Source: Escherichia phage pEC-M2929-1AR.1. Taken from it: a DNA stretch of 64,000 nucleotides. How positions within the stretch are numbered: the stretch's first letter is position 1; each line of letters begins with the position of its first letter. The notes beneath the pieces are model-generated. The model made no database searches. It was given only the letters and a program-made list of their open reading frames with translations, and was not told the DNA's origin. The DNA is taken from the sequence record OP177727.1; one strand, 5' to 3'. The position numbers and the translations under genes are program-made. Of the stretch, positions 1 to 64,000 are shown one piece after another.

Positions 1-169
1 AAGCTACAACACCATCTTGTCTGTCGTAACCTTCCCAATGATATTGAATAATTACTTCATCTTCTAAGCAATAAAAGAATTCTTCTTCATTTACTACGAA
101 TGGTACAGTGTTATAAATTCTTACTTCCTCTTCTTGAGGAAACTTGCGAATTACTTTTAAAGTATACAT
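1..169 (-). CDS. hypothetical protein, 5' portion only (continues beyond window start)
   Basis: Open minus-strand frame from window edge to ATG at 167-169, GGAG-type RBS just upstream (plus 175-179); absent from ORF track because no stop lies in window. Confidence 0.45.
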   Translation of the reverse strand, partial: MYTLKVIRKFPQEEEVRIYNTVPFVVNEEEFFYCLEDEVIIQYHWEGYDRQDGVVA

Positions 170-280
170 AATATCTCCTGATAAGTATTTAGTAGTAGTG
201 GTATGTGCGTTAAGGAGTCGCACCCCTCCATCTCAGAAGGAACTAGGCTTGTTCTTCGAAGACACCGCTGGCACGGAGTT

Positions 281-356
281 TGGTCGTGGTAAACGGAGTC
301 GAACCGTTGTTTCTCGATTATCGGTCGAGTGTACTAACCATCTGTACGATACCACA
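281..356 (-). tRNA. tRNA, anticodon GAU (Ile-type); CCA encoded
   Basis: Hand-folded cloverleaf: acceptor 7 bp, D stem GTAC/GTAC, anticodon stem CTCGA/TCGAG with loop CCGATAA, T arm AACGG-TTCGACT-CCGTT; position 33 is C, which is unusual. Confidence 0.55.
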
Positions 357-361
357 ATAAT

Positions 362-450
362 TGGCAGCAAGGTGAGGAATCGAACCCCTTGATCTATGGT
401 TTGGAGCCATATTGAGTACCATACTCTTTTAAATCTACCCGGCTATGAGT
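362..450 (-). tRNA. tRNA-like element, possible degenerate tRNA (anticodon-like loop CCA)
   Basis: Good anticodon arm (TATGG-CTCCAAA-CCATA) and T loop TTCGATT with CCA end, but no acceptor or D stem could be paired by hand. Confidence 0.3.
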
Positions 451-502
451 TCCTTGAAGTGTCAATGTAACTTAATCATTACACCAGAAGGGAGGTATTT
501 AT

Positions 503-581
503 TGGAGGCGGGAGTTGGATTTGAACCAACGATCTCCAGCATATGAAACTGGCGAGGACGACCAGACTCCTCTATCCCGCA
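503..581 (-). tRNA. tRNA, anticodon CAU (Met, fMet or Ile2 type)
   Basis: Acceptor TGCGGGA/TCCCGCC with 1-72 mismatch, D stem GAGG/CCTC, anticodon arm CCAGT-TTCATAT-GCTGG, T arm GTTGG-TTCAAAT-CCAAC, CCA encoded. Confidence 0.6.
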
Positions 582-596
582 CAATCTGTAATAATT

Positions 597-672
597 TGGT
601 TGATAGTAAGAGAATCGAACTCTTCTCGCAATGCCTTATGAAAGCACTCGAAACGCCAGCTTCACACTATCA
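597..672 (-). tRNA. tRNA, probable anticodon CAU
   Basis: Acceptor TGATAGT/ACTATCA, T arm AAGAG-TTCGATT-CTCTT, anticodon loop TTCATAA; D arm not cleanly resolved by hand. Confidence 0.5.
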
Positions 673-764
673 ATGGCTAACCCTTTATAACCCGTCTTGG
701 CGTGGTATCCTTGATAGGACGGTGGATATCCGTTGCAAACCCTATGATATCTCTTAGATATGGT

Positions 765-844
765 AGCTAAGGTGAGACTCGAACTCACAATCCCCTGGGG
801 CAATACGTTCTAAGCGTATCGTGTATACCATTCCACCACTTAGC
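765..844 (-). tRNA. tRNA-Leu, anticodon UAG (type II, long variable arm)
   Basis: Acceptor GCTAAGT/CCTTAGC, anticodon arm ATACG-CTTAGAA-CGTAT, variable stem CCCC/GGGG, T arm GTGAG-TTCGAGT-CTCAC; CCA not encoded. Confidence 0.6.
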
Positions 845-922
845 CATAATAAGTACACCACTGTAAGAAGCCTCAATGTGCTATTGACAGTTAACCAAGT
901 CTACTCCTTGGATGGTGTTATT

Positions 923-997
923 TGGTGCAGAGAGATGGTAACGATCCATCCTTTCTACCTTTTCAGGGTAGCACTAATCCGTCTCAGCTATCTCTGC
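923..997 (-). tRNA. tRNA-Phe, anticodon GAA
   Basis: Acceptor GCAGAGA/TCTCTGC, anticodon arm CTACC-CTGAAAA-GGTAG, T stem GATGG/CCATC with atypical T loop ATCGTTA. Confidence 0.55.
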
Positions 998-1002
998 AAA
1001 TT

Positions 1003-1078
1003 TGGTCAGTGCGGCAGGACTCGAACCTGCGACCCGAAGCATCCAAAGCTCCCACGCTACCAACTGCGCTACGCACTG
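1003..1078 (-). tRNA. tRNA-Pro, anticodon UGG
   Basis: Acceptor CAGTGCG/CGCACTG, D stem GCGC/GCGT, anticodon arm GGAGC-TTTGGAT-GCTTC, T arm GCAGG-TTCGAGT-CCTGC, CCA encoded. Confidence 0.65.
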
Positions 1079-1085
1079 TAAATAT

Positions 1086-1160
1086 TGGCTGGAGATCTAG
1101 GAATCGAACCTAGTCATCACGACTTCAAAGGCCGTTGCCTTCCCACTAGGCTAATCTCCA
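1086..1160 (-). tRNA. tRNA-Gln, anticodon UUG
   Basis: Acceptor TGGAGAT/ATCTCCA, anticodon arm ACGGC-CTTTGAA-GTCGT, T arm CTAGG-TTCGATT-CCTAG, CCA encoded. Confidence 0.65.
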
Positions 1161-1259
1161 ATAAAACTAAAAATCACTTAAAAAGAACCGCTAGAGTTTG
1201 AAGGAGAAAACCATGAGCGAAAAGAGAAATTTTCTCTAGCGATTCCATTTAAATAATCT

Positions 1260-1333
1260 TGGAGCGAGTAACAGGACTTGAACCTGCACCTGGAGGGTGG
1301 AAACCTCATATGCTACCATTAACACTATACCCG
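1260..1333 (-). tRNA. tRNA-Gly, anticodon UCC
   Basis: Acceptor GCGGGTA/TACTCGC (one G-U), anticodon stem GAGG/CCTC with loop TTTCCAC, T arm GCAGG-TTCAAGT-CCTGT. Confidence 0.6.
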
Positions 1334-1389
1334 CTTAACAATATTACTCTAACATATTATTAGCCCCTTTGTCAAGAGGCTTTTGATAT

Positions 1390-1719
1390 TTATTTTAAAA
1401 TAGTAGATGCACCACGTCTGTTTAGATATGCAATAGTAAAATCCAAATCACCTATTTCTTCAGGTTCCCACTGACCTTCTAAACCATAACAAGAACAATG
1501 ATATGCGTGTACTTCATAAAACAAAGATGTTTTCATATCATAAAAATAAACGTGAGATTCACCTTCATAATATGCACAATCATAAGTGGCAGAAAGAATT
1601 ACAATGTTATCCTTATCTAACTCTACTTCATAATATCTTTCAACATCTTCAATATCATCAAAACCATCGAAAACATTGATATTAAAATATTTCTCTAACT
1701 CTTTTTCTGTCACATACAC
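1390..1719 (-). CDS. hypothetical protein (109 aa) embedded in tRNA cluster
   Basis: ORF track; AAGGAG RBS 5 nt upstream of ATG on minus strand; flanked by tRNA genes. Confidence 0.6.
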   Translation of the reverse strand: MYVTEKELEKYFNINVFDGFDDIEDVERYYEVELDKDNIVILSATYDCAYYEGESHVYFYDMKTSLFYEVHAYHCSCYGLEGQWEPEEIGDLDFTIAYLNRRGASTILK

Positions 1720-1736
1720 TCCTTTAGAGTTAAAAT

Positions 1737-1811
1737 TGGTGCTCCCACAAGGACTCGAACCCTGATAAGTTGCTTACAAGGCAACCGTAATAGCCGTTAT
1801 ACGATAGGAGC
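1737..1811 (-). tRNA. tRNA-Thr, anticodon UGU
   Basis: Acceptor GCTCCTA/TGGGAGC, anticodon arm GTTGC-CTTGTAA-GCAAC, T arm CAGGG-TTCGAGT-CCTTG, CCA encoded. Confidence 0.65.
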
Positions 1812-1890
1812 AAAATATTTGCTTGGTAGGATTTGATACCTACAATTCTAGAAAATTCTAGAGGTTTCTATTAACTCTACAAGCACTATT

Positions 1891-1975
1891 TGGCGATGGA
1901 TCAAGGATTTGAACCTTGCTAGAACTTTCGTTCACGGATTAACAGTCCGTCGCCCAACCACTAGGCCAATCCATC
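1891..1975 (-). tRNA. type II tRNA (long variable arm) with anticodon GUU (Asn-type anticodon on Ser/Leu/Tyr-type body)
   Basis: Acceptor GATGGAT/ATCCATC, anticodon arm ACGGA-CTGTTAA-TCCGT, variable arm stem GAAC/GTTC, T arm CAAGG-TTCAAAT-CCTTG. Confidence 0.5.
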
Positions 1976-1982
1976 TTTAATT

Positions 1983-2070
1983 TGGTGCAGGTAGTTGGAC
2001 TCGAACCAACGAAGCCCCGAAGGGCAGGAGATTTACAGTCTCCAGCAATTGCCGCTATGCGATACCTACG
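1983..2070 (-). tRNA. tRNA-Tyr, anticodon GUA (type II)
   Basis: Acceptor GTAGGTA/TACCTGC, anticodon arm GGAGA-CTGTAAA-TCTCC, long variable arm, T arm GTTGG-TTCGAGT-CCAAC. Confidence 0.65.
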
Positions 2071-2074
2071 TGTT

Positions 2075-2150
2075 TGGTACATCGTGAAGGATTCGAACCT
2101 TCGACCTTGGAGTTAAAAGCCCCTTGCTCTACCAACTAAGCTAACGATGT
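2075..2150 (-). tRNA. tRNA-Lys, anticodon UUU
   Basis: Acceptor ACATCGT/ACGATGT, D stem GCTT/GAGC, anticodon loop CTTTTAA, T arm GAAGG-TTCGAAT-CCTTC. Confidence 0.65.
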
Positions 2151-2284
2151 ATAAATTATCTTTAAAATAGCCAGTGTTTGCGGCACTTGACTATGAAGTA
2201 TTAGGGTATCGGTAAGATGGTGGAGGCCATCTGCCGAAAGTTTACTCTATTAAAGTAAGATTACAAGCTACATTAAAGATAACT

Positions 2285-2370
2285 TGGCGGTAGATGTAGG
2301 ACTTGAACCTACACGCCGTTTCCGACGACAGTTTAGCAAACTGTTGTGGCTACCATTTCACCAATCTACC
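2285..2370 (-). tRNA. tRNA-Ser, anticodon GCU (type II)
   Basis: Acceptor GGTAGAT/ATCTACC, anticodon arm ACAGT-TTGCTAA-ACTGT, long variable arm, T arm GTAGG-TTCAAGT-CCTAC. Confidence 0.65.
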
Positions 2371-2378
2371 GTTCTTAA

Positions 2379-2531
2379 TTATTCAAAACAACCGGAATCT
2401 TTTTGTTCTGCTTTTACCATACGAATATTTTTACCATCTTCAGATTGTTGAAGATTAGAATACTCATAAACAACTTTATTATCTACAATCTTAACTCCGG
2501 TAACAACCTGTCCAATAGTTTTATAATTCAT
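2379..2531 (-). CDS. small hypothetical protein (50 aa)
   Basis: Track ORF 2379-2579 trimmed to internal ATG at 2531 because the upstream part overlaps a tRNA; AGGAG RBS 4 nt upstream of that ATG. Confidence 0.45.
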   Translation of the reverse strand: MNYKTIGQVVTGVKIVDNKVVYEYSNLQQSEDGKNIRMVKAEQKDSGCFE

Positions 2532-2549
2532 AAAGCTCCTAGTTGAATT

Positions 2550-2639
2550 TGGAGGAAGATAATGGAGTCGAACCATCACCGTATCGCTACAATGGGCCAG
2601 GGTTCAAACCTGGTTGCGCACCGCTGCGCCCTACCTTCC
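2550..2639 (-). tRNA. tRNA-Ser, anticodon UGA (type II)
   Basis: Acceptor GGAAGGT/ATCTTCC, anticodon arm CCAGG-TTTGAAC-CCTGG, T arm GATGG-TTCGACT-CCATT, CCA encoded. Confidence 0.55.
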
Positions 2640-2702
2640 CGTTATCATACTTTAAATCTAACATAAAACTATCTTGTTTGTCAAGTAGTTTTTAAAACTT
2701 TT

Positions 2703-2784
2703 TGGTCGGGGTGACAGGATTCGAACCTGCATACTCCAATTACTCGGTTAACGCCTGATTAGAAGTCAGGTGAGATACACCCCG
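2703..2784 (-). tRNA. tRNA, identity unresolved (candidate anticodon loop CTTCTAA = UCU, Arg-type)
   Basis: Acceptor CGGGGTG/CACCCCG and T arm GCAGG-TTCGAAT-CCTGT are clear; the 47-nt interior could not be folded into a canonical D plus anticodon arm by hand. Confidence 0.4.
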
Positions 2785-2856
2785 TTTTCACAGTAACTAT
2801 AACAAAAAACTAAGTGAATGTCAAGATATTTTTACTAAAATTATTATTTAAATTGA

Positions 2857-2962
2857 AGCCTAGTTATGGAATCGAACCATATTTCGTATTTAGTTAGACA
2901 AAGCGGTCTAACATATTTTTCAGGCTTTGATGGCCTCGGAATTACCAAATACCCTACTAGGC
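2857..2962 (-). ncRNA. oversized tRNA-like RNA (about 106 nt)
   Basis: Perfect 7-bp acceptor-like pairing (GCCTAGT/ACTAGGC) and canonical T arm (TATGG-TTCGATT-CCATA) enclose a 74-nt interior containing hairpin GTTAGAC-CGCTTTG-GTCTAAC. Confidence 0.35.
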
Positions 2963-2964
2963 GT

Positions 2965-3050
2965 TGGTGCAAGTGGAGGGATTCGAACCCTCAATCATTT
3001 AAGCGTTGCGTTTTAAGCACAATGTGTATCACCAATTCCACCACACTTGC
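2965..3050 (-). tRNA. tRNA-Leu, anticodon UAA (type II)
   Basis: Acceptor GCAAGTG/CACTTGC, anticodon arm TTGTG-CTTAAAA-CGCAA, long variable arm, T arm GAGGG-TTCGAAT-CCCTC. Confidence 0.6.
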
Positions 3051-3081
3051 ATATAGGAGATGCATAGCATCTCCTTTTAAA

Positions 3082-3157
3082 TGGTGGTTCCCCAGGGTTA
3101 CAATCCCTGCCCTCGACACTTATGAGGTGTGCGCTCTCGTCAGTGAGCTATGGAACC
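3082..3157 (-). tRNA. tRNA, anticodon CAU (Met-type)
   Basis: Acceptor GGTTCCA/GGGAACC, D arm GCTC-ACTGACGA-GAGC, anticodon loop CTCATAA, T stem CAGGG/CCCTG with atypical loop ATTGTAA. Confidence 0.5.
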
Positions 3158-3164
3158 TTGAATA

Positions 3165-3431
3165 TTAAGCATACTGGGTCATTTCACCAGCTTCGCGTTT
3201 CTCCAGAAGAACTGTAATCAAAGCAATAGCTGCTTCTTCTTCGTGCGGAAGCCCCATTTCATCCAGAAGAGCAAGGAAGTCAATTACCAAACTTTCTGTT
3301 TTAAGGCTAACGCTACCATTTTCGTTTTCAGTAAGAACTGATTCAGGTTCAAAAATAAAGATTGCTCCACCTTTATTATCAATCAATACGTGCTTCTCAA
3401 TCAATTCTTTACCATAAGTACGTTCTGTCAT
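3165..3431 (-). CDS. hypothetical protein (88 aa)
   Basis: ORF track; AAAAGGAGAAAACT directly upstream of ATG on minus strand. Confidence 0.6.
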   Translation of the reverse strand: MTERTYGKELIEKHVLIDNKGGAIFIFEPESVLTENENGSVSLKTESLVIDFLALLDEMGLPHEEEAAIALITVLLEKREAGEMTQYA

Positions 3432-3481
3432 AGTTTTCTCCTTTTTGTTTAACTTGTGCTTATCTTAGCAAATAACTAGCT

Positions 3482-3598
3482 ATGTTGTCAACTAGTTTTT
3501 ACAATATTTTTTCTTGATCTGTAACCTAGTGTATAACCGCATACAAAAGATACAATAGCAATAAAAACAGATAAGCCAAAAATAATTTCTGTAGACAT
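3482..3598 (-). CDS. small hydrophobic protein (about 38 aa, predicted membrane peptide)
   Basis: Hand-translated MSTEIIFGLSVFIAIVSFVCGYTLGYRSRKNIVKTS; AAGGAA RBS upstream; below the ORF-track size cutoff. Confidence 0.35.
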
Positions 3599-3611
3599 AC
3601 TGTTTCCTTAA

Positions 3612-3833
3612 TTATGTGAAATCTAATTCCTCCTCTGGTGTTGTGTAATTTAGAAGAAGATCAGTTACACTTTGATGTTGATAAACCCTTTCGGGACTGT
3701 CATCGAATGCCAAACTTGTACAAATCGAGCATAGATCCGACTCTTGAATATTACCATTCCTGTCTCTACGGGAATGATTAGTCAAGTGTCTGTTACAGGC
3801 TCGGCAACGAAAATAAAAATTATGTTGTTTCAT
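3612..3833 (-). CDS. small Cys-rich (zinc-ribbon-like) protein
   Basis: ORF track; CRAC and CSIC pairs; AAGGA RBS upstream of ATG. Confidence 0.5.
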   Translation of the reverse strand: MKQHNFYFRCRACNRHLTNHSRRDRNGNIQESDLCSICTSLAFDDSPERVYQHQSVTDLLLNYTTPEEELDFT

Positions 3834-3904
3834 AAATCCTTCGTGAAGCCCATCCAGGGCAGTTGTAGGCTCTCCTTACCTTAATCTTATCACGAAGTTT
3901 TTAT

Positions 3905-5638
3905 TTAGTCAACCTGGATGGTTCCCATAGTACGAAGAACCTCTACATCAACACGGTTGCGGATATCAGTGAATGTTTCATCACGTCCTTCTACTTGTGG
4001 TGTAATAACCTTACCATTCTTGAAGATAACTTGTAACTCATTGTCTTCATCCTGGATATCTTTAAAAGAAAGATTATCTACAAGAGAAAGATTACCATTG
4101 GTATCCTTAACAACCTTAATAAAACCTTTTGCAGAGCGTTTACCAGGATCAGTTTTAGGCTCCTTACTTACCAAAATTTCGTGTTCACCGATGATACTAC
4201 CTGTTGCTTTAACAGCAAAACCAAAAGTATCTCGTGTATTGAACTGATAAGTATAACTACCAACACCAAATACAATATTGGAAGCTGCAAAACCTTTCTT
4301 CTTCAGTCGGCGTAAGATCTCGTGTTCTCGTTCAACAGTAATAGAATCACCATAAATCATACCGATATGCTGATCAAGAACCTTGTAACCTTTTCGGTTG
4401 ATAGTACCACCAAACACTTCCCAAAGGATTTGAATAGAACCTACTGCTTCACAATAAGGAATCTCATAAGTTTCATCAATGCAATCAGCAACACTGCAAT
4501 CCTGAAGAACATTGTAATACTTATTAACATCAGCCAAATGAACTACTTCAGTGGCTGTCGCAATACCATTATTTAAGAGGTCTTCATAGTTATCAAAAGA
4601 TTCAACATTGTATCCTGCAACAACTTTAACCGGATCTCCTGAATCTGGACGAATAACAAGACGACCATTTCGTGACATAATGGAATCTTTCAATTCTACC
4701 AGAATGCGAGTCAATACAGCCCAATAGTCATAAGAGTCTGCTACATATGAACAAAAACCTTCTGGAACAATTTCTTCGATATAACGACGAAGAAACTCTT
4801 TTTCTGCTACATAACGAAGCCCATCTACATCATCTTTAAGATGTGGAAAATGTTTCTTCAGATCTTCAACAATAGCTCCAATGTTAGTCGTTGCTACTGA
4901 ATGTTCTGTTGCCGGAATCGAACCTGCAACAAACTGATCATAATCAATACCATAATAATCATGCACAGTTTCAATAGCCAGAATATTATCTGTTCCTGTG
5001 AACGATGCCAAGTGAGCGATACCACTCTTATAACCATCTTCGATATTACTTAAACCACGTAGGCTAAAGTCATGACACTGGAAGTTAACGTGATCAATAT
5101 TATCACACGTTGCCATCGCATATGCCATAGCGATACGCTTATACTGAAAAGCTGCTGTAGCGTTAGTCATTGTCTTCCAAGTTTCATCTGACAACAGTGT
5201 TTCCACATAGTTAGTTAACCAAAAGAATTTTTCTAAAGTATTATGCACAGTAAACACAGGAACACCAATAGGACACAAAACACCTTCTGGCAGAGATCGA
5301 ACTTCCAGCGGAAGATAACCTAAATCGTGCAATTCTCCCCAACATTCAGCAGAAGGAGCAGAAGCACCTAATGCATTTTTAGACATACGATAAAATTTAT
5401 TTACTGCTGCACTACGAGACATTTTAAAGAAGCTATCCCACATAGTTACAAGAGCATCAGTGACTGCTCGACGAATACCTAAAACAATCACACCACGTGC
5501 TTCACGATCTGCATAGTGTGCAAAGTTTTTATCATTACGAGGAGTTAAATTAGAGAAAATAAGTTTTGTATTTTGGTTGTACATCTGCTTGTGACCAGGT
5601 TTGTACCAATCAGTAGCAAAAGGTGCAAAAATATTCAT
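3905..5638 (-). CDS. nadV: nicotinamide phosphoribosyltransferase family protein (NadV/NAMPT-like; candidate Namat of a NARP1-type module)
   Basis: 577 aa; NAMPT-family blocks DWYK, LPLEVRSLPEG, FTVHNT, HDFSLRG, SFTGTDN, RPDSGDP recognised by eye against known NAMPT sequences. Confidence 0.85.
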   Translation of the reverse strand: MNIFAPFATDWYKPGHKQMYNQNTKLIFSNLTPRNDKNFAHYADREARGVIVLGIRRAVTDALVTMWDSFFKMSRSAAVNKFYRMSKNALGASAPSAECWGELHDLGYLPLEVRSLPEGVLCPIGVPVFTVHNTLEKFFWLTNYVETLLSDETWKTMTNATAAFQYKRIAMAYAMATCDNIDHVNFQCHDFSLRGLSNIEDGYKSGIAHLASFTGTDNILAIETVHDYYGIDYDQFVAGSIPATEHSVATTNIGAIVEDLKKHFPHLKDDVDGLRYVAEKEFLRRYIEEIVPEGFCSYVADSYDYWAVLTRILVELKDSIMSRNGRLVIRPDSGDPVKVVAGYNVESFDNYEDLLNNGIATATEVVHLADVNKYYNVLQDCSVADCIDETYEIPYCEAVGSIQILWEVFGGTINRKGYKVLDQHIGMIYGDSITVEREHEILRRLKKKGFAASNIVFGVGSYTYQFNTRDTFGFAVKATGSIIGEHEILVSKEPKTDPGKRSAKGFIKVVKDTNGNLSLVDNLSFKDIQDEDNELQVIFKNGKVITPQVEGRDETFTDIRNRVDVEVLRTMGTIQVD

Positions 5639-5709
5639 AGTTATGTCTCCTTGTTTGTTAATGTGGGAGTATCTTACTAAGCATACTCCCTATTGTCAAC
5701 ACTTATTAT

Positions 5710-6603
5710 TTAAAAATTCCACACATATGGAGATACAATTTGTTGTTGCAAATCTGACTGATTCTTAACAAGAACACCGGAATCTTCTTGGATGTTATCT
5801 TCCCACACATTAAGAGAGTGAATACAGTCAAAGTGCTCACTTAACTCTTTAAGACCTTTAGAAAAGATACCGTGTGTAACATATAGCTCAATCTTACCTG
5901 CGTTACGAGCACGTAGCACTTTAGCCAATTCGATAAAAGTTCTACCACCATCACAGATATCATCTACGATCATCAGGTTACGCTTATTGAAATCCTGTAC
6001 AGAAATGTCTGTACGAACAATAGCACCTGTTGCGGTATCTCTAACCTTCTCTGCACAGAACACATCTAAAGACATTTTCTTAGATAATTTAAATATTTTC
6101 TTAAGAGCACCACCATCAGGGCTAACAAGAGCAAAATTCTCCATACGTAACTTCCACTTTAAAGTTTCGTAAGCAATCTCTTCTTGAGGTATTACACAGA
6201 GTCTGTCAAACACTGCTGGAGTAACATCACTATGCGGATCAGCAACGATAACACGTGAGAAATTTAATGAATTAATTATAGAAGCAAATGCTTTAACTCC
6301 AAATGCTTCCCCAGGCTCACACACTCTGTCTTGTCGTGCATACGGCACATACAACATGAGTAAATCAACACAATATGGTTTATGATATAGCATATTGTCC
6401 AATGCATTCTTAGTCATAACCAAAGTCATCAAGTCTTTAGCAGATCTTACTTCTAAAGTGAGTAAGATTCTGTCTGTAGTATGATTGAAAACTGATAGAT
6501 TCGTATCTAACTGAACATGTTGTTCTCCACCAGAGAATGTAAACACTTTAACGTCTACATCAGTAACATAACAGTCAACACCATGCAGAATACTAACTTT
6601 CAT
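5710..6603 (-). CDS. prs: ribose-phosphate pyrophosphokinase family protein (Prs-like; candidate Adps of a NARP1-type module)
   Basis: 297 aa; PRPP-synthetase blocks VPYARQDR, LVSPDGG, PRPP-binding loop MIVDDICDGGRT, VTHGIFS. Confidence 0.8.
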   Translation of the reverse strand: MKVSILHGVDCYVTDVDVKVFTFSGGEQHVQLDTNLSVFNHTTDRILLTLEVRSAKDLMTLVMTKNALDNMLYHKPYCVDLLMLYVPYARQDRVCEPGEAFGVKAFASIINSLNFSRVIVADPHSDVTPAVFDRLCVIPQEEIAYETLKWKLRMENFALVSPDGGALKKIFKLSKKMSLDVFCAEKVRDTATGAIVRTDISVQDFNKRNLMIVDDICDGGRTFIELAKVLRARNAGKIELYVTHGIFSKGLKELSEHFDCIHSLNVWEDNIQEDSGVLVKNQSDLQQQIVSPYVWNF

Positions 6604-7012
6604 TCTTTATCTCCTTAGTTGAGTTAGGACTTTATGTTCTCTACTCTACATACAGATAGATCTAAAGTCAATAGATATTTATTATTTAATTAATAATAAA
6701 ATTAATAAATAATCTATTGTTAGTATAGAGCATGTATGTTAGTATTATATACATAACATAGTGCTATATGTAGACTACTCAGTTGTCTGTTAGATCATGT
6801 ATCACAAGATTAGATAACACCCCCTCGCTGCGCTCGGCGTTTTTCGGGGGTTAGGGTAGCATACTTTTTTGCGTTTGTCAACACCTTTTTAGATTATTTT
6901 TAAGTACAACCTGAACCTCCTAAAAACGATTGTAACGAGTTTTACTGTGAGGTAAGGTGATTGCATATCTTAGGTGCTATTAGCTCGTTACAGAGCCATA
7001 CAGGAGGGAATA

Positions 7013-7381
7013 ATGAGGGTCACACGTTACGTTAGAAGTGAAACAATAGATGGAGGCATAATGTATGCTTTCTACGATGATAAAACTTTTTGTTCTGCAT
7101 TCTATGAAGAAGACTTGTCTACTGAGTGGCAACAAATCATCTTCTTACTTGACATTTTGAAAAGAAGAGATAACCTTGAAGGTATTGAGTGGACAGTGGG
7201 AAGCAAAGTTATCGTTGCAGGTTTAAGCAAACATGAGTTGCTTGACTTAGACTGTAAACTTTGTAATTATCAATTCTCAAAACGTTTACCATTAGAAAGA
7301 CAGTTAGGAGTTGAGATTCATGTTGACTTGGGCGATGGAGTATCCTATACTCTCAACAATCATAGTGCTGACATTAATTAG
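7013..7381 (+). CDS. hypothetical protein; first gene of long plus-strand array
   Basis: Track ORF 6974-7381 trimmed to ATG at 7013 preceded by CAGGAGGGAATA. Confidence 0.5.
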   Translation: MRVTRYVRSETIDGGIMYAFYDDKTFCSAFYEEDLSTEWQQIIFLLDILKRRDNLEGIEWTVGSKVIVAGLSKHELLDLDCKLCNYQFSKRLPLERQLGVEIHVDLGDGVSYTLNNHSADIN

Positions 7382-7447
7382 TGGGATCACAAAGTGCGTC
7401 ACAAGCATTTGCGATTGTTTAACACATTTTAAACAAAGGAAAAATAA

Positions 7448-7645
7448 ATGAATCAAACTATGCAAACAATCTATAGAGTAATCCTTGGTGAGTTCCATGT
7501 TGTTAAGTCAACATTGAATTATGAAGAAGCTAAAGAGAATTTCTTGCTATGGGTTGAAGCATTTTCTGAAGTTGAAAAGGTAAGTTACAATTGTGTAACT
7601 TTAACTGCTGATCACGTACCTGTATTGGAGTTTATTAAGAAATGA
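7448..7645 (+). CDS. hypothetical protein (65 aa)
   Basis: ORF track; AAAGGAAAAATAA upstream of ATG. Confidence 0.5.
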   Translation: MNQTMQTIYRVILGEFHVVKSTLNYEEAKENFLLWVEAFSEVEKVSYNCVTLTADHVPVLEFIKK

Positions 7646-7881
7646 AAAAAGAAATTTTAACTGATGTAACATATTCTTGTATTAGCAAAGGCGGTTTATA
7701 TCGTGTAGTTGGCTTTCCTAAACCAGCGGGTGTATCTAAAGTATTTGATCCTGTTGTGATCTACGAAGATGTAAGGACTGGTCAACAGTATTGGCGATTC
7801 CAGCAAGATTTCTTACACCGCATGGAGGTTGTTGATGGCGAAAACACCGAAGAAGCGATCCGTAACAAAGCGCGCATCTAA
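7642..7881 (+). CDS. hypothetical protein (79 aa)
   Basis: ORF track; ATGA start/stop overlap with upstream gene. Confidence 0.5.
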   Translation: MKKEILTDVTYSCISKGGLYRVVGFPKPAGVSKVFDPVVIYEDVRTGQQYWRFQQDFLHRMEVVDGENTEEAIRNKARI

Positions 7882-8170
7882 AGATGGGGCGGCAAAAGCC
7901 GCTCCTAAGAAACAAAAATTTGACACAGAGGCTTTTGTCTTTGATACTCCAATAGAAAAGATAGAAGAAGCTCTTGCTAAATTTGAAGCACGTGATGCAG
8001 ATCCTATGGCAGATCCTTTCACAGAAGATGAATTGTACTGGTTTGGCTGGTGGGTTTTGAATCTACCAGAAGCTAAAAAACGAGGAATGAAGTCAGTTCC
8101 TATTTGCGCAAAAGAGTCGGCTGTGTTAGGTTTATACGAGAAGCCTAAAAGAAGGAGCAAAAAGAAATGA
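7835..8170 (+). CDS. hypothetical basic protein (Lys/Arg-rich termini)
   Basis: Track ORF trimmed to ATG at 7835 with GGAGG 6 nt upstream; overlaps previous gene in another frame. Confidence 0.45.
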   Translation: MAKTPKKRSVTKRASKDGAAKAAPKKQKFDTEAFVFDTPIEKIEEALAKFEARDADPMADPFTEDELYWFGWWVLNLPEAKKRGMKSVPICAKESAVLGLYEKPKRRSKKK

Positions 8171-8445
8171 GAAAAACTTATCTGAAGTGTTTGTCTGTTG
8201 TGCAAAATGAATGGTATTCAGGTTTGCTGACAGCAGGTAAGAAATATGAAGTGCTCAATAAACCAGGGGCAAGATTTTCATTAATTAAGAACGACAAAGG
8301 CACTGAAATGCTTATTTCAGTTGCAGATTCTATGTATGGTACTTTTGAGTTGGTCTATGAATATGTACCAATTATTCTTGAATACAGCGGTACAAACAAA
8401 CCTTACACAGCTTTAGATGTGATCAACAACAAAAGGAATAAGTAA
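8167..8445 (+). CDS. hypothetical protein (92 aa)
   Basis: ORF track; overlapping start with upstream stop. Confidence 0.5.
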   Translation: MRKTYLKCLSVVQNEWYSGLLTAGKKYEVLNKPGARFSLIKNDKGTEMLISVADSMYGTFELVYEYVPIILEYSGTNKPYTALDVINNKRNK

Positions 8446-8636
8446 TGTTCCTTATTTATTCAGGTAAAGCCAAATACATGCAAGGTGTGAAGCGTGTAGA
8501 AGTAGTAGATACTGTAACTATAGGAAAATCCTTTATTCTTTATTTGTTTTATATCAATGGAGAAAGATTTGCTGTTTCTAAGAAGTTGGTAGATAATGGT
8601 AAAACTTGGAAAGAAGAGAAACAGGAAGGGGGTTGA
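8445..8636 (+). CDS. hypothetical protein (63 aa)
   Basis: ORF track; ATG overlaps upstream stop (TAATG). Confidence 0.45.
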   Translation: MFLIYSGKAKYMQGVKRVEVVDTVTIGKSFILYLFYINGERFAVSKKLVDNGKTWKEEKQEGG

Positions 8637-8637
8637 T

Positions 8638-8980
8638 AGTGGCTAAAATTCTTTGGTTAGATGATTTAAGAGATCCTAAAGATTATGGTTATGAGGATGC
8701 TATTTGGTTAAAATCTTTTGAGGATTGGTTATCTTTTGTTTCAGATGAAGATAATTTCAATAATATCTCAGAGATACACTTCGATAATGATCTTGGAGAA
8801 GATCAGGAAGGATATCATGCATTCTTAGACGTAGAATGTATGTTGTATGCGGGTGAATGGGATGCTCTTAAGACTATCTATGTCCATACATCAAACCCTT
8901 CTGCTGCTGGTAAATATATGTTAGCTAAGGAAAATTTTATTTCATCCTATGGTGTTGAAATTAAACGTGTTAACTATTAA
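8638..8980 (+). CDS. hypothetical protein
   Basis: Track ORF 8606-8980; probable GTG start at 8638 after GGAAGGGGG. Confidence 0.45.
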
Positions 8981-8989
8981 GGAGGTGTT

Positions 8990-9136
8990 ATGCTTTATGT
9001 TATTTGGATAGATGAAGGGGATGGGTTTTATATATACAAACACACTAACCATTGGCCCGATGTAGAAAAAGCACTTGCAACTTTTGAAGATTGCTTTTAC
9101 GATATACATACAGACGAAGAGTATGAAGAAAATTGA
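8990..9136 (+). CDS. small hypothetical protein (48 aa)
   Basis: Hand-translated MLYVIWIDEGDGFYIYKHTNHWPDVEKALATFEDCFYDIHTDEEYEEN; AAGGAGGTG RBS; below ORF-track cutoff. Confidence 0.45.
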   Translation: MLYVIWIDEGDGFYIYKHTNHWPDVEKALATFEDCFYDIHTDEEYEEN

Positions 9137-9495
9137 TGTGCGCTACTAATCAACATGATATTTGTTACCAACCTCTTACTTGGATTGGTGAGGATCACTA
9201 TGCTCAACGTGTTATAGTATGCGCTGCGAATAAGTATATTCTCAACAATGGCGAAGAGTTAATTATTCCTTGTGTTAGGCATGCAAATCCTGTACTATCT
9301 GCACAACTTAATGTTTTAAAAGATGCAGGATTGATTGATAAACTGTTTTGCTTACCTGATAATCAAGGGTTTATTGATCAGTATTATAACTGGTGGAGTC
9401 GCAAAGATGCTTATATCATTGCAGATAATGCCAAACAAATTAATTATGAAAGAAATGGTCACGACAGTGAACTATTCAGCGAGGGATTATACTAA
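9133..9495 (+). CDS. hypothetical protein (120 aa)
   Basis: ORF track; overlapping stop/start with neighbours. Confidence 0.5.
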   Translation: MMCATNQHDICYQPLTWIGEDHYAQRVIVCAANKYILNNGEELIIPCVRHANPVLSAQLNVLKDAGLIDKLFCLPDNQGFIDQYYNWWSRKDAYIIADNAKQINYERNGHDSELFSEGLY

Positions 9496-10046
9496 TGTTT
9501 ATTACAAGTGATTTGCATTTTATGCACAAACGTATCCGAGAGTTTGCTCCTGAATATCGCCCGTGGGAAGATATGGAGCATATGACAGAAGCACTGATCG
9601 AAGCATGGAATAAATGTGCCACAACACCAGGAGTAAAGATGTACCATCTTGGGGACTTCTGTTTCGGGACTGAAGAAGATACCCGTAAAATTGCTTCACG
9701 TCTTCAAGGTGATATTACTTACTGTGTTGGGAACCATGATTACAGCAAACACCGAGAAGTGCTTGCAGAATATGGTGAGGTTGTGTATTATGACGAAGTG
9801 AAATATCAGAAACTGTTCTTCGTCTTAAGTCATTATCCTATGGCTTCCTGGAATAAACAAGGACATGGATCAATCATGCTACACGGGCACTCTCACGGAT
9901 CATTCCCTGATCATTTGTATGGGAAAATGTTGGATGTTGGTTGGGACGCACACGGAAAAATCTTGCATTTTGACGAAATCATCTCTATTATGGATAAACG
10001 TGATATTGTTGTTGTAGACCATCATAAGATAATCAAAGGAGATTAA
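9495..10046 (+). CDS. calcineurin-like metallophosphoesterase (candidate RNA/DNA 3'-phosphatase)
   Basis: Motifs DLHF, GDFCFG, GNHD, HGHSHG typical of the metallophosphoesterase superfamily. Confidence 0.7.
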   Translation: MFITSDLHFMHKRIREFAPEYRPWEDMEHMTEALIEAWNKCATTPGVKMYHLGDFCFGTEEDTRKIASRLQGDITYCVGNHDYSKHREVLAEYGEVVYYDEVKYQKLFFVLSHYPMASWNKQGHGSIMLHGHSHGSFPDHLYGKMLDVGWDAHGKILHFDEIISIMDKRDIVVVDHHKIIKGD

Positions 10047-10047
10047 G

Positions 10048-10980
10048 GTGGCTAAGTTCAATTGTGATGACCTGATTGCAAAAGGTTTAGTGCATAAAAA
10101 AGAAGTTAAATCTGGAGAGTATGCTGGTCTTGCTGTACTTAAATACAAAAACAATGTATTCTGGGATAACTTGTGGAACGTTGACAAACGACTTCTAGAT
10201 TGTCGTGGGTTGGTTGTTGACTCAGAAGATAATGTTGTTATTTGGCCTTTTACTAAAATCTTTAATCGTTTTGAGAATGGTACAGATCTTCCAGCAGACC
10301 AGCTTGTAGATGCTGTCCGTAAAGTAAACGGTTTTATGGCATCTGTAGGTGTGTACAAAGGGCAACTTATTGTATCAACAACAGGGAGCCTAGAGTCAGA
10401 TTTTGCAACTCTTGCCAAGAACCATATTGTTTCCGAGTGTGATGACATAGAATATTTCATTAAGTGGACAGAAAGTGCAAAAGCAACTTTCCTTTTTGAA
10501 ATCTGTGATCCTTCTGATCCACATATTGTTGAAGAAGAACCAGGTGCATACTTAATTGGAGCAAGAATTCAAAATGATGATGGGACAAGTTTCATGCTAC
10601 CTGAAGGTGTGCTCGATGGGATTGCATCTATTACAAAATTTAAACGTCCTGAAGTTTATCCGATGATTAAATTTTCAGATGTTGTTGAAATGTCTAAACA
10701 TTGTAAGCACGAAGGGTTTGTTGTTCGTGAAACAAACTATCCGTTTAACTTGCTGTTAAAGATTAAGTCACCATACTATCTTGCTAAGAAATTCCTTATG
10801 CGTGGTGGCAATAAGAAGTGGGATATGATTTGGGACAACCCAAAAAATGCTAAACAAATTGTTGACGAAGAATATTATACTTTGCTAGAATGGCTTCGAA
10901 ACAACTTTACTAAGACTCAATGGGCTGCTTTAGATCCACAAGAGCGACGTAAAGAAATAGAAAACTTCTTTGGAGGCTAA
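10048..10980 (+). CDS. ATP-dependent RNA ligase-like nucleotidyltransferase
   Basis: Covalent nucleotidyltransferase motifs: KVNG (motif I), FLFEICDP (III), EGFVVRE (IV), LLLKIKSP (V). Confidence 0.6.
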   Translation: MAKFNCDDLIAKGLVHKKEVKSGEYAGLAVLKYKNNVFWDNLWNVDKRLLDCRGLVVDSEDNVVIWPFTKIFNRFENGTDLPADQLVDAVRKVNGFMASVGVYKGQLIVSTTGSLESDFATLAKNHIVSECDDIEYFIKWTESAKATFLFEICDPSDPHIVEEEPGAYLIGARIQNDDGTSFMLPEGVLDGIASITKFKRPEVYPMIKFSDVVEMSKHCKHEGFVVRETNYPFNLLLKIKSPYYLAKKFLMRGGNKKWDMIWDNPKNAKQIVDEEYYTLLEWLRNNFTKTQWAALDPQERRKEIENFFGG

Positions 10981-11385
10981 ATGAAACAACTTATCATTTT
11001 ACGTGGTGTTTCAGGTGCAGGTAAATCTACAGTAGCAGAAATTATTTCTGAAGGTTATTGGCCTATCTGTGAGGCAGATCAATATCATTACACAGAAAGT
11101 GGTGTTTACGATTGGAAGCCAGAGAATGTAGGTAAAGCACACGCATGGTGTCAGAGTATTGTTCGTGATGCTATGGCATCTAATATTAAAAAGATTATTG
11201 TCTCTAACACTTCAACCACAGAGAAAGAACTTAAACCTTATTTTACTCTTGCTGAAGAGTTTGGTTATCAAGTTATCTCCTTAGTTGTTGAAAATAGGCA
11301 CGGTAACGACTCAATTCATGAGGTTCCACAACATACTCGTGATCAGCAAGAGAAACGTCTTCGCAGTTCACTTAAGTTACAATAA
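10981..11385 (+). CDS. P-loop kinase (polynucleotide 5'-kinase-like)
   Basis: Walker A GVSGAGKST near N-terminus, about 134 aa; directly follows the ligase with ATGA overlap. Confidence 0.55.
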   Translation: MKQLIILRGVSGAGKSTVAEIISEGYWPICEADQYHYTESGVYDWKPENVGKAHAWCQSIVRDAMASNIKKIIVSNTSTTEKELKPYFTLAEEFGYQVISLVVENRHGNDSIHEVPQHTRDQQEKRLRSSLKLQ

Positions 11386-11394
11386 GGAGAGTGT

Positions 11395-11715
11395 ATGGAA
11401 ATTTATTCTGGTGAAGGTAAGTATTTTACAGTAGTCGATAATGGTGAAATTATTATTTATCGCTACGGAAGTGAGTGGAGGAACGAGACAGGAGACGGCT
11501 ATATCTTATCTTTGCTCCGTTTGATTAATGATCTTACGGAAGAACTTGAAGAAACAAAACGTTCATATGATGATCAAGTAGATTCATTAGAAAACATTAT
11601 TTCAGATCTAAATGAAGAAGTTTGTTATTTGAGTGGACAAGTTTCAGAGTTAACACTGGAATGTGAAGATTTAGGTGATGTTATTGCAGATTTAAATGAA
11701 CGTCTTAAGGATTAA
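11395..11715 (+). CDS. hypothetical acidic protein with predicted coiled coil
   Basis: ORF track; GGAGAG RBS upstream. Confidence 0.5.
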   Translation: MEIYSGEGKYFTVVDNGEIIIYRYGSEWRNETGDGYILSLLRLINDLTEELEETKRSYDDQVDSLENIISDLNEEVCYLSGQVSELTLECEDLGDVIADLNERLKD

Positions 11716-11718
11716 TAT

Positions 11719-11943
11719 ATGAGTACAGCTATCTATGTTAAAGGTGTAAGCGAAGATCAACAAATGTTATTCTCATTTGGTGAGAATACTGAAATGGAAG
11801 ATATGTTTAATGATATCCTTGATGCTCTTTCTTCGGAAGGGTTCACAATGATTACATACTTTATGGCAACATCTTCTGAATACGTTGATACAGATCTTGA
11901 AGATTTGATGGAAGAGATTCAAACTCTTGTGTATAATTGGTAA
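11719..11943 (+). CDS. hypothetical acidic protein (74 aa)
   Basis: ORF track. Confidence 0.45.
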   Translation: MSTAIYVKGVSEDQQMLFSFGENTEMEDMFNDILDALSSEGFTMITYFMATSSEYVDTDLEDLMEEIQTLVYNW

Positions 11944-11951
11944 GGGTAACT

Positions 11952-12140
11952 ATGACATTTATTGAAGAACTAACGAGAATTGCAAACGCACCTAACAGTA
12001 GCGAAGATCCTTACTTTATGGTGGATGATTACACTGGTGGTAATATTGATGATGCCTATGAACTAGGCAGACTACACGGTGAAATTGAAATGGCTAAATG
12101 GGTTCTTTCGCAACTGGAGGTTAAAGATGAAACAAACTAA
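11952..12140 (+). CDS. hypothetical protein
   Basis: Track ORF 11937-12140; ATG at 11952 preceded by AAGGGTAACT. Confidence 0.4.
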   Translation: MTFIEELTRIANAPNSSEDPYFMVDDYTGGNIDDAYELGRLHGEIEMAKWVLSQLEVKDETN

Positions 12141-13242
12141 TCCTACATTGTATGGTAAAACTTCTACAGGTAAAATTAAACAGTGGTCAGTCTATACCGA
12201 AGGTAGTGTTGTAACTGTTGCTCATGGTCAATTAGGTGGAAAGATTACTAGCAAATCTTATACAGCAGAACCTAAAAATATTGGTCGCTCAAATGAAACA
12301 ACAGCAGAAGAACAAGCTGAAATAGAAGCTCTTGCCAAATGGACAAAGCAACTTAAGAATGGGTATTATAAAACAAAAGAGGAAGCTGAAAACCATGTTC
12401 CTTCCACACCCATGAAATGTCAGGATTATAAAGATTATGCTGATCGTGTTTTGTTCCCAGGTTATGCACAGTATAAATTGAATGGTCTACGTTCAATGAT
12501 TAACATGCAAGGTGAATGTTTATCTAAAGCTGGGGAGGTATATAAACTTCCACCTCACTGGAAAGAAATTCCAACCTTCATTAAAGAAGTAGTTGGTCAT
12601 CCTCTTGACGGTGAAGTTTTTGCTGGTTTGGGTGTCCTTAGCCTTCAACAAATTAATAGTGCGTGGAAAAAGCATAATGCTAACACTCCGCTTCTTAAAT
12701 ACTATGTATATGATGTTCCTGTACCATCTGTACCATTTGAGAAGAGGGTTGAAGTTTTGGCTGCTCTAAAAGAAGTAGTTGAAGATAAAGGTTTAGATGA
12801 ACTTATTTGTGTAGTGCATACAGAGTACATTGAAAACCAAGAGCAGTTTGATGCATTCTATGCAAAAGCTCTGCGTGAGAAAGCTGAAGGTGTTGTTTAT
12901 CGTAATGCACAAGGTGTTTACGAGTTTGATAAACGTTCTTATGATGTTATTAAACGTAAACCACGTCAGACACTTGAAGTTAAGGTGGTAAGTGCAAAAC
13001 GTGATAAAAATGGTGACGGGGTATTGACAGGCGAGATGGAAAATGGTAAAGTAGTCGAATTCCTGATGCGTAAGGATTCAGATGAAACCATTAACTATCG
13101 TAAAGAAGAAAATGCTTTGACACTTATTGGTCAATTTGTTGAAATTGAGTACGAAGAATTTTCAGACGAAGGTATTCCTACCAAGCCTGTTGGGGTACGT
13201 GTACGTAAGATGATTCCAGGTACTTGGGAACCAGCAGAGTAA
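12127..13242 (+). CDS. ATP-dependent DNA ligase-like nucleotidyltransferase
   Basis: Motif I KLNG, motif IV EGVVYR, motif V VIKRKP; N-terminal extension; ATG at 12127 preceded by GGAGG. Confidence 0.6.
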   Translation: MKQTNPTLYGKTSTGKIKQWSVYTEGSVVTVAHGQLGGKITSKSYTAEPKNIGRSNETTAEEQAEIEALAKWTKQLKNGYYKTKEEAENHVPSTPMKCQDYKDYADRVLFPGYAQYKLNGLRSMINMQGECLSKAGEVYKLPPHWKEIPTFIKEVVGHPLDGEVFAGLGVLSLQQINSAWKKHNANTPLLKYYVYDVPVPSVPFEKRVEVLAALKEVVEDKGLDELICVVHTEYIENQEQFDAFYAKALREKAEGVVYRNAQGVYEFDKRSYDVIKRKPRQTLEVKVVSAKRDKNGDGVLTGEMENGKVVEFLMRKDSDETINYRKEENALTLIGQFVEIEYEEFSDEGIPTKPVGVRVRKMIPGTWEPAE

Positions 13243-13251
13243 GAGGTAAAT

Positions 13252-13431
13252 ATGGTATTAGTAACATTTCTTATGATGTTAATTGCTATTGCAATTATAA
13301 TGTTAGCCTCGTTTCCAGTGAACAAATGGTACTGCAATTTTTGTAGATTTGTTGTTTTCCTCTGTGCTGGGGCGTATATGGGCGAATCGGTAGTTCGCAT
13401 TAGTGTTTTTTTAGAACAATATTTTAAATAA
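13252..13431 (+). CDS. small membrane protein (59 aa)
   Basis: Hand-translated hydrophobic ORF MVLVTFLMMLIAIAIIMLASF...; AAGAGG RBS; below track cutoff. Confidence 0.4.
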   Translation: MVLVTFLMMLIAIAIIMLASFPVNKWYCNFCRFVVFLCAGAYMGESVVRISVFLEQYFK

Positions 13432-13440
13432 GGAGAAACA

Positions 13441-14163
13441 ATGATCGAGAATTTTTTCAAACAAGTAAAAGTGGACAATAGCTTCTTTATCAAGGCTGCC
13501 GATCAAATTGTTGCTTGGAATGCTAAGGCACGTGGTGGCGTAACCCCAGAATTTACTCAAGAGATGTTTGAAGCTCAACTTTCTTTTGTACGAGAAGAAC
13601 TAAAAGAGTTCCAAGCAGCAGCACAGGAAAATGATCACGTTGAATTACTTGATGCAGCAGCAGATATTTTTGTGGTAGCATCCTACCTGGCATTTATGTT
13701 CTTTGGTAAAGAAGGTGTTGATAAAGCTCTGGAAATGCCGACAGGAGATGTTCTGGCAGAAAACATTTACGACGTTATCATTGAATTTGATAAAATGATA
13801 GAAAATGACTTGCAATTTGCCCTAATGTCTCTTACACTTACACGTATGGCACGAGATACTTTGGTACGTTCTGTTTATAACGAGAAGAAGGTTATGCGTG
13901 AAGTGTTGAATAGCAATGAGTCCAAGTATCCTACCAAAAAGCAACTCCTGGCTATTTGGGAAACTAAGGATATTGTTGAAGCTCTTGAAAAAGAGTGTGA
14001 TGCTATCGAGATGCGAAGCAAAGATCGTGCAGAAGGTTCTTATACTGGAGTACATGCTGTATATAACGAAGTTCAAAAGGTATACGTATTCTTTGATGAC
14101 AAAGGTAAAATTATGAAGCCATCTACCTTTGTTAAACCTAATATCGCAGCAATCATTGCTTAA
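13441..14163 (+). CDS. MazG-like all-alpha NTP pyrophosphohydrolase (tentative)
   Basis: EExxE...E..D pattern (REELKEFQAAAQENDHVELLDAAADIF) resembling MazG/dCTPase family; GGAGAAACA RBS. Confidence 0.35.
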   Translation: MIENFFKQVKVDNSFFIKAADQIVAWNAKARGGVTPEFTQEMFEAQLSFVREELKEFQAAAQENDHVELLDAAADIFVVASYLAFMFFGKEGVDKALEMPTGDVLAENIYDVIIEFDKMIENDLQFALMSLTLTRMARDTLVRSVYNEKKVMREVLNSNESKYPTKKQLLAIWETKDIVEALEKECDAIEMRSKDRAEGSYTGVHAVYNEVQKVYVFFDDKGKIMKPSTFVKPNIAAIIA

Positions 14164-14167
14164 GAAA

Positions 14168-14192
14168 TAAAGCCCCTTCGGGGGCTTATTGG
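14168..14192 (+). terminator. intrinsic terminator-like hairpin (AGCCCCTTCGGGGGCT)
   Basis: GC stem with TTCG loop after stop of upstream gene, followed by T-containing tract. Confidence 0.4.
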
Positions 14193-14199
14193 AGGTATT

Positions 14200-14478
14200 A
14201 TGTTAACAGCAGAAGATATCTTTAAACACGGTTTGCGTCAGGTAATCAAATCCTTGAAGAATGCAGGTATTGAAGATATCACACAGGAAATTGTTGGTTT
14301 AGAAAAAGAAGGTAAGAGAACAGAATTTAAGTTTTACACAGAAGAACAGTGGTTGAGTAATCCGCAAAACAAAGCTAATGAGGCTGTTAGTCTGTTTGGT
14401 AAATCTTATAAAGGATTTAAATATCCTGATCATATTGTCGAATATGATGGTGTAAAATATTTTGTAGTTGTTATTTGA
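14200..14478 (+). CDS. hypothetical protein (92 aa)
   Basis: ORF track; GGAGGT RBS. Confidence 0.5.
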   Translation: MLTAEDIFKHGLRQVIKSLKNAGIEDITQEIVGLEKEGKRTEFKFYTEEQWLSNPQNKANEAVSLFGKSYKGFKYPDHIVEYDGVKYFVVVI

Positions 14479-14488
14479 GGAGAAAACT

Positions 14489-15373
14489 ATGTTTGCTAAA
14501 AATTTCAAATCTTGCGTAACCCTGATTTCTGGTGATGGTCTGTCTATTTCAGCACTGAACACAGTAACAGACAAACCGCTTGATTTTGTTGTGGCACAGG
14601 GGCAACAAGCACATACCATTGGTCTTGTTCGTTTTGAAGATGATGGTTCCTATGTAAAAGTGTTCTCTGGTTTAGAGGTTATTAAAGTAGGGCAATCTGT
14701 TAAGAAAGTTAACAAGAAGAAAGTTAAACGCATTCTTAATGAAAAACTCCAGGAGATGGAACAAGAGTTTATTGCTGCAAATCCTACTAAAGAGTTCTTC
14801 TTGGACAAAGAAAGCAAAAAAGCAATTGAGGCTGATATTGTGTTTTCTTTGCTCCCAGAAACAGAGGCAGATGATTTCTATAACTATGTTGTTGTAGACA
14901 CTGAAAACAGTATTACCTATGTTCTTAATGGTACTAAGAAAATTAGTGAAGATATTGCTGTATTTCTTCGTGAGGTGTTGGGTACTTTCCCAGTTCTGCC
15001 GTTTAGTGTACACGAAGAAGCCATTATTAAAGGTTTTGATACCATCTTAGAAGAACATGAAGCTGAACGACTGACCCTGGGTAATTATATTAAACTTGAA
15101 GATTCGGAAGGTGTGGTTGTATGGAGTAAAGAGTCCCTTTATGAATCTCGTGCAGTAGAACTTATGGAAGATGGTAAGCACGTTGTTGCCATTGGCCTGG
15201 AATATGACGGCTTCGTTAACTTTATTGTTGATAAAGAATTTAAGTTGAGTGGTATTAAATTCCCTAAATACTTTAATGATGAAGAAGGATCTTTTGAAGC
15301 ATCTGTCCTTCTGTGCTTTAACGAAATCCGTGGTATTATGCAAGACCTTATCAAGTCAACTATTCAAAAATAA
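14489..15373 (+). CDS. rdgC: RdgC-like recombination-associated protein
   Basis: Block IVFSLLPETEADDFYNYVVVDTENSITYV...FLREVLGTFPVLPFSV closely parallels E. coli RdgC (HSLLPRAF...LGSLPVVPLS); GAGGAG RBS. Confidence 0.6.
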   Translation: MFAKNFKSCVTLISGDGLSISALNTVTDKPLDFVVAQGQQAHTIGLVRFEDDGSYVKVFSGLEVIKVGQSVKKVNKKKVKRILNEKLQEMEQEFIAANPTKEFFLDKESKKAIEADIVFSLLPETEADDFYNYVVVDTENSITYVLNGTKKISEDIAVFLREVLGTFPVLPFSVHEEAIIKGFDTILEEHEAERLTLGNYIKLEDSEGVVVWSKESLYESRAVELMEDGKHVVAIGLEYDGFVNFIVDKEFKLSGIKFPKYFNDEEGSFEASVLLCFNEIRGIMQDLIKSTIQK

Positions 15374-15447
15374 TACTTGACTTACTAATTTAATATGTGT
15401 TAATATGCCTACCTACTTAGTTAGGTGGGCTTTTAAGGAGACACACC

Positions 15448-15660
15448 ATGAAAAAACTTCTTGTCGGTTTACTTCTAGTAATCAGTTCTTATTCTTATGC
15501 TGGTCAAATAACTTTAATTAATTCTGGAGAACAAGTTTCTGGAAGTACAAAATACTGTTTTTACTCTAACGGTATGTACGACAAGGTTATAGAGGTTTCT
15601 GCAAGTCGTCAGTGTCCCTACACACGAACATTCTCAACAGAGAGTTCAGATGATGAATAG
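15448..15660 (+). CDS. small secreted protein (signal peptide, 70 aa)
   Basis: N-terminal MKKLLVGLLLVISSYSYAG signal-peptide-like; AAGGAG RBS. Confidence 0.5.
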   Translation: MKKLLVGLLLVISSYSYAGQITLINSGEQVSGSTKYCFYSNGMYDKVIEVSASRQCPYTRTFSTESSDDE

Positions 15661-15668
15661 GAGGTAAT

Positions 15669-16787
15669 ATTAGCGGTTACATTTTAATCCAACCGGAAGA
15701 CCTGCACAAATATGTTGACGAGAACACAATTCTTGCAATAGACTACGATCAAGTGGCGTTCCAAGCGTCTTCAGCTTTAGAACAAAGAAAAATCCACGCT
15801 GTACACAAGGCTTCCGGTAATGTAAAAGAGTTTGAAACAAGAACAGACTTTTGGGGTAAATCTTCAAAAAATATTGGAGGATGGTTAGGAGCACTTAACG
15901 CGCAACGCGAAGCTGCTGGTAAAAAGTTGTTCTCTAGAGAAGATTTTGAAATAAAAGACGTTCAAATAGTCCCAGATAATATTTCTTTTACGTTTCAAGC
16001 TGCAAAGACAAAAATAACCCAGATGATGGATCACCTAAAACTTCAAAAGTATTGCGGTGTCATCGGGGTAGGAAAAACCTTCCGGCATTCTTTCAAAATG
16101 CCAAAAGAATATAAATCAGAACGATCAGATTTAAGACCAATCCATTTATCAGATACTAAAGATTATCTAGTTGAAAAACATAACGGTGACGTTGTTACTG
16201 GTATTGAGGCAGATGATGCTTTAGAGATCTATGGGTATGCAGGGTATAAAGCCTATAAGGAAACTGGTAAGTTTTCTCATATTGTAGCATCTATCGACAA
16301 AGATAGCTTGCACACACCAAGTTTACTCTTTAACTTTTATAAAGAGGATGGTGTTTATAAAAATCCTTGTATTATTCTGATTGATGAATCTATCGGTGAT
16401 ATCTGGATCGTAGAAAAAGGTAAGAAAAAAGAAATTAAGGGTTGGGGTAGTTACTGGTTAGCTTATCAAATGCTAATGGGCGATAAGACAGATAGTATTC
16501 GACCTTACCAAGATTTCGATGTTAAGTTTGGAGATATTACTTGCTTTAATCTTATTTCCAAATGTAAAACACAGGCTGAACTTTTTCAGACAGTTAAAGA
16601 TCAGTATTATGAATGGTTCCCAGATGGCGTTAAATTTACTTCTTGGGATGGTGAAGAAGTAGAGATGACAACTGATGAATGGATAGAGACAATTTTTCAG
16701 TTGGTATATATGAAACGTTGGGCGAATGATGAAACAACTTTTGAAAGTATGCTACAAGCATATATTTCAGAGCAGGAGGAACATTGA
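15669..16787 (+). CDS. 5'-3' exonuclease / flap endonuclease (RNase H-like, FEN family)
   Basis: GDKTDSIRP matches the FEN GDxSDNIPG motif; conserved N-terminal block ILAIDYDQVAF lies upstream of the track start (GTG 15753), so a non-AUG start near 15669 just after AGGAGG is inferred. Confidence 0.65.
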   Translation: MSGYILIQPEDLHKYVDENTILAIDYDQVAFQASSALEQRKIHAVHKASGNVKEFETRTDFWGKSSKNIGGWLGALNAQREAAGKKLFSREDFEIKDVQIVPDNISFTFQAAKTKITQMMDHLKLQKYCGVIGVGKTFRHSFKMPKEYKSERSDLRPIHLSDTKDYLVEKHNGDVVTGIEADDALEIYGYAGYKAYKETGKFSHIVASIDKDSLHTPSLLFNFYKEDGVYKNPCIILIDESIGDIWIVEKGKKKEIKGWGSYWLAYQMLMGDKTDSIRPYQDFDVKFGDITCFNLISKCKTQAELFQTVKDQYYEWFPDGVKFTSWDGEEVEMTTDEWIETIFQLVYMKRWANDETTFESMLQAYISEQEEH

Positions 16788-17746
16788 GTAAATTAACAGA
16801 CGAACAGAAAGCCTTGATTGTATCTATGAAAGCACAAGGTTATTCTTCGCGTAAGATTGCACAAGAGGTGTTGGGAAGTTCTACTAAGAAGAGCACAGTA
16901 AATGATTACTTAGCTCGTGTAAATTCACCACATCGCGGTGCTCCGCAAGATAAAGGTGGGCCAGTAATTAAAATTATTGACGTAGAGACAGCACCGGAGA
17001 TTGTGTATAGCTTCTCACGTTTCAAAGCCTTTATTGCACCTGAACAAGTTATTCGTCGAGGTTACTTGCTTTCCTATTCATCTGCTGATTTAGAAACAGG
17101 AGAAGTAGAAGGTAAGAACCTTAGCAATTACTCTCTGTTTGACATAGATCATACAGATGATTGGGAATTATGTCAAGATCTGTGGCACTTGCTTGACGAT
17201 GCAGATATTGTGATCGCGCACAACGGTATTAAGTTTGATAAGGCTTATATTAACCAACGTTTTGCTTTTCACGGTATGGAGCCACCATCGCACTATGTTG
17301 TAATTGATACACTCAAGGCAGCTAAGAAGCAGTTTGCACTACCTTCTAATGCGCTTAAAGAAATGTGTTTGTATTTTGATACAGAAAACTTTAAACTTGA
17401 TAATGAAGGTTTTCCTTTGTGGAAAGCATGTTGTGAAGGAGACAGACACGCCTTCTTCCGTATGCAAACATACAATGATGGTGATGTTGTTTCTCTTAGA
17501 GATCTTTACATCAAACTTCGTGCGTGGATTCCACAACATCCTAACGTATCTGCATTCTATGACGATGAAAAACTTCGTTGTCCTCGTTGCGGTAAAGAGC
17601 ACCTTGAAGTTGTTCCTGGTAAGGTTTACACAACAGCGGTTAGTACATTCCAAGTGCTAAGATGCACATCATGTAATAGCCTGTCTCGTGGACGTGTTAA
17701 TTTGCGTAGCAAAGAGAAGCGTGTAAACACTGTTATTGGAATTTAA
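16784..17746 (+). CDS. DEDD-type 3'-5' exonuclease with C-terminal zinc ribbon
   Basis: IIDVETAPE (exo I), HNGIKFDKAY (exo II), YNDGDVVSL (exo III); C-terminal CPRC...CTSC. Confidence 0.6.
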   Translation: MSKLTDEQKALIVSMKAQGYSSRKIAQEVLGSSTKKSTVNDYLARVNSPHRGAPQDKGGPVIKIIDVETAPEIVYSFSRFKAFIAPEQVIRRGYLLSYSSADLETGEVEGKNLSNYSLFDIDHTDDWELCQDLWHLLDDADIVIAHNGIKFDKAYINQRFAFHGMEPPSHYVVIDTLKAAKKQFALPSNALKEMCLYFDTENFKLDNEGFPLWKACCEGDRHAFFRMQTYNDGDVVSLRDLYIKLRAWIPQHPNVSAFYDDEKLRCPRCGKEHLEVVPGKVYTTAVSTFQVLRCTSCNSLSRGRVNLRSKEKRVNTVIGI

Positions 17747-17776
17747 TAAAAAGGGGCGAAAGCCCCTTTATTTTTG
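17747..17776 (+). terminator. intrinsic terminator (AAAAAGGGGCGAAAGCCCCTTTATTTTT)
   Basis: GC stem with GAAA loop followed by T-run immediately after stop codon. Confidence 0.7.
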
Positions 17777-17784
17777 GAGGATTT

Positions 17785-18186
17785 ATGACTACAGCCCTGG
17801 ATATTCAAATTGATGGTGATCACTACAAACGTATGCGTATGCAACCTTTGGAACTTGCATATCTAATTGGTGCAACTCCTTGTTTCACTAAGTTAGCTAA
17901 GTATGCTTGTCGAAACAAAGGTGATCGTGTGATCAACCTAAACAAAGCGATTCACGTTATTCATATTGAAAAAGAATTGAGTGATAAATATTACAATATG
18001 TTGTATGAAGCCTACCCTAACTTAAAAAATCCTGTAAAAATTGAGTTAGCTAATCAGCTAATTGATTTATACACAGACGATGATCTTGTTCGTAAGGCTT
18101 TAAAAGCAATGTATAAAGGTAAGTATATTGAAGCAGCAGATGCTATTGAACAATTGAAGGAGAGTGTAGATGGCTTCTCACGGTAA
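17785..18186 (+). CDS. hypothetical protein (133 aa)
   Basis: ORF track; GGAGG RBS after terminator. Confidence 0.55.
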   Translation: MTTALDIQIDGDHYKRMRMQPLELAYLIGATPCFTKLAKYACRNKGDRVINLNKAIHVIHIEKELSDKYYNMLYEAYPNLKNPVKIELANQLIDLYTDDDLVRKALKAMYKGKYIEAADAIEQLKESVDGFSR

Positions 18187-18364
18187 ACAATACGGAGAGG
18201 GTGAAGTGTATAAAATATACAATAAACGTGGAGATAAACTCCTATATACAATCACAATCCCAGAAAACATGTGTAAGGCTGGTTTAGACCGTATGCTTTT
18301 CTTTAAATATAACATTCCACCTGGAGATTATGTAGCTAAAAAGGTGAGCACTATTGGAAAATAA
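18170..18364 (+). CDS. hypothetical protein (64 aa)
   Basis: ORF track; GAAGGAG RBS. Confidence 0.5.
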   Translation: MASHGKQYGEGEVYKIYNKRGDKLLYTITIPENMCKAGLDRMLFFKYNIPPGDYVAKKVSTIGK

Positions 18365-18929
18365 AGAACCTAAAGTTATTTGGGGAGATGGAACACCTTG
18401 GAAAACTCAAGCAGCCTTTTATACATATTTAAGGGGTTGCTTAAGGAAAGCATGGGTGAGACACCCGAATAAGATAAAAAAGATCCAATCTGTACGATTT
18501 AAAGCCGATAGGTTGGATAAAGATGGCAATGTAGTTTTAGATAAGAAAACAGGCAAACCGAAACAGGTTTGGAATTGTCAATGTGAATTGTGTGGACATA
18601 CAGGAGGTATGAAAGACTTTCAAGTAGACCATATTAATGCAGCAGGTACATTAACCTGTTATGAAGATATCCCAAGTTTTGTTTTACGCCTATTGTATGT
18701 AACAGAAGACGACCTGCGTGTAGTTTGTAAGCAGTGTAACGCTATCCTAGCTTATGCTGACAAGCACGATATGACATTCAGGGAAGCAAAAGCGGAGAAG
18801 GAAGCGATAGCTTTATGCCAGTCTAAAAAGGATAAAAATTGGCTAACGAAGCGCGGAATTTCACCAGAAAGTACAGTAAGTAAGCGAAGAAAACAAATAG
18901 TAAAAATTCTTCTTGACGAAGAGAAATAA
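18354..18929 (+). CDS. HNH endonuclease (possible homing endonuclease)
   Basis: CQCELCGHTGG...QVDHINAAG...CKQCN matches HNH zinc-finger nuclease signature. Confidence 0.7.
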   Translation: MENKEPKVIWGDGTPWKTQAAFYTYLRGCLRKAWVRHPNKIKKIQSVRFKADRLDKDGNVVLDKKTGKPKQVWNCQCELCGHTGGMKDFQVDHINAAGTLTCYEDIPSFVLRLLYVTEDDLRVVCKQCNAILAYADKHDMTFREAKAEKEAIALCQSKKDKNWLTKRGISPESTVSKRRKQIVKILLDEEK

Positions 18930-18974
18930 TAAAGTATTATCGCTCCCACAAATGGGAGCGTTAGAGGAGAAAAT

Positions 18975-19538
18975 ATGGCTAAACTTTATTTCCGATATAG
19001 TCCGATGAACAGTGGTAAAAGCACACATCTTCTACAAACAGCTTGGAACTATAAAGAAAGAAATATGAAAGTTCTTCTTTTAACTTCAGCTTTAGATACC
19101 AGATCTGGTGGTGCTATTGCTTCTAGGATAGGTATTAAAGAGGAAGCAAAACCAGTTAAAACAAAAGAAGATATGCTGGAAATTTATACACAACTTAAAG
19201 AGAATCCAGTAGATGCAGTATTTGTGGACGAATCACAATTCCTAACTAAAGATATGGTTGACATTCTTGGAGATGTGGTAGATAATTACGATATTCCTGT
19301 ATTCTGCTATGGACTTAAAACAGATTTTGCTACAGAATTGTTTGAAGGTTCTGAACGGTTATTAGCCATAGCAGATTCCATTACAGAATTGAAAAGCATT
19401 TGTAAATGTGGAAGAAAAGCTATTTTCAATGCTAGACTTATCGACTCTAAAGAACAGATTGTTATTGGAGGAGAAGACATTTACGAAACAATGTGTAGAA
19501 AATGTTATAACAGGAGAAATAATGCGTCTAGTATGTGA
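18975..19538 (+). CDS. tdk: thymidine kinase
   Basis: P-loop YSPMNSGKST, FVDESQF, C-terminal CKCG...CRKC zinc motif typical of type II thymidine kinases. Confidence 0.85.
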   Translation: MAKLYFRYSPMNSGKSTHLLQTAWNYKERNMKVLLLTSALDTRSGGAIASRIGIKEEAKPVKTKEDMLEIYTQLKENPVDAVFVDESQFLTKDMVDILGDVVDNYDIPVFCYGLKTDFATELFEGSERLLAIADSITELKSICKCGRKAIFNARLIDSKEQIVIGGEDIYETMCRKCYNRRNNASSM

Positions 19539-20112
19539 TTGGGATTTAGTAATAGCTCCAGCGGATATAGAATGGTTAAATTGGTTAAATGCGGTAAGTA
19601 GATCTAATATCAAATTTGATAAGACACATAAAACTGTGCACTATGATATTACGAAATATTTCCCTGATTTTAAAAAGCAATTTGGTGTAGATCCTTATTC
19701 TTTTTGGGATAACCAACATCTATATGATACTATGGGAGTAGTACCTAATAGTACAGATGTTGTTCATCGTATAATTGCAAATGGAGCTAATATATCTATA
19801 GCGAGCCACACTAAGGGTGGACACCTTAGTTCTAAATATAGACACGTAACACGATCTTTAGATAAAGTGGATTTTAGTAGAACATCTGGTAATGGTTTTT
19901 TCGCAACAAAAGAAAAATACTTATTACCTTGCGATGTAACTATTGACGATAGGGCTGAAAATCTTGTCCTGTTTCCAGATGAAACGTTGAAAATATATTT
20001 CAACACTATTTACGAAGATCCATATTTGGAAGAGTTAAAGAAACTTCCTAATGTAATTATCACTGGTTTAGATAATCAGTGGGAAGAAATTGAAAGTATT
20101 TTACTACCTTAA
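19522..20112 (+). CDS. HAD-family 5'(3')-deoxyribonucleotidase-like protein
   Basis: N-terminal CDWDLV (DxD motif) and TIDDRAEN (IDD motif); ATG at 19522 after CAGGAGAAAT; overlaps tdk 3' end. Confidence 0.5.
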   Translation: MRLVCDWDLVIAPADIEWLNWLNAVSRSNIKFDKTHKTVHYDITKYFPDFKKQFGVDPYSFWDNQHLYDTMGVVPNSTDVVHRIIANGANISIASHTKGGHLSSKYRHVTRSLDKVDFSRTSGNGFFATKEKYLLPCDVTIDDRAENLVLFPDETLKIYFNTIYEDPYLEELKKLPNVIITGLDNQWEEIESILLP

Positions 20113-20121
20113 GGAGAAATA

Positions 20122-21093
20122 ATGACAAATTCTATTTCAGCAAAAATTATTGCACACTCTCAAACATCCGAAGGTAAGGATATTGTTACCTTTGAACTTG
20201 AATATCCTCGAATCATTCACTCTGAATTGATGACGCATCGTTTGTTTTCTCGTAATGCCGCATCAAGTCGAGCTATCCCTGTTAAAACCCTGATTGAAAT
20301 GGTACGGCAATCTCCAGCACGTCCTTATCGTTTTGGTGCTAACCAACCAGGTATGCAAGATAAAGGCACAGATCACGATGCCCTGATTGATGCAGGTTAC
20401 ACTGCAAAAGAATGGTGGGACTTGGCTGCGCTAAGTGCTGCACGTTTTGCAGAAGAGTTTGCCCTTGCTGGTTATCATAAACAGGTTGCAAACCGCCTAC
20501 TAGAACCATTTCAGCGTATGAAGACTGTAGTAACCACTACAGAGCTAGAAAACTTCTTGTGGTTGCGCGTAGATGCTGATGCAGATCCTACTATTGAGGC
20601 TCTTGCTAAAGAAATTAAAAAACTGTATGAATCTTCTGAACCATATCTTCTTTTCCCAGGAGAATGGCATACACCTTACGTTAATCGTGATCGAGATCCA
20701 GAAACTGGTATGATCCGTTATTTCTTGGGTGAAACCTTCTCCAACGAGAAAATGTTGACAGAAGATGAAGCAAAAGCTATTTCAGCTTCTTGTTGCGCTC
20801 AGGTAAGTTATCGTAAGTTGAATGATACTAAAGATAAAGCATTGGATATCTATTCTCGTTTGCTGTCTGGACAAAAGGTACATGCATCTCCGTTTGAACA
20901 CCAGGCAACGCCAATGAAAGAAATGGATTTGTCAGGATTAAAACAACAGAAAGGTGGTATTAATATTCCTCCGTTCCCTTCCTCTTGGGAAGAAGGTATT
21001 ACACATATGGATCGTAAACATCGTTTGTGGAGTGGAAACTTCTGTGGTTGGATTCAACATCGTCAACTTTTGACGAACCATACAAAATGGTGA
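20122..21093 (+). CDS. thyX: flavin-dependent thymidylate synthase (ThyX-like)
   Basis: THRLFSRNAASSRA resembles the ThyX RHR-x7-S signature (first Arg replaced); located between tdk and nrdAB. Confidence 0.6.
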   Translation: MTNSISAKIIAHSQTSEGKDIVTFELEYPRIIHSELMTHRLFSRNAASSRAIPVKTLIEMVRQSPARPYRFGANQPGMQDKGTDHDALIDAGYTAKEWWDLAALSAARFAEEFALAGYHKQVANRLLEPFQRMKTVVTTTELENFLWLRVDADADPTIEALAKEIKKLYESSEPYLLFPGEWHTPYVNRDRDPETGMIRYFLGETFSNEKMLTEDEAKAISASCCAQVSYRKLNDTKDKALDIYSRLLSGQKVHASPFEHQATPMKEMDLSGLKQQKGGINIPPFPSSWEEGITHMDRKHRLWSGNFCGWIQHRQLLTNHTKW

Positions 21094-21190
21094 TCAACTT
21101 AAAATTATAGTTGACTTTTAATTGAGATTCGTGTAGTATAGGCTAACGTTAGGAGAGCTATGCTCTCCTTAAAAGAGAGAAGGAGAATTT

Positions 21191-21601
21191 ATGTCACTAA
21201 TTAATACAACCATTTGGGCGACCGTAAGTATGTCTACCATTAAGGCTACACCGATCTGGAAAGAAATGGCTAAAAAACACGGAGGAAAAATTCCTCACGA
21301 GTATCATAACACTACATTGCGAGCAGCATTAGTAATGCTTGGTATGTCTACCGATGGACATTATACAGTAGAACGTGGTGTTAATATTCGTAGTAACAAC
21401 AATCGACGTGTGGTGTTTGCAAATACTACATTGTATACTTTCCCAGTTCGACAAGACTATAAATATAAGCGAATCTATCAAGGTGTAGATATTTTGCACT
21501 TTGGAGAAGAAGATTTTACAGGTTGGGGTAGCTCTCATATCAAAATGGAAGACTTCGGAAATGAACATGATCCATCACGAGATGATGATTCTGAATTCTA
21601 A
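21191..21601 (+). CDS. hypothetical protein (136 aa)
   Basis: ORF track; AGAGAAGGAG RBS. Confidence 0.5.
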   Translation: MSLINTTIWATVSMSTIKATPIWKEMAKKHGGKIPHEYHNTTLRAALVMLGMSTDGHYTVERGVNIRSNNNRRVVFANTTLYTFPVRQDYKYKRIYQGVDILHFGEEDFTGWGSSHIKMEDFGNEHDPSRDDDSEF

Positions 21602-21862
21602 TTGAGAGGCCAAATGACAGAAAGTAATAAATATGAAGGCTGTGAAATTGAAGTCTATTTTGATGAAACATTAGGTTGCAATGTAACAGTTATCCTTGAT
21701 ACATCTAAAAGATTATCCCCAAAAAGACAAGAAGCAGACCGCAAAGCAAAGGCAAAAGGTTTTGAAGGTATAGATCATTTTGAAGGTTTTCTATACGCAA
21801 ATGGCTTATATAATGAGATGCGTGGCGGTTATGATGTAGATGTTCTAAACATGCACAATTAA
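21602..21862 (+). CDS. hypothetical protein
   Basis: ORF track; true start may be ATG at 21614. Confidence 0.45.
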   Translation: MRGQMTESNKYEGCEIEVYFDETLGCNVTVILDTSKRLSPKRQEADRKAKAKGFEGIDHFEGFLYANGLYNEMRGGYDVDVLNMHN

Positions 21863-21873
21863 TAGGAGAGGAA

Positions 21874-24135
21874 GTGACTCAGTATCTAAGCAAATCTATC
21901 CGTTATGTAACAAAAACAAACGGCAAGAAAGAAGAATTTAATCCAGAAAAACTTCGTAAATGGTCAGAGTTTGCTGCTGGTAAATTAAATTGGTCTGAAA
22001 TTGAACTTGAAGCTGTTAAACGTTGTTACGACGGTGTGCCTACTCGTGATTTACATAAAGCTATGATAGCAGCATGTATTGATAAGAAAGATCAGGCATA
22101 TAGTGATATGGCAGGTCGGTTACTTCTTGGTATGATTTATAAACAGGCTCATGGGGGATATCACAATATCCCCTCCCTCCTGGATTTCTACAATATGTCT
22201 GTAAGTAAAGGCTATTGGGGAAAAATGGATTATACAGAAGAAGAAATTATTGAGATTGGTAAAATTGTCAATCACGATAAAAACCTAACTTATGGTTATT
22301 CCGTACTGCGCCAGATGGTTGATAAGTATCTTGTGAAAGATGCGATCAATGATGTTGTTTTTGAATCACCACAGTTTTTATTCATTGGTGTAGCAATGAA
22401 GGTAATGGAAATCCAACCAAAAGATCGCAGAGTAGAAGACATTAAACGTCTATATACCTACGTAAGTGATCTTAAGATTAATTTACCATCGCCTTATTTA
22501 ACAACTTTGCGTACTAAGATTAAAGGTAGTGCTTCTTGTTGTCTGTTTAGAGCAGATGATACAGCAGAATCTTTAGCAATTGCTAACTATCTTGCGCATG
22601 AGTATACATTGAATAATGCAGGTATTGGTGTTAACCTTCAAACCCGTGCCACAGGACAAGGTGTTAAGAACAACCGTATCGTTCACGGTGGTCTTTTACC
22701 ATATCTGAAATGGATGGAGACAAGTGTTGGAGCATCAAAACAAGCAAGTCGTGGTGGAAGTGCAACAGTAACGTTTACAATATTAGAACCTGATTTTGAA
22801 GATCTGGTACGTTTGAAAAACCCAACTACTGTTAGTGAAAAACGAGTAGATAAACTTGATTACTCTATCGTAGTAAACAATGCTTTCCTGCGCCGTGCAG
22901 CAAAAGGTAAAGATTGGATGCTAGTTAGTTATGACGAAGCACCAGAACTCTATGAGGCACTTTATAAAAGTGAGGAAGAGTTTGAAGAAGTATATGAAAA
23001 AGTTAGTCGCAAACGTATTAAGAAGAAGTTTGTAAAAGCACGAGATCTTCTGGCAGAAATTATTACACAAAGAGCAGAGACAGGACGTATTTATATGTTC
23101 TTTGCGGATAATGCTAATAGGCATACTCCGTTTAAGGATGTTATTTATCAGTCAAACTTGTGCCAAGAAATTTTCTTACCTACGAAAGCATTTCACAATA
23201 TGACTGATCTTTTCACAGGTGAGAATACAGAAGATCAAGAATTGGCATTATGCTTCCTGTCTTCTATTGTAGCTGGTCGTGTTACACCAGAAGAATATGA
23301 AGATGTTGCATATTATACAGTTCTAACTATTGATAATGTTATTGAAACAATGCAGTATCCGTTTAAACATAACGAAATCACTGCTAAAGCACGTAGGTCT
23401 ATCGGTGTAGGTATTACAAACCTTGCACATTATCTGGCAAGTAATTTTGTTACTTATTCAGATCCTTACGGCAAAAAACTAATTCACGAATTAGCAGAAA
23501 GGCATTATTACTGGTTAGCAAGAGCTTCTCTTCGTTTGGCAAAAGAGAAGGGTAATGCAGAATGGATGCATAAAACCAAATGGCCTGAAGGATGGTTGCC
23601 TATTGACACCTACGCTAAAGCTGTAGACGATATTGGCAATTTTAAACTTAAAATGGATTGGGAAGGTTTACGACAAGATATCATTGCACAAGGCGGTATC
23701 CGAAATAGTGTATTAGCAGCTATTGCTCCGAATGAGTCCAGTAGTCTTGTAAGTAATACGACTAACTCTGTGTATCCTGTACGTGATACTATAGTTTATA
23801 AACAAAGCCAAAAAGGTAATGTCCTGTTTATTGTGCCAGACTATGATAAACTAAAAGATATTTACCAATCGGCTTGGGATACGCCAGATAAAGATATGGC
23901 TGAAGCATATGGATTATTGACTAAATTCTTAGATCAAGGTGCATCATGTGATAAGTGGATTGACTATTCTAAGATGGAAGGTGGTCGTTTATCCATTAAA
24001 TCAGAAATGCAATATATTCTTCAGTTTGCAAAACTTGGTGGTAAATCTTTGTACTATCTAAATAGCAGAACAAAATCGGCAACCTCACTCGCTCAAGAGG
24101 ATGAAGAATCCGGTTGTGAGGCTTGTAAGATGTAA
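21874..24135 (+). CDS. nrdA: ribonucleoside-diphosphate reductase large subunit (class I)
   Basis: 753 aa; N-terminal ATP-cone-like region, SNLCQEI active-site block, C-terminal GCEACKM redox tail; AGGAGAGG RBS, GTG start. Confidence 0.9.
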   Translation: MTQYLSKSIRYVTKTNGKKEEFNPEKLRKWSEFAAGKLNWSEIELEAVKRCYDGVPTRDLHKAMIAACIDKKDQAYSDMAGRLLLGMIYKQAHGGYHNIPSLLDFYNMSVSKGYWGKMDYTEEEIIEIGKIVNHDKNLTYGYSVLRQMVDKYLVKDAINDVVFESPQFLFIGVAMKVMEIQPKDRRVEDIKRLYTYVSDLKINLPSPYLTTLRTKIKGSASCCLFRADDTAESLAIANYLAHEYTLNNAGIGVNLQTRATGQGVKNNRIVHGGLLPYLKWMETSVGASKQASRGGSATVTFTILEPDFEDLVRLKNPTTVSEKRVDKLDYSIVVNNAFLRRAAKGKDWMLVSYDEAPELYEALYKSEEEFEEVYEKVSRKRIKKKFVKARDLLAEIITQRAETGRIYMFFADNANRHTPFKDVIYQSNLCQEIFLPTKAFHNMTDLFTGENTEDQELALCFLSSIVAGRVTPEEYEDVAYYTVLTIDNVIETMQYPFKHNEITAKARRSIGVGITNLAHYLASNFVTYSDPYGKKLIHELAERHYYWLARASLRLAKEKGNAEWMHKTKWPEGWLPIDTYAKAVDDIGNFKLKMDWEGLRQDIIAQGGIRNSVLAAIAPNESSSLVSNTTNSVYPVRDTIVYKQSQKGNVLFIVPDYDKLKDIYQSAWDTPDKDMAEAYGLLTKFLDQGASCDKWIDYSKMEGGRLSIKSEMQYILQFAKLGGKSLYYLNSRTKSATSLAQEDEESGCEACKM

Positions 24136-24141
24136 TGAAAC

Positions 24142-24165
24142 TAGGGGGCTTTGTCCCCCTTTCTT
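24142..24165 (+). terminator. terminator-like hairpin (AGGGGGCTTTGTCCCCCT)
   Basis: GC-rich stem-loop followed by TTTCTT directly after nrdA stop. Confidence 0.4.
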
Positions 24166-24175
24166 AAGGAGGAAT

Positions 24176-24511
24176 ATGCCTACATTAGTTGTATTACCTG
24201 GAGCAACACCACAAAGACGTTGGGGAAATTATACACTGGTAGATAGTAAAGATTTTACATTCGATTGGTGTTGCCATTATATTGCAGGTTTTCAATTTTC
24301 CAGTGTTGAAATATGGGCTTCCAATGATCCAGAAGCTACCTGGTATGCTTTAACCAGGGCAAGATATGATGGAGAGGTTACTATACTACTCACAAAGAGT
24401 GTATGGAACGCATTAGAGAAGGCTTACATAGAGAATGGTATGGAGAGAAAACACATTGATACAATAAAAGCAATGTGTGATATTGTGGAGGATTTAAATG
24501 GCAGCGATTAA
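24176..24511 (+). CDS. hypothetical protein
   Basis: Track ORF 24101-24511 trimmed to ATG at 24176 after AAGGAGGAAT. Confidence 0.45.
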   Translation: MPTLVVLPGATPQRRWGNYTLVDSKDFTFDWCCHYIAGFQFSSVEIWASNDPEATWYALTRARYDGEVTILLTKSVWNALEKAYIENGMERKHIDTIKAMCDIVEDLNGSD

Positions 24512-25583
24512 TTTATACAACGACACTTACAAAGAAGGTTTCTATCCTGTATTTTTGGGAGAACAGTTAGGTATTTTTGATTCTATTAATGTAACATACC
24601 CAGAAATGCATCGTCTGTACAAACTACAAAAACAGCAAGATTGGGATGAAAACGAGGTAGACTTAGATCAGACACGAAAAGATTTCGTAGCTTGTTCTAA
24701 AAGCAACTATGATGTTATGATCAAAAACCTATCTTTCCAATGGGAAAATGATTCACTTGCTAAATCAATTATCACTTTGTTTGCACCATTTTTAAGCAAC
24801 AACGAAGCATGTGCAATGATGATGAAGCAATCGGAAATGGAAGTTTTACACGCTTTGACATATTCTGAAATTATTCGTCAGTGTATCCCTAATCCAAATG
24901 AAGTTATCGATCAGATTATGGAGAATGAAAGAATCTTCCAGAGGATGGGTATAGTTGAAGAGGTAATGAGTGATCTGGCAGAAGCAGGACATAAATATGC
25001 TCTAGGTCTGATTGAGAAGGATGATAACCTTCGTCTACTGATCCTGAAAGGAATGATTGCACTTATCGGTCTGGAAGGCATTCAATTCATATCCTCTTTT
25101 GCTGCAACATTTGCTTTAGCAGAGCAGCAACTGTTTGTAGGTGCAGCTAAACTCATTCAAAAAATTATGTTGGATGAACTATTGCACGTTAAAATGGATT
25201 ATGCTATTATTGATGCACTGCTGAAAGATCCTGTTTGGAGAAAAGTATACGAAGATAATATCGACGTTCTGACAGAAATTCTTGACACGGTAGTTGGACA
25301 AGAGGAAGATTGGTGTGACTATCTGTTTAGTGAAGGAAGGGTTATCGTTGGTGGTAACGCAGAGTTGTTCAAACTTTGGGTTTACTTCAATGCTGCACCT
25401 ATCTATCGCAGACTGAAAATGAAACATAAATTCCGTGCACCGAAGAAAAGTCCACTGCCTTGGATGGATGTTTGGTTAAATCCAGATCAAATTCAAGCAG
25501 CAGCACAGGAGATCCAAATTACAGCTTACAAACTGAATTCAGCAAATAAAGATGTAAGTGATGACGAGGAGTTAGACTTCTAA
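24498..25583 (+). CDS. nrdB: ribonucleoside-diphosphate reductase small subunit (class I)
   Basis: 361 aa; ferritin-like helices with E..H diiron ligands (EVLHALTYSE, ELLHV); immediately downstream of nrdA. Confidence 0.8.
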   Translation: MAAINLYNDTYKEGFYPVFLGEQLGIFDSINVTYPEMHRLYKLQKQQDWDENEVDLDQTRKDFVACSKSNYDVMIKNLSFQWENDSLAKSIITLFAPFLSNNEACAMMMKQSEMEVLHALTYSEIIRQCIPNPNEVIDQIMENERIFQRMGIVEEVMSDLAEAGHKYALGLIEKDDNLRLLILKGMIALIGLEGIQFISSFAATFALAEQQLFVGAAKLIQKIMLDELLHVKMDYAIIDALLKDPVWRKVYEDNIDVLTEILDTVVGQEEDWCDYLFSEGRVIVGGNAELFKLWVYFNAAPIYRRLKMKHKFRAPKKSPLPWMDVWLNPDQIQAAAQEIQITAYKLNSANKDVSDDEELDF

Positions 25584-25801
25584 TGAAACTACTTTGTGTT
25601 GGATTAATTTCTGACTTCAAAGACGTTTTCGAAAAGGGAGCCTCTTATGAGGCTTCCGAATTACAGAATGGTTTCTGTGATGTTTACGGTAAACGTTTAA
25701 AAAAGAATGGTGATCATTGGCTAGGAGTTATGTCTTGCGGTCACATTATAGTTAATGGTGTAGCCAAGTTTGAAATTATCAAAGGAGAAAAAGATGATTG
25801 A
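25583..25801 (+). CDS. hypothetical protein (72 aa)
   Basis: ORF track; ATG overlaps nrdB stop. Confidence 0.45.
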   Translation: MKLLCVGLISDFKDVFEKGASYEASELQNGFCDVYGKRLKKNGDHWLGVMSCGHIIVNGVAKFEIIKGEKDD

Positions 25802-25976
25802 TTTTGTTGATGTGGATATTAATTCTGACTTAACAGAAGATGAAGGTGGTGCTTTTGTGTGTTCAGATGGAGAAAAATGTTTTACTCTGATGGTAGAAAC
25901 TTATGATGGTATCACAGAAATTCTGTTAACAGAGAATGAGTTAAAACAGATGTTAGAAAAGATTGAGGAGCTTTAA
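25794..25976 (+). CDS. hypothetical acidic protein
   Basis: Track ORF 25770-25976 trimmed to ATG at 25794 after AAAGGAGAAAAAG. Confidence 0.45.
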   Translation: MIDFVDVDINSDLTEDEGGAFVCSDGEKCFTLMVETYDGITEILLTENELKQMLEKIEEL

Positions 25977-25978
25977 TA

Positions 25979-26125
25979 ATGGATGATGTAAGTATTTGTC
26001 CTATCTGCGGCGGCACTGGGAATTTTATTGTTAGTATGGAACAATTTATTCCTTGTTGGAATTGTAACGGCTTAGGTTTCGTTCATACAGAAGAAAAAGA
26101 AGAGGAGGAAGATAGTGGGAGTTGA
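25979..26125 (+). CDS. small zinc-finger protein (48 aa)
   Basis: Hand-translated MDDVSICPICGGTGNF...CWNCNG with two CxxC pairs; below track cutoff. Confidence 0.4.
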   Translation: MDDVSICPICGGTGNFIVSMEQFIPCWNCNGLGFVHTEEKEEEEDSGS

Positions 26126-26441
26126 TATTGCATGGCGTATGTTACAGGGTGCACCTTTTAATAAATGGGAAGAGGCTGTAGGAGAAGATCCTAAAATTGA
26201 AGAAGAATTTGATGGAGATTTGAACTGGTTCTTACAAGAAGGTCTTGATTTAAGTCGTATCTCTCCTTTCTATGATGCTGATGAATCTTATTGCATATAT
26301 GGCACTTATTTAGAAGGTGGCGAAGGAAGTATAGCTGTAGATCTTGAGCAACTAAATAAGAATGCAAAAGAAGCCTACGTACAACTTCTTGAAAAATATA
26401 ACATTGAAACGGAAACTATTATTTCTCAACACGTTTGGTAA
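26115..26441 (+). CDS. hypothetical acidic protein
   Basis: ORF track; GAGGAGGAAGATA upstream of GTG start. Confidence 0.45.
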   Translation: MGVDIAWRMLQGAPFNKWEEAVGEDPKIEEEFDGDLNWFLQEGLDLSRISPFYDADESYCIYGTYLEGGEGSIAVDLEQLNKNAKEAYVQLLEKYNIETETIISQHVW

Positions 26442-26454
26442 GGAGGATAGTAGA

Positions 26455-26652
26455 ATGATGCTAGATCGACTGATCAATGCTCCTCGCGTAACAGTAAGTC
26501 CAAAAACATTTGCATCACTTTTAGAAGATGCTAGAGAGGTTTATAACTTTACTGAAGAAGAGATTCCTGTTCCTGTTGAAAAAGGTTCCAGATGGTTGTT
26601 TTATGAAGGTATTATTTTTACTGAAGGAAATAATTGGAAGGAGACTAAATGA
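26455..26652 (+). CDS. hypothetical protein
   Basis: Track ORF 26362-26652 trimmed to ATG at 26455 after AAGGAGGATAG. Confidence 0.45.
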   Translation: MMLDRLINAPRVTVSPKTFASLLEDAREVYNFTEEEIPVPVEKGSRWLFYEGIIFTEGNNWKETK

Positions 26653-27638
26653 AATACTTAGTAACAGGTGGTTTAGGCTTTATTGGAAGTGCAGTAGTTC
26701 GTTTCCTGGCTAAAAATACTAAGAATGATATTTACGTTATAGATAAATGGGGTTACGCTTCAGACCCTAGAAATTTATCAGAAACACCTAATGTAAAGTT
26801 TTGTCGTGTTGACTTGACAAATGCTCAGTTAACTGCTAAGATTGTGGCAGATGTTAATCCAGATTATATAATGCATCTTGCAGCAGAAAGTCACGTAGAT
26901 AATTCAATAGCATCACCGAGTGTTTTTATAAATTCAAATATTGTTGGAACATTTAATCTTCTAGAAGCTGTTCGTTTAATGGGAGATAAATCAAATCTTA
27001 AAATGTTTCATCATATTTCAACAGATGAAGTGTATGGTGATATGGAAGAAGGGGATTATCCGTTTACAGAACAGAATCCTTATAAACCAAGTAGTCCATA
27101 TGCTGCATCTAAAGCTGCAAGCGATCATTTGGTAAGAGCGTGGCATCGTACTTATGGTATTCCGACAGTTATAACAAATTGTTCAAATAATTTTGGAGCA
27201 TATCATCATCCAGAAAAACTAATACCTAAAACGATAACAAATATCTTGATGCATAAACCAATCCCTGTTTATGGTAATGGTCTTCAAGTAAGAGACTGGT
27301 TATACGTTGACGATCACGCAGAAGCATTACACCTAGTAGTAACTAAAGGCAAATCTGGAGAAACATATAATATTGGGAGCAGAAACCCTAGAACTAATAT
27401 TGATGTAATCTATATGATTTGTGATTATATGGATGCGGTGTATCCATCTGAAACAGATGCTTGTAGCCTCATTGAGATGGTTACAGATAGACCTGGGCAT
27501 GATTTAAGATACGAAGTGAATCCTTATAAGATTGAAAAGGAATTAGGGTGGAAAGCTAAAGGCACATTTGAAGAAAAACTTTATTCAACCATTGATTGGT
27601 ATGTAGATAACAAAGAGTGGTGGGAAAATAAAGTTTAA
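26649..27638 (+). CDS. rmlB: dTDP-glucose 4,6-dehydratase
   Basis: N-terminal [14 protein letters not shown]-binding motif, catalytic YAASKAASD (YxxxK), about 329 aa. Confidence 0.85.
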
Positions 27639-27646
27639 GGAGGAGT

Positions 27647-28516
27647 ATGAAAGGTATTATCTTAGCAGGTGGTAGTGGAACAAGACTTTACCCAGTTACT
27701 AAAGGGGTTAGTAAACAACTATTACCAATTTACGATAAGCCTATGATTTATTATCCACTCTCTGTCCTAATGCTTTCTGGAATTAGGGAAATACTAATAA
27801 TTACAACACCAGAAGATCAAATTAATTTTGTAAATCTTCTAGGTGATGGTTCTTCTTTTGGTATTTCCCTACAGTATGCAATACAAGAAAGCCCGAAAGG
27901 TTTAGCAGAAGCGTTTATTATTGGTGAGAGCTTTATTGGCGAAGATTCTGTAGCACTTGTGCTAGGTGATAATTTATTCTTTGGTCAGAGTTTTGGTAGC
28001 ATTTTAGATTCTGCTAAAGAATATATTGAAAAGAATGGTGGAGCTAATATTTTTGGGTATCACGTAAATGATCCTGAAAGATTTGGTGTTGTTGAGTTTG
28101 ATTCTGAAGGTACAGTGGTGAGTATTGAAGAAAAACCAAAAGCACCAAAAAGCAACTACGCAATCACAGGCTTGTACTTTTACGATAATTCTGTTATACA
28201 GAAAGCTAAGAGCGTTAAACCTTCTGCTAGAGGGGAGTTAGAGATTACAGATATAAATGAGATGTACTGGAAAGAAAAGACTTTACGTGTCTGTAAACTA
28301 GGAAGAGGTTTCACTTGGCTGGATACAGGAACACATGAAAGTCTTATGGAAGCATCTCAATTTGTTCATGCAATAGAAAAGCAACAAGGTATGAAGGTTG
28401 CATGCCTAGAAGAGATTGCTTTTAAAAATGAATGGATTACTTTAGACTCTGTAAAAAGTTCTGGAGAGGTTTTAAGTAAAACAGACTACGGTAAGTATTT
28501 ACTTAAATTAAAATAA
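27647..28516 (+). CDS. rmlA: glucose-1-phosphate thymidylyltransferase
   Basis: [18 protein letters not shown] nucleotidyltransferase signature, 289 aa. Confidence 0.9.
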
Positions 28517-28528
28517 AGGGGGAATTAA

Positions 28529-29083
28529 ATGATTCAAGCAACAAAAATCGAAGATTTGTTGATCATTCAACCTGACGTTTACGGAGATGAACGTGGCTTT
28601 TTCTTAGAAAGTTTTAATCAGGCTTTATATGATCAATACATAGGTAAACAAAACTTTGTCCAGGATAACCACTCACGTTCTATTCGAGGAGTTCTACGTG
28701 GGCTTCATTTTCAAAAGAAAAACCCACAAGGGAAGTTAGTACGTTGTGTTCGTGGTGAAGTTTATGATGTTGCTGTAGATATTAGGGTTGGTAGTCCGAC
28801 ATTTGGAGAATGGGTAGGTGTTCTTTTATCTGAAAAGAATAAAACACAATTTTGGATTCCTCCTGGTTTCGCTCATGGCTTTGTTGTGATTAGCGACATT
28901 GCTGATTTTGAATATAAATGTACAGAATATTACGATCCGACTTCAGAGTGTAGTCTTGCGTGGAATGATCCAGATATCAATATAGATTGGGGTTTTGATT
29001 TAATCTTTAATGATATTAATTTTAAACCTATCTTGTCACAAAAAGATCAGCAAGCCAAAACACTAAAGGAGATCATATTTTGA
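28529..29083 (+). CDS. rmlC: dTDP-4-dehydrorhamnose 3,5-epimerase
   Basis: Cupin-fold epimerase with RGLHFQ signature, 184 aa. Confidence 0.85.
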   Translation: MIQATKIEDLLIIQPDVYGDERGFFLESFNQALYDQYIGKQNFVQDNHSRSIRGVLRGLHFQKKNPQGKLVRCVRGEVYDVAVDIRVGSPTFGEWVGVLLSEKNKTQFWIPPGFAHGFVVISDIADFEYKCTEYYDPTSECSLAWNDPDINIDWGFDLIFNDINFKPILSQKDQQAKTLKEIIF

Positions 29084-29910
29084 CAAAATTTTTAATCTTT
29101 GGTTCAAAAGGTCAATTAGGACAGTCTTTGGCAAAAGTTGCGCCCGAAGATGTTATTTTGATTGAAGCAAGTGATATAGACATTACCAACTTTAAAGATG
29201 TTATGAATAGTCTTGTACAGCACGTGCCTGATGTTGTTGTGAATTGTGCAGCTTACACGGCAGTAGATAAAGCTGAAGAAGATGTTAACACTTGTATAAA
29301 TGTTAATGCATACGGCGCAACAAACATTGCCAAAGCATGTAATGATTTACTGATACAGTTTGTACATATTTCAACAGACTATGTTTTTGATGGGCATGTT
29401 GCTGGCACAGAAGAGAGTAAAACAAACCCCTTGAACACCTACGGTTACAGTAAACAATTAGGTGAAACTTTAGTACAAGCAGTTTGTCCTACAGCACTTA
29501 TTATCAGAACAGCTTCTGTTTATAGTGAATTTGGACATAACTTTTTGAAAACTATGTTGGAACGCTACAACGGTGGTCAAAAAGAATTTAATGTAGTATG
29601 TGATCATTTGTCATGTCCTACTTATGCACCTGATCTTGCAGAAACAATTTTTAAACTTGTAAAAGATGGTGTAAATAGTAAAATTGTACACTATGCAGGT
29701 GCAGATTATATTTCTTGGTATGATTTTGCACGTAAGATATTTCTTGTTATAGATTTATCTGTTACAGTTAATCCTGTATCTGCTTCAACCTATAATTCTA
29801 AAGCAGTCAGACCAGCAACATCTTATTTAAAAACAGATCCTACTTTAAATCCGCGAAGTGTTGATAGCGGTATTGTAAGAACTTTAACTATACTTTTAAA
29901 CAAGGAGTGA
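29080..29910 (+). CDS. rmlD: dTDP-4-dehydrorhamnose reductase
   Basis: Short-chain reductase fold, FGSKGQLG N-terminus and YGYSK (YxxxK) catalytic motif; completes rmlBACD. Confidence 0.75.
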   Translation: MTKFLIFGSKGQLGQSLAKVAPEDVILIEASDIDITNFKDVMNSLVQHVPDVVVNCAAYTAVDKAEEDVNTCINVNAYGATNIAKACNDLLIQFVHISTDYVFDGHVAGTEESKTNPLNTYGYSKQLGETLVQAVCPTALIIRTASVYSEFGHNFLKTMLERYNGGQKEFNVVCDHLSCPTYAPDLAETIFKLVKDGVNSKIVHYAGADYISWYDFARKIFLVIDLSVTVNPVSASTYNSKAVRPATSYLKTDPTLNPRSVDSGIVRTLTILLNKE

Positions 29911-30173
29911 AAATGAATTTTATTATCTACGGTAAACCAAATTGTCCTTTCTGCACTAACGCTAAGATTCTACTAGAACAGCGTGAACAGGATTTTAAAT
30001 ATCTTACCTTAGATGAAGACTATTCTTTAGATCAGATTCAGAATCTGGTTTTAGAGAAAACAGGTGTTCTACCACGCACATTCCCTCAGATTTTTGTGGA
30101 AGATGGTGAACAGCTAACCCACGTAGGAGGTTTTTCTGAACTACGTGAATTCATGGCTCAGATTGCGGAGTAA
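29907..30173 (+). CDS. glutaredoxin (NrdH-like redoxin)
   Basis: 88 aa with CPFC active site near N-terminus. Confidence 0.75.
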   Translation: MKMNFIIYGKPNCPFCTNAKILLEQREQDFKYLTLDEDYSLDQIQNLVLEKTGVLPRTFPQIFVEDGEQLTHVGGFSELREFMAQIAE

Positions 30174-30176
30174 CAA

Positions 30177-30320
30177 TATGAAAGGTAAACAGAAACGTAA
30201 GATCTTTTCTCGTGCTTTGGCAACAGAGCTTAAGTCCCAAACTAAAAAGACGAAGCCTAAACGTGAAATGTCTCCTGAACACCTACTGTTTCAAGAGCTA
30301 GATCATGGGGAGGGCGACTA
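30177..30320 (+). CDS. small basic protein (about 47 aa)
   Basis: Hand-translated MKGKQKRKIFSRALATELKSQTKKTKPKREMSPEH...; GGAG upstream; below track cutoff. Confidence 0.35.
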
Positions 30321-30333
30321 ATATAAGGAAAAC

Positions 30334-30834
30334 ATGGCTAAAGTAGTTGATGTGTTTGATATGTTACGTTTTGATGAAGGACTAAAGCTAACTGTATATC
30401 CTGATACCGAAGGATATTGGACAGTTGGTATTGGACACCTTCTGACAAAACTCAAAGATAAAGCAGAAGCTATACGCATTCTTGATAACTTAGTAGGTAG
30501 AAAAACCAATGGAGTTATTACCGAAGCGGAAGCTAGAAGAATCTTTGAGAGTGACGTAAAGAAAGCGATACAACAAATCCATTCAAGTACCATACTATCT
30601 CCTATTTACGATAAAGTAAGTCCTAATCGTAAAATGGCTATTATTAATATGGTATTTCAAATGGGCTTGAAAGGTGCAGAATCTTTCAAAAATAGCTTGA
30701 CTTTAGTGAGTAATTCATATTATACTCAAGCCTCTATAAATTTACGTAAAAGTAAATGGTATCGCCAAACGCCTAATCGCGCAGAGCGTGTAATTCAGGT
30801 GCTTAAAACTGGAACATTAGACGCTTATAACTAA
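30334..30834 (+). CDS. e: T4-type lysozyme (endolysin, glycoside hydrolase family 24)
   Basis: N-terminus FDMLRFDEGLKLTVYPDTEGYWTVGIGH closely parallels T4 lysozyme ([28 protein letters not shown]). Confidence 0.9.
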   Translation: MAKVVDVFDMLRFDEGLKLTVYPDTEGYWTVGIGHLLTKLKDKAEAIRILDNLVGRKTNGVITEAEARRIFESDVKKAIQQIHSSTILSPIYDKVSPNRKMAIINMVFQMGLKGAESFKNSLTLVSNSYYTQASINLRKSKWYRQTPNRAERVIQVLKTGTLDAYN

Positions 30835-30835
30835 A

Positions 30836-30860
30836 CAAAGGGGCGAAAGCCCCTTTTATA
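30836..30860 (+). terminator. intrinsic terminator (AAAGGGGCGAAAGCCCCTTTT)
   Basis: GC stem, GAAA loop, T-run directly after lysozyme stop. Confidence 0.65.
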
Positions 30861-30872
30861 AGGAGTGCAAAC

Positions 30873-31625
30873 ATGGGAAATAAAACCGCAAAGGCTCGTC
30901 GTCAATCAGCAGCCAATGATGACAAACGTGCCAGTCGTTATGCGGCTAAAGCAGTAGGAAATGATGATTACCGTCTTGATGAATTTACCCCTGTTGGGAA
31001 TCAAGAAGCTATTGTAAGAAGCATGGTTTGGAATGATTTAACCATTGTTAATGCCCCAGCAGGAACAGGAAAAACGACAACAGCACTATGGAAAGCATTG
31101 CAAATGCTTAAAGCTGGTGACTTCAGAAAGTTGATTTTCCTTAAAAACCCGACAGAAGTAGGTGATGACCAAATTGGTTTCTTATCTGGAGATAAGACTG
31201 ATAAACTAGCAGCACACTACGAGTCAACTAAAAGAATTTTCCAACAGTTTATGACTGCAAATAAATTGGAAAACGATATTGCAAGTGGCAAAATTGAACT
31301 TAATATTCCGAACTATGCACTAGGTGCTACGTGGGATAACAGCATTATTCTTATTGATGAAGTTCAACTTATGTCACCAAACACAGTAAAACTTCTCCTT
31401 GAGCGAGCAGGTCTTAATACACGTATTGTCATTATGGGCGATGTTAATCAAACATATGCAATTAAACGAAGAGCTAACGGGTTAGGTGATTTGTTAGATC
31501 GTGTTGTTCCTATTAACGAAGAAGGAGAAAGGGAAGCTATTGTAGATTTTATTGGTTATGTTGAAATGACAACTGCTGATAACCAACGTTCCCGTTTGTC
31601 TCAGTTCATCACGGAAGTATATTAA
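30873..31625 (+). CDS. phoH: PhoH-like ATPase
   Basis: Walker A VNAPAGTGKTT and PhoH-like length (250 aa). Confidence 0.8.
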   Translation: MGNKTAKARRQSAANDDKRASRYAAKAVGNDDYRLDEFTPVGNQEAIVRSMVWNDLTIVNAPAGTGKTTTALWKALQMLKAGDFRKLIFLKNPTEVGDDQIGFLSGDKTDKLAAHYESTKRIFQQFMTANKLENDIASGKIELNIPNYALGATWDNSIILIDEVQLMSPNTVKLLLERAGLNTRIVIMGDVNQTYAIKRRANGLGDLLDRVVPINEEGEREAIVDFIGYVEMTTADNQRSRLSQFITEVY

Positions 31626-31661
31626 TAATTACAAGGCAAGGATGCCTGTTATGGAGGTTAA

Positions 31662-32156
31662 ATGACGCTAATTGAGATTGATCGCAATGGTATTGATGAA
31701 TGCTATCAAGCTGGCTTAGTTAAGCCGAATGAGTTTAGACAGATTTATATTGACAAGATTGAAAAAGAAATATCTCTTCGTTTAGAGAACATGACAACTT
31801 TGCAAAAAGTTCAGATGTTTTTTAGTTGGTTAAAAGGAGAGGATTGGCTAACTAAATATTACCAGGAATTATCTGATAGTCAAGAAGGCTTGTTTGAGTG
31901 TATAATAAATGTAGCTGGGTCTAATTCAGAATTACTCCTGATTGATGAAGAAGATTCTAAACTTCTTTTTCTTAGCAGTATCTTTCACAAGAAATCTATG
32001 TTAGTAAGAAATTGCAGTGATTTACTAAATCATCCACTAACAAGAACCAATAAAATTCTTGTGGATAAAGAAACACTAAGAGCTATTGATTACCTACGTA
32101 AGTATGTAAGCGGTGGTAAAGCAGTCCTTAAAACACTACAGGAGGAAGTACAATGA
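31662..32156 (+). CDS. hypothetical protein (164 aa)
   Basis: ORF track; GGAGG RBS. Confidence 0.5.
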   Translation: MTLIEIDRNGIDECYQAGLVKPNEFRQIYIDKIEKEISLRLENMTTLQKVQMFFSWLKGEDWLTKYYQELSDSQEGLFECIINVAGSNSELLLIDEEDSKLLFLSSIFHKKSMLVRNCSDLLNHPLTRTNKILVDKETLRAIDYLRKYVSGGKAVLKTLQEEVQ

Positions 32157-32806
32157 CAACAATTATTGCAACACATAACAAAATTCTATCTGACGGTAAA
32201 GTAACAGTAGGTAATCGAGTAGACACTTTAAATTTCAAGAAAGTGCGTAAAATTGGGGATTACCTTGTTGGTGGTGCAGGACGTCTGTCTTCTATCCTGA
32301 CTTTCTTTTCTTGGTTCGAACAAAACTTACAGTGCCAGGCAGCACAAGAGACAATCCCAGGTTTGGTGATCCAGTCAGATCCTGATAAAGAAGATGAAGA
32401 GTTTGTGGCATTGGTTGTTCACCCAGACGGTAAAATTTATATGCACGAGGGTAATAATCCAACGCGAGCATATCCTTTAACTGAAGATTACTATGCTGTT
32501 GGTAGTGGGGCAGATTTTGCTTTAGCAGCTTTAGACGCTGGGGCAACCCCAGAAGAAGCGATGGAAGTTGCAAAACTACGAGATGCTTTTTCAGGCGGTG
32601 AAACTTTTGTCGAAGAGATCGAAGAACAACTGGAGCTAACAGCGGAAGATATTCTGAACTTCAGCAAGGAGCAACTAATTAGTATGCTGTTGACTGGTGA
32701 TCCTGATAGTGATGAAGCTGAAAGTATTTTAGCAGAGATGAAAGAATCACAAGAAAAAGTATTGACAGTCTCTGAAAAACTTGATAAAGTATCCTCTGAT
32801 AATTAA
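32153..32806 (+). CDS. HslV-like Ntn-hydrolase peptidase with acidic C-terminal extension
   Basis: MTTIIA (Thr right after Met), GGAGRLSSILTFFSWFE and AVGSGADFALAAL blocks parallel E. coli HslV (TTIVSV..., AGFAGGTADAFTLFELFE, AIGSGGPYAQAAA). Confidence 0.55.
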   Translation: MTTIIATHNKILSDGKVTVGNRVDTLNFKKVRKIGDYLVGGAGRLSSILTFFSWFEQNLQCQAAQETIPGLVIQSDPDKEDEEFVALVVHPDGKIYMHEGNNPTRAYPLTEDYYAVGSGADFALAALDAGATPEEAMEVAKLRDAFSGGETFVEEIEEQLELTAEDILNFSKEQLISMLLTGDPDSDEAESILAEMKESQEKVLTVSEKLDKVSSDN

Positions 32807-32814
32807 TCTAACAT

Positions 32815-32838
32815 AAACCCCCTCACGGGGGTTATTAG
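32815..32838 (+). terminator. terminator-like hairpin (ACCCCCTCACGGGGGTT)
   Basis: GC stem-loop after stop of upstream gene followed by T-containing tract and RBS of next gene. Confidence 0.4.
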
Positions 32839-32846
32839 GAGGAGAT

Positions 32847-33275
32847 ATGTTACCAGTACCTGTAATCTTTGTAGAAAAAGCCTACTACTCTTTAGAACAA
32901 AACTGTAAAAGGGCTAAAAATTTTATTGAAAGTTTAGCAGAACAGCGTTACACTGTATCTAAAAAGAGATGGTTCAGAACTTCACAATATTTAGTCAACC
33001 CTTTCGGAGAAGTTCGTGTGTTGTACGGCAACACAGAAAATATCTTAGAAAGAATGTTAGAACTAGATAGGATCTCCTCCTGTGATTATCAACTGTTGAA
33101 ATTTTACGATGTGTCAGAAAACGTTAAAAACTTTCTTGACGACTTATGTAAACGAAAAACAGAAGAAGATACAATACCAGTATCTATGGAAGAATTAACG
33201 TTCTTAAGAGATATTATGGTTTTTGAAGAAAACCCTGAAATCACAAAAGAGGAGATTTTAAGTAGTGGCAAATAA
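32847..33275 (+). CDS. hypothetical protein (142 aa)
   Basis: ORF track; AGGAGGAG RBS. Confidence 0.5.
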   Translation: MLPVPVIFVEKAYYSLEQNCKRAKNFIESLAEQRYTVSKKRWFRTSQYLVNPFGEVRVLYGNTENILERMLELDRISSCDYQLLKFYDVSENVKNFLDDLCKRKTEEDTIPVSMEELTFLRDIMVFEENPEITKEEILSSGK

Positions 33276-33774
33276 GTATGATCGTCCACCAACTGATTAC
33301 TATCCTACTCCACAAAAATGTATAAATGCATTATTTAGTGTAATAGATTTTAATAACCTTAAAGAAGAAGGTTTTATTTTTGCAGAACCGTGTAAAGGTG
33401 CTGCTGCTGCAATTTATCAACATTTTCCAGAAGGATCAGAATATTGTGAGTTAGAAGAAGGGAAGGATTATTTTAACCACGAATGGCATACTAAGCCGGA
33501 TATTATAATCACAAATCCACCATTCAGACTTGCACTTGAGTTCTTGCAAAAGAGCTTAAAAGAAGCAGACGTTTGCATATACTTGTTGCGTCTTGGGTTC
33601 CTAGAGTCTATTAAACGAAGGGAATTCCATAAACAGAACCCACCAACAAATTTGATTGTTCTTTCTGAACGACCATCTTTTGTTGCAGGTGGTACTGACA
33701 AGACAGCATATGCTTGGTACGTCTACGACCCAAAAAACAGGCTGGGTTTAACTCAACCTTTCTATTTTGTTTAA
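33265..33774 (+). CDS. small DNA N6-adenine methyltransferase-like protein
   Basis: FAEPCKGAAAA (SAM-binding motif I-like) followed by IIITNPPF (motif IV NPPF). Confidence 0.5.
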   Translation: MANKYDRPPTDYYPTPQKCINALFSVIDFNNLKEEGFIFAEPCKGAAAAIYQHFPEGSEYCELEEGKDYFNHEWHTKPDIIITNPPFRLALEFLQKSLKEADVCIYLLRLGFLESIKRREFHKQNPPTNLIVLSERPSFVAGGTDKTAYAWYVYDPKNRLGLTQPFYFV

Positions 33775-33787
33775 GAGGAGCATTTTT

Positions 33788-34018
33788 ATGACCGAGAAAT
33801 TTATTGTTACTATGGAACTCACCTTTGATGAAGAAGATTTTGATCTTCATGTATCAACTAAAGCAGATAACATTCACACAACACAGAGTGTTGCAATCGC
33901 TATGTTCTTTAAGCAAGCAATTGCAAAACAAGCTGAAGTGTGTGCTGGTTTAGCTGTAGAGTACGCAGAAGTTGTCAAGGTTCTTGAAAGTGCTCGAAAC
34001 AACGATTGGGATGAATAA
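33788..34018 (+). CDS. hypothetical protein
   Basis: Track ORF 33767-34018 trimmed to ATG at 33788 after AAGAGGAG. Confidence 0.45.
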   Translation: MTEKFIVTMELTFDEEDFDLHVSTKADNIHTTQSVAIAMFFKQAIAKQAEVCAGLAVEYAEVVKVLESARNNDWDE

Positions 34019-34221
34019 TGGCATACAATTACTATCTGGTATATTTTAACGAAACTAAGAAAAAAGACACAGGAACTAATGTTTATGCGGAATCCGAAGA
34101 ACACGCAAAAGCTATTGGTTCAGTGCTTCTTTCTAGAATAGCAGGTGAAGAAATTCCTGTAGAGGCTATCTTTGCAGAAGTTGACCCTGATATTCAAGAA
34201 GATGATATTACCACTACTTAA
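34018..34221 (+). CDS. hypothetical protein (67 aa)
   Basis: ORF track; ATG overlaps upstream stop. Confidence 0.45.
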   Translation: MAYNYYLVYFNETKKKDTGTNVYAESEEHAKAIGSVLLSRIAGEEIPVEAIFAEVDPDIQEDDITTT

Positions 34222-34278
34222 CTGTTGACTTTAACATTGAGGTAGTGCATACTTCCTGCAACAGAACAGGAGGGTATT

Positions 34279-34941
34279 ATGAAGTTTGTACTGTATCATC
34301 GACTTTCTAAGAAGAAACAACAAGGCAACCAGTATGGTATAGAGTCACAGGAAGCAGATATCCAACGCTTCCTGGATTCACAAGAAAATTATACTATTGT
34401 AGGTAGCTTTGCAGAGTTTTATTCTGGTAAAGGCGATTGGAAGCAACGTAGAGAGCTTGTAAAAGCTGTTAATCTTTGCAAAGAAACAGGTGCTACACTT
34501 GTTGTTGCTAAGGTTGACCGTCTGGGACGTAACACAGCTTCTGTTGCAACCTTGTTAGAGATGATTAATGTACGGATAGCCACTATGCCCTCCGCTGAAA
34601 ATATGATAATAAATATTTTAGCAGTTCTGGCAGAAGAAGAGGCTCGTGCAATATCTGATCGTGTTAAGAAGAGCCTTAAGGTAGCAAAAGCGAAGGGAAC
34701 GCTTCTTGGTGCAGCAAACCCTAAATACAAAAGAACAGATTATACGAAAACGGAAGAAGCAAAACGCTCAAAAGAGTTTGCACTTTCTTTAAAAGATTCT
34801 TTAGTTGCATACAGAGCTTGTAAAACGCCATATATGACGATTGCAAAGCATCTGAATGAATCAGGAAAGAGAACTATTCGTGGGAGTTTGTTCGATGCCA
34901 AAGCGGTACAACGTCTTTGTGCAAAATTGAATATTAAATAA
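34279..34941 (+). CDS. small serine recombinase (resolvase/invertase family)
   Basis: N-terminal catalytic domain YHRLSKKKQQ (Ser near position 10) and VVAKVDRLGRN; 220 aa. Confidence 0.65.
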   Translation: MKFVLYHRLSKKKQQGNQYGIESQEADIQRFLDSQENYTIVGSFAEFYSGKGDWKQRRELVKAVNLCKETGATLVVAKVDRLGRNTASVATLLEMINVRIATMPSAENMIINILAVLAEEEARAISDRVKKSLKVAKAKGTLLGAANPKYKRTDYTKTEEAKRSKEFALSLKDSLVAYRACKTPYMTIAKHLNESGKRTIRGSLFDAKAVQRLCAKLNIK

Positions 34942-34950
34942 GGAGGAAAC

Positions 34951-35154
34951 ATGGCAGTTCAATCTTTTGAGGAGACTGTTAAAAAACAATTCCTATCGAA
35001 GCGAGCGATGGTTGAATTTTTGCATTTTCTCGAAGTAGATAGGGTACTTATTGAGACTACACCAGATGGTAACTGGCAAGTCTCGTATATTGCCACCAGG
35101 CATATCGTAGACAGTACGAAAGAAGAAAGTTCGGAAGTTACGGTTGCTAGTTAA
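34951..35154 (+). CDS. hypothetical protein (67 aa)
   Basis: ORF track; AAGGAGGAAAC RBS. Confidence 0.5.
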   Translation: MAVQSFEETVKKQFLSKRAMVEFLHFLEVDRVLIETTPDGNWQVSYIATRHIVDSTKEESSEVTVAS

Positions 35155-35165
35155 AGGAGTTAAAT

Positions 35166-35738
35166 ATGCGTTTAGCTTTTAACGGGAAGATAAGCACAGC
35201 AAACATATTGTCAGCAGTAGGATTATTAGGTAAAAAATTCACACCTTTCAGTTTACCAGTTTGTGTAGATTTTGATCATGTGTTTGATATTAATAATCCT
35301 TCACGTTGTATCGCCAGAAGTAATATTGATAACCCAAGTGAAAATCTGTTTTATATTACTAAACCATCCCAAGCAATTTTGAATCAATGGGAAGCAGGTC
35401 TGATTAAACCAGGTAAATATTTTGCATTACTACCTTGTAAATCATTGGCTATAGAGGACAGTCTAAACTATGCAAACAATCTTGTTGTTACAGCATTCAT
35501 TGTCTCAGAAAAAGAAGAAACTGCGGCACTTGCAAATACTGTTAAATCTTTGTATGATGCTTTGGGTGTTACTTACACTACATTCGTTTGTGAAGATATT
35601 CCACATTGCGTTGAATTTGTAGTAAATGGTGTAACTGTATGTCGTGTAGAAACAACGCAAGATGAGGACGTTTTTATTACTGTAGCCGATGTAATATCTG
35701 AACCTGTGTTTAGTTACGCAGTTTCATTAACACATTAA
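35166..35738 (+). CDS. hypothetical protein (190 aa)
   Basis: ORF track; AAAGGAG RBS. Confidence 0.5.
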   Translation: MRLAFNGKISTANILSAVGLLGKKFTPFSLPVCVDFDHVFDINNPSRCIARSNIDNPSENLFYITKPSQAILNQWEAGLIKPGKYFALLPCKSLAIEDSLNYANNLVVTAFIVSEKEETAALANTVKSLYDALGVTYTTFVCEDIPHCVEFVVNGVTVCRVETTQDEDVFITVADVISEPVFSYAVSLTH

Positions 35739-35748
35739 GGAGAAGGGG

Positions 35749-36075
35749 ATGAAAATAACGACAGAACAGGCTTTAATAGACAAAGGAAGGGAAATCTTAG
35801 AAAGTCATTTGGAGGATATTCAAAGGACTCCAGGGTATCTCGGCTGGCGTATACAAGAAGCCGTCGATTTTCTACCCCGCAAAAATAAAGAGATTGAGGT
35901 AAGATCTCTATTCCTCCTTGTTAAAGTAGATGGTGACGCTATATACAAAGATGTAGCGTCTCACATTGAACAAATAGAAGAAAAAGCCTACAAAGAATTT
36001 GCAGATCTTGTTGTAGAACATAATATAGAAGGTAAAGTTAATATCTTTATACTTATGGATTTTGAGGAGAGTTGA
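35749..36075 (+). CDS. hypothetical protein (108 aa)
   Basis: ORF track; AAGGAGAAGGGG RBS. Confidence 0.5.
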   Translation: MKITTEQALIDKGREILESHLEDIQRTPGYLGWRIQEAVDFLPRKNKEIEVRSLFLLVKVDGDAIYKDVASHIEQIEEKAYKEFADLVVEHNIEGKVNIFILMDFEES

Positions 36076-36818
36076 TGCTAGTATATCAAGAAATTAGTGT
36101 AAAAGATGATCAAGACCTGTTTATTATTGGTGATTTACATGGTTGCTTTGATTTATACCAGAAAGGTGTTAATACTTTAGGTATCCGAGATCAAGATGTT
36201 GTTGTATCTTTAGGAGATCTTACAGATCGCGGCAAGCAGAATTTTCGTTGTACCGTTGAATTCACCAGAAAGCTAAATCGCTATGCTATTCGTGGAAATC
36301 ACGAAGATATGATGATTAAAGGGTTGCTAGAAGGTGATAGGCGATATTACGAATGTTGGTTTCAGAACGGAGGCCATACAGTTCTAAATGAGTGTGGAGA
36401 AGAAGGTGCAACTGCTCTTGCTTTGATGCTAGAAGACTTACCTGTTGTACTTGTTGTCAATTATCGTAATATGAAACTAGGCTTTATTCACGGAGGGTAT
36501 CCTTCAGTTTTGGAACATTTACCAGTGACAGAAGTTTTGCCATTTTGTTTGAATATGGATAAAGAGCAAGTTTCTCGATTCACAGAATCTTTAATGTGGG
36601 ATCGTGATATGATAGATTGCGCACTTGAAGGGATTCTTCTTCCTAGAGTTTCAGGAGTAGATTATGTATTTCACGGGCATTCTTATGTTCCTAAACCTGT
36701 AATTAGCAGTAATAGGGTATATATGGATACAGGATCTTGCTTCAATGGTAATTTAACCTTTGCATATTTTGATGATTCAAATACGTTACAATTTTATTCT
36801 ACTCTAGAGGAGGACTAA
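36072..36818 (+). CDS. Ser/Thr protein phosphatase (PPP-family metallophosphatase, lambda-PPase-like)
   Basis: GDLHG, GDLTDRG and RGNHE metallophosphatase signature motifs in canonical order. Confidence 0.75.
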   Translation: MMLVYQEISVKDDQDLFIIGDLHGCFDLYQKGVNTLGIRDQDVVVSLGDLTDRGKQNFRCTVEFTRKLNRYAIRGNHEDMMIKGLLEGDRRYYECWFQNGGHTVLNECGEEGATALALMLEDLPVVLVVNYRNMKLGFIHGGYPSVLEHLPVTEVLPFCLNMDKEQVSRFTESLMWDRDMIDCALEGILLPRVSGVDYVFHGHSYVPKPVISSNRVYMDTGSCFNGNLTFAYFDDSNTLQFYSTLEED

Positions 36819-37138
36819 TGTATAAAGTCACAATTAAAGAGACGGTAGGGAATATTACGAAAGAAACTACTATTGAAACGGAAGACGTTGAGTTAGTCAA
36901 AGAGCTTTTATTTCCAAAGTCAGAAATAAAAGATAATGACGAACAGTTGGATGAAGATAACGATACAGCAAGGGATAAATGGAAAAAACAACTAGCGGAG
37001 ATTTGGAAAAAGCCTCAAGTAACGCCTCCATTTGATCCTCGTACACCTTATAGTCCTTGGGAAATTGGAAGCCCTTGGTTTACGTACCCTATTACTCCAA
37101 TTGTTACTCCCAGTATTATTCCCAATATTACTTGTTAA
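36818..37138 (+). CDS. hypothetical protein (106 aa)
   Basis: ORF track; ATG overlaps upstream stop. Confidence 0.45.
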   Translation: MYKVTIKETVGNITKETTIETEDVELVKELLFPKSEIKDNDEQLDEDNDTARDKWKKQLAEIWKKPQVTPPFDPRTPYSPWEIGSPWFTYPITPIVTPSIIPNITC

Positions 37139-37148
37139 GGAGAAAACC

Positions 37149-37727
37149 ATGAGCGATTTATTCTACACAGGTGTTGGTAGCAGAGATATTACAGACGAAG
37201 AATGGGACACTATGGTAGCTGTTGCAAAATGGTTATCTACATGGTTCATTTTGCGATCTGGTAAAGCAGAAGGTGCAGATTCCGCATTTGAATGCGGGGT
37301 ATATGATAGTGGAAACAACACAAAGAAAGAAATATACATTCCTTGGCCTTCGTTTAAAGGTAATGAGATAGAGGGAGAGGTTATTGTTCTTGACAGACCA
37401 GATAGTGTAAACTATGCTCTGACCTTGCAATATGCAAAAGAATTGCATCCGGCTTGGGACAGATTATCTCAAGGTGCTAAAAAATTGCATCAAAGGAATA
37501 TCCACCAAGTTCTTGGCAAAGATCTTGAGAATCCAAAACCGTCTTGTTTTCTTTTAGCTTGTGCAAATACAGATAAAAATGGAGATCCTTTGGGTGGTAC
37601 AAGAACAGCTTGGATGTTGGCTAAAAAGTTTAATGTTCCTTGTTTTAATATTCGAGGTAAAAGTAAAAAACAAATCTTCGAATTTATTAAACCTATTTTA
37701 GAGGAGAATGGTCTTGTCCAGAAATAA
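37149..37727 (+). CDS. DprA/SLOG-like Rossmann-fold protein (tentative)
   Basis: GVGSRDIT, SGKAEGADSAFE and QRNIHQVLG blocks resemble DprA/Smf-type Rossmann domain; ATG at 37149 after AAGGAGAAAACC. Confidence 0.35.
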   Translation: MSDLFYTGVGSRDITDEEWDTMVAVAKWLSTWFILRSGKAEGADSAFECGVYDSGNNTKKEIYIPWPSFKGNEIEGEVIVLDRPDSVNYALTLQYAKELHPAWDRLSQGAKKLHQRNIHQVLGKDLENPKPSCFLLACANTDKNGDPLGGTRTAWMLAKKFNVPCFNIRGKSKKQIFEFIKPILEENGLVQK

Positions 37728-38232
37728 TATAAGCGTCATTAAAGATAGCTTTATTGATGTAACAAACGATATTGTACCTACAATACAATATATAGTTGAG
37801 GCACAAGGTTTAAACTTCATACGTGATAAAGTTAAGATCGTTTTTCATAATACTCCAGGTTTTGTAACAGTGGGTTCAACAAAAACACCGTGCACTACAG
37901 ATCTGATTACTTTAGACAAAAACTTAACACAAGAAGAAGTAGAAATTCTTAACCTCTATTGGTTAGGTTTTAAAAGATACGAGGATACAGCTTTATCCCG
38001 AATGTCAACTATTTTAGCTAATATTCTGGTTCGGAAAATTTCTAAAATATGGGATGAAGAAAATCCAGATGAAATAGTTTTACACTTTGCTAAACCGGAA
38101 GATGGGGCATACGATATAGACACATCTGAAATGGCTTATGGGTTTATTATTTCTGGTAATGTCTTACAGATGGAATCTTTATTGTATGTTGAGACAGTAA
38201 AACACAATAACAATTACGAGGAGGTTGTATGA
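37708..38232 (+). CDS. hypothetical protein (174 aa)
   Basis: ORF track. Confidence 0.45.
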   Translation: MVLSRNNISVIKDSFIDVTNDIVPTIQYIVEAQGLNFIRDKVKIVFHNTPGFVTVGSTKTPCTTDLITLDKNLTQEEVEILNLYWLGFKRYEDTALSRMSTILANILVRKISKIWDEENPDEIVLHFAKPEDGAYDIDTSEMAYGFIISGNVLQMESLLYVETVKHNNNYEEVV

Positions 38233-38486
38233 AAGGTTTAGAGTTTAACTTTGTAGATGCGTGGGAAGGATGGGATGAACTAGGAGTAGGGGATTTATGT
38301 TTTTATGATGTTACCTTGAAGGAAGAATACAAACATCTAGCTCCTAGTGAAGATTGCGATGTGATTCTATCTATTCTATTAAGTCAGTCTATAGTGCAAT
38401 TCGATTTCTTAAAAGGTAGTGAATGTATTGAAAGTAAAGCATTCCGTTTGGAAGTTTCTCTTGGTGAAGAAATTCCTGTAGAATAA
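38229..38486 (+). CDS. hypothetical acidic protein (85 aa)
   Basis: ORF track; ATGA overlap with upstream gene. Confidence 0.45.
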   Translation: MKGLEFNFVDAWEGWDELGVGDLCFYDVTLKEEYKHLAPSEDCDVILSILLSQSIVQFDFLKGSECIESKAFRLEVSLGEEIPVE

Positions 38487-38489
38487 TAT

Positions 38490-38515
38490 AAACCCGCTTC
38501 GGCGGGTTTTTTTTG
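38490..38515 (+). terminator. strong intrinsic terminator (AAACCCGCTTCGGCGGGTTTTTTTT)
   Basis: GC stem with TTCG loop and 8-T run immediately after stop codon. Confidence 0.8.
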
Positions 38516-38544
38516 TTGACAACACCAGTTTTTTCGAATAAACT
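38516..38544 (+). promoter_or_regulatory. sigma70-like promoter (TTGACA-N17-TAAACT)
   Basis: Consensus -35 hexamer directly after terminator, 17-nt spacer, -10-like TAAACT, then AAAGGAG RBS of 38571 gene. Confidence 0.5.
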
Positions 38545-38570
38545 ACACAAAAACAGAAAAGGAGATTAGC

Positions 38571-38984
38571 ATGTATTATAGTGACTATTTTGTAAACCCA
38601 ACAAAAGAACAACTTCAATCAGCAGTGGATAAGATGCAGATTGTAGTTAAAGAATGTGAGAAAATAAGAAAACAACTACAAGAAGAGACTGTTGTTGTTA
38701 GTAAATGGTTTGGTCTTAGAAAGAAGGTTGTTAGTAAACACAATATCATCCTTGAAAAAGCAAAAACGACAGGAACTAGTTACGCCTTACAAGGCTTGTT
38801 GCTAAATTACATTGATATAGAACAACATTCTCTTCTGCACTGTTGGCTCCACAGTCCTAGTATTGAGGATCTCTTGTTCTGGTTATCGTGTGAATCTGTA
38901 CTTTTAAATGAAAATGAGGCTTACCGTTTAAACTTCTGCTTGAAGGCAGAATTACCAGCTAGTGTTAAGGAGAAGAAGCAATAA
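38571..38984 (+). CDS. hypothetical protein (137 aa)
   Basis: ORF track; AAAGGAG RBS. Confidence 0.55.
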   Translation: MYYSDYFVNPTKEQLQSAVDKMQIVVKECEKIRKQLQEETVVVSKWFGLRKKVVSKHNIILEKAKTTGTSYALQGLLLNYIDIEQHSLLHCWLHSPSIEDLLFWLSCESVLLNENEAYRLNFCLKAELPASVKEKKQ

Positions 38985-39973
38985 TGAAAGTTTTAAGTCT
39001 TTTTGATGGTATGTCAGGAGGAATGCTTGCACTAAAAAGTGCAGGTATTGAAGTAGATAAGTATTATGCCTCAGAATTGGACAAATTTGCCATAGCTGAA
39101 AGCCAAGCCAATTTTCCAGATATTATTCAATTAGGTGATGTTACAAAATGGAGAGAATGGGATATCCCGTGGGGAGAAATTGACCTTTTGTTAGGTGGTA
39201 GCCCGTGCCAAGGCTTCTCTTCTTCTGGTAAGGGTTTGAACTTTCAAGATCCGCGATCTAAACTGTTCTTTGAATATGTTGAAATTCTTGAACATATTAA
39301 AAAGTTTAACCCTAATGTTAAGTTCATGCTTGAAAACGTTAAGATGAAGGTGGAGTGGGAAAACGTGATCACAAGTTACTTAGGTGTTGATCCCGTATTC
39401 ATTAACTCCGCAGATTTCACTGCACAGAATAGACAACGTTTATACTGGTGCAATTGGGAAATAAAACCTTGGGATATTACCAATGAAGTGTTGCAAGATA
39501 TCATTGAAGATGATAGTATCGTAGACAGAGATAAGGCTTATTGCATAGATGCAAATTATGCCAAAGGTGGTAATATAGAACAGTATTTTGAAAAGAGTCG
39601 CAGACAACTGGTTTTTTATCCAGCAGCAATATATGGGCGTAGAATTAATGAAAATGGCAAACGTAGTACATCTAAAACTGATCGTTTGGTACATTGCTTG
39701 GAAGTTCAGGACAGTGAAAAAACTCGTTGCCTCACGACTGTGCCGAAAGACGTACTATTAGCCTACATTCCACCTGGAAGATATCTGGATGCCTTTGAAA
39801 AATTGAGTGAAGGTGTGCATTATAGAAAGTTAACGGTTAAAGAGTGTTGCCGCTTACAAGGTGTTCCAGATGATTACTTTAAAGTGAGTAGTAACACACA
39901 AGCATATAAGATGTTAGGTAATGGTTGGACTATACCTGTCATTGCACATATTCTTAAGTGTATGGAGGAATGA
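38984..39973 (+). CDS. DNA (cytosine-5)-methyltransferase
   Basis: FDGMSGG (motif I), GGSPCQGFS (motif IV with catalytic Cys), ENV (motif VI). Confidence 0.85.
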   Translation: MKVLSLFDGMSGGMLALKSAGIEVDKYYASELDKFAIAESQANFPDIIQLGDVTKWREWDIPWGEIDLLLGGSPCQGFSSSGKGLNFQDPRSKLFFEYVEILEHIKKFNPNVKFMLENVKMKVEWENVITSYLGVDPVFINSADFTAQNRQRLYWCNWEIKPWDITNEVLQDIIEDDSIVDRDKAYCIDANYAKGGNIEQYFEKSRRQLVFYPAAIYGRRINENGKRSTSKTDRLVHCLEVQDSEKTRCLTTVPKDVLLAYIPPGRYLDAFEKLSEGVHYRKLTVKECCRLQGVPDDYFKVSSNTQAYKMLGNGWTIPVIAHILKCMEE

Positions 39974-40088
39974 TGGAAACATTGTGGAAAGGCTGGAAGA
40001 CTGCTCTGATAGCTTTTATAATTCCATTAACTTTTCTTGGTTGGTGTTTTTGGGAATTTATCTTTTGGTTAATTTCCCATATACATTG
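39963..40088 (+). CDS. small membrane protein (about 41 aa)
   Basis: Hand-translated MMETLWKGWKTALIAFIIPLTFLGWCFWEFIFWLISHIHWG; GGAGGA RBS; below track cutoff. Confidence 0.35.
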
Positions 40089-40096
40089 GGGGTAAT

Positions 40097-40708
40097 ATGA
40101 CTCAAAAAGTTGCATATCAAGTAGATCGTGAAGATGGTGAAGGTAGTGTTGTAGTTTTTGATACACATGGTCTTGCAGCAAGACGCAAAGGCGCTTGTAT
40201 GCTGGATATTGGTGGTGAAGATGAATACTGCACTGTACGTAGAGTAAAAGAATTTGATCAATACGCTGAAAAAGGTTTTGTACCTGCGAAAGCACTATTA
40301 GAAGCTGGATGGTGGATACCTAGCGCACATGATTATGATATTTTGGAGTCAGATACAGACGATTTTAACAGTGAGAATTTTGTTTTTTCTCTGGATGAAA
40401 AATGCGTTTGGAAAGATTGGGATGAAATGGAACGCCATGCTTATTTTATAAACGAAGCATTAGATCGTAAAACTTGGTTTGAAAATACAGTTAAAGCAGC
40501 GTATCCTCAATTTACTTTTACAGAGTTTTGGGGTGGCCCACACCATATTACCCACGTAGCATACTTCGAGTTCCCAGGCTCACGCTATAAAGGTACTGTC
40601 TATTGGGATTGGGAAGAGGACAAAGAACCTTCTGCTCAAGACTTCCGTTGCTATGTTTGTCAAGGTGATCAAGAAGCACTTGACAACTACCTTAAAAGTC
40701 TGGTATAA
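40097..40708 (+). CDS. hypothetical protein (203 aa)
   Basis: ORF track; GGGGG RBS. Confidence 0.5.
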   Translation: MTQKVAYQVDREDGEGSVVVFDTHGLAARRKGACMLDIGGEDEYCTVRRVKEFDQYAEKGFVPAKALLEAGWWIPSAHDYDILESDTDDFNSENFVFSLDEKCVWKDWDEMERHAYFINEALDRKTWFENTVKAAYPQFTFTEFWGGPHHITHVAYFEFPGSRYKGTVYWDWEEDKEPSAQDFRCYVCQGDQEALDNYLKSLV

Positions 40709-40724
40709 TCCGTAAAACTTAACC

Positions 40725-40750
40725 AAAGCCCCAACTAGGGGCTTTATTTG
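40725..40750 (+). terminator. terminator-like hairpin (AAAGCCCCAACTAGGGGCTTTATTTG)
   Basis: GC stem-loop with short T tract between 40097 gene and next gene. Confidence 0.45.
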
Positions 40751-40762
40751 TCTGGAGGATAT

Positions 40763-41317
40763 ATGGGTTTTGATGATATGTTATTATATGAGGAGGCTTG
40801 TGTGAAAGAAGCTATGGCTTTACCAGTTTTATCTATTGATATTACAACAGTAGACACTTTTTCAGATTGTGAAACGTGTGGATCGTATTCATCTATTGTA
40901 CATGAAGTCAGTGGGGATTTAGGCACTTACGAAGATGGAGATTATGCAAGTTGTTTAGGTGATAATCGAGATGGTGAAGTGGCGAATGTTGCAAACTGGA
41001 TTGCTTCTAAGTTAAAAGAAAGAAATCGTCCGTTCCCTAATCTTCTTACACCAGAAGCTATGCTTAAAGCTGAAGAAGAGATGTATGATTATGGTGATAA
41101 AGTAGCTCATGATTACAATGATCCTAATTATAAAAAATTGAGTGATAAGTATTGGGAACTAGCTAATGCTTATGATAAATACTACTCTACAGAAAACATT
41201 GTTAAATTGTTTTTAGATTTTGGAGTAGAAATTAATTGGGATTTCGAAGAGGAAGAGCGTTACGACGCATCTTCTTGGGATGATGATTACGAAGAGGATA
41301 TTGAATGCGAAGAGTAA
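40763..41317 (+). CDS. hypothetical acidic protein (Asp/Glu-rich C-terminus)
   Basis: Track ORF 40748-41317 trimmed to ATG at 40763 after GGAGGATAT; C-terminus EEEERYDASSWDDDYEEDIECEE. Confidence 0.5.
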   Translation: MGFDDMLLYEEACVKEAMALPVLSIDITTVDTFSDCETCGSYSSIVHEVSGDLGTYEDGDYASCLGDNRDGEVANVANWIASKLKERNRPFPNLLTPEAMLKAEEEMYDYGDKVAHDYNDPNYKKLSDKYWELANAYDKYYSTENIVKLFLDFGVEINWDFEEEERYDASSWDDDYEEDIECEE

Positions 41318-42117
41318 TTTTTGTCAGTGGTGCAGGTTTAAGTGCAGACAGTGGGATTCGAACATTCCGAACAGACACAGACAGTGGTCGTGCTTTATGG
41401 GAAGAATATGATTTAGAAGAGGTCTGCGATATTGGAGCTTTCCAAGCAGGTTATCGTGTGAGAACATCTCCAGATCTTCCAGTGGTTGGTGGTGTAGACG
41501 AAAATGGTATGGATTTGTATGCCAAAACACACGAATTTTATAACAAAAGACGTGTTGAGCTTAAAGATGTACAACCTAATGCTGCACATATTCAAATAGC
41601 AAAGTGGTTTAAGGAATATCCTAACCAAGTAATAAACTTGACAACAAACGTTGATGATCTACTAGAGCGAGCAGGTGTAGACAGAGATTCGGTTATTCAC
41701 GTGCACGGATATCTTCCTGAAGTAGTTTACCGTATGCATCCTGGAGATTACAAAACACTGGTAGATATTGGTTACAACAGCATAAACATAGATGATTATA
41801 ACTGGGTGAAGCCTAATGTTGTATTTTTTGGTGAGGCTGCACCTTTGTATGCAGATATGGCTCACTTGTTCGATACTTTGACCATGCAAGATTTGGTTGT
41901 TGTAGTAGGATGTTCAAACCAAGTTATCAATTTTAATTGGGAATTATTCCCTGCACTTAATATGGGTACAAAAATGATTGTTGTTAACCCAGGAATTAAT
42001 TACGAAGAAACTCTTCTTTACGAAGATAGAGGAGTCTTTGTTTATCGAGAAAAAGCCGCAGATGCTTTTAGCAATCCTGCTTTCATAAAAATGATAGAAG
42101 ATCATTTGACTAAATAA
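41305..42117 (+). CDS. Sir2-family (sirtuin-like) NAD-binding protein lacking zinc-ribbon cysteines
   Basis: GAGLSADSGIRTFR, TTNVDDLLERAG, HVHG, VVFFGE and VVVVGCSNQV blocks in sirtuin order; no CxxC pairs between the His and FGE blocks. Confidence 0.7.
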   Translation: MRRVIFVSGAGLSADSGIRTFRTDTDSGRALWEEYDLEEVCDIGAFQAGYRVRTSPDLPVVGGVDENGMDLYAKTHEFYNKRRVELKDVQPNAAHIQIAKWFKEYPNQVINLTTNVDDLLERAGVDRDSVIHVHGYLPEVVYRMHPGDYKTLVDIGYNSINIDDYNWVKPNVVFFGEAAPLYADMAHLFDTLTMQDLVVVVGCSNQVINFNWELFPALNMGTKMIVVNPGINYEETLLYEDRGVFVYREKAADAFSNPAFIKMIEDHLTK

Positions 42118-42123
42118 CTTAAC

Positions 42124-42148
42124 CAAGGGGGCGAAAGCCCCTTTTCTT
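42124..42148 (+). terminator. intrinsic terminator (AAGGGGGCGAAAGCCCCTTTTCTT)
   Basis: GC stem, GAAA loop, T tract directly after Sir2 stop. Confidence 0.6.
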
Positions 42149-42161
42149 ATAGGAGAATATT

Positions 42162-42419
42162 ATGACCACAGAACAAATCGTTAAAGACCATTTTATGATG
42201 CACTACGTTTATTACTTCAATAACAATCAACAGAAAGGTGAGGGATTTTGTTATCTATCCGCACAACAAGGTTTTGGTATCCGTCAAGCAGATATTAACG
42301 GGGCAGTGGCTGGGATTACAAAAGGCTTGGTTGAAAACCTTAAAGACAATGTTGTTGTTGTCCCAACGTGCATCTCTTATCTCTCAACCTGCCCTGAAGA
42401 AGATTTTATGCATTCCTAA
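42162..42419 (+). CDS. hypothetical protein (85 aa); last gene of plus-strand array
   Basis: ORF track; AGGAGAAT RBS. Confidence 0.5.
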   Translation: MTTEQIVKDHFMMHYVYYFNNNQQKGEGFCYLSAQQGFGIRQADINGAVAGITKGLVENLKDNVVVVPTCISYLSTCPEEDFMHS

Positions 42420-42484
42420 AACCTCCTGTAACGCATTCTAACGCACTTTTTATTTTAGTAATACGTTTCCCTACCTAATGCAAA

Positions 42485-42521
42485 CAAAAGCCCCTAGAAG
42501 CGATTCTAGGGGCTTTATTTT
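42485..42521. terminator. bidirectional intrinsic terminator at convergence of plus and minus gene blocks
   Basis: AAAAGCCCCTAGAAGCGATTCTAGGGGCTTTATTTT: 8-bp GC stem flanked by A-run and T-run. Confidence 0.7.
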
Positions 42522-42594
42522 AGTCTTCTGTAAAATATCCTATGACAATAATGATAAAGATGATTAACACTACAATACTCTCTAGTAAATTCAT

Positions 42595-42816
42595 CTATAG
42601 ATCTCGTTCATATAGTTCAATTATCAATTCATCCTCTGCTGTTATTGTACCAATTTGCCAAGTGTGAAGATAAACCTCAGTATAAGAGTGTATCTTACTA
42701 TCTAACAAGCACAACCACGTATTGTTGCTTACCTTTTCTTGAATATGAACCTTAACCACGAAAGGGTGAGGGTTATCTACTAAGAAACCAATACTACCTT
42801 CTACAACTACAGACAT
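42595..42816 (-). CDS. hypothetical protein (73 aa)
   Basis: ORF track. Confidence 0.45.
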   Translation of the reverse strand: MSVVVEGSIGFLVDNPHPFVVKVHIQEKVSNNTWLCLLDSKIHSYTEVYLHTWQIGTITAEDELIIELYERDL

Positions 42817-42873
42817 AATACCTCCTATTGTTTATGTTAGAAGTGTTTATAACAGATAAAGAGCATATATACA

Positions 42874-42898
42874 AGAAAACCCGCCGAAGCGGGTTTAG
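42874..42898 (-). terminator. intrinsic terminator (minus strand: AAACCCGCTTCGGCGGGTTTTCTTG)
   Basis: GC stem with TTCG loop and T-run downstream of 42901 gene stop on minus strand. Confidence 0.6.
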
Positions 42899-42900
42899 TG

Positions 42901-43224
42901 TTATACAATGTGTTTTGTTTTAACGTGCGAAGATTTAAAAATCTTATTATGTGATGAAATACAACTATCACGGAACACATAATAATTAACAACATCTGGC
43001 TTATCAACACAGAGTGTAACCACAACTTTCATAGGTATAGATACATTTTCACGAAGAGTAACACTACCTTTCAAACGTTCAGATGAAATGTGAATCAAAC
43101 CTTCTTTTTCGTCAATGATAACTTCTTTAACATTTTTGAAATTATAACAAGAGTTATCAACATAAGATACTCTTGCTTTTGTTTGCTTCTGTTTAGGACG
43201 AGAACCAGTGTTTATTTTTTGCAT
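42901..43224 (-). CDS. hypothetical protein (107 aa)
   Basis: ORF track. Confidence 0.5.
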   Translation of the reverse strand: MQKINTGSRPKQKQTKARVSYVDNSCYNFKNVKEVIIDEKEGLIHISSERLKGSVTLRENVSIPMKVVVTLCVDKPDVVNYYVFRDSCISSHNKIFKSSHVKTKHIV

Positions 43225-43232
43225 AGTTTTCC

Positions 43233-43520
43233 TTATTTGCTTTCACGAGCAAAATAATAATTTTCATATTCATTACGTGTAACGATTTCTGGATGATCAG
43301 GTTCACCGTAACTAAGTTTAACTTCAGGATACACTTTGGTGTTGAATAGACACGTAACGCCTCTCATATAATATCCTGTAGGACTTAAAACAACATCATC
43401 TTCACTTACACTTGAGAATTTTATTTCACCATTAGTATCTTTGACGACAATAAGAGCATGTTCAGGCCAATCAAGATTCTCTTCTTTTAGTTTTTCATAA
43501 ACTTCTTGTACTAGTTCCAT
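43233..43520 (-). CDS. hypothetical protein (95 aa)
   Basis: ORF track; GGAGG RBS on minus strand. Confidence 0.5.
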   Translation of the reverse strand: MELVQEVYEKLKEENLDWPEHALIVVKDTNGEIKFSSVSEDDVVLSPTGYYMRGVTCLFNTKVYPEVKLSYGEPDHPEIVTRNEYENYYFARESK

Positions 43521-43526
43521 ATTGCC

Positions 43527-43703
43527 TCCTCAGATTACAAATTTTTCTTCTTCTGGTTTCTCGTAGTTGGGAGAATAAACGTGGGATGGATTAAAACCTT
43601 TAAAGCTACCTCGCCCTTTTCGTGGACAATTGAACGTCTTAGCTTGGTGATCACCAAAAGATTTACCACAATGTACACATTTATAATTGGTATCTTTGAA
43701 CAT
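43527..43703 (-). CDS. small zinc-ribbon protein (58 aa)
   Basis: Hand-translated MFKDTNYKCVHCGKSFGDHQAKTFNCPRKGRG...; AAAGGAGAG RBS; preferred over overlapping track ORF 43535-43732 which lacks an RBS. Confidence 0.5.
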
Positions 43704-43859
43704 TTTACTCTCCTTTGAAAGATAGGCTGCACAATAGTACAGCCTTTTAAAAAATTAGTGTTTAAATTTTTCGATTACTTCGTCAACTTTAGCGATGATA
43801 ACATCCTGATACTTGTGACCAAAATAACCAACAACAACACCAACAATAAACGTCATCAT

Positions 43860-44459
43860 TTACTTCTCCTTTTTAACTATAATGGCTTCTTCATTCAGAG
43901 TAAACAGCAAGGAAGATGTATCACCAACACACCTTGCACCGGGAATGAGTTCTAAAATTTTAGAGGATATAGCAATAGTAGTGTCATCCAGTACGTATTC
44001 CCCAGGTAACAATCTTAATGTTATTGGAAAATCTACAGATGCCAGACCAGAGAACATCCCATCATTCAGAAGAATAACTTCTAAACCGCTATCTTCTTGT
44101 TGTGCATTATGCACTTTTTCAGGTAAGAAGTCAATACATTGATTTAAAATTTCTACATCTAATTCTACACCAGTCCTAGCCTTATAAACTCTAGCCAAAT
44201 CTATGATCCGAGAATCAATGTTGGCGTAAGGAGATTCCAAGTGTTTTGGGTCAATAGGAGCAACGCGCAATTTACTATCGAGAGATATCCACGTTACAAT
44301 CCACATTTCACCAACCCCAGGTTGATCTCGCGCAGTAAGGAATTCTACTAATGCTCCAGGATTAGGCATTATGTAATCTTGTGTGATCAACATGTTCTTT
44401 ACTCGCAAAAGCATCCCTGGCTTTAGCAAGCCCTTCTCACCACTCCAATATTCTTTCAT
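43860..44459 (-). CDS. hypothetical protein (199 aa)
   Basis: ORF track; AGGAG RBS. Confidence 0.55.
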   Translation of the reverse strand: MKEYWSGEKGLLKPGMLLRVKNMLITQDYIMPNPGALVEFLTARDQPGVGEMWIVTWISLDSKLRVAPIDPKHLESPYANIDSRIIDLARVYKARTGVELDVEILNQCIDFLPEKVHNAQQEDSGLEVILLNDGMFSGLASVDFPITLRLLPGEYVLDDTTIAISSKILELIPGARCVGDTSSLLFTLNEEAIIVKKEK

Positions 44460-44473
44460 TTTTACTCCTGCTT

Positions 44474-44746
44474 TTAATGTCGTAGTTCACTAAACTTACA
44501 AACAAAGTGAACGTTAAGAAAAGTTAGTTTTCGATCTGGTGTAAACTCTGTTACTGTTTTATACACCTGGGCAATACCGAACCTGTTGACAGCAGGTACT
44601 GACAATTGGCTTATACATTTCATAGCTGATAGTTTTGCCTCTTCTTCAGAAGCAAAATAAGTAAACATACCTTCTTCGTCAACTATAATTTCTTGTGTAA
44701 CACAATCTACAAAACAAAAGAAAACATTAGGTAAGTTTTCCGACAT
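44474..44746 (-). CDS. hypothetical protein (90 aa)
   Basis: ORF track. Confidence 0.45.
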   Translation of the reverse strand: MSENLPNVFFCFVDCVTQEIIVDEEGMFTYFASEEEAKLSAMKCISQLSVPAVNRFGIAQVYKTVTEFTPDRKLTFLNVHFVCKFSELRH

Positions 44747-44747
44747 A

Positions 44748-44960
44748 TTAGTTGTTCCTGTACTTAGAGAACAAAGTATTGATTAACCAATCAGCAAACA
44801 GTAGTCCAAGTGTACCAATACCGTAACCGATAAGCATAATGTAAGGCACTGCCTTATTTTCATTACCTGTCATCACTTCAGGAAAAATCAAAAATACAAT
44901 ACCGTTACCAACGATAATCCAGAACATAAGAAACACAAAAACACGAAGCAACATTCCCAT
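44748..44960 (-). CDS. small membrane protein (70 aa, two predicted TM helices)
   Basis: ORF track; hydrophobic segments FVFLMFWIIVGNGIVFLIF and IMLIGYGIGTLGLLF. Confidence 0.5.
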   Translation of the reverse strand: MGMLLRVFVFLMFWIIVGNGIVFLIFPEVMTGNENKAVPYIMLIGYGIGTLGLLFADWLINTLFSKYRNN

Positions 44961-44961
44961 A

Positions 44962-45144
44962 TTATTCTTCCTCCTTCACTTCTTCAACTTTACGAAGCAT
45001 ACGTTTATCAAATGTAGCTTTCTGTAGTTGCTCATTAACATCAAACCACACCACTTCGCAAGTATCGTAAGTAGATACCATTACAGTCATTAACATTTCT
45101 TCGCTGGCAAGACGTACAATATCACCTGTTTTAATATTTACCAT
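44962..45144 (-). CDS. hypothetical protein (60 aa)
   Basis: ORF track; GGAGG RBS. Confidence 0.45.
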   Translation of the reverse strand: MVNIKTGDIVRLASEEMLMTVMVSTYDTCEVVWFDVNEQLQKATFDKRMLRKVEEVKEEE

Positions 45145-45548
45145 AACTCCTCCAGAAGTTTACCAAGTTTAGTTTTAAATTCATTATCCCACGCTATGCT
45201 AACTATGTCAAGATCACCTTGTGAATTACGTTTTGTCTCTAAATAGTAACCACCACGCTCATAGCGGTGTTTTATATGCTCGATCAGACGTTCTTTATCA
45301 CTCTTAGATAAATAATCATCAAACTCCCCATTGAAAAGATCTAAGATTGTTTGTCTATTATCTCCTAATTGAGTGATTCTAAAGCTAATCAGACACCCCT
45401 GTAAACCTATATCTGTTTGTTTAAGAGAAAACCCATGACCAAAGCCGCCTGTAACTATAACAAGCGGTTTTCCTGTGATAGAGCTTTTAATAACATCTTG
45501 CTTAGGTTCTGCCAAAGATGTTAGAAACCCTTTTAACCATTTGAACAT
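45138..45548 (-). CDS. hypothetical protein (136 aa)
   Basis: ORF track; AGGAGG RBS. Confidence 0.5.
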   Translation of the reverse strand: MFKWLKGFLTSLAEPKQDVIKSSITGKPLVIVTGGFGHGFSLKQTDIGLQGCLISFRITQLGDNRQTILDLFNGEFDDYLSKSDKERLIEHIKHRYERGGYYLETKRNSQGDLDIVSIAWDNEFKTKLGKLLEELW

Positions 45549-45653
45549 AAACCCTCCTGTGTGGCGTGGCTTTGCCTAAGCGCCGAAGGCGCGGATCAAA
45601 TATAAGCTGAATTTATTACGCCCAGGTAGCCAGGGCGCATAAATATCAGAAAT

Positions 45654-45902
45654 TTACCATCGAATAACTATTCGAGTAAAGTTTTCGTCGTAATGAGATG
45701 TTTCTGTATCAATAAAAGTTGAAAAACCTTCAGCATCCAAGTTAACTTTTACAAAAGTTGGATAAAGCGTGTATATAGCAACTTCTCTGTCTCCATCTTT
45801 AGCTGCTCTCTCAATATACGAGTAGATATTTTGTAGACTATCCTTTGCTTTGTTAAGTTCTGCGTTTTCTGCCAGTTCTCTCATTTTATCTGCTACAGTC
45901 AT
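45654..45902 (-). CDS. hypothetical protein (82 aa)
   Basis: ORF track. Confidence 0.45.
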   Translation of the reverse strand: MTVADKMRELAENAELNKAKDSLQNIYSYIERAAKDGDREVAIYTLYPTFVKVNLDAEGFSTFIDTETSHYDENFTRIVIRW

Positions 45903-46171
45903 TTGTCAGTATCCTTTTCAATAAATCCTGTGGTTTTACAAGGCACACATTCGTACATTTGTCCAACATCTGCAACCACCCAACCCATTCCACTGCAATA
46001 AGGGCAGATTGTTTTGTTCTCTTTAGCATACACAGCCAGAAGTCTTTCTTCTAGCTTATTGTAATCAGCAAGAAGAACATAATCCCCTTCTGGATCTGGT
46101 ACAATATCACATTGACCAGCAGCACCTTGACTGTACACCTCTAAGCCATATCGTGTAACCATTATTCCCAC
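45899..46171 (-). CDS. Cys-containing small protein; shares CDIV-DP-G-DY block with 50666-50890
   Basis: ORF track; CPYC...CVPC cysteine pairs; shared N-terminal block with a second gene. Confidence 0.5.
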   Translation of the reverse strand: MGIMVTRYGLEVYSQGAAGQCDIVPDPEGDYVLLADYNKLEERLLAVYAKENKTICPYCSGMGWVVADVGQMYECVPCKTTGFIEKDTDK

Positions 46172-46380
46172 TCCGCAATTAGTTTTGGATTTTCTGCACG
46201 AGAATAGAATGTTGTAATGTCACCGTAAGTGTACTCTTGTTCCGACAGTTTTACAAGAGAGATCATTTCACGATCTGGAGTACCAGAGATCCAATCGAAC
46301 ACAGCAACACCACGAGGTGTTACATAGAAACCAGATGTATTACCCGTAAACTTATCTTTTGCTTTATATAATTTGTACAA
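46162..46380 (-). CDS. hypothetical protein (72 aa)
   Basis: ORF track; GAGGAG RBS. Confidence 0.5.
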   Translation of the reverse strand: MYKLYKAKDKFTGNTSGFYVTPRGVAVFDWISGTPDREMISLVKLSEQEYTYGDITTFYSRAENPKLIAEWE

Positions 46381-46587
46381 TTTCTACTCCTCATAGATAA
46401 AATCTATTAAAAACCTGCTATCAATCGGTACAAACAGTTTTACTTTTCGTAAAAAACATGCTACCCTAATCTTATATACCGAGCGATAGCGAGGTAGAGA
46501 ATATTCCATGTTATACATGGAAAGAGTATATGTAATGTTACTAACTCTATAACTAACTATATACTCTTTATATCTTACTTACTACTC

Positions 46588-46851
46588 CTATTGAAGTTCA
46601 AAGATATCCCCATCTCCATCATATCCATACTCTAACTCTCCTGTATCATATAATACAATAAAGTCTGTATCATCTTCAATAAAAGATTTAGCATAATCTA
46701 CTAACTCTTCATTATCTTCATAACCTTCCAGGTACTCAATACGACCATTGATACATTTAGCTGCAACAACTCCTGGGCCATTGCTTGGAGTCCACTCACT
46801 GTATACTCGCATGCCTAATTCTTTAATCATTGTTTGTCTCCTCATAATCAA
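46588..46851 (-). CDS. hypothetical acidic protein (87 aa)
   Basis: ORF track. Confidence 0.45.
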   Translation of the reverse strand: MIMRRQTMIKELGMRVYSEWTPSNGPGVVAAKCINGRIEYLEGYEDNEELVDYAKSFIEDDTDFIVLYDTGELEYGYDGDGDIFELQ

Positions 46852-47047
46852 CGTAATTGTAACACTTATTCTTTAAGAAATCTTCTGCTTGTTTATTATG
46901 TTTTAGAATGGTGCACTTCTCTATGTTATGTTCTACATTGTTGTGTAGATTGTATAAGTTAGCTGCACCATACAGAATACCAATTAACAAAAGCAAAAAG
47001 ATTGCTGTTGATAACAAAAATTGTTGCAACTTGTTTACAGACTTCAT
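46823..47047 (-). CDS. small membrane-anchored protein; shares C-terminal block with 50900-51148
   Basis: ORF track; N-terminal TM helix; shared C-x-KH...AE-FL...C-YV-Y block; AGGAGGA RBS. Confidence 0.5.
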   Translation of the reverse strand: MKSVNKLQQFLLSTAIFLLLLIGILYGAANLYNLHNNVEHNIEKCTILKHNKQAEDFLKNKCYNYVDYEETNND

Positions 47048-47270
47048 GAATCCTCCTTATCGTTAGTACACATTGATACTAACAAGAAGTTAAGATCGTG
47101 TCAACATCTTTGTGTTAATTTTATCCACTGTTCACATTCTTCTTTTGTGTCATACTCTACAGGCTTTCCTGTATCATTTCCACAACCATCTCCGAATGTA
47201 GCCCACCAGGAGAATAGAAAACAAGTTTCTCTTACTCTCCACTTATTGGCATAAGGTACAACATAATAAC

Positions 47271-47522
47271 TCATAGGATTGTGATCCTTAGTTCATTTTC
47301 TAAAGTATGTCTCACACATTCTTTGAAATTGTTATCAATATAAACCACACGTACTCCATGAGGTGTTTCTTTGCATTCAAACACATTGTATACAGTGTCA
47401 GATAAGACATGTTGTACGTTTACTTGTCCAACACCATTTTTAACCACAACCATTACTTTCAGTAAACTTGTATGGTTTTTAACTTCATCTTCTACGTATG
47501 CGACAACATCTTTGATATTCAT
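47271..47522 (-). CDS. hypothetical protein (83 aa)
   Basis: ORF track. Confidence 0.45.
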   Translation of the reverse strand: MNIKDVVAYVEDEVKNHTSLLKVMVVVKNGVGQVNVQHVLSDTVYNVFECKETPHGVRVVYIDNNFKECVRHTLENELRITIL

Positions 47523-47818
47523 CGTTCCCCCTGTTTAAGTACGATATAGGATTGACGAGATTTCCATCGCCCTATCTTAACAAGGCAAATAATGCCTCTC
47601 TTTAACAAATATTTCATATCTTCGTCATAAGCTGTTTGCAATTGCCACTTACTGTTAACAGGAAGCGAACCATGTACCCTCAAATGAGCTAACAAATACT
47701 TTCTTCGCTCCTTCCCATAAGGCAGATATTGCCATTCTTTCTTTGATACAGGTTCATGTACTTTACGATGCCAGTAAGTAAGGTGTCTTCTTTTATGTAA
47801 ACCCCTGTTCCTTACCAT
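47519..47818 (-). CDS. hypothetical basic protein (99 aa)
   Basis: ORF track; Arg/Lys/His-rich. Confidence 0.45.
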   Translation of the reverse strand: MVRNRGLHKRRHLTYWHRKVHEPVSKKEWQYLPYGKERRKYLLAHLRVHGSLPVNSKWQLQTAYDEDMKYLLKRGIICLVKIGRWKSRQSYIVLKQGER

Positions 47819-48057
47819 TATACCTCTACCTCCGTTACCCCAGGATCTCTAGTCCAGGTGTAGTAGAGCATACCATCTTCTTTCAGTGCAATGCGATCAC
47901 TTTCGTCTCGAAGATATAGGTCACAAACTACGCGCAGTTGCGGATCTGATCCGAGTAGTTCTGAAACAATAAGGTCATCACCGCTCATACGAGCAACAAT
48001 CACTGCATATTGACCAGTATCTGCATCAAAAATTGGTTGTCCGATGTTTAATTGCAT
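47818..48057 (-). CDS. hypothetical protein (79 aa)
   Basis: ORF track. Confidence 0.45.
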   Translation of the reverse strand: MQLNIGQPIFDADTGQYAVIVARMSGDDLIVSELLGSDPQLRVVCDLYLRDESDRIALKEDGMLYYTWTRDPGVTEVEV

Positions 48058-48308
48058 TGTGTTGTCTCCTTATTCAGTACGTTGTTTTGTGCTGCGCACC
48101 AGCACTCATAAAAACCTTGGGTTAATGGCATAGTGTAGTTTCCAGAAGGATCTCTTTCGAGATCCCCATCTGCATAACAACCACTACCTAAGAACCATTT
48201 TTCAAAATCGGATAAATCATCCCAGTCTACGCTATTTTTCATATTATACCGTCTTATACCCGACAATAGCAACCTGATTCGTAGGCTTCCAACGACCAAT
48301 AATCTCAC
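48048..48308 (-). CDS. hypothetical protein (86 aa)
   Basis: ORF track. Confidence 0.4.
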   Translation of the reverse strand: MRLLVVGSLRIRLLLSGIRRYNMKNSVDWDDLSDFEKWFLGSGCYADGDLERDPSGNYTMPLTQGFYECWCAAQNNVLNKETTQCN

Positions 48309-48702
48309 CAGAAATCTCTGTGCTACTGTTTATGTATTGGTAATGGGTATCATCATGATTAACCCACGCCATAACGTCAAGGGTAGGGGTTTTGACGTGT
48401 ACCAGCAGTGTAGCCCATTCTGGGGCTTCTTTAATATCCACAGACTCTTGCCAATCTTCTTCGATGTGCCAAGTAGGTTCACCATCAACATCTGTAACGA
48501 AGAAACGAGCTTTCATACGTTTAAAGAACATTGGTGTATACCCATGATCGCACTCTGGGATAAAATCATCCATCGTTTCGTCATAGGTGAAATATTGTCC
48601 ATCTTTATAATGAAAAGATGCGCAAAACAGTTCATTACGAGCAGGAACATGCCATACAGCTACAAAACTACGACCATGTGGATAATGTTTAACCTCTTGC
48701 AT
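48244..48702 (-). CDS. hypothetical protein
   Basis: Track ORF 48244-48735 trimmed to ATG at 48702 after AAGGAGAAAACT. Confidence 0.5.
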   Translation of the reverse strand: MQEVKHYPHGRSFVAVWHVPARNELFCASFHYKDGQYFTYDETMDDFIPECDHGYTPMFFKRMKARFFVTDVDGEPTWHIEEDWQESVDIKEAPEWATLLVHVKTPTLDVMAWVNHDDTHYQYINSSTEISGEIIGRWKPTNQVAIVGYKTV

Positions 48703-48712
48703 AGTTTTCTCC

Positions 48713-49063
48713 TTATTTTTCTTCAAAAGAATCAATTCGATTTTGTTCTATGTCAATTGCAGCATCTAAGATAAGTTTTAATGCTTCAAATTGCAAGTCT
48801 TCTTCTAAAGAGAAGACATATAAAACAACGGACTCCAAGTAAGACAGCACCCCAAGACTAAGAGTTGCAATCTCTACTCCTGCATCGGAGAAGCCTGTTT
48901 GCAAAACTTCTTTGAAGAAACGTTGTTTATCAACAATAGCAGATAAAATAAGCGTTTTACGCTCCTCTGCTGATCGCACTGTGCAGTATATGTTGCTAAA
49001 AGAATCCAGCCACATTTTGATCATACCTTGTCGGTACATAAGGATTTCAATATCAGCCAACAT
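48713..49063 (-). CDS. hypothetical protein
   Basis: Track ORF 48713-49162 trimmed to internal ATG that abuts the stop of the upstream gene. Confidence 0.4.
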   Translation of the reverse strand: MLADIEILMYRQGMIKMWLDSFSNIYCTVRSAEERKTLILSAIVDKQRFFKEVLQTGFSDAGVEIATLSLGVLSYLESVVLYVFSLEEDLQFEALKLILDAAIDIEQNRIDSFEEK

Positions 49064-49064
49064 A

Positions 49065-49232
49065 TTATTTATCCCCTGGAGAAAGATTTGTATTAATTTG
49101 ATAGTAAAAATCAAAATCCTTGTGTTGATCGCACCATTCTTGAGCCTCTTTAAATGACGCAAATTGCATAGTGAATGTTGCCATCCACGTGTTCATATTT
49201 TTGTTGAACTTGTCGATAAAAAATGTTTGCAT
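49065..49232 (-). CDS. hypothetical protein
   Basis: Track ORF 49065-49253 trimmed to ATG at 49232 (TAATG overlap with upstream stop, GGGAGGAATA RBS). Confidence 0.4.
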   Translation of the reverse strand: MQTFFIDKFNKNMNTWMATFTMQFASFKEAQEWCDQHKDFDFYYQINTNLSPGDK

Positions 49233-49465
49233 TATTCCTCCCATTTTATCCAAAGGCAGTATTCTGGAACATAAACCTCCTTCCCTTTGTTATTCACAAA
49301 GGTGTACTCCACAAATTCTGCTTTATATGTTTTGTTATACTCCTGTGCTGCTGGCACAGGACATTTTGTAATGCGCGTTTCAGTCCAACGGCGGTGTATA
49401 ACCGCCTTGTTCTTTGGATCAAACGGATGTATAAAGTGCGTTTTACTCATGTGCCATTTCCACAA
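49232..49465 (-). CDS. hypothetical protein (77 aa)
   Basis: ORF track. Confidence 0.45.
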   Translation of the reverse strand: MWKWHMSKTHFIHPFDPKNKAVIHRRWTETRITKCPVPAAQEYNKTYKAEFVEYTFVNNKGKEVYVPEYCLWIKWEE

Positions 49466-49847
49466 GATTTTTAATCATAGTTTCTCGACAGAGATTCCAC
49501 ATATCTGAAGCAACCATAGAAGCATATTCATCGGGGTTGGATTCTGGTAAAATCTCTTTAACTGCTTCTGGTGTCGGGTTGCACATAGCAGGTAGTGCTT
49601 TAAGTGCATCTTCAATAGAGAGCTTCTTACCTTCACTGTAAATAACTTCGTAACCATAGTCATTTACATCTTCTGGAATATCCCGATCCAGGAAACGTAC
49701 AGTAGAGTTATGCATTTTGTTCATAGCTTCACTAACACCAGCGCCACAAAGCTGTGCAACTTCTTCAGAGATACAATCACAAATAACAACTTCGTAAGGT
49801 TTTCCACCATAATACTGCGCATTATATTTGATTTTAACAGACCACAT
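49443..49847 (-). CDS. hypothetical protein (134 aa)
   Basis: ORF track; AAGGAGAG RBS. Confidence 0.5.
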   Translation of the reverse strand: MWSVKIKYNAQYYGGKPYEVVICDCISEEVAQLCGAGVSEAMNKMHNSTVRFLDRDIPEDVNDYGYEVIYSEGKKLSIEDALKALPAMCNPTPEAVKEILPESNPDEYASMVASDMWNLCRETMIKNLVEMAHE

Positions 49848-49902
49848 ATCACTCTCCTTATTTAACGTGTTTTAGCAATTCAATAAAACATAATCTCTTT
49901 CA

Positions 49903-50487
49903 TTACACATCCTCCATTTGGAACATCTCTTTGTGGTTAGAATAGATCTGTTTGAAAATCTTGTCAAGACGTTCATATGATTCTTTGTGCTCTTGTTTCC
50001 ATCCTTGATTTCGGATTTTATCTGCCAGATCATAAGCCTCGCATAAAACTTTGGCAAAATTGGTATTATCTATAGCACAAGCCTCAAAACCCTGAACTAA
50101 ACCCTCTACATCGTACCACGTGTAATCAGAGTTACTAGGAGGCTTTCCTGCGTCGGCTAAACGTTGCCTTACCCATTCAATACGTTTTTCATTCAAATGG
50201 CACTTACCTTCCCTACACTCTTGTTCTAATTCTTCTTTAGATTCGTTGAATGGGTGAAGGACAGGAAGTTCTGCTTTTTGCAATTGCTCCAGGTATTCAC
50301 CTACAATGCGCATAGCTTCACTGTGTGTACACTTTCTGCCTGTGTGCCAATAACGGAAGATACTTTCCGTTAAACAGATACTTTTACTAAACATCGCATT
50401 GTCTTTAACATTCGATCTAGTAACCCAGTCTATATAATATACGTAAAACTGCAATAATTCATAACTGCTTGGTATAATTTTACTCAT
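49903..50487 (-). CDS. member 4 of paralogous early-protein family (194 aa)
   Basis: Shares LLQFY, GLC/ICL and HPFN blocks with 51111-51479, 53260-53634 and 53775-54191. Confidence 0.55.
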   Translation of the reverse strand: MSKIIPSSYELLQFYVYYIDWVTRSNVKDNAMFSKSICLTESIFRYWHTGRKCTHSEAMRIVGEYLEQLQKAELPVLHPFNESKEELEQECREGKCHLNEKRIEWVRQRLADAGKPPSNSDYTWYDVEGLVQGFEACAIDNTNFAKVLCEAYDLADKIRNQGWKQEHKESYERLDKIFKQIYSNHKEMFQMEDV

Positions 50488-50494
50488 GACCTCT

Positions 50495-50665
50495 CCTTAA
50501 TTGTGAAAAATGTTATCGATCAGTATGACTAGTAGTACGAGGATAGAAGGGAGCAGGAATAGAAATCTTAACATTATGTGACGCGTGTGAGAAGCGGCTT
50601 TAGCTCCAGCCGCCAATAAGCCTACTAGTCCTACAATAAAGAGCAGTTGTTCAGGGACACCCATA
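50495..50665 (-). CDS. small membrane protein (about 56 aa)
   Basis: Hand-translated MGVPEQLLFIVGLVGLLAAGAKAAS...; start overlaps upstream stop; below track cutoff. Confidence 0.35.
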
Positions 50666-50890
50666 TTATGGAACACTTGGATACTCCGTAAGTTTGGCTA
50701 ACAGTTGAATATGTGGACACGTGAATTGTTGTCCTGGGTAGCGTGAGCTAATATCATCCAGCAAGGCAATCACAGCATTGTGCAATGCTTCGTAATCTTC
50801 ATAATACACCATTTCTCCATTAGGATCTTCCACAATATCGCAGTGACAAGCGTGAGCAGTACACGCATCCCATTCCAGACGTTTTACCAT
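50666..50890 (-). CDS. small protein sharing CDIV-DP-G-DY block with 45899-46171
   Basis: ORF track; AAGGAGGATTT RBS. Confidence 0.5.
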   Translation of the reverse strand: MVKRLEWDACTAHACHCDIVEDPNGEMVYYEDYEALHNAVIALLDDISSRYPGQQFTCPHIQLLAKLTEYPSVP

Positions 50891-50899
50891 AAATCCTCC

Positions 50900-51148
50900 T
50901 TACTCATACATTTGATATGATACATAACGATTGCAATCAAGTGCGAGAAACTTTTCAGCATTTCTTTGATGCTTGAACACAATACACTGTTCTTTTTTAG
51001 CTTCACTTTCACGAGCTTCTCTTGCCATATGATCACCTAAACGAATGATACCAGAGAATAACACGTATGCAAGAATAAGACAAACAGAGATTGCACAGAA
51101 AGTTTTAAACTTAACCATTATATTCCTCCATATCACGAATACGATCAA
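50900..51148 (-). CDS. small membrane-anchored protein; paralog of 46823-47047
   Basis: ORF track; N-terminal TM helix and shared C-terminal block. Confidence 0.5.
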   Translation of the reverse strand: MIVFVIWRNIMVKFKTFCAISVCLILAYVLFSGIIRLGDHMAREARESEAKKEQCIVFKHQRNAEKFLALDCNRYVSYQMYE

Positions 51149-51479
51149 TCACCCATTGTACACGTTCTTTGTTAAGGTGTGCAATGCCTAACTCTGTTTC
51201 TGTAAAGTAATGTGAGAAATCTGTATTAAATGGGTGTAAATGGTTCAAACCCGCTTTCTTAAACTGTTCCTTCATTTCCTCTCGTACAGAGGCTTGGAGG
51301 TTTGCTACATTCTCAACGTCTTTTATCCAAGCAATATTGTATAAGAAGTCTACGAGACACGTGCAAAGACCATAATGCTTTTTGCTAAAGTTTGTATCTT
51401 CTTGTTCTAACCACCACTCATAAAATTGTAGCAAATAGGGGCTGCTTTTCATGTTACACACTTTATTATTCTCTTGCAT
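51111..51479 (-). CDS. member 3 of paralogous early-protein family (122 aa)
   Basis: Blocks LLQFYEWW, GLCTCLVDF, HPFNTDF, VQWVIDRI; AAGGAGAG RBS. Confidence 0.55.
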   Translation of the reverse strand: MQENNKVCNMKSSPYLLQFYEWWLEQEDTNFSKKHYGLCTCLVDFLYNIAWIKDVENVANLQASVREEMKEQFKKAGLNHLHPFNTDFSHYFTETELGIAHLNKERVQWVIDRIRDMEEYNG

Positions 51480-51488
51480 GATCTCTCC

Positions 51489-51788
51489 TTAATGCCAGTC
51501 TACGATCACTGAATCTACAAAACCCTCTTTGGTGTTTAAAGCATACACCTTACTAAGTCCACGCTCTCGTAGTGCTTCCATAGCAAGATCAATCAAATCC
51601 ACTTGGCGTTTCTTTGCTTGTTCATTTGTCGGATAGTCATCCAAACCGAAAACAGATGGTTTAAATGCCTTGGAGTATTTGCCAGTTTTTGCCTGATCAT
51701 AACAATCCTGAATAACTTCATCAATAGGAAACCACAAGCCTTCCCCGCTTTGCTTTGCAATACAGCGCAGTTTTTCTGTAACAGTCAT
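51489..51788 (-). CDS. hypothetical protein (99 aa)
   Basis: ORF track; GGAGAGGAAG RBS. Confidence 0.5.
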   Translation of the reverse strand: MTVTEKLRCIAKQSGEGLWFPIDEVIQDCYDQAKTGKYSKAFKPSVFGLDDYPTNEQAKKRQVDLIDLAMEALRERGLSKVYALNTKEGFVDSVIVDWH

Positions 51789-52006
51789 TCTTCCTCTCCT
51801 TTCAATTTACACTCAAAGATACCATTCTTAATGTTATCTGTCAAATAAAGGCTATCTTCTATCTCTTCTTTTGTATACACATAAGCCTCCTTTTCCACGT
51901 CTGTCAGACCTTGCATCGGAGCTAGTAGCCACCAGCCCCGCCAGTCAAACATTGGAGACTTATCAGATACACGAAGAATGTATCTATCATTACACATATT
52001 ATACAA
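51785..52006 (-). CDS. hypothetical protein (73 aa)
   Basis: ORF track. Confidence 0.45.
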   Translation of the reverse strand: MYNMCNDRYILRVSDKSPMFDWRGWWLLAPMQGLTDVEKEAYVYTKEEIEDSLYLTDNIKNGIFECKLKGEEE

Positions 52007-52451
52007 TGTTCACATGAATATCCGCAACACCAATAAGAGAATATACTTCAACTACACTCTGTGTACGATCCAGTTTGTAACGTTTTGCCTCTTTTTCAAC
52101 TTCCTCACGGTAGATGGTTTCCATGATTGGAACTCCGTCCACTACGAGCAGGTATTTCTCTTCATGTTTACTTTTTGGTGCTTCCTCTAATACTTCTACA
52201 AAGTATTCAAACTCAGCTTCTGCAAGTAAGGTGTAACACAGAACAAAGTCTCCTTCATTTTGAGTGATAATTTCTTGTTCTCCTGCTAAGGATTGTAAAG
52301 AAGTTACACCATACCAGGCATCCACATCTAATACACGAAAACAGGAATCACCTAAGAAAGAAGCAATCCTGCTATTGCACTCAGACACATTACCAAACTT
52401 ACGGATATAAGATGCGTTTTTAAAACGATACACTTTACCAATTTCAAACAT
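51999..52451 (-). CDS. hypothetical protein (150 aa)
   Basis: ORF track. Confidence 0.5.
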   Translation of the reverse strand: MFEIGKVYRFKNASYIRKFGNVSECNSRIASFLGDSCFRVLDVDAWYGVTSLQSLAGEQEIITQNEGDFVLCYTLLAEAEFEYFVEVLEEAPKSKHEEKYLLVVDGVPIMETIYREEVEKEAKRYKLDRTQSVVEVYSLIGVADIHVNIV

Positions 52452-52459
52452 TACACAAA

Positions 52460-52639
52460 TCCTTATTGTTCAAGAATAAAAGGAATGATTTCACCATAGC
52501 TGTATTGCATGGCATTCACTTCTGCTTCTGCACGTTGTGCTAGTTCTAATGTTGCACAGATCTTGTAAGGAACAGTGCTGCATTGGCTCCAGCCTGGGGT
52601 ATTCTTTGTTACTAAGTACACAGTAGTTTGTTTATCCAT
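52460..52639 (-). CDS. hypothetical protein (about 59 aa)
   Basis: Hand-translated MDKQTTVYLVTKNTPGWSQCSTVPYKICATLELAQRAEAEVNAMQYSYGEIIPFILEQ; AGAGGAAAAGAAG RBS; below track cutoff. Confidence 0.4.
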
Positions 52640-52654
52640 CTTCTTTTCCTCTCT

Positions 52655-52912
52655 TTAAACAGTATATTCGTGTGGAAGGAAAACATAGTCTTCTCCTTCA
52701 ACAACATCAACCACTTCCCAATTCCAGCCAGGTACTTGGCTCATTGTCTTGAATGACACATAAGCAACTCCGCTGTAAGCTATATCGGCATCCAATATAA
52801 GAGGGAAAGCAACGTGTGTCAACCCCAGATAACCACAATTATTTTCAATACACACCTTAATGCTTTTCATGTTATGCTCCATTAAAGACGGGGCGTGTAG
52901 CATTACGTTCAT
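52655..52912 (-). CDS. hypothetical protein (85 aa)
   Basis: ORF track. Confidence 0.45.
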   Translation of the reverse strand: MNVMLHAPSLMEHNMKSIKVCIENNCGYLGLTHVAFPLILDADIAYSGVAYVSFKTMSQVPGWNWEVVDVVEGEDYVFLPHEYTV

Positions 52913-53189
52913 CGTTCACTGTAATAAGGTTTTTCATAACCATAACACCCTGAATATAGCCTAGCCAGCGATGGCGTTTGGTTTCAGACATACCATTACA
53001 CCCATCCTGAATTTCACTCAACATCCACAGTAAGTGGGAAGCACCTGTTTCACTAGTATCTGGATCTTCTACAGAGCTAAGAATTGTTTCATAGCGTTCA
53101 CAAATTTCTGGGTAGAATTCATAATCCTGTTCTACATCTCGCATTTCTCGAATGGAGTGACGATCAATATACAAAGCTAAGGTTTTCAT
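52872..53189 (-). CDS. hypothetical protein (105 aa)
   Basis: ORF track. Confidence 0.45.
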   Translation of the reverse strand: MKTLALYIDRHSIREMRDVEQDYEFYPEICERYETILSSVEDPDTSETGASHLLWMLSEIQDGCNGMSETKRHRWLGYIQGVMVMKNLITVNDERNATRPVFNGA

Positions 53190-53259
53190 TTACACCTCTC
53201 ATTAGTAGTTTGTTATGCGCGGTATTGCATATCTTATGGAACACAGTGTACAGACATTT

Positions 53260-53634
53260 CTACTCAATGCAAGCATTATTTGCATCTTCGATTCTGTCTT
53301 TCACCCATTGAAGACGTAATGTGTTGGTATGACATGCCAAGTCTATACACTCTGAAAGGTAATCCATGTAATCTGTATTGAACGGAAGATAGTAGTCCAG
53401 CCCTGCACATTCAAACTGTTTCCTCATTTCGTATTTCAAACTATCCAACAAACGATCACGCCATCTTCTATCTTCTTCTCTAGTTATCTCACCAACAAAA
53501 TCATCTACATAATCTACCAGACAAACACATAAGCCACTCGTTGTGCGATTCATTGCAGGATGGTTGGCAATCCATGCTTTATAGAATCGTATTAAAGCTG
53601 CACTACTCAACGGAATATTACTTTTCATTATCAC
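53260..53634 (-). CDS. member 2 of paralogous early-protein family (124 aa)
   Basis: Blocks LIRFYKAW, GLCVCLVDY, LPFNTDY, LQWVKDRI. Confidence 0.55.
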   Translation of the reverse strand: MIMKSNIPLSSAALIRFYKAWIANHPAMNRTTSGLCVCLVDYVDDFVGEITREEDRRWRDRLLDSLKYEMRKQFECAGLDYYLPFNTDYMDYLSECIDLACHTNTLRLQWVKDRIEDANNACIE

Positions 53635-53800
53635 CTCCCAACTTAAGTATTCTACCTAACAGATAAAATAATGCCTGTATTGCACTAAGGAACATACACA
53701 AAATTATAAGAAGTCCGAAACCAACAAAACCTGCTTTTATCATTAACCAAACTATCCCAATCAATTCCAACATTCTACACATCCTTACATGCATCGGCAA
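53618..53800 (-). CDS. small membrane protein (about 60 aa)
   Basis: ORF track; hydrophobic helices IGIVWLMIKAGFVGFGLLIILCMFL. Confidence 0.4.
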   Translation of the reverse strand: MPMHVRMCRMLELIGIVWLMIKAGFVGFGLLIILCMFLSAIQALFYLLGRILKLGGDNEK

Positions 53801-54191
53801 TACGATCTTTCACCCACTGCAATCTCTTTGGGTTGGTATGGCAAGAATGTGTCTTACCTTCATCTTCATAACACAGAAGATCATAATTAAAGGGTAGGAA
53901 GGAGGATAACCCAGCACACGTGAATTGCAATTTCATCTCTTCCAGCGTTTTGCTACGAACCATTTTGAAATGTTCTATATCTTCTTGCGTAGGTTTTTTC
54001 TTTGACATAGTGGTTGCCAGGTAATCCATAAGGCAATTACACAAACCAACATTCTCACGATGCATTGAGGAATGATCTTCCATCCATGCTTTGTAAAATT
54101 CTAACAGCAGTGGACTGCTAAGAGGAACACACATATCAGACTCCTTTATAAATTTACGTTTCATGCCACACATCATATAGCATCTTTTCAT
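53775..54191 (-). CDS. member 1 of paralogous early-protein family
   Basis: Blocks LLEFYKAW, GLCNCLMDY, LPFNYDL, LQWVKDRI; exact start uncertain (several in-frame Met). Confidence 0.5.
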   Translation of the reverse strand: MKRCYMMCGMKRKFIKESDMCVPLSSPLLLEFYKAWMEDHSSMHRENVGLCNCLMDYLATTMSKKKPTQEDIEHFKMVRSKTLEEMKLQFTCAGLSSFLPFNYDLLCYEDEGKTHSCHTNPKRLQWVKDRIADACKDV

Positions 54192-54496
54192 CTATTACAA
54201 GAACAGCAACATAGGAACATCATTAATGAAGGATTTAGTATAGGATTTCCCTATCAATTATTCTATATATACCTATTATTTTTAACACACCCCTTTGTAC
54301 ATAATATAGACAAATAAATATCTATGCCACAAAAATTTTCCGGTATACCCGATTTATTTCGACACACCCCCTTTTCATAAGCGTAAAGTCAATAATATCA
54401 ATAACTTGCCGCAAAATACTGCTCGCTTGCGAGAGGTGCTTAACGCGATTTTCAGCACCCCCCGATTTCTGCCGACCGTCTCCCTCAAATATCAAT

Positions 54497-54526
54497 GAGA
54501 ATTATTATCATTTGCATTATCATTCA
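54497..54526. promoter_or_regulatory. Fur-box-like AT-rich palindrome
   Basis: GAGAATTATTATCATTTGCATTATCATT resembles the enterobacterial Fur box GATAATGATAATCATTATC. Confidence 0.35.
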
Positions 54527-54691
54527 ATGACTTATAAGACTTTTGATTATTTTCTGAACAATAAAGGCACTATTTCACGCAGGATCATTTCATTTGGCAA
54601 GGTGTAGATAGATGTTTAGACTTGCCAAGTCATTGATTTACTTAGAATTTATCTGTTTTGTTGGGAATAGTGCCACCCGTGGAAGATAGCT

Positions 54692-54710
54692 GATAATGAT
54701 TATCATTTGC
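54692..54710. promoter_or_regulatory. Fur-box-like palindrome (GATAATGATTATCATTTGC)
   Basis: Matches 16 of 19 positions of the consensus Fur box GATAATGATAATCATTATC by eye. Confidence 0.45.
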
Positions 54711-54783
54711 ATACTTTCTATACTATAAAACGCCCTAAAAATCAAGATAATTCTAATTTATTGCGCTTTTAAAAAAGTAGGCT

Positions 54784-54871
54784 CAACAAATAGCAATAGT
54801 TAGGGCAACAAATAACAACAAATAGGCTATAACTATACTCAACAAATAGGGAGGTACATTGCAACAAATAG
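54784..54871 (+). repeat. iteron-like direct repeats, five copies of CAACAAATAG/A
   Basis: Copies at 54784, 54807, 54817, 54840, 54862; spacings 23, 10, 23, 22 bp. Confidence 0.7.
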
Positions 54872-54942
54872 GGATAGTATTGTGGCAATAGTATGAAAAA
54901 CCATCTATTCATATATAAATAATTTTGCGCAATAATGGTAAT

Positions 54943-55000
54943 ATTTTTCTTGACAAGAAAGATTTCTTTGTGTTCACATAGCGCCCCCTGGAAGGTGGCG
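54943..55000 (+). promoter_or_regulatory. plus-strand promoter-like element (TTGACA) followed by GC hairpin, pointing into the non-coding region
   Basis: TTGACA at 54943-54948, then TCACATAG and hairpin GCGCC-N11-GGCGC; same architecture as the minus-strand early modules but opposite orientation and no obvious downstream gene. Confidence 0.3.
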
Positions 55001-55299
55001 CATTATGATCATCAGGGTCATTATTCACTATGTTTATTATTGGATAGCTTATATTATAGCCAATGTTCCAAACATTAGCTAATAATAACGCACCGCAACA
55101 ATGTAAGGGAATACAATATACCATGTATATTGTTGCGCTTGCAGTTGTTGCAAGCTACATAAGCACAAATAATAACTATCGGTGATGGTTATTATGTGAG
55201 GTGTGTAGTTGCGTTATTATTAGCCGCCTATGTGTCCGGCATAGGCTGCTAATGATACGTTTGCGAATTATATTTCTTGTTATAGTTATTGTATGAAAT

Positions 55300-55620
55300 G
55301 ATTACGGTATGAAATGATTATTTAGGTAATAGATAGTAAGGTAAAGATTAGATCATAAATAGATAGGATATTAATTATTTAGTAATGTTACTAACGATTT
55401 AATAGTTACTTTGTGCAATAATTTAATAGATTATAGTTATAGTTTTAAAGGTTAGATAGATTATATTTAGCTTAGTAATGATTTATATTAGTTATTGTTG
55501 TTTAATATAAGGTTATCAATGAGATAGTAACAGTAAGTTATAAATAAAAGTAAGATAATTAGTTTTAATTTAGTTAGATAACTTATTATTTTATAGGTTA
55601 GATGGTCTTAAGTTAAGAAT
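55300..55620 (+). repeat. cytosine-depleted, AT-rich low-complexity tract (TAGATA/TTAGTA-rich)
   Basis: Plus strand almost devoid of C over about 320 bp; strong strand asymmetry. Confidence 0.6.
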
Positions 55621-55643
55621 GATTATCATTATTGCATTATTCA
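55618..55643. promoter_or_regulatory. Fur-box-like palindrome (GAATGATTATCATTATTGCATTATTC)
   Basis: Core AATGATTATCATTATT close to the Fur consensus core; a weaker copy lies at about 55675-55692. Confidence 0.4.
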
Positions 55644-55893
55644 GTTTATTGCATAAATAATCAGCTATAAATGAGAATGATTATTATTTAAGAGGAAAGA
55701 TAAGAAAAAGGCTGTTTTTGCCAGATAGTTACATGGAGAAATTAAAAATAAGCGGTCTAAAACACGTTGTAAGCGCCTTATGATCTTCATGGTATGGTTA
55801 TTCATCTGCTCCTTGATTAGCTCGATACCGCGATCTATTCACTTTTTTCGGTGAACGTTTTTGATAGGTAAAAGCTATCATCTTTATTGAGGT

Positions 55894-55923
55894 AAAAAGA
55901 AAGGGCGCTTATTGCGCCCTTGT
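55894..55923 (-). terminator. intrinsic terminator for minus-strand gene 55936-56319
   Basis: Minus strand GGGCGCAATAAGCGCCC followed by TTTCTTTTT. Confidence 0.65.
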
Positions 55924-55935
55924 ATGGAATGTTAT

Positions 55936-56319
55936 TTACTGATAAGCTGGATCGTTTGTTATATCAATCCAATGAGTTAAATTAATTTTATTTTTTGCTT
56001 TCATTTTCTCGATCAACCGTTCGGCTAATGTTTCGGAACGAATATAAACATAATCGCTAAAATCTTGCCCCGTTTCTTCGTCGATCATTTCGCGATATTC
56101 AATTTTCCCGATAAACGCGTGATTCAGCGCATAAGTTTTACCCGTGTACCAGTTATGTAAATGGATCTCGCATTTATAATCGTCGCTATAACCTTCGGTT
56201 GTTCTAACTTCAACCAGATCGCCTTTAAACACTGATAAGCACCACATAGGATCACGATCTACAGCGCCGTTAAAGTCTTTACCGTTTACAGTAGCCGCCA
56301 GGTTGATGATATTGCTCAT
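55936..56319 (-). CDS. hypothetical protein
   Basis: Track ORF 55936-56394 trimmed to ATG at 56319 after AAACGAGGAATCACC; the upstream track portion overlaps the promoter. Confidence 0.5.
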   Translation of the reverse strand: MSNIINLAATVNGKDFNGAVDRDPMWCLSVFKGDLVEVRTTEGYSDDYKCEIHLHNWYTGKTYALNHAFIGKIEYREMIDEETGQDFSDYVYIRSETLAERLIEKMKAKNKINLTHWIDITNDPAYQ

Positions 56320-56342
56320 GGTGATTCCTCGTTTACCGTTTA

Positions 56343-56410
56343 AAATGATTTGCCCTACGTGATACATCTTATTATAAGGGCGATCCGGTGTCAATAGGTA
56401 GAATTGTAAA
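56343..56410 (-). promoter_or_regulatory. early promoter module, hairpin-less variant (TTGACA-N17-TAAGAT, then GTATCACGTAGGGC)
   Basis: Minus-strand TTGACA at 56404-56409, conserved initial transcribed motif TATCACGTAGGGC. Confidence 0.5.
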
Positions 56411-56740
56411 GATTTGATAGTTTATTCCTTTGATGTTTTGTTGTTTGATAGTTATTAGCTATCAATATATAGCGGGGTCGTCCGGTGATTATCTTCCCCT
56501 GTCCCCCAGGTGCCGCCCGTTCCATAATAATAATCAAAAGCAGAATAAAAGGCAAGATAAAAAGCAAATTATTTCCTATGTGCTTTAAACGCTCTAAACA
56601 GCTTTATAACAGCTTTTTCATCCTGGCAAGGTGATTAGTCATTATTACCTTGTTTAAGCGGTTATAATCGGTTTTAGGCTGTTTTACGCCACCTTTACGC
56701 CTATTCTTTACGTGTTGTTTCCATCGTGAAAAAAGAATAC

Positions 56741-56772
56741 AAAAAAGGGCGCTTAGTGCGCCCCTTTCTTTT
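56741..56772. terminator. bidirectional intrinsic terminator (AAAAAAGGGCGCTTAGTGCGCCCCTTTCTTTT)
   Basis: GC stem flanked by A-run and T-run, downstream of 56781 gene on minus strand. Confidence 0.7.
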
Positions 56773-56780
56773 ACCGTGTA

Positions 56781-57170
56781 TTAATATTCGTTATAATACA
56801 TCGCTAACTTTTCATCAAAAGCCGATTGACGATCAGCATACTCCCAAAACATTTCCTGATCCTGTTGTTCGTCATCGTCCATCATATTAAATTGCGCAAC
56901 CTCCTGGTAAGTGATCGCCATATTATAACGATAGGTGATCTCTTCTGCGATGTTTTCCGGTAAAAATGATTCTACACTGTCTAACAGCATATGTAACATC
57001 ATTTCAGCCGCTTTTTCATCATTGTCAAAGCAGTAAGCAGACCATGCCGCATGATGTTTATTTTTCATCTTTGCAATCAAGCCATTGACTAAAAAAGGCG
57101 CTACGTTGTTAACGATACCCTGTAAAGATTGGAATTTTTCAACGTTAGAAACAGAAACCAGGTTGCGCAT
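56781..57170 (-). CDS. hypothetical acidic protein
   Basis: Track ORF 56781-57206 trimmed to ATG at 57170 (AAAGGTAAATACT upstream); the track start lies inside the promoter hairpin. Confidence 0.5.
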   Translation of the reverse strand: MRNLVSVSNVEKFQSLQGIVNNVAPFLVNGLIAKMKNKHHAAWSAYCFDNDEKAAEMMLHMLLDSVESFLPENIAEEITYRYNMAITYQEVAQFNMMDDDEQQDQEMFWEYADRQSAFDEKLAMYYNEY

Positions 57171-57193
57171 AGTATTTACCTTTTTGATTACCT

Positions 57194-57251
57194 GGCGGGA
57201 AACCATTTCCCGCCTACGTGGTAAATAATACCATATTGGGGATCGGTGTCA
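57194..57251 (-). promoter_or_regulatory. early promoter plus hairpin module (TTGACA-N16-TATTAT, hairpin GGCGGGAAATGGTTTCCCGCC)
   Basis: Minus-strand -35 TTGACA (57246-57251), -10 TATTAT, conserved TTACCACGTAG, perfect 9-bp-stem palindrome 57194-57214 just before the RBS. Confidence 0.6.
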
Positions 57252-57258
57252 ATACTTT

Positions 57259-57645
57259 TTATTCAATATAAATCAAATTATCTTCACCAATGTAAGCCGA
57301 CACGTCCGGCATGACCTCGGCGGCACTGGTTAGGCGGTTCGCCGTGTTAGGGGTATATATTTCAGGGCGATCCCAAAAACCAACGCCGTGACCGTTACGG
57401 GTAAAATGTAAATCATTCCCGATCTGGTTTGCTGTTGCGCCGTCGCTCATTGCCTCAGAGATAGCCGCATCATTGGCATCACAATAAGCCGCTACGTCAT
57501 GAATGATCCGCTGATGGGCTTGATCTGAAAAATCATAATCGCCTAGATTCTCAATATATTCCCCATTGTGATCCGTCGCTGGTTCGGCAAAAATAAAGGC
57601 TTCTTTATAGCCGTTGATGATTTCAATAATGATTTCTGTTTTCAT
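57259..57645 (-). CDS. hypothetical protein (128 aa)
   Basis: ORF track; noticeably GC-richer coding sequence than most of window. Confidence 0.5.
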   Translation of the reverse strand: MKTEIIIEIINGYKEAFIFAEPATDHNGEYIENLGDYDFSDQAHQRIIHDVAAYCDANDAAISEAMSDGATANQIGNDLHFTRNGHGVGFWDRPEIYTPNTANRLTSAAEVMPDVSAYIGEDNLIYIE

Positions 57646-57875
57646 GCTGTACGCTCAACAATGATAATGGTTTGCGGGATCTCGTTTTCTGCAACTATCA
57701 AGGCTTTTTTCTGTGTGATAGATATTTTAACACGTTGTAAAGTAGCGGTGAAATCTTTCATTTCGTCACGTGGTGTTTTAGTGCAATACCAGATCTCAGG
57801 CTTGCCGATCTGCAAGTTACGTAAAAATTCCGTTTTACCTGTTTTGTTCGTGATCATTTGTTTCACCTTATCCAA
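57642..57875 (-). CDS. hypothetical protein (77 aa)
   Basis: ORF track; ATGA overlap with downstream gene. Confidence 0.45.
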   Translation of the reverse strand: MDKVKQMITNKTGKTEFLRNLQIGKPEIWYCTKTPRDEMKDFTATLQRVKISITQKKALIVAENEIPQTIIIVERTA

Positions 57876-57989
57876 TACCGTGGGAAGATAGAATCATGTT
57901 AGCCATAGTTGCAATCACTCCAACCGATAACGCCAGGCCCACTATTACAACCGTGAAAATTTTCTCTAACATGATGCTACCCTCATTAG

Positions 57990-58052
57990 TGGGCGTTGCC
58001 TTATTGCCCCCGCCCTATGTGATACATATTATCAGCTTATTAGCCGTTGTCA
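57990..58052 (-). promoter_or_regulatory. early promoter plus hairpin module (variant hairpin GGGCGGGGGCAATAAGGCAACGCCC)
   Basis: Minus-strand TTGACA (58047-58052), -10 TAATAT, GTATCACATAG, GC hairpin, then a short hydrophobic ORF. Confidence 0.5.
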
Positions 58053-58177
58053 ATTACTTTTTTAAACTTCTTTCAAAGAGAAGATCATCGATCTCAGAAA
58101 CAATAAGCGTTATCAAAGGAATAATAACCGCCGCGCACATCATGGTAAGAATAATCATTTTAGTTCTCTCTATTCTG

Positions 58178-58236
58178 GCGGGAAACCATTTCCCGCCCTA
58201 CGTGGTACACTTTACCAGATAACCGCATATTGTCAA
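58178..58236 (-). promoter_or_regulatory. early promoter plus hairpin module (TTGACA-N16-TAAAGT, hairpin GGCGGGAAATGGTTTCCCGCC)
   Basis: Minus-strand TTGACA (58231-58236), TAAAGT, GTACCACGTAG, identical hairpin to other modules. Confidence 0.6.
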
Positions 58237-58237
58237 A

Positions 58238-58432
58238 CTATTTTTTACAAGGGATCAGTAAACTTCTCGCTACTGCTTCACGAAAACCTTTACTTTTTAT
58301 TAGATCTATTGTTGCAGGGTGACAAGTAAAAGCCTTTGACCATTTTTGATCACCTGGTTTACGGGCGAAAATGTATACTTCCCCGTCAATTTCATCCCAA
58401 CGAGTATTGCTTGTTAGTTTTTTAAGCGCCAT
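58238..58432 (-). CDS. hypothetical protein
   Basis: Track ORF 58238-58480 trimmed to ATG at 58432 after AAAAGAGAAATCATC; the track N-terminus overlaps the promoter hairpin. Confidence 0.5.
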   Translation of the reverse strand: MALKKLTSNTRWDEIDGEVYIFARKPGDQKWSKAFTCHPATIDLIKSKGFREAVARSLLIPCKK

Positions 58433-58453
58433 GATGATTTCTCTTTTAGTTGT

Positions 58454-58511
58454 GAGCGGCACTATTGCCGCCCTACGCAATACATTCTACCCTATTTATA
58501 ATTATTGTCAA
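58454..58511 (-). promoter_or_regulatory. early promoter plus hairpin module (TTGACA-N17-TAGAAT, hairpin GCGGCAATAGTGCCGC)
   Basis: Minus-strand TTGACA (58506-58511), TAGAAT, GTATTGCGTAG, hairpin variant shared with the 62262 module. Confidence 0.55.
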
Positions 58512-58512
58512 A

Positions 58513-58782
58513 CTATTTTTTCAAGCTCGACCAGTCAAAACACGGCGGGATCTCGTTAAAACTTGTGCCCTGTAAAGCACATAATTTTTTAGCAATAGCC
58601 GCCGTGACCTGGCGCTGTACGCGCGGATCTGCTACTGATTGGAGAAAGTAGGCGGCTTTATATGTGATCATGCTTTCGCCTGTTTCCTTGCTAACATGAT
58701 GCACTATTTTAGCCTTATCATCTTTTACCAGGGTGTAACCGGATTCGATGGCCTTGATTGCAACGTCCAATGATATTTTCAT
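58513..58782 (-). CDS. hypothetical protein (89 aa)
   Basis: ORF track. Confidence 0.5.
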   Translation of the reverse strand: MKISLDVAIKAIESGYTLVKDDKAKIVHHVSKETGESMITYKAAYFLQSVADPRVQRQVTAAIAKKLCALQGTSFNEIPPCFDWSSLKK

Positions 58783-58801
58783 GATTTATCTCTTTATTGA
58801 T

Positions 58802-58822
58802 GGCGGGGAATACTCCCCCGCC
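58802..58822 (-). promoter_or_regulatory. stand-alone intergenic hairpin (GGCGGGGGAGTATTCCCCGCC) without an adjacent promoter
   Basis: Perfect palindrome between the stop of the 58829-58999 gene and the RBS of 58513-58782; upstream sequence is coding, no TTGACA. Confidence 0.5.
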
Positions 58823-58828
58823 TTATTA

Positions 58829-58999
58829 ATTACTCTTCATCGTCGCCGTTGTAGTATTCAATGCCGTTTTCATCGGTTACGGTAATATTAACGCCACCGA
58901 TAGCAACACGATCACGGGCAAATGTCATGGCTTCATTTAAATCTTCAGACCAAAAAATATTGTGACCTTTGCGCGATACGTAAAACATAGTTGGGATCA
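58829..58999 (-). CDS. small hypothetical protein (about 56 aa)
   Basis: Hand-translated MIPTMFYVSRKGHNIFWSEDLNEAMTFARDRVAIGGVNITVTDENGIEYYNGDDEE; below track cutoff. Confidence 0.4.
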
Positions 59000-59021
59000 T
59001 GATTTGTTTCTCTTCTGCTGT

Positions 59022-59083
59022 GAGCGGGAAACCATTTCCCGCCCTATGTGATAAACTTTACTACGTTGTTTGCCTACTGTCAA
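59022..59083 (-). promoter_or_regulatory. early promoter plus hairpin module (TTGACA-N17-TAAAGT, hairpin GGGCGGGAAATGGTTTCCCGC)
   Basis: Minus-strand TTGACA (59078-59083), TAAAGT, TTATCACATAG, hairpin. Confidence 0.6.
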
Positions 59084-59084
59084 A

Positions 59085-59369
59085 TTATTTTTTAATGTTT
59101 TGCCCTACAAAATTGATCACTTCCTTAAGCTGTTTCTCAGTCATGATCGTGCCTGGTAATTCTTGTTTTATTTCTTCCGGCAAATAGATATTACCGCGCC
59201 AGGTTAATAAACAACCGTTTTGATCTTCGCAGATAGAATAAGAGAAGATCCACTCATTATCATTCTCAAGCTCCCAAAAGCACAAAAAATCTTCTTTCCC
59301 TAAGTTTTCAACGGTTAAGCATAAGCCGCGACGTGCTGCATAGTTGGAAAGTGCTTTTGTGATCTTCAT
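59085..59369 (-). CDS. hypothetical protein (94 aa)
   Basis: ORF track. Confidence 0.5.
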   Translation of the reverse strand: MKITKALSNYAARRGLCLTVENLGKEDFLCFWELENDNEWIFSYSICEDQNGCLLTWRGNIYLPEEIKQELPGTIMTEKQLKEVINFVGQNIKK

Positions 59370-59388
59370 ATCTTATCTCTTCTGTTAA

Positions 59389-59451
59389 GGCGGGGAAACC
59401 ATTTCCCCGCTCTATGAGATACAATATATTACTTATCAGGTGTGCTGTCAA
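59389..59451 (-). promoter_or_regulatory. early promoter plus hairpin module (hairpin GCGGGGAAATGGTTTCCCCGCC)
   Basis: Minus-strand TTGACA (59446-59451), conserved CATAGAG motif, hairpin variant with one extra G-C pair. Confidence 0.55.
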
Positions 59452-59775
59452 TCAATAATCTTTAATATTTTCTACATTTACAAAAGTGAGTTTATTTTCT
59501 AAGTTTTCGCCGTACCATTGCCCCATGTTGATTTCTGCGGTGCGCAACCAGGACATGCCGCGTTCTATCTTTTTGCTTGCAATGTCGATCCGGCTTTTAC
59601 ATAGTGCTTTAGCTTGCAATGTAAAAACACTATTGCCCTGTAATGCTTCCAGGTCATCATGTGCAAGGCGATACTCTTTAAAGCCTGATTCTATCATTTC
59701 AATCGCATCAAGTAAACGCGCACGATGATAGAAAAAATCAGAGTTATCCAAATAAACACCGATCACAGATTTCAT
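59452..59775 (-). CDS. hypothetical protein
   Basis: Track ORF 59452-59835 trimmed to ATG at 59775 after AAAAGGGTAAAATT; promoter TTGACA-N16-TAAAAT at about 59825-59857. Confidence 0.5.
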   Translation of the reverse strand: MKSVIGVYLDNSDFFYHRARLLDAIEMIESGFKEYRLAHDDLEALQGNSVFTLQAKALCKSRIDIASKKIERGMSWLRTAEINMGQWYGENLENKLTFVNVENIKDY

Positions 59776-60104
59776 AATTTTACCCTTTTGTTTGCGGCCT
59801 TTGCCGTTTTCAAGATATATTTTAAAGCATAACAAAAAATTGTCAAGCCTTTAAAGCGTACAACTATAAAACCTATTAAAACACAGTGTATAATAACATG
59901 GCTATAGTGGCAATACAACATAAAGCCATGCTTGTTTTCCTTCCTTCCTCATATGCTGGATTTATTACGCTATACTGTACGGGAATAATTTTCATGCTGT
60001 TTCCTTAATGTTTTAAAACGTGGTTTACAATAGAAACAAGCATACAGAAGAAAAAAGATCCTGTCAATAAGATCCCGAAAAATAAATGTAAATAGGGCAT
60101 GGTT

Positions 60105-60407
60105 TTACTCCTTAAAAAAATCATTGACAATTAAACTGATAACGCCCAGCACCAGATCACCAGGTAGCGCCGCGCTTTCGTTGTTGCTTGTTTGCACTTC
60201 CTCACTAGTATCAGCATTATAGATCGCATGGTAAGCAATAGTATAATAACCTTTTGTTATTTCTTTAAGATTAATGATTAGCACGTTATTTGTTTCATCT
60301 TGAAATAATTTAGCGGTGATAGTATTGTTTTCTTTTACACTATCGACTTTTATTGATGGATCATTTACACCAGAAAAAAGAAAAAACGTTTTAGCTATGC
60401 CGTTCAT
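60105..60407 (-). CDS. hypothetical protein (100 aa)
   Basis: ORF track; AAAGGAGAACCAC RBS; own TTGACA-N17-TAAGAT promoter at about 60425-60458. Confidence 0.55.
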   Translation of the reverse strand: MNGIAKTFFLFSGVNDPSIKVDSVKENNTITAKLFQDETNNVLIINLKEITKGYYTIAYHAIYNADTSEEVQTSNNESAALPGDLVLGVISLIVNDFFKE

Positions 60408-60454
60408 GTGGTTCTCCTTTGTTGTGTGTATCTTATAACGTGCTTTCTATATTG

Positions 60455-60856
60455 TCAATCTTTTATCTCGGTACATTTTGCTAGGGTATACGTTGCAAGT
60501 GCTGACACTAGTTTTTCATTGCTACGATCTGCGGCGGTGCTGTGTACCTTTTGAATACTTTTTAACCACGGTGTAAAATTTTGAGTCGTTAGCACACTGG
60601 TAATAATTTCACATGGTACATCTTCATTTAAGCCATTAACAATAGATTTATCTATTTTTGCCGTTAATTGTGTAACAGCACCATAAGCGATCATGTGTGA
60701 ATCCTCCATGATTTCATCGGGGATCGCGTTATTAATGATCATGACGTTTTCCATTGCATCAACGGCGCTTAATTCTGCTACTGTGGAGGATATCGCCGCG
60801 CTAGATGTTCCAACCATGCCAAAAGAGATTAAACCAGCGATCAATAATTTTTTCAT
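60455..60856 (-). CDS. secreted or periplasmic protein with N-terminal signal peptide
   Basis: Track ORF trimmed to MKKLLIAGLISFGMVGTSSAA start at 60856; signal-peptide-like N-terminus. Confidence 0.5.
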   Translation of the reverse strand: MKKLLIAGLISFGMVGTSSAAISSTVAELSAVDAMENVMIINNAIPDEIMEDSHMIAYGAVTQLTAKIDKSIVNGLNEDVPCEIITSVLTTQNFTPWLKSIQKVHSTAADRSNEKLVSALATYTLAKCTEIKD

Positions 60857-60864
60857 TTCTTGCC

Positions 60865-61107
60865 TCATATATGTTTTATTGAGATTATATTGTCACTATA
60901 TACAACGTTTTTCAACGTGTCAATAAAAATTTTATTGCCTTCAATCCCCAGGATCACGCCGCTAGTTATAAAGCCATATTGATCACGATATCGGGCGCAT
61001 AACCTTTGCCCCTGGGCTAGTGCCTTGCTTATTTCGTCTAATTTCATTTTTAAAGCTCCTGTAAAGCTGTCTAACGTTGATTTATAGGCTTGCCCTGGCG
61101 TTACCAT
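60865..61107 (-). CDS. hypothetical protein (80 aa)
   Basis: ORF track. Confidence 0.45.
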   Translation of the reverse strand: MVTPGQAYKSTLDSFTGALKMKLDEISKALAQGQRLCARYRDQYGFITSGVILGIEGNKIFIDTLKNVVYSDNIISIKHI

Positions 61108-61137
61108 TGCCTATGGGTAACAAGCCTCTATATAAGC

Positions 61138-61166
61138 TAAAAGGGCGCTTATTGCGCCCTTTTTGT
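61138..61166. terminator. bidirectional intrinsic terminator (AAAAGGGCGCTTATTGCGCCCTTTTTG)
   Basis: GC stem flanked by A-run and T-run, immediately after stop of small basic gene. Confidence 0.7.
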
Positions 61167-61303
61167 TATTCGTTCCAGTGTCTTTTTGTGCTGCGATCTC
61201 TCTTTGTTTTGTTCCGCTTGTCGCCTTTCTTGGTGATCTCTTCGTTCCAATCTTTACGCGCTTTGTTGCGGTTGAATTTTTCGATCTGCTGTGATGCGTT
61301 CAT
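61166..61303 (-). CDS. small highly basic protein (45 aa)
   Basis: Hand-translated MNASQQIEKFNRNKARKDWNEEITKKGDKRNKTKRDRSTKRHWNE; AAGAGGAAAAAC RBS; terminator directly downstream; below track cutoff. Confidence 0.5.
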   Translation of the reverse strand: MNASQQIEKFNRNKARKDWNEEITKKGDKRNKTKRDRSTKRHWNE

Positions 61304-61317
61304 GTTTTTCCTCTTAA

Positions 61318-61677
61318 TTACGCTACGTTATGATATTTTGCCAAAGTTACGATCATGCTTGCAATATATAACCAATAATTTTCCCGCTCACGGGTAACGG
61401 TTGTTTCTTTGCTTGTTTCTTTTATGTACTTCCATTCAATTAATAATTGATCGATCTCGTTATAATTAAAAGCGATATTGATATCTGACGGTAAACCTTG
61501 TAACCAGCTTTTGACACCTTGTACCATGTTGTTATTATAACGATCACGATTAGATTGATACCAGTATTCAGAATTAAAACGGCGCATCAGTTCGGTGATT
61601 TTTTCTTTTTCGGTTGTAGTACCATCAAAAGAAATAGCCGACAAAATGTAAGTTTTAATTGCTTTTGCTGATTTCAT
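61318..61677 (-). CDS. hypothetical protein (119 aa)
   Basis: ORF track; AAAGAGATAAGATT upstream of ATG. Confidence 0.55.
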   Translation of the reverse strand: MKSAKAIKTYILSAISFDGTTTEKEKITELMRRFNSEYWYQSNRDRYNNNMVQGVKSWLQGLPSDINIAFNYNEIDQLLIEWKYIKETSKETTVTRERENYWLYIASMIVTLAKYHNVA

Positions 61678-61697
61678 AATCTTATCTCTTTATTGAT

Positions 61698-61756
61698 GGC
61701 GGGAAACCATTTCCCGCCGTTGTTGTTACTTTACTTATAAATGATGCTACTGTCAA
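61698..61756 (-). promoter_or_regulatory. early promoter plus hairpin module (TTGACA-N17-TAAAGT, hairpin GGCGGGAAATGGTTTCCCGCC)
   Basis: Minus-strand TTGACA (61751-61756), TAAAGT, hairpin 61698-61718 directly upstream of the RBS of 61318-61677. Confidence 0.6.
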
Positions 61757-61770
61757 GCGAATATTATTTA

Positions 61771-61935
61771 TTTTTTAACGTTAATGTTCCCAGCTTATCA
61801 GCGTGACGCAGACCAGGAAAGATCCATTTTCCTGATTCATCTTTCACCGGGGCTTTAAGCGTAGCGCCCAGGTTGGCGGCGTTAACTTTACGTGCAACGT
61901 TGCGAGCGGCTTCACGGGTGGCGAAAGTGATCATG
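61771..61935 (-). CDS. small GC-rich hypothetical protein (about 54 aa)
   Basis: Hand-translated MITFATREAARNVARKVNAANLGATLKAPVKDESGKWIFPGLRHADKLGTLTLKNK; AGAGGAAACATC RBS; below track cutoff. Confidence 0.4.
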
Positions 61936-62024
61936 ATGTTTCCTCTTCTCTTTGTTAGGCGGTGGGCTATTCCACCGCCTTAATGAATATAGTTTACTTT
62001 ATTTTACCAGGTTTGCAAGTAGTT

Positions 62025-62240
62025 TTATGAAATAATTGTCAAAGTAAAATCATAATCTTTTGACAATTTATATTGCACCTTGTTACCGTATATGTCACCT
62101 TTACGTAAAGATCCACGGATACCGATAACATCCTTCACGTCTTTTAAATTTTTCACGCCTGTAATGTCTTTGTTGAAATACTCGTCATCTGAAAATAAAA
62201 CTTGACTTGCATTTTTTAACAGTGTGCGGATATTAGCCAT
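62025..62240 (-). CDS. hypothetical protein
   Basis: Track ORF 62025-62288 trimmed to ATG at 62240; the track N-terminus overlaps the promoter hairpin. Confidence 0.5.
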   Translation of the reverse strand: MANIRTLLKNASQVLFSDDEYFNKDITGVKNLKDVKDVIGIRGSLRKGDIYGNKVQYKLSKDYDFTLTIIS

Positions 62241-62261
62241 TTTGATAATCTCTCTCACTAG

Positions 62262-62319
62262 GGGCGGCACTATTGCCGCCCTATGCATTACATTTTACTG
62301 ATTTTAGTTATCTTGTCAA
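62262..62319 (-). promoter_or_regulatory. early promoter plus hairpin module (TTGACA-N17-TAAAAT, hairpin GGCGGCAATAGTGCCGCC)
   Basis: Minus-strand TTGACA (62314-62319), TAAAAT, GTAATGCATAG, hairpin variant. Confidence 0.6.
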
Positions 62320-62327
62320 TATTATTT

Positions 62328-62555
62328 TTAGTTTAATTGATCCAGGCACAACAAGCGATCAACATTTAGATCGGTTAGGCTAATCGTTGGCACCTGGTAG
62401 GATTCGATGTACTCAACGCTCGACCATTGCCCAAAGTTAGCGACCGCCCAGCTATTCAAGGAGGAGTGAAGATCATCCCCTTTCTTCTCGGTGATAACTG
62501 CTACTACCTGGGAGATCCCAACCGTACCGGATACGCGAACAATAACGATAGCCAT
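62328..62555 (-). CDS. hypothetical protein (75 aa)
   Basis: ORF track. Confidence 0.5.
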   Translation of the reverse strand: MAIVIVRVSGTVGISQVVAVITEKKGDDLHSSLNSWAVANFGQWSSVEYIESYQVPTISLTDLNVDRLLCLDQLN

Positions 62556-62578
62556 AATGTTAACCTTTCTTTGATTTG

Positions 62579-62637
62579 GCGGGAAACCATTTCCCGCCCT
62601 ATGTGATACACTTTACCAGATTAAAAAACGTTGTCAA
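62579..62637 (-). promoter_or_regulatory. early promoter plus hairpin module (TTGACA-N16-TAAAGT, hairpin GGCGGGAAATGGTTTCCCGCC)
   Basis: Minus-strand TTGACA (62632-62637), TAAAGT, GTATCACATAG, hairpin 62579-62599. Confidence 0.6.
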
Positions 62638-62646
62638 CTGCTTTTA

Positions 62647-62886
62647 TTACATTCCTACCATAGCGGCGCGGATACTGGTTTTGCTGAATTTATAGCCATC
62701 TGGCGTAGTATTTTGGCCCATTTCGTTAAGTAGTGACATCATTTCACGCGCGGCGTTATCTTTATTGTTGTTCACGGCTATAAATTCTTTTGCCATATTA
62801 TAAAAACCTGGATCGTTATTAATCCAAAGGCTTACATTCCAATGAGTTTTATTTTTGTGACCGTTGTACATTTTAGATTTAGCCAT
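62647..62886 (-). CDS. hypothetical protein (79 aa)
   Basis: ORF track. Confidence 0.5.
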   Translation of the reverse strand: MAKSKMYNGHKNKTHWNVSLWINNDPGFYNMAKEFIAVNNNKDNAAREMMSLLNEMGQNTTPDGYKFSKTSIRAAMVGM

Positions 62887-62908
62887 GATTTTTCTCTCTT
62901 TTTCAGTG

Positions 62909-62969
62909 AGGCGGGAAGTGTTCCCGCTCTCTATGTAATATAGTTTACTCTTTTTATTCGTGCTGTCAA
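62909..62969 (-). promoter_or_regulatory. early promoter plus hairpin module (hairpin GCGGGAACACTTCCCGC)
   Basis: Minus-strand TTGACA (62964-62969), TTACATAGAG, hairpin variant. Confidence 0.55.
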
Positions 62970-62975
62970 TGCTTT

Positions 62976-63341
62976 TTATAAATCTTTTTTACGTTTTACA
63001 TCGCTCGCATGACTGTATACAGCGATCCCATTATCACGGCAAAAACGGGAAAGGTAGGCATAATTTGAAAATTCTTTACCTTCCAGGTTGATAACCTTGC
63101 TAAATTCTTCCAGGGCGACGGTATCAAAATGATCACCATAGCCATATTGAAACGGAACGTTAACCACTTCGATCAGTTTACCGCCGATCTCAACGTCAAC
63201 CATCAAAGAGAAATAAGTATTACCATAAGACTTTTGAAACCAGCGACGGGCGCTAATATGTACCGCTTCAATGCTGGATAGTTCAATTTTAGCAGTGTTA
63301 GCTAGGGTAGCATAAGCAGAAACATTGATATTTTTAGCCAT
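62976..63341 (-). CDS. hypothetical protein (121 aa)
   Basis: ORF track. Confidence 0.5.
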   Translation of the reverse strand: MAKNINVSAYATLANTAKIELSSIEAVHISARRWFQKSYGNTYFSLMVDVEIGGKLIEVVNVPFQYGYGDHFDTVALEEFSKVINLEGKEFSNYAYLSRFCRDNGIAVYSHASDVKRKKDL

Positions 63342-63428
63342 GATTTTATTCCTTAGTAACGCTTTAATTTATATAAGCATTATAGCTTACTGATTTCAGG
63401 TGTCAAGTGATTTTTTATTTCACTTTAT

Positions 63429-63484
63429 GGGGCGTTGCCCCGTTCTATGTGGTATATATTACGGTGCTTGTTTGCATATGTCAA
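63429..63484 (-). promoter_or_regulatory. early promoter plus hairpin module (short hairpin GGGGCAACGCCCC)
   Basis: Minus-strand TTGACA (63479-63484), ACCACATAGAACGGGGCAACGCCCC. Confidence 0.5.
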
Positions 63485-63487
63485 ACC

Positions 63488-63970
63488 TTACACAATGCAA
63501 TTTTCATAATTTTTTAAGGCTTGTCTTTTTTCCTCTTCCGTCGGCATGTATGGCTGGATCTCTTCCTCTTCCAGGGTAGGCATGATTTCTTCCTCTTCCT
63601 CCTGGTCGCCCTGGTCTTCCTCTTGCGCTATGGTAACAAGTTTATTGATCTTCTCCTGGGCTTTAATTAGTTTTGCATCTAGCACCATTTTAGCGGTGTT
63701 GTATACAGTCCATGCCATGCGCTTTTCTGCGTATGCCTTATCTAGTGCGGCTAATTTAGCGGGATACTCTTCCAACACCTTAAAAGCCGGATCAATGCTG
63801 TACAAGGGATTATTTTTAGCGTCATCGCTTGGATCTGCGGCGCTTGCAATGTCAGCGTTACCATTCGCCAGCCATCCAGGGCGAACGGATCTCGTCCTGG
63901 TGTTGCCGTTGCTCTTTGCCGCTCGATTTCCTATCTGCTCCCCGCTATACCCTACCATGTGATCGATCAT
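63488..63970 (-). CDS. hypothetical protein with acidic EEEE-rich N-terminal region and basic C-terminus
   Basis: ORF track; start may be internal. Confidence 0.45.
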   Translation of the reverse strand: MIDHMVGYSGEQIGNRAAKSNGNTRTRSVRPGWLANGNADIASAADPSDDAKNNPLYSIDPAFKVLEEYPAKLAALDKAYAEKRMAWTVYNTAKMVLDAKLIKAQEKINKLVTIAQEEDQGDQEEEEEIMPTLEEEEIQPYMPTEEEKRQALKNYENCIV

Positions 63971-64000
63971 GTCATCTGGTATTATGCGCGGATCATTTGC

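What the first reader, a model, noticed from the sequence alone, without database searches (positions are those of the whole stretch)
3905..6603. Adjacent NAMPT-family and PRPP-synthetase-family genes: candidate phage NAD+ reconstitution module
A 577-aa NAMPT-family protein and a 297-aa Prs-family protein are encoded back to back on the minus strand, just downstream of the tRNA cluster and apart from the plus-strand nucleotide-metabolism array. This pairing is the architecture reported for phage NARP1 modules, where the Prs-like enzyme makes ADP-ribose pyrophosphate and the NAMPT-like enzyme condenses it with nicotinamide, rebuilding NAD+ depleted by host defence NADases. It could instead be a conventional PRPP-to-NMN salvage pair. 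The NAMPT homolog is unusually long, implying insertions.
Basis: partly seen in the sequence, partly recalled or inferred. Interest (0 to 1): 0.75.

Follow-up and report, generated by a model that had tools for sequence, protein, structure and literature searches.

The report
Phage NAD+ rebuilding gene pair (NARP1)
Two neighbouring genes of a phi92-like E. coli phage encode the already described two-enzyme pathway that rebuilds NAD+ from the fragments left by bacterial NAD+-destroying defences; it is a real but previously catalogued example.

Summary
ORFs of 297 aa (5710-6603, minus) and 577 aa (3905-5638, minus) lie 71 bp apart, Prs-like gene first. The window is a phi92-like E. coli myovirus (Justusliebigvirus), 99.3% identical here to phages EC.P2 and PHB05.

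The NARP1 reading is supported. The Prs-like protein behaves like validated Adps enzymes and not like housekeeping Prs in reciprocal profile tests, and it keeps the catalytic lysine. The NAMPT-like protein is closest, by sequence and by predicted fold, to the crystal structure of SPbetaL1 Namat. It carries the published Namat adenine-clamp motif (GSYTYQFNTRD); the nearest true Nampt (H. ducreyi NadV) and a KVP40-type phage Nampt lack its aromatic residues.

The extra length comes from two insertions. Both sites are also expanded in the in-vivo-validated Bas63 Namat (593 aa), so the length is not unusual for this clade.

It is not new. The supplementary tables of Osterman et al. already list the 98-99% identical phi92, PHB05 and JohannJBalmer proteins as a Prs/Adps homologue with Namat nearby and an 'Adps-associated' Namat. 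No Macro (Adpp) or RyR (RyDEP) accessory gene is present. No biochemical or genetic test of a phi92-type pair was found.

The parts
5710..6603 (-). adps: Prs-family ADP-ribose pyrophosphokinase homologue (297 aa), first gene of the pair
   Evidence: ORF. TIGR01251 scores 116 bits and every Prs equivalog model falls far below its cutoff. This matches validated Adps from Bas63, SPbetaL1 and FADO (96-138 bits) and contrasts with E. coli Prs (423-533 bits). A home-made Adps HMM gives 271 bits, against 132 for E. coli Prs. It differs from phi92 gp107 at 4 of 297 residues; gp107 is listed by Osterman et al. with 'Namat within 10 genes: Yes'.
6046..6048 (-). Adps Lys186, in AEKVRD, equivalent to SPbetaL1 Adps K162 (the K162A mutant is inactive)
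   Evidence: Alignment A1; identity of SPbetaL1 residue 162 checked; K162A listed as the inactive mutant in the supplement of 10.1101/2024.02.11.579819.
5935..5964 (-). Adps loop DDICDGGRTF (residues 214-223), the counterpart of the E. coli Prs loop DDMIDTGGTL
   Evidence: Alignment A1. The Thr after the third Asp of E. coli Prs is Gly in the window and in Bas63, and Phe/Tyr in SPbetaL1/FADO. That this is the loop binding the ribose 5-phosphate in Prs rests on my own knowledge, and a link to accepting ADPR is inference.
3905..5638 (-). namat: NAMPT-family nicotinamide ADP-ribose transferase homologue (577 aa), second gene
   Evidence: ORF. Best PDB sequence match is 9W5X/9W5W, the SPbetaL1 Namat (400 bits, against 340 for H. 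ducreyi NadV and 175 for human NAMPT). Best fold match is 9W5X (TM 0.93 on the target). 100% identical to the EC.P2 protein. It differs from phi92 gp108 at 9 of 577 residues; gp108 is listed as 'Adps-associated'.
4229..4261 (-). Namat selectivity-clamp helix motif GSYTYQFNTRD (residues 460-470)
   Evidence: [quoted passage not shown] SPbetaL1 has GSFTYQYNTRD and Bas63 GSYTYQYMTRD; the KVP40-type Nampt has GGGLLQQLDRD and H. ducreyi NadV has GAQTYQRNTRD. Position 3 is aromatic in 23 of 23 relatives and position 7 in 20 of 23.
5492..5545 (-). Namat selectivity-clamp loop region TPRNDKNFAHYADREARG (residues 32-49)
   Evidence: Alignment A2. Lys37 aligns with SPbetaL1 Arg40. The next residue is Asn38, where Bas63 has Trp. 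Phe39 is invariant in 23 relatives. Which residue stacks on adenine could not be tested.
4901..4903 (-). Namat His246, in ATEHS, aligned with the invariant catalytic histidine of the Nampt/Namat family
   Evidence: Invariant column in A2 and A3. The catalytic-core residues D10, Y12, F191, R194, D217, R330, D332, G430 and D431 are also all invariant, matching the SPbetaL1 contacts listed in PMC12774641.
4811..4876 (-). Namat insertion 1 (residues 255-276 relative to SPbetaL1)
   Evidence: Lies between and within predicted helices 246-263 and 271-290, pLDDT 85-88. The segment has constant length in 23 relatives. Bas63 has a shorter insertion at the same site.
4442..4591 (-). Namat insertion 2 (residues 350-399 relative to SPbetaL1)
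   Evidence: The region 345-399 is predicted to contain four short strands and two short helices, with pLDDT mostly 83-93. Length and sequence vary: the segment spans 55-101 residues in relatives. Bas63 has a 77-residue insertion at the same site.
6643..6671 (-). Promoter-like site TTGACT-17-TAGAGT upstream of adps; AAGGAG ribosome-binding site at 6611-6616
   Evidence: Consensus scan and sequence. These are pattern matches only. The phi92 record annotates an AGGAG ribosome-binding site at the same place.
5671..5699 (-). Promoter-like site TTGACA-17-TAAGAT in the adps-namat spacer; AAGGAG ribosome-binding site at 5647-5652
   Evidence: It is one of six exact TTGAC-N18/19-TAAGAT sites in the window, against 0.16 expected. 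It overlaps the inverted repeat GGGAGTAT...ATACTCCC.
3612..3833 (-). Conserved 73-aa CxxC...CxxC ORF just after namat (context only; not shown to belong to the pathway)
   Evidence: PHROG 37033, E 1.8e-36. Found in 134 phage records, nearly all Stephanstirmvirinae by name, at 74-100% identity and mostly unannotated. Same position after namat in Klebsiella phage phi1_175008.

Best explanation
The pair is a minimal two-gene NARP1 module (NAD+ reconstitution pathway 1) of a phi92-like E. coli phage. When a host defence such as SIR2-HerA, DSR, type I Thoeris or SEFIR cleaves NAD+ into ADP-ribose and nicotinamide, the first enzyme (Adps, a diverged Prs) uses ATP to pyrophosphorylate ADP-ribose to ADPR-PP. 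The second enzyme (Namat, a diverged Nampt) then displaces the pyrophosphate with nicotinamide and regenerates NAD+ directly, without NMN and without host salvage enzymes. Shown here: the genes, their order, clade-level identity with validated Adps and Namat, conservation of catalytic and adenine-clamp residues, and purifying selection. Inferred: the chemistry and the anti-defence phenotype in this lineage.
For: (1) Adps side. TIGR01251 gives 116 bits for the window protein, and all Prs equivalog models fall far below their cutoffs. This matches validated Adps of Bas63, SPbetaL1 and FADO (138, 106, 96.5 bits) and contrasts with E. coli Prs (423 and 533 bits). An HMM built from 13 diverse Namat-linked phage Adps, excluding phi92-like and Bas63 sequences, scores the window protein 271 bits. 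Leave-one-out members score 149-278 bits and E. coli Prs 132 bits. The Lys equivalent to SPbetaL1 K162 is present. (2) Namat side. The best PDB match by sequence and by predicted fold (TM 0.93) is 9W5X/9W5W, the Namat crystal structure. The clamp-helix motif GSYTYQFNTRD fits the published Namat signature. The closest genuine Nampt (HdNadV, GAQTYQRNTRD) and a KVP40-type Nampt (GGGLLQQLDRD) lack its aromatic residues. All catalytic-core residues are conserved. In the spread sample of tblastn hits, scores fall into a set above 300 bits that includes Bas63 and FADO, and a set of about 100-190 bits that includes the KVP40-type Nampt. (3) Context. Gene order Adps then Namat, as in Bas63 genes 79-80, SPbetaL1 190-191 and FADO. 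(4) The locus is conserved at 95% nucleotide identity or more in 55 phage records, and synonymous codon changes outnumber nonsynonymous ones against phi92 (21:4 and 34:9). (5) Osterman et al. list the phi92, PHB05 and JohannJBalmer orthologues as Prs/Adps homologues with Namat nearby and as 'Adps-associated' Namat. In that work 97% of Adps-clade genes had a Namat neighbour, while bacterial prs genes only very rarely did.
Against: No enzyme assay or deletion phenotype exists for any phi92-type pair; two searches of the held literature found none. Pairwise identity to the biochemically characterised SPbetaL1 proteins is modest (27-35% for Adps, 39-45% for Namat, depending on the alignment method). 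By pairwise BLAST the window Adps is only slightly closer to the Gram-positive Adps (71-86 bits) than to E. coli Prs (69 bits), so the separation rests on profiles and published phylogeny. In the clamp loop the residue after the conserved Lys is Asn38, not an aromatic as in Bas63 (Trp), so the third adenine-stacking contact is uncertain. No residues that determine Adps substrate choice have been published, so ADPR versus ribose-5-phosphate preference cannot be read from the sequence. The supplementary Prs table lists all Prs/Adps homologues and has no explicit clade column, so clade membership is implied by the Namat-neighbour flag rather than stated.
Confidence: 0.9

Rival explanations
1. It is a conventional salvage pair. 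The Prs-like enzyme makes PRPP from ribose-5-phosphate, the NAMPT-like enzyme makes NMN from PRPP and nicotinamide, and host NadR/PncC finish the route to NAD+.
For: Both proteins pass general family thresholds: TIGR01251 at 116 against a cutoff of 113, and PRK09198 at 463 against 405. Every GenBank record annotates them this way. SPbetaL1 Namat retains about half of human Nampt's NMN-forming activity in vitro (PMC12774641). H. ducreyi NadV, a genuine Nampt, is nearly as similar to the window protein (340 bits) as Namat is (400 bits).
Against: The Prs-like protein scores like validated Adps and about 300 bits below a real Prs on Prs models, and the reverse holds on an Adps model. SPbetaL1 Adps gave no product in the Prs-type assay but made ADPR-PP from ADPR and ATP, and Bas63 still overcame SIR2-HerA in a pncC nadR double-deletion host. 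The window Namat has the aromatic clamp residues that HdNadV and KVP40-type Nampt lack. E. coli already has Prs, and the published NMN-based phage route (NARP2) pairs Nampt with an Nmnat rather than with a Prs-like gene. The phi92 orthologue is labelled 'Adps-associated', not 'Nmnat-associated'.
Confidence: 0.05
2. The chemistry is NARP1, but its main role in this phage is metabolic rather than anti-defence. It would keep NAD+ up during infection, for example by recycling nicotinamide and ADP-ribose-type products of the phage's own SIR2-family enzyme or of host turnover.
For: The same window encodes a SIR2-family protein (41305-42117, PF02146 at 80.9 bits). AntiDefenseFinder authors report NARP1 homologues in non-mobile bacterial regions and suggest housekeeping roles. 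The pair sits among metabolic and RNA-repair genes.
Against: For Bas63 and FADO, a deletion phenotype was reported on hosts carrying NAD+-depleting defences (SIR2-HerA and DSR2 respectively). ADPR-PP was detected only when the defence system was present. Sirtuin deacylation yields O-acyl-ADPR rather than free ADPR (own knowledge), which is not a shown Adps substrate. Nothing links the SIR2 gene, about 35 kb away, to this pair.
Confidence: 0.05

Closest known systems
NARP1 of Escherichia phage Bas63 (JohannRWettstein) genes 79-80, validated in vivo by Osterman et al.
   Same: E. coli myovirus host range. Same order, Adps (293 aa) then Namat (593 aa), with a short spacer. Long-form Namat with insertions at the same two sites. 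Same DDICDGGRTF loop in Adps. Clamp-helix motif GSYTYQYMTRD against GSYTYQFNTRD here.
   Different: Different phage family (Felixounavirus against Justusliebigvirus). Only 36% (Adps) and 39% (Namat) identity by BLASTP. Insertion 2 is 77 residues in Bas63 and 50 here. The clamp loop has Lys-Trp-Phe in Bas63 and Lys-Asn-Phe here.
NARP1 of Bacillus phage SPbetaL1 (Adps gene 190, Namat gene 191; Namat crystal structures 9W5X and 9W5W), validated in vitro
   Same: Catalytic core, clamp-helix motif and catalytic Lys of Adps are conserved. It is the best structural match to the predicted model.
   Different: Short-form Namat (491 aa) without the two insertions. Arg40 is the clamp-loop stacking residue, where the window has Lys37. 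The Adps loop is DDLSSFGGTF. Identity is 27-35% (Adps) and 39-45% (Namat), depending on the alignment method.
phi92 gp107/gp108 and the PHB05, EC.P2 and JohannJBalmer orthologues
   Same: The same genes. 97.7-99.3% nucleotide identity across the locus; 4 of 297 and 9 of 577 amino-acid differences from phi92. The phi92, PHB05 and JohannJBalmer proteins (not EC.P2) are already listed in the NARP1 paper's tables.
   Different: Nothing of substance. GenBank still labels them Prs and Nampt, or 'hypothetical protein'.
NARP2-type phage Nampt (KVP40 type) and bacterial NadV (H. ducreyi, 9KE8)
   Same: Same fold and catalytic core, and the same nicotinamide-attachment chemistry.
   Different: They use PRPP to make NMN. 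They lack the aromatic clamp residues (GGGLLQQLDRD and GAQTYQRNTRD). The KVP40-like locus examined has no Prs-like gene next to its Nampt.
NARP1-AP (Adps-Adpp-Namat, Vibrio phage Gary) and RyDEP-containing NARP1 loci (phage DyoEdafos)
   Same: The core Adps and Namat pair.
   Different: No Macro-domain phosphatase and no RyR-domain glycosidase was found in any ORF scanned within about 5 kb. By inference from those papers, this module should not by itself handle ADPR-1''-phosphate from aRES or cyclic ADPR signals.

Membership tests
NARP1 (Adps + Namat) | A Prs-family gene and a Nampt-family gene adjacent on the same strand in a phage genome | tested here: met
   ORFs 5710-6603 and 3905-5638 on the minus strand, 71 bp apart. 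Phage identity.
NARP1: Adps | Belongs to the phage Adps clade rather than to housekeeping Prs | tested here: met
   Reciprocal profile test. Adps HMM: 271 bits (window) against 132 (E. coli Prs). TIGR01251: 116 against 423, with validated Adps at 96-138. PHROG 619 scores 306 bits. I built no tree with many bacterial Prs sequences; the published tree used a 99%-identical representative.
NARP1: Adps | Catalytic lysine (SPbetaL1 K162) present | tested here: met
   Window K186 aligns with SPbetaL1 K162.
NARP1: Adps | Pyrophosphorylates ADP-ribose to ADPR-PP and does not make PRPP | not testable with these tools
   Needs an enzyme assay. No published sequence or structural determinants of ADPR choice were found.
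NARP1: Namat | [quoted passage not shown] | tested here: met
   GSYTYQFNTRD at residues 460-470. The aromatics are absent from HdNadV and KVP40-type Nampt.
NARP1: Namat | Clamp loop supplies a stacking residue (third residue Arg, or Lys/Tyr followed by a stacking fourth residue) | tested here: inconclusive
   The third residue is Lys37 as in Bas63, but the fourth is Asn38 (variable: L/N/Y/H in relatives). Invariant Phe39 follows. The contact is made across the dimer and could not be modelled here.
NARP1: Namat | Nampt-like catalytic core (residues equivalent to D13, Y15, F189, R192, D215, catalytic His, R306, D308) | tested here: met
   Window D10, Y12, F191, R194, D217, H246, R330 and D332 are invariant in A2.
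NARP1: Namat | Prefers ADPR-PP over PRPP and forms NAD+ directly | not testable with these tools
   Needs an enzyme assay.
NARP1 | Protects the phage from NAD+-depleting defence systems | not testable with these tools
   Needs phage deletion and plaque assays. No report for phi92-like phages was found.
NARP1-AP (with Adpp phosphatase) | A Macro-domain (Poa1p-like) gene within the operon | tested here: not met
   No Macro domain in any ORF scanned from 1390 to 11715, and none annotated in PHB05.
NARP2 (Nampt + Nmnat) | PRPP-type Nampt without adenine clamp, paired with an NMN adenylyltransferase | tested here: not met
   The clamp motif is present. The phi92 orthologue is labelled 'Adps-associated' rather than 'Nmnat-associated'. 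No Nmnat is annotated in the PHB05 stretches examined, which do not cover the whole genome.
Housekeeping Prs (ribose-phosphate diphosphokinase) | Reaches the curated cutoff of an NCBIfam Prs equivalog or PRK01259-type model | tested here: not met
   Best is 96.8 bits against cutoffs of 296-297; E. coli Prs scores 533. Only the broad TIGR01251 subfamily model is passed, at 116 against 113.

The most novel reading that the evidence does not exclude
The two insertions that distinguish long-form Namat (a helical hairpin at residues 255-276 and a small, length-variable, beta-rich subdomain at 350-399) might not be neutral decoration. They could be a functional add-on of Gram-negative phage Namats. 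Possibilities include docking Adps to hand over the hydrolysis-prone ADPR-PP, or a fast-evolving surface that escapes a host-encoded inhibitor. Together with the Lys-Asn-Phe clamp loop, they could also shift donor specificity.
Probability: 0.1. Interest if true: 0.4.

Novelty: already known. Interest (0 to 1): 0.12.

Why it matters
NARP1 is a general phage counter-measure against the many bacterial defences that kill infection by destroying NAD+. Recognising it correctly matters for predicting which defence-carrying E. coli strains a phi92-like phage can still infect; several close relatives were isolated on clinical, ESBL-producing or multidrug-resistant E. coli. Nearly all database records still label these genes 'ribose-phosphate pyrophosphokinase' and 'nicotinamide phosphoribosyltransferase', or 'hypothetical protein'. 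The practical value here is re-annotation, not discovery. This module lacks the Adpp phosphatase, so by inference from the aRES preprint the phage should remain sensitive to aRES-type depletion.

Tried and rejected
(1) Pairwise BLASTP alone does not separate the window Adps from E. coli Prs well: 69 bits, against 71-86 bits for the Gram-positive Adps. I therefore used profiles.

(2) NCBIfam cannot separate Namat from Nampt. PRK09198 is passed by the window protein, three validated Namats and a KVP40-type Nampt alike.

(3) Overall similarity to PDB entries is not decisive on its own, because H. ducreyi NadV, a true Nampt, scores 340 bits against 400 for Namat. The clamp motif was needed to separate them.

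(4) A PDB search with the N-terminal 80 residues, to compare clamp loops, found nothing.

(5) I looked for accessory NARP1 genes (Macro/Adpp, RyR/RyDEP) among the neighbouring ORFs and found none.

(6) I asked whether the conserved 73-aa zinc-ribbon-like ORF after namat is a NARP1 accessory. It is confined almost entirely to Stephanstirmvirinae, so it looks like lineage synteny rather than pathway linkage.

(7) Searches for experiments on phi92-like phages and NAD+ depletion found none, and no Adps structure paper was found.

(8) I considered predicting the Adps structure. I rejected it as not decisive, because no determinants of ADPR versus ribose-5-phosphate choice are known.

(9) The monomer AlphaFold2 model cannot show the clamp loop, which acts across the dimer, so the stacking residue stays unresolved.
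Full report
**Observation.**
- The 297-aa protein matches Pfam Pribosyltran/Pribosyl_synth, NCBIfam TIGR01251 (116 bits, cutoff 113) and PHROG 619 (306 bits).
- The 577-aa protein matches Pfam NAPRTase, NCBIfam PRK09198 (463 bits, cutoff 405) and PHROG 448 (629 bits).
- Sixteen tRNA genes lie at 281-3157 on the same strand. In the direction of transcription the order is Prs-like, NAMPT-like, a 73-aa ORF, an 88-aa ORF, then the tRNAs. The pair is therefore upstream of the tRNA cluster, not downstream.
- A 370-bp intergenic region separates the pair from the divergent plus-strand array that begins at 6974.

**Source.** The 3.5-kb locus is 99.3% identical to Escherichia phages EC.P2 and PHB05 and 97.7% identical to phi92 (genus Justusliebigvirus, subfamily Stephanstirmvirinae). 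In all, 55 phage records carry it at 95% identity or more. The NAMPT-like protein is 100% identical to that of EC.P2. Against phi92 the two genes show 21 synonymous to 4 nonsynonymous and 34 synonymous to 9 nonsynonymous codon differences, which points to purifying selection.

**What is already published.**
- Osterman et al. (bioRxiv 10.1101/2024.02.11.579819) defined NARP1 with Bas63 genes 79-80, the SPbetaL1 proteins and a FADO deletion. Adps pyrophosphorylates ADP-ribose to ADPR-PP, and Namat joins it to nicotinamide to give NAD+. Bas63 still overcame SIR2-HerA in a pncC nadR double-deletion host.
- Their Supplementary Table 1 lists phi92 FR775895_00103, PHB05 MF805809_00103 and JohannJBalmer MZ501084_00232 among Prs/Adps homologues, with 'Namat within 10 genes: Yes'. 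Supplementary Table 2 lists the matching NAMPT-like proteins as 'Adps-associated'.
- These proteins differ from the window proteins at only 4 and 9 residues (phi92). The module has therefore already been catalogued, though not tested experimentally in this lineage.

**Independent test of the Prs-like protein.**
- On NCBIfam Prs models the window protein behaves like the three validated Adps and unlike a real Prs. TIGR01251 gives 116 bits for the window protein and 138, 106 and 96.5 bits for Bas63, SPbetaL1 and FADO, against 423 for E. coli Prs.
- The best stricter model gives 97 bits for the window protein and 533 for E. coli Prs.
- I built an HMM from 13 diverse phage Adps taken from the published table and fetched loci, leaving out phi92-like and Bas63 sequences. 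It scores the window protein 271 bits. Leave-one-out members score 149-278 bits and E. coli Prs 132 bits.
- The lysine whose K162A mutation inactivates SPbetaL1 Adps aligns with window K186.
- The loop that reads DDMIDTGGTL in E. coli Prs reads DDICDGGRTF in both the window and Bas63. Linking that change to acceptance of ADP-ribose is inference.
- Pairwise BLAST alone barely separates Gram-positive Adps (71-86 bits) from E. coli Prs (69 bits), so the case rests on profiles and the published phylogeny.

**Independent test of the NAMPT-like protein.**
- The best PDB sequence matches are 9W5X and 9W5W (400 bits), which are the SPbetaL1 Namat crystal structures. Next comes H. ducreyi NadV (9KE8, 340 bits) and then human NAMPT (175 bits).
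- An AlphaFold2 model built with 22 homologues (mean pLDDT 86.6, pTM 0.88) also matches 9W5X best (TM 0.93 on the target).
- A true Nampt (HdNadV) is nearly as similar overall, so the decisive test is the published selectivity clamp (PMC12774641). [quoted passage not shown]
- The motif compares as follows:

| Protein | Clamp-helix motif |
|---|---|
| Window protein (residues 460-470) | GSYTYQFNTRD |
| SPbetaL1 Namat | GSFTYQYNTRD |
| Bas63 Namat | GSYTYQYMTRD |
| H. ducreyi NadV | GAQTYQRNTRD |
| KVP40-type phage Nampt | GGGLLQQLDRD |

- Among 23 long-form relatives, position 3 is always Tyr or Phe, and position 7 is Tyr or Phe in 20.
- All catalytic-core residues described for SPbetaL1 Namat are conserved.
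- The clamp loop is less clear. Lys37 aligns with SPbetaL1 Arg40, as in Bas63, but the next residue is Asn38 rather than Bas63's Trp. Invariant Phe39 follows. This contact is made across the dimer and could not be modelled.

**The 'unusual length'.**
- Relative to SPbetaL1 Namat, the window protein has insertions at residues 255-276 and 350-399, small ones at 42-46 and 546-551, and a short C-terminal extension.
- In the model, insertion 1 lies within a pair of predicted helices (246-263 and 271-290). Insertion 2 forms a small subdomain of four short strands and two short helices, with pLDDT mostly 83-93.
- Both sites are also expanded in Bas63 Namat (593 aa; 13 and 77 residues). They are also expanded in the 22 aligned relatives, which were drawn from over 100 homologues of 555-596 aa. 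The insertion-1 segment has constant length in these, while the insertion-2 segment varies from 55 to 101 residues.
- The length is therefore typical of Namats from Gram-negative phages, including one validated in vivo. The role of the insertions is unknown.

**Context.**
- A promoter-like site (TTGACT-17-TAGAGT, 6671-6643) and an AAGGAG ribosome-binding site precede adps.
- A second promoter-like site (TTGACA-17-TAAGAT, 5699-5671) and another AAGGAG precede namat.
- No Macro-domain (Adpp) or RyR-domain (RyDEP) protein is encoded nearby. This is therefore the minimal two-gene NARP1, not the extended forms described in 2026 preprints.
- The arrangement adps, namat, 73-aa ORF, small ORF, tRNAs is kept in a more distant member of the subfamily, Klebsiella phage phi1_175008.

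**Verdict.** The conventional PRPP-to-NMN reading is unlikely (about 0.05). The finding is already known: the orthologues are in the founding paper's tables. Remaining unknowns are the untested biochemistry in this lineage, the role of the Namat insertions, and the identity of the clamp-loop stacking residue. Interest is low.

Noticed in passing
window 41305-42117 (+): A 270-aa phage-encoded SIR2-family protein (PF02146, 80.9 bits; N-terminal GAGLSADSGIRTFR motif), annotated 'Sir2 (NAD-dependent deacetylase)' in PHB05. This is an NAD+-consuming enzyme family in the same genome as an NAD+ rebuilding pathway. Its role is unknown.
   Followed up: partly
window 3462-3491, 3884-3912, 5671-5699 (all -); 26814-26842 (+); 56366-56394, 60430-60458 (-): The exact motif TTGAC-N18/19-TAAGAT occurs 6 times, against 0.16 expected by chance. 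Three copies sit immediately upstream of namat, the 73-aa ORF and the 88-aa ORF. This is probably a class of phage promoters with a TAAGAT -10 box. The copy before namat overlaps an 8-bp inverted repeat, GGGAGTAT-N10-ATACTCCC.
   Followed up: partly
window 8606-11385 (+): An RNA-repair-like cluster next to a 16-tRNA array. It comprises a cREC_REC 'cyclic-phosphate processing receiver' domain protein (8606-8980), a calcineurin-like phosphoesterase (9495-10046, weak Pfam match below the curated cutoff), a T4 Rnl1-type RNA ligase (10048-10980) and an AAA_33 kinase-like P-loop protein (10981-11385). It is plausibly a counter to host anticodon nucleases.
   Followed up: partly
window 3612-3833 (-): A 73-aa ORF with CxxC...CxxC cysteines (PHROG 37033), conserved at 74-100% identity in 134 phage records, nearly all Stephanstirmvirinae. 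Most records, including phi92 and PHB05, leave it unannotated. It is probably a real, overlooked gene.
   Followed up: partly
Supplementary Table 2 of 10.1101/2024.02.11.579819: Pectobacterium phages CB7, phiTE, DU_PP_I and DU_PP_IV: Their Namat is split into two ORFs (for example _00250 and _00252) with another gene between them, and the break falls at the insertion-1 site. This suggests a mobile intervening element, such as an intron or homing endonuclease, at that position.
   Followed up: no
Shigella phage Ag3 FJ373894_00125; PHROG 12872: An ORF that reads as an Adps-Namat fusion, and a 547-column PHROG profile that matches Adps in its first 222 columns and Namat in the rest. Either natural fusions of the two NARP1 enzymes exist or these are annotation or frameshift artefacts.
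   Followed up: no
PDB 9KE8/9KEO (H. ducreyi NadV): The classical NMN-forming NadV of H. ducreyi is much closer to phage Namats (340 bits to the window protein) than to human or Xanthomonas Nampt, yet it lacks the aromatic clamp residues. It may be a Namat-clade enzyme that lost, or never gained, adenine recognition.
   Followed up: partly
window about 18000-30000 and 31000-36000 (+), by correspondence to PHB05: The close relative PHB05 annotates, in the matching regions, a dTDP-rhamnose-type sugar-nucleotide gene set, NrdAB, thymidylate synthase and thymidine kinase. It also annotates an HslV-like peptidase, PhoH, a 190-aa 'histidyl tRNA synthetase' fragment, a DNA invertase and a DprA-like protein. 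The AntiDefenseFinder paper also reports the anti-TIR gene Atd1 in Justusliebigvirus; I did not locate it here.
   Followed up: no

Follow-up and report, generated by a model that had tools for sequence, protein, structure and literature searches.

The 64,000-nucleotide stretch of DNA analyzed here (Escherichia phage pEC-M2929-1AR.1, OP177727.1; hereafter the window) belongs to a phAPEC8-like coliphage, with 98.6% identity to sequenced phages, and carries on its + strand three adjacent genes that probably constitute a split heal-and-seal RNA repair module. Their products are predicted to be a binuclear metallophosphoesterase (MPE) of the aq_1665 clade (183 aa, 9495..10046), an Rnl1-type ATP-dependent RNA ligase (310 aa, GTG start, 10048..10980) and a stand-alone P-loop kinase of the polynucleotide 5′-kinase type (134 aa, 10981..11385), and the three proteins probably possess the biochemical activities predicted for them. 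As a predicted set of activities, heal-and-seal is well supported because the trio is co-inherited, re-ordered and fused across lineages, and because bacteria combine a fused kinase-ligase with the same type of MPE. Relatives are already annotated alike, and its type of neighborhood has been described in rV5-like phages (Iyer et al., 2022).

The three genes are tightly packed: the stop codon of the preceding ORF (9133-9495) overlaps the MPE start in the junction TAATG, the MPE stop TAA is separated by one base from the GTG of the ligase gene, and no base separates the ligase stop TAA from the kinase ATG. Every upstream ORF contains, within its 3′ end, a Shine-Dalgarno-like GGAG/GGAGG motif, and the MPE, ligase and kinase genes are translationally coupled. 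A first-pass annotation had described three consecutive, tightly coupled genes bearing phosphoesterase, nucleotidyltransferase and Walker A motifs, and the description was accurate: the coordinates are exact, stops and starts overlap or abut, and the motifs are real and invariant across homologues. The close relative PaulScherrer carries the trio under the annotation “phosphoesterase / RNA ligase / polynucleotide kinase.” A single trifunctional Pnkp polypeptide was rejected, as three separate ORFs each have their own start and stop. The ORF overlapping the MPE gene (9133..9495, + strand) codes for a small protein of the T4_Y16D family (phrog_839, E 3e-47; homologues carry PF26092), which among the fetched loci is present in close relatives only. 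No Pfam methyltransferase match indicative of a Hen1 2′-O-methyltransferase was found among the ORFs scanned from 6974 to 14163, a set from which the small ORFs at 7448-7881, 8445-8636, 8990-9136 and 11719-12140 were left out.

By its sequence, the ligase is an RNA ligase of the T4 Rnl1 type. It matches Pfam PF09511 RNA_lig_T4_1 at 53.5 bits (cut-off 28.3) over profile positions 2-227 of 227 and phrog_562 with E 6e-69, and a profile of 15 homologues found a sole match in the PDB, namely T4 Rnl1 (E 7e-14). The nucleotidyltransferase motifs are I (K92-V-N-G95, with the predicted adenylylation lysine K92 at codon 10321-10323), III (E151), IV (E222-G223) and V (K238-x-K240); R53, K70, F72, K92, G95, E151, E222, G223, K238 and K240 are invariant in the 15 diverged homologues. 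These invariant residues align with 10 of the 11 T4 Rnl1 residues reported as essential from mutagenesis by the Shuman laboratory (R54, K75, F77, K99, G102, K119, E159, E227, G228, K240, and K242), the exception being K119, which is aligned with a stretch S-T-T-G. The window ligase is 64 aa shorter than T4 Rnl1 and lacks its all-helical C-terminal domain: the profile alignment stops at T4 residue 249, and motif V is followed by only ~65 residues, with conserved positions of their own (Y244, K248, R252, E274, E275, and R300). In T4 Rnl1 this domain (residues about 255-374) confers tRNA specificity, and because the window ligase is devoid of it, tRNA as the ligase substrate is a prediction only. 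A DNA-ligase paralogue, which the first-pass annotation had named as a possible refutation, was rejected, given that T4 Rnl1 alone was matched in the PDB and that a separate DNA ligase is encoded at 12079-13242.

The kinase is well supported, by sequence and by its predicted structure, as a putative polynucleotide 5′-kinase. Its Walker A motif G9-x-x-G12-x-G14-K15-S16 and the predicted catalytic residue D33 (codon 11077-11079) are invariant in 46 homologues, and the protein matches Pfam AAA_33 (E 8e-10), phrog_2071 (E 5e-58), and phrog_505 ‘polynucleotide kinase’ (E 5.5e-9). In the PDB, the top match of its profile is Pnkp1 (1e-6), followed by Mucorales RNA 5′-OH kinases (8e-6 and 1e-5), T4 Pnk (5e-5) and CthPnkp (1.6e-4), whereas gluconate kinase (5e-3) and NRK1 (0.08) match more weakly. 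The AF2 model (pLDDT 91.5) was best superposed by Foldseek on the CthPnkp kinase (TM 0.80) and then on T4 Pnk (TM 0.75), against TM 0.43-0.53 for adenylate and UMP-CMP kinases. D33 aligns with D35 of T4 Pnk, the general-base aspartate after strand 2. Of R38, D85, and R126, the nucleic-acid and phosphate contacts of T4 Pnk, the first two lack counterparts, being aligned with H36 and N76, while R106 aligns with T4 R122 rather than R126; the family has an invariant set of its own (H36, H54, C57, H107, and H113). An NMP or dNMP kinase, the other refutation that the first-pass annotation had put forward, was rejected because the nearest relatives in both sequence and fold are RNA/polynucleotide 5′-kinases.

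The MPE is the predicted healer of RNA 2′,3′-cyclic-phosphate or 3′-phosphate ends. Its motifs D6-x-H8, G53-D54, G79-N80-H81, H113 and G131-H132-x-H134 conform to the two-metal binding pattern DxH / GD / GNH(D/E) / H / GHxH; D6, H8, G53, D54, G79, N80, H81, H113, G131, H132 and H134, and hence all predicted metal ligands, are invariant in 48 sequences. The protein matches phrog_547 (E 3e-55), and scores 21.5 bits against Pfam Metallophos_2, under the cut-off of 27. Membership in the lambda-phosphatase/CthPnkp phosphatase clade was rejected, for the MPE groups with the clade of Aquifex aeolicus aq_1665 (PDB 1XM7), to which it shows a specific relationship and which is its only solved relative, a structural-genomics protein with no assigned function. 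The phage MPE shows no specific kinship to the sole MPE known to heal RNA ends. It is its genomic company, an RNA ligase and a kinase, that hints at what this orphan clade may do, and not the reverse. The profile searches proposed in the first-pass annotation thus led from the kinase to Pnkp1, T4 Pnk and CthPnkp and from the ligase to Rnl1, but not from the MPE to the Pnkp phosphatase clade, and the term ‘Pnkp-type’ used there suits the three predicted activities by analogy only. Viral metagenomes are rich in MPEs of the aq_1665 type, with at least 554 matches in IMG/VR, and the clade may act on further substrates, since on 47 of 80 viral contigs that carry the MPE no Rnl1-like ligase lies 10 kb or less away. 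Neither an enzymatic nor a genetic test of the cassette, or of any MPE of the aq_1665 clade, turned up in the literature searched. The 3′-end-healing partner proposed here hence comes from a metagenome-abundant clade lacking characterized members and, if the prediction is true, would represent a third type of RNA 3′-end-healing enzyme besides the HAD and lambda-phosphatase types.

In many lineages the three modules are inherited together, and they also appear in altered order or as fusions. The trio is complete at each of the 24 loci retrieved with the ligase, at identities to the window of 33-62% (MPE), 37-79% (ligase) and 35-75% (kinase) and in several gene orders, among them MPE-RNL-KIN, MPE-x-RNL-cREC-KIN-SIR2 and KIN-RNL-MPE; in Vibrio phage Chloris the order is RNL-KIN-MPE. 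Of 80 viral contigs retrieved with the MPE, 33 have the ligase no more than 10 kb away, in most cases directly next to it, against a background frequency of 1.2% for the ligase clade (606/50,697 phage records). Where this kinase family is missing, a different kinase-like P-loop ORF lies ~3 kb or less from the ligase in five of the nine contigs checked, and one of these ORFs resembles T4-like Pnkp. Relatives of the ligase (37-47% identity) also occur as kinase-ligase fusions in both orders, as Metallophos-ligase fusions and as kinase-Metallophos-ligase fusions of 700-765 aa. Trifunctional relatives are exemplified by P0312, P0339, P0353 and P0370, and the healing domains of P0339 match the CthPnkp kinase (4e-8) and phosphatase (3e-16); in P0277, P0305 and P0338 it is the family of the window kinase itself that is joined to the ligase. 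Fused kinase-ligases of ~500 aa were found at 32 bacterial loci (Moraxella, Neisseria, Kingella, Conchiformibius, Cardiobacteriaceae, and Actinobacillus), 25 of which then have an MPE of the aq_1665 clade (HMM E 1e-47 to 1e-54), and in Moraxella boevrei this unit is surrounded by housekeeping genes. The kinase/ligase/MPE set thus exists as a two-gene unit in genomes of Moraxellaceae, Neisseriaceae, Cardiobacteriaceae and Pasteurellaceae, and this unit, together with the aq_1665-clade MPE, offers readily approachable targets for biochemistry.

The following scheme of substrates, reaction order and role in the cell is our inference. A substrate RNA, most plausibly a tRNA, would be cut by a metal-independent ribonuclease, which would leave a 2′,3′-cyclic phosphate and a 5′-OH. 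The MPE would strip the phosphate to yield a 3′-OH, possibly with the help of a cREC domain protein that would open the cyclic phosphate; the 134-aa kinase would then move the gamma-phosphate of an NTP onto the 5′-OH, with D33 acting as general base and K15/S16 holding the NTP; finally, the Rnl1-type ligase, adenylylated on K92, would transfer AMP to the 5′-phosphate and the nick would be sealed. In the infected cell, the module would restore tRNAs cut by host anticodon nucleases, beside the phage tRNA set and the NARP1 counter-defense genes, and we lean slightly toward such a role on the precedent of T4. T4 Pnkp and Rnl1 reverse PrrC cleavage of tRNA-Lys, and the MPE domain of C. thermocellum Pnkp is both a 2′,3′-cyclic phosphodiesterase and a phosphatase.

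Compared with the PrrC-defeating pair of T4, Pnkp (pseT) and Rnl1 (rnlA/gp63), the window trio is alike in its three chemical steps, which are predicted here, in having a ligase of the same Rnl1 family and a kinase with the same fold and catalytic Asp, and in being encoded by a phage whose genome also carries tRNA genes. On the other hand, T4 has its 3′-phosphatase as a HAD/DxDxT domain on the kinase polypeptide, whereas the window has a separate binuclear MPE and a stand-alone 134-aa kinase, and its three genes are contiguous. The first-pass annotation had opposed the split trio to a “fused T4 Pnk plus Rnl,” a wording that needs correction, as only kinase and phosphatase are fused in T4 (Pnkp) and Rnl1 is separate. 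Bacterial Pnkp systems (Clostridium thermocellum Pnkp/Hen1; Capnocytophaga Pnkp1-Rnl-Hen1) likewise assemble a P-loop kinase, an MPE and an adenylyltransferase ligase as one repair unit; they include the best structural and profile matches of the window kinase, and bona fide kinase and phosphatase domains of the Pnkp type are fused to relatives of the window ligase.

Defenses that cleave tRNA (PrrC, RloC, PARIS, and retron-linked nucleases) are now recognized as common, and phages are thought to answer them either with replacement tRNAs or by repairing the cut tRNAs. Both answers, a tRNA set and a predicted repair module, are found in the window together with NARP1 NAD+ rescue inside 12 kb, an arrangement that fits a counter-defense island. 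The tRNA array (281..3157, − strand) comprises 17 genes, including Lys-UUU, Tyr-GUA, Asn-GUU, Gln-UUG, and Thr-UGU, of which 16 were detected by ARAGORN and one more by Rfam (2706-2784); the first-pass count of about 18 was close but not exact. The NARP1 NAD+ reconstitution pathway (3905..6603, − strand) is represented by Namat (3905-5638; Pfam NAPRTase E 5e-38) and Adps (5710-6603; Pribosyltran/Pribosyl_synth), with PHROG matches, and has remained close to the trio, as a conserved neighbor, in four lineages of phages. Experimental proof of the pathway comes from phage Bas63 (JohannRWettstein); a two-gene NARP1 operon was reported for this and three other BASEL phages (bioRxiv 10.1101/2024.02.11.579819). 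Besides NARP1, genes for DNA ligase and for nucleotide metabolism accompany the cassette, and for this reason the adjacency of its genes may partly reflect an early-gene or counter-defense island rather than a single pathway.

The cassette extends beyond the three genes and includes the gene of a cREC (cyclic-phosphate-processing receiver) domain protein (8639..8980, + strand; Pfam PF20274 cREC_REC E 3e-14, 53.9 bits with the cut-off at 27), which lies two genes upstream of the MPE gene within the same gene string and probably starts at the GTG at 8639, as in the PaulScherrer annotation, the mechanical ORF beginning at 8606. Cyclic-phosphate processing is the predicted role of the domain (PMC7824862), and the protein is likely an accessory end-healing enzyme. 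A computational study (Iyer, Burroughs, Anand, de Souza, Aravind 2022, Viruses 14:1977, section 3.7.3) predicted a sirtuin-centered RNA-repair neighborhood in Escherichia phage V5 and Proteus phage Mydo, made up of a T4-like tRNA ligase, cREC, a ‘nucleotide kinase’, MazG and a calcineurin-like phosphoesterase. The gene set of this type 2 neighborhood is common to the window, where cREC (8639-8980) and the trio (9495-11385) are followed by a MazG/PRA-PH-like nucleotide pyrophosphohydrolase gene (13441..14163, + strand; Pfam PRA-PH E 3e-7; phrog_671 E 6e-28) that belongs to the published type and whose downstream position is conserved in rV5-like loci. The order in the latter is MPE-x-RNL-cREC-KIN-SIR2-DNA ligase-...-MazG, with cREC between ligase and kinase instead of upstream of the MPE, and with SIR2 directly after the kinase, whereas the sole SIR2 gene of the window (41305..42117, + strand; Pfam SIR2 E 1.5e-22) lies ~30 kb from the trio, with a C5 DNA methylase gene two ORFs upstream of it. 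Its product is 60% identical to that of L011:9926-10699 (SIR2, E 2e-23) and is an orthologue of the rV5-like sirtuin.

This company lends itself to a different, rather unlikely scheme, in which RNA repair would depend on NAD+. The cREC protein would convert the 2′,3′-cyclic phosphate into a 2′-phosphate, the short Rnl1-type ligase would seal 2′-PO4/3′-OH ends to the 5′-phosphate made by the kinase, as fungal and plant tRNA ligases do, and the sirtuin, in the part of Tpt1/KptA, would remove the junction 2′-phosphate using NAD+; the MPE would clear the phosphorylated ADP-ribose by-product or leftover RNA 3′-phosphates, and NARP1 would rebuild NAD+. Such repair is not known from any virus; if true, it would account for the lasting association of the trio with NARP1, cREC, Macro and SIR2 genes across several lineages of phages and would give the orphan aq_1665 clade a function.

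It is more doubtful still that the MPE, and perhaps the kinase, act with NARP1 on small molecules derived from NAD+ or ADP-ribose, for instance by trimming ADPR species, phosphorylated or cyclic, that Adps/Namat would then use, or by destroying immune signals, next to an unrelated RNA ligase. NARP1 does lie ~5 kb or less from the trio in Stephanstirmvirinae, rV5-like and Pakpunavirus-like phages and Vibrio phage Chloris, an MPE homologue of Aeromonas phage TS3 sits ~4 kb from Adps/Namat with ligase and kinase absent nearby, another is near NADAR and an NMNAT-like gene, and some enzymes of the MPE superfamily hydrolyze ADPR or NAD+, e.g., in the Metis defense system (10.64898/2026.01.28.702374). 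However, Adps/Namat occur in only 8 of the 80 MPE viral contigs, seven of which also have the ligase, compared with 33 for the ligase itself; the bacterial MPE pairs with the fused kinase-ligase, and no NARP1 genes were seen in the fetched flanks; the phosphatase experimentally shown to extend NARP1 is a Macro-domain protein and not an MPE; and the kinase is nearest to polynucleotide kinases, with NRK1 at E 0.08.

Hardly more probable is a module devoted mainly to DNA repair, in which kinase and MPE would heal 5′-OH and 3′-phosphate DNA ends for the ATP-dependent DNA ligase encoded 700 bp downstream of the trio (12079-13242), next to which are RdgC and exonuclease genes. A DNA ligase gene also precedes the trio in Pakpunavirus-like loci, the structural neighbors of the MPE include nucleases such as the P. 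putida MPE and Mre11, and the polynucleotide kinases of T4 and Cth act on DNA as well. Yet the fusion partner of the kinase and MPE domains is always an Rnl1-type ligase and never a DNA ligase, the fetched flanks of the bacterial two-gene units contain no DNA-ligase match, and DNA ligase is found in 17 of the 80 MPE contigs as opposed to 33 for the RNA ligase.

That the ligase owes its retention chiefly to a non-catalytic part in morphogenesis, like that of T4 gp63 in tail-fiber attachment, with incidental neighbors, is highly improbable: it draws on the PHROG and GenBank label ‘RNA ligase and tail fiber protein attachment catalyst’ and on T4 Rnl1 and gp63 being the same protein, but the label is inherited from T4 with no test in these phages behind it, the catalytic residues are all invariant in the 15 diverged homologues, the gene lies amid early-type nucleotide and RNA metabolism genes and not tail genes, and chromosomal bacterial homologues outside prophages retain the ligase with kinase and MPE. 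‘Tail fiber attachment catalyst’ (phrog_562) is a poor annotation name for the ligase gene, as is ‘ATPase’ (phrog_2071) for the kinase gene.

A metallophosphoesterase (MPE; 9495-10046, 183 aa), an RNA ligase (10048-10980, 310 aa, GTG start) and a kinase (10981-11385, 134 aa) are encoded on the + strand, precisely where the first-pass annotation had placed three open reading frames (ORFs). The trio leaves no intergenic space: the stop codon of the upstream ORF overlaps the MPE start in a TAATG motif, one base lies between the MPE stop and the ligase start, and the ligase stop abuts the kinase ATG, a GGAG-type ribosome-binding motif being located within the 3′ end of every preceding ORF. Since promoter-like sites are not in excess (31, vs. 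26.7 ± 5.3 in shuffled sequence) and mark no operon boundary, and since no terminator-like hairpin was predicted for positions 6840-13380 of the + strand, the trio may lie inside a longer transcription unit. Over a 2.8-kb stretch that includes the cassette, the DNA shares 98.6% identity with Serratia phage KKP_3264 and 95-98.5% with many Escherichia phages of ~148 kb belonging to the phAPEC8-like group (Stephanstirmvirinae).

Part of this picture is already known. The trio is annotated as “putative phosphoesterase,” “RNA ligase,” and “polynucleotide kinase” in the close relative PaulScherrer, a BASEL phage, and other records use the labels “phosphoesterase,” “RNA ligase and tail fiber protein attachment catalyst,” and “ATPase.” The neighborhood type itself was predicted computationally, from Escherichia phage V5 and Proteus phage Mydo, in a paper that also proposed an NAD+-using repair route with the sirtuin taking off a 2′-phosphate (Iyer et al., 2022; PMC9503650, section 3.7.3). 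Experimental work on this neighborhood type was not found in the searchable literature; neither the HIDEN-SEQ preprint nor the PAK_P3 transcriptome paper holds anything on the trio cassette, the latter reporting that the host rtcAB RNA-repair operon is induced by a phage of a ligase-bearing genus. Added here are the placement of the phosphoesterase in the orphan aq_1665 clade, named for an Aquifex aeolicus protein, rather than among Pnkp-type enzymes; the association of this clade with an Rnl1-type ligase in both phages and bacterial chromosomes; and a link, through fused relatives, to bona fide Pnkp domains.

The ligase matches Pfam RNA_lig_T4_1 over its full length (53.5 bits; cut-off 28.3). 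Its single sequence has no match in the PDB and a homologue-built profile was needed; the profile of 15 homologues (40-79% identity) retrieved T4 RNA ligase 1 (Rnl1) as its sole match among all PDB sequences (E = 7e-14). Residues R53, K70, F72, K92, G95, E151, E222, G223, K238, and K240 are invariant among the 15 homologues and align with 10 of the 11 T4 Rnl1 residues that we take to be essential. The alignment ends after motif V, beyond which the window ligase bears a shorter, conserved tail of ~65 residues and, unlike T4 Rnl1, lacks the C-terminal tRNA-specificity domain. That the ligase could be a DNA-ligase paralogue is ruled out, as a separate ATP-dependent DNA ligase is encoded at 12079-13242.

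Taken as a single sequence, the kinase is recognizable merely as a P-loop protein (Pfam AAA_33), its best PDB match being only T4 Pnk at E = 0.24, and a profile was again required. Built from 46 homologues and searched against the PDB, this profile matched Capnocytophaga Pnkp1 (E = 1e-6), two entries of Mucorales RNA 5′-OH kinases (8e-6 and 1e-5), T4 Pnk (5e-5), the Clostridium thermocellum Pnkp (CthPnkp) kinase (1.6e-4), and gluconate kinase (5e-3). The structural model (pLDDT 91.5) superposes best on the CthPnkp kinase (TM 0.80) and T4 Pnk (TM 0.75). In the alignment, D33 occupies the position of D35, the general base of T4 Pnk, and H36 and N76 those of R38 and D85. The kinase and its homologues make up a distinct mini-clade of polynucleotide-kinase-like enzymes; of 317 homologues found, the 120 listed all stand alone and, a few fragments aside, nearly all measure 113-145 aa. 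H36, H54, C57, H107, and H113, none of which is present in T4 Pnk, are invariant or nearly so in the family and could form a metal site or point to a different way of binding the substrate. A dNMP or NMP kinase was rejected, the phrog_139 match being confined to the P-loop (residues 1-36), superposition on adenylate and UMP-CMP kinases being poor (TM just 0.43-0.53), and 134 aa being insufficient for NMP-binding and lid domains. Nicotinamide riboside kinase was likewise discarded, NRK1 appearing at E = 0.08 only.

All metal-binding motifs of binuclear metallophosphoesterases are invariant across 48 homologues of the MPE, and the structural model of the MPE is very confident (pLDDT 94.9). By far the closest relative of the MPE is aq_1665 (PDB 1XM7; profile E = 3e-23), a protein without known function. 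The only known RNA-end-healing MPE has the superfamily in common with the phage enzyme and nothing closer; “Pnkp-type,” as the first-pass annotation had termed the cassette, is therefore valid as an analogy but not as a statement of family membership. The observation made there was right, and the interpretation, a split RNA healing-and-sealing cassette that would counter host anticodon nucleases, was largely so.

The evidence is strongest for the association of the genes, which is seen from four independent angles. The three genes remain together within a few kb in all 24 loci fetched with the ligase, with identity falling to 33% (MPE), 37% (ligase), and 35% (kinase), and in several orders: MPE-ligase-kinase, kinase-ligase-MPE, ligase-kinase-MPE (Vibrio phage Chloris), and, in rV5-like phages, MPE-x-ligase-cREC-kinase-SIR2. 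Among viral contigs fetched with the MPE, 33 of 80 encode the ligase no more than 10 kb away, most often next to it, whereas only 1.2% of phage genome records (606 of 50,697) contain the ligase clade. The kinase family of the window is found in 20 of these 80 contigs; five of nine contigs checked that are devoid of it encode another kinase-like P-loop ORF ~3 kb or less from the ligase, one of them resembling T4-like Pnkp. An exhaustive ligase search (2,060 matches at E ≤ 1e-3) uncovered fused forms among relatives at 37-47% identity, namely kinase-ligase and ligase-kinase fusions carrying the kinase family of the window (E down to 4e-49), a Metallophos-ligase fusion, and kinase-Metallophos-ligase proteins of 700-765 aa. 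The healing domains of one such trifunctional relative, P0339, match the CthPnkp phosphatase (3e-16) and kinase (4e-8) and are true Pnkp relatives. The arrangement in the window is a split form of the trifunctional protein into which a non-orthologous phosphoesterase has been swapped.

Bacterial genomes reached via the ligase alignment provided 37 loci, 32 of which (contigs L112, L114-L141, and L143-L145) contain a fused kinase-ligase ORF of ~500 aa, in Moraxella, Neisseria, Kingella, Conchiformibius, Alysiella, Simonsiella, Cardiobacteriaceae, and Actinobacillus. Downstream of the fusion, 25 of the 32 encode an aq_1665-clade MPE (HMM E = 1e-47 to 1e-54; e.g., L125, 5413-6906 and 6908-7645); the fetched flanks of the six Kingella loci contain no MPE. 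The Moraxella boevrei pair has housekeeping genes around it, with hisG/dam/aroA on one side and a TauE/formate-tetrahydrofolate ligase pair on the other, and is thus chromosomal rather than part of a prophage.

Two genes upstream of the MPE, the + strand encodes a protein with a cREC domain (8606/8639-8980; Pfam E = 3e-14), a divergent receiver domain for which Aravind's group predicts a ring-opening activity on cyclic phosphates in the context of RNA repair (PMC7824862). The mechanical ORF start is a TTG at 8606; a GTG at 8639, after GGAAGGGGG, agrees with the annotated start in PaulScherrer. The interval between cREC and the MPE holds a 48-aa ORF and a gene for a T4_Y16D-family protein of ~119 aa (9133-9495, +; PF26092, phrog_839), the stop of which overlaps the MPE start and which has no Pfam match in the local copy and no meaningful PDB match. 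In rV5-like phages, the cREC gene is located between ligase and kinase. The same slot is occupied in Pseudomonas phiK7A1-like phages by a conserved ORF of 137-139 aa without a Pfam match (L003/L002, 5591-6004; L005, 4505-4924). In rV5-like loci, a sirtuin gene comes immediately after the kinase; its orthologue in the window (SIR2; 41305-42117, +; Pfam E = 1.5e-22), 60% identical, is separated from the cassette by ~30 kb and has a C5 cytosine DNA methylase gene (38984-39973) two ORFs upstream of it. Downstream of the trio are three small ORFs, the DNA ligase gene, and genes for a MazG-like pyrophosphohydrolase, RdgC, and exonucleases.

This analysis establishes the families of the three proteins, their active sites, and the coupling of their genes. 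The substrates, the order of steps, and the target (tRNA cleaved by host anticodon nucleases) are suggested by the precedents of T4 Pnkp/Rnl1-PrrC and bacterial Pnkp. In the most likely mechanism, a metal-independent nuclease would leave a 2′,3′-cyclic phosphate and a 5′-OH on the cut RNA; the MPE would yield a 3′-OH, perhaps once cREC has opened the ring, the kinase would supply the 5′-phosphate, and the ligase would close the break via K92-AMP.

Upstream of the trio and divergent from it, the − strand carries the NARP1 genes Namat (NAMPT-like, 3905-5638) and Adps (Prs-like, 5710-6603), and past these are 17 tRNA genes in one array (281-3157), all detected by ARAGORN except one recovered with Rfam (2706-2784, −; 40 bits). 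NARP1 rebuilds NAD+ from ADP-ribose and nicotinamide, as demonstrated experimentally in phage Bas63; the operon has been reported in four BASEL phages, Bas63 among them. NARP1 lies within ~5 kb of the trio in Stephanstirmvirinae, rV5-like and Pakpunavirus-like phages, and Vibrio phage Chloris, and a Macro (Adpp-like) gene accompanies it in some of these four lineages. An action of the MPE on NAD+ or ADP-ribose has some support, as a homologue in Aeromonas phage TS3 has NARP1 but no ligase nearby and another lies elsewhere close to NADAR and an NMNAT-like gene. However, NARP1 genes are present in only 8 of the 80 MPE contigs, well below the count for the ligase, and are absent from the fetched flanks of the bacterial units; moreover, the proven NARP1-associated phosphatase, Adpp, is a Macro-domain protein, and an identification of the MPE with that enzyme was rejected. 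Healing of DNA rather than RNA ends by the trio is weakened by the fusions, where the partner of the kinase or MPE domain is only ever an RNA ligase and never a DNA ligase. A role of the ligase in tail-fiber attachment, a database label taken over from T4, does not fit the genomic context.

Aeromonas phage TS3 also has a T4_Y16D gene (L027, 8681-8986), located between an MPE homologue and NARP1. In Vibrio phage Chloris, a second, larger Metallophos protein of 249 aa is encoded just upstream of the ligase-kinase-MPE block (L026, 2533-3282), one ligase thereby being flanked by two different MPEs.
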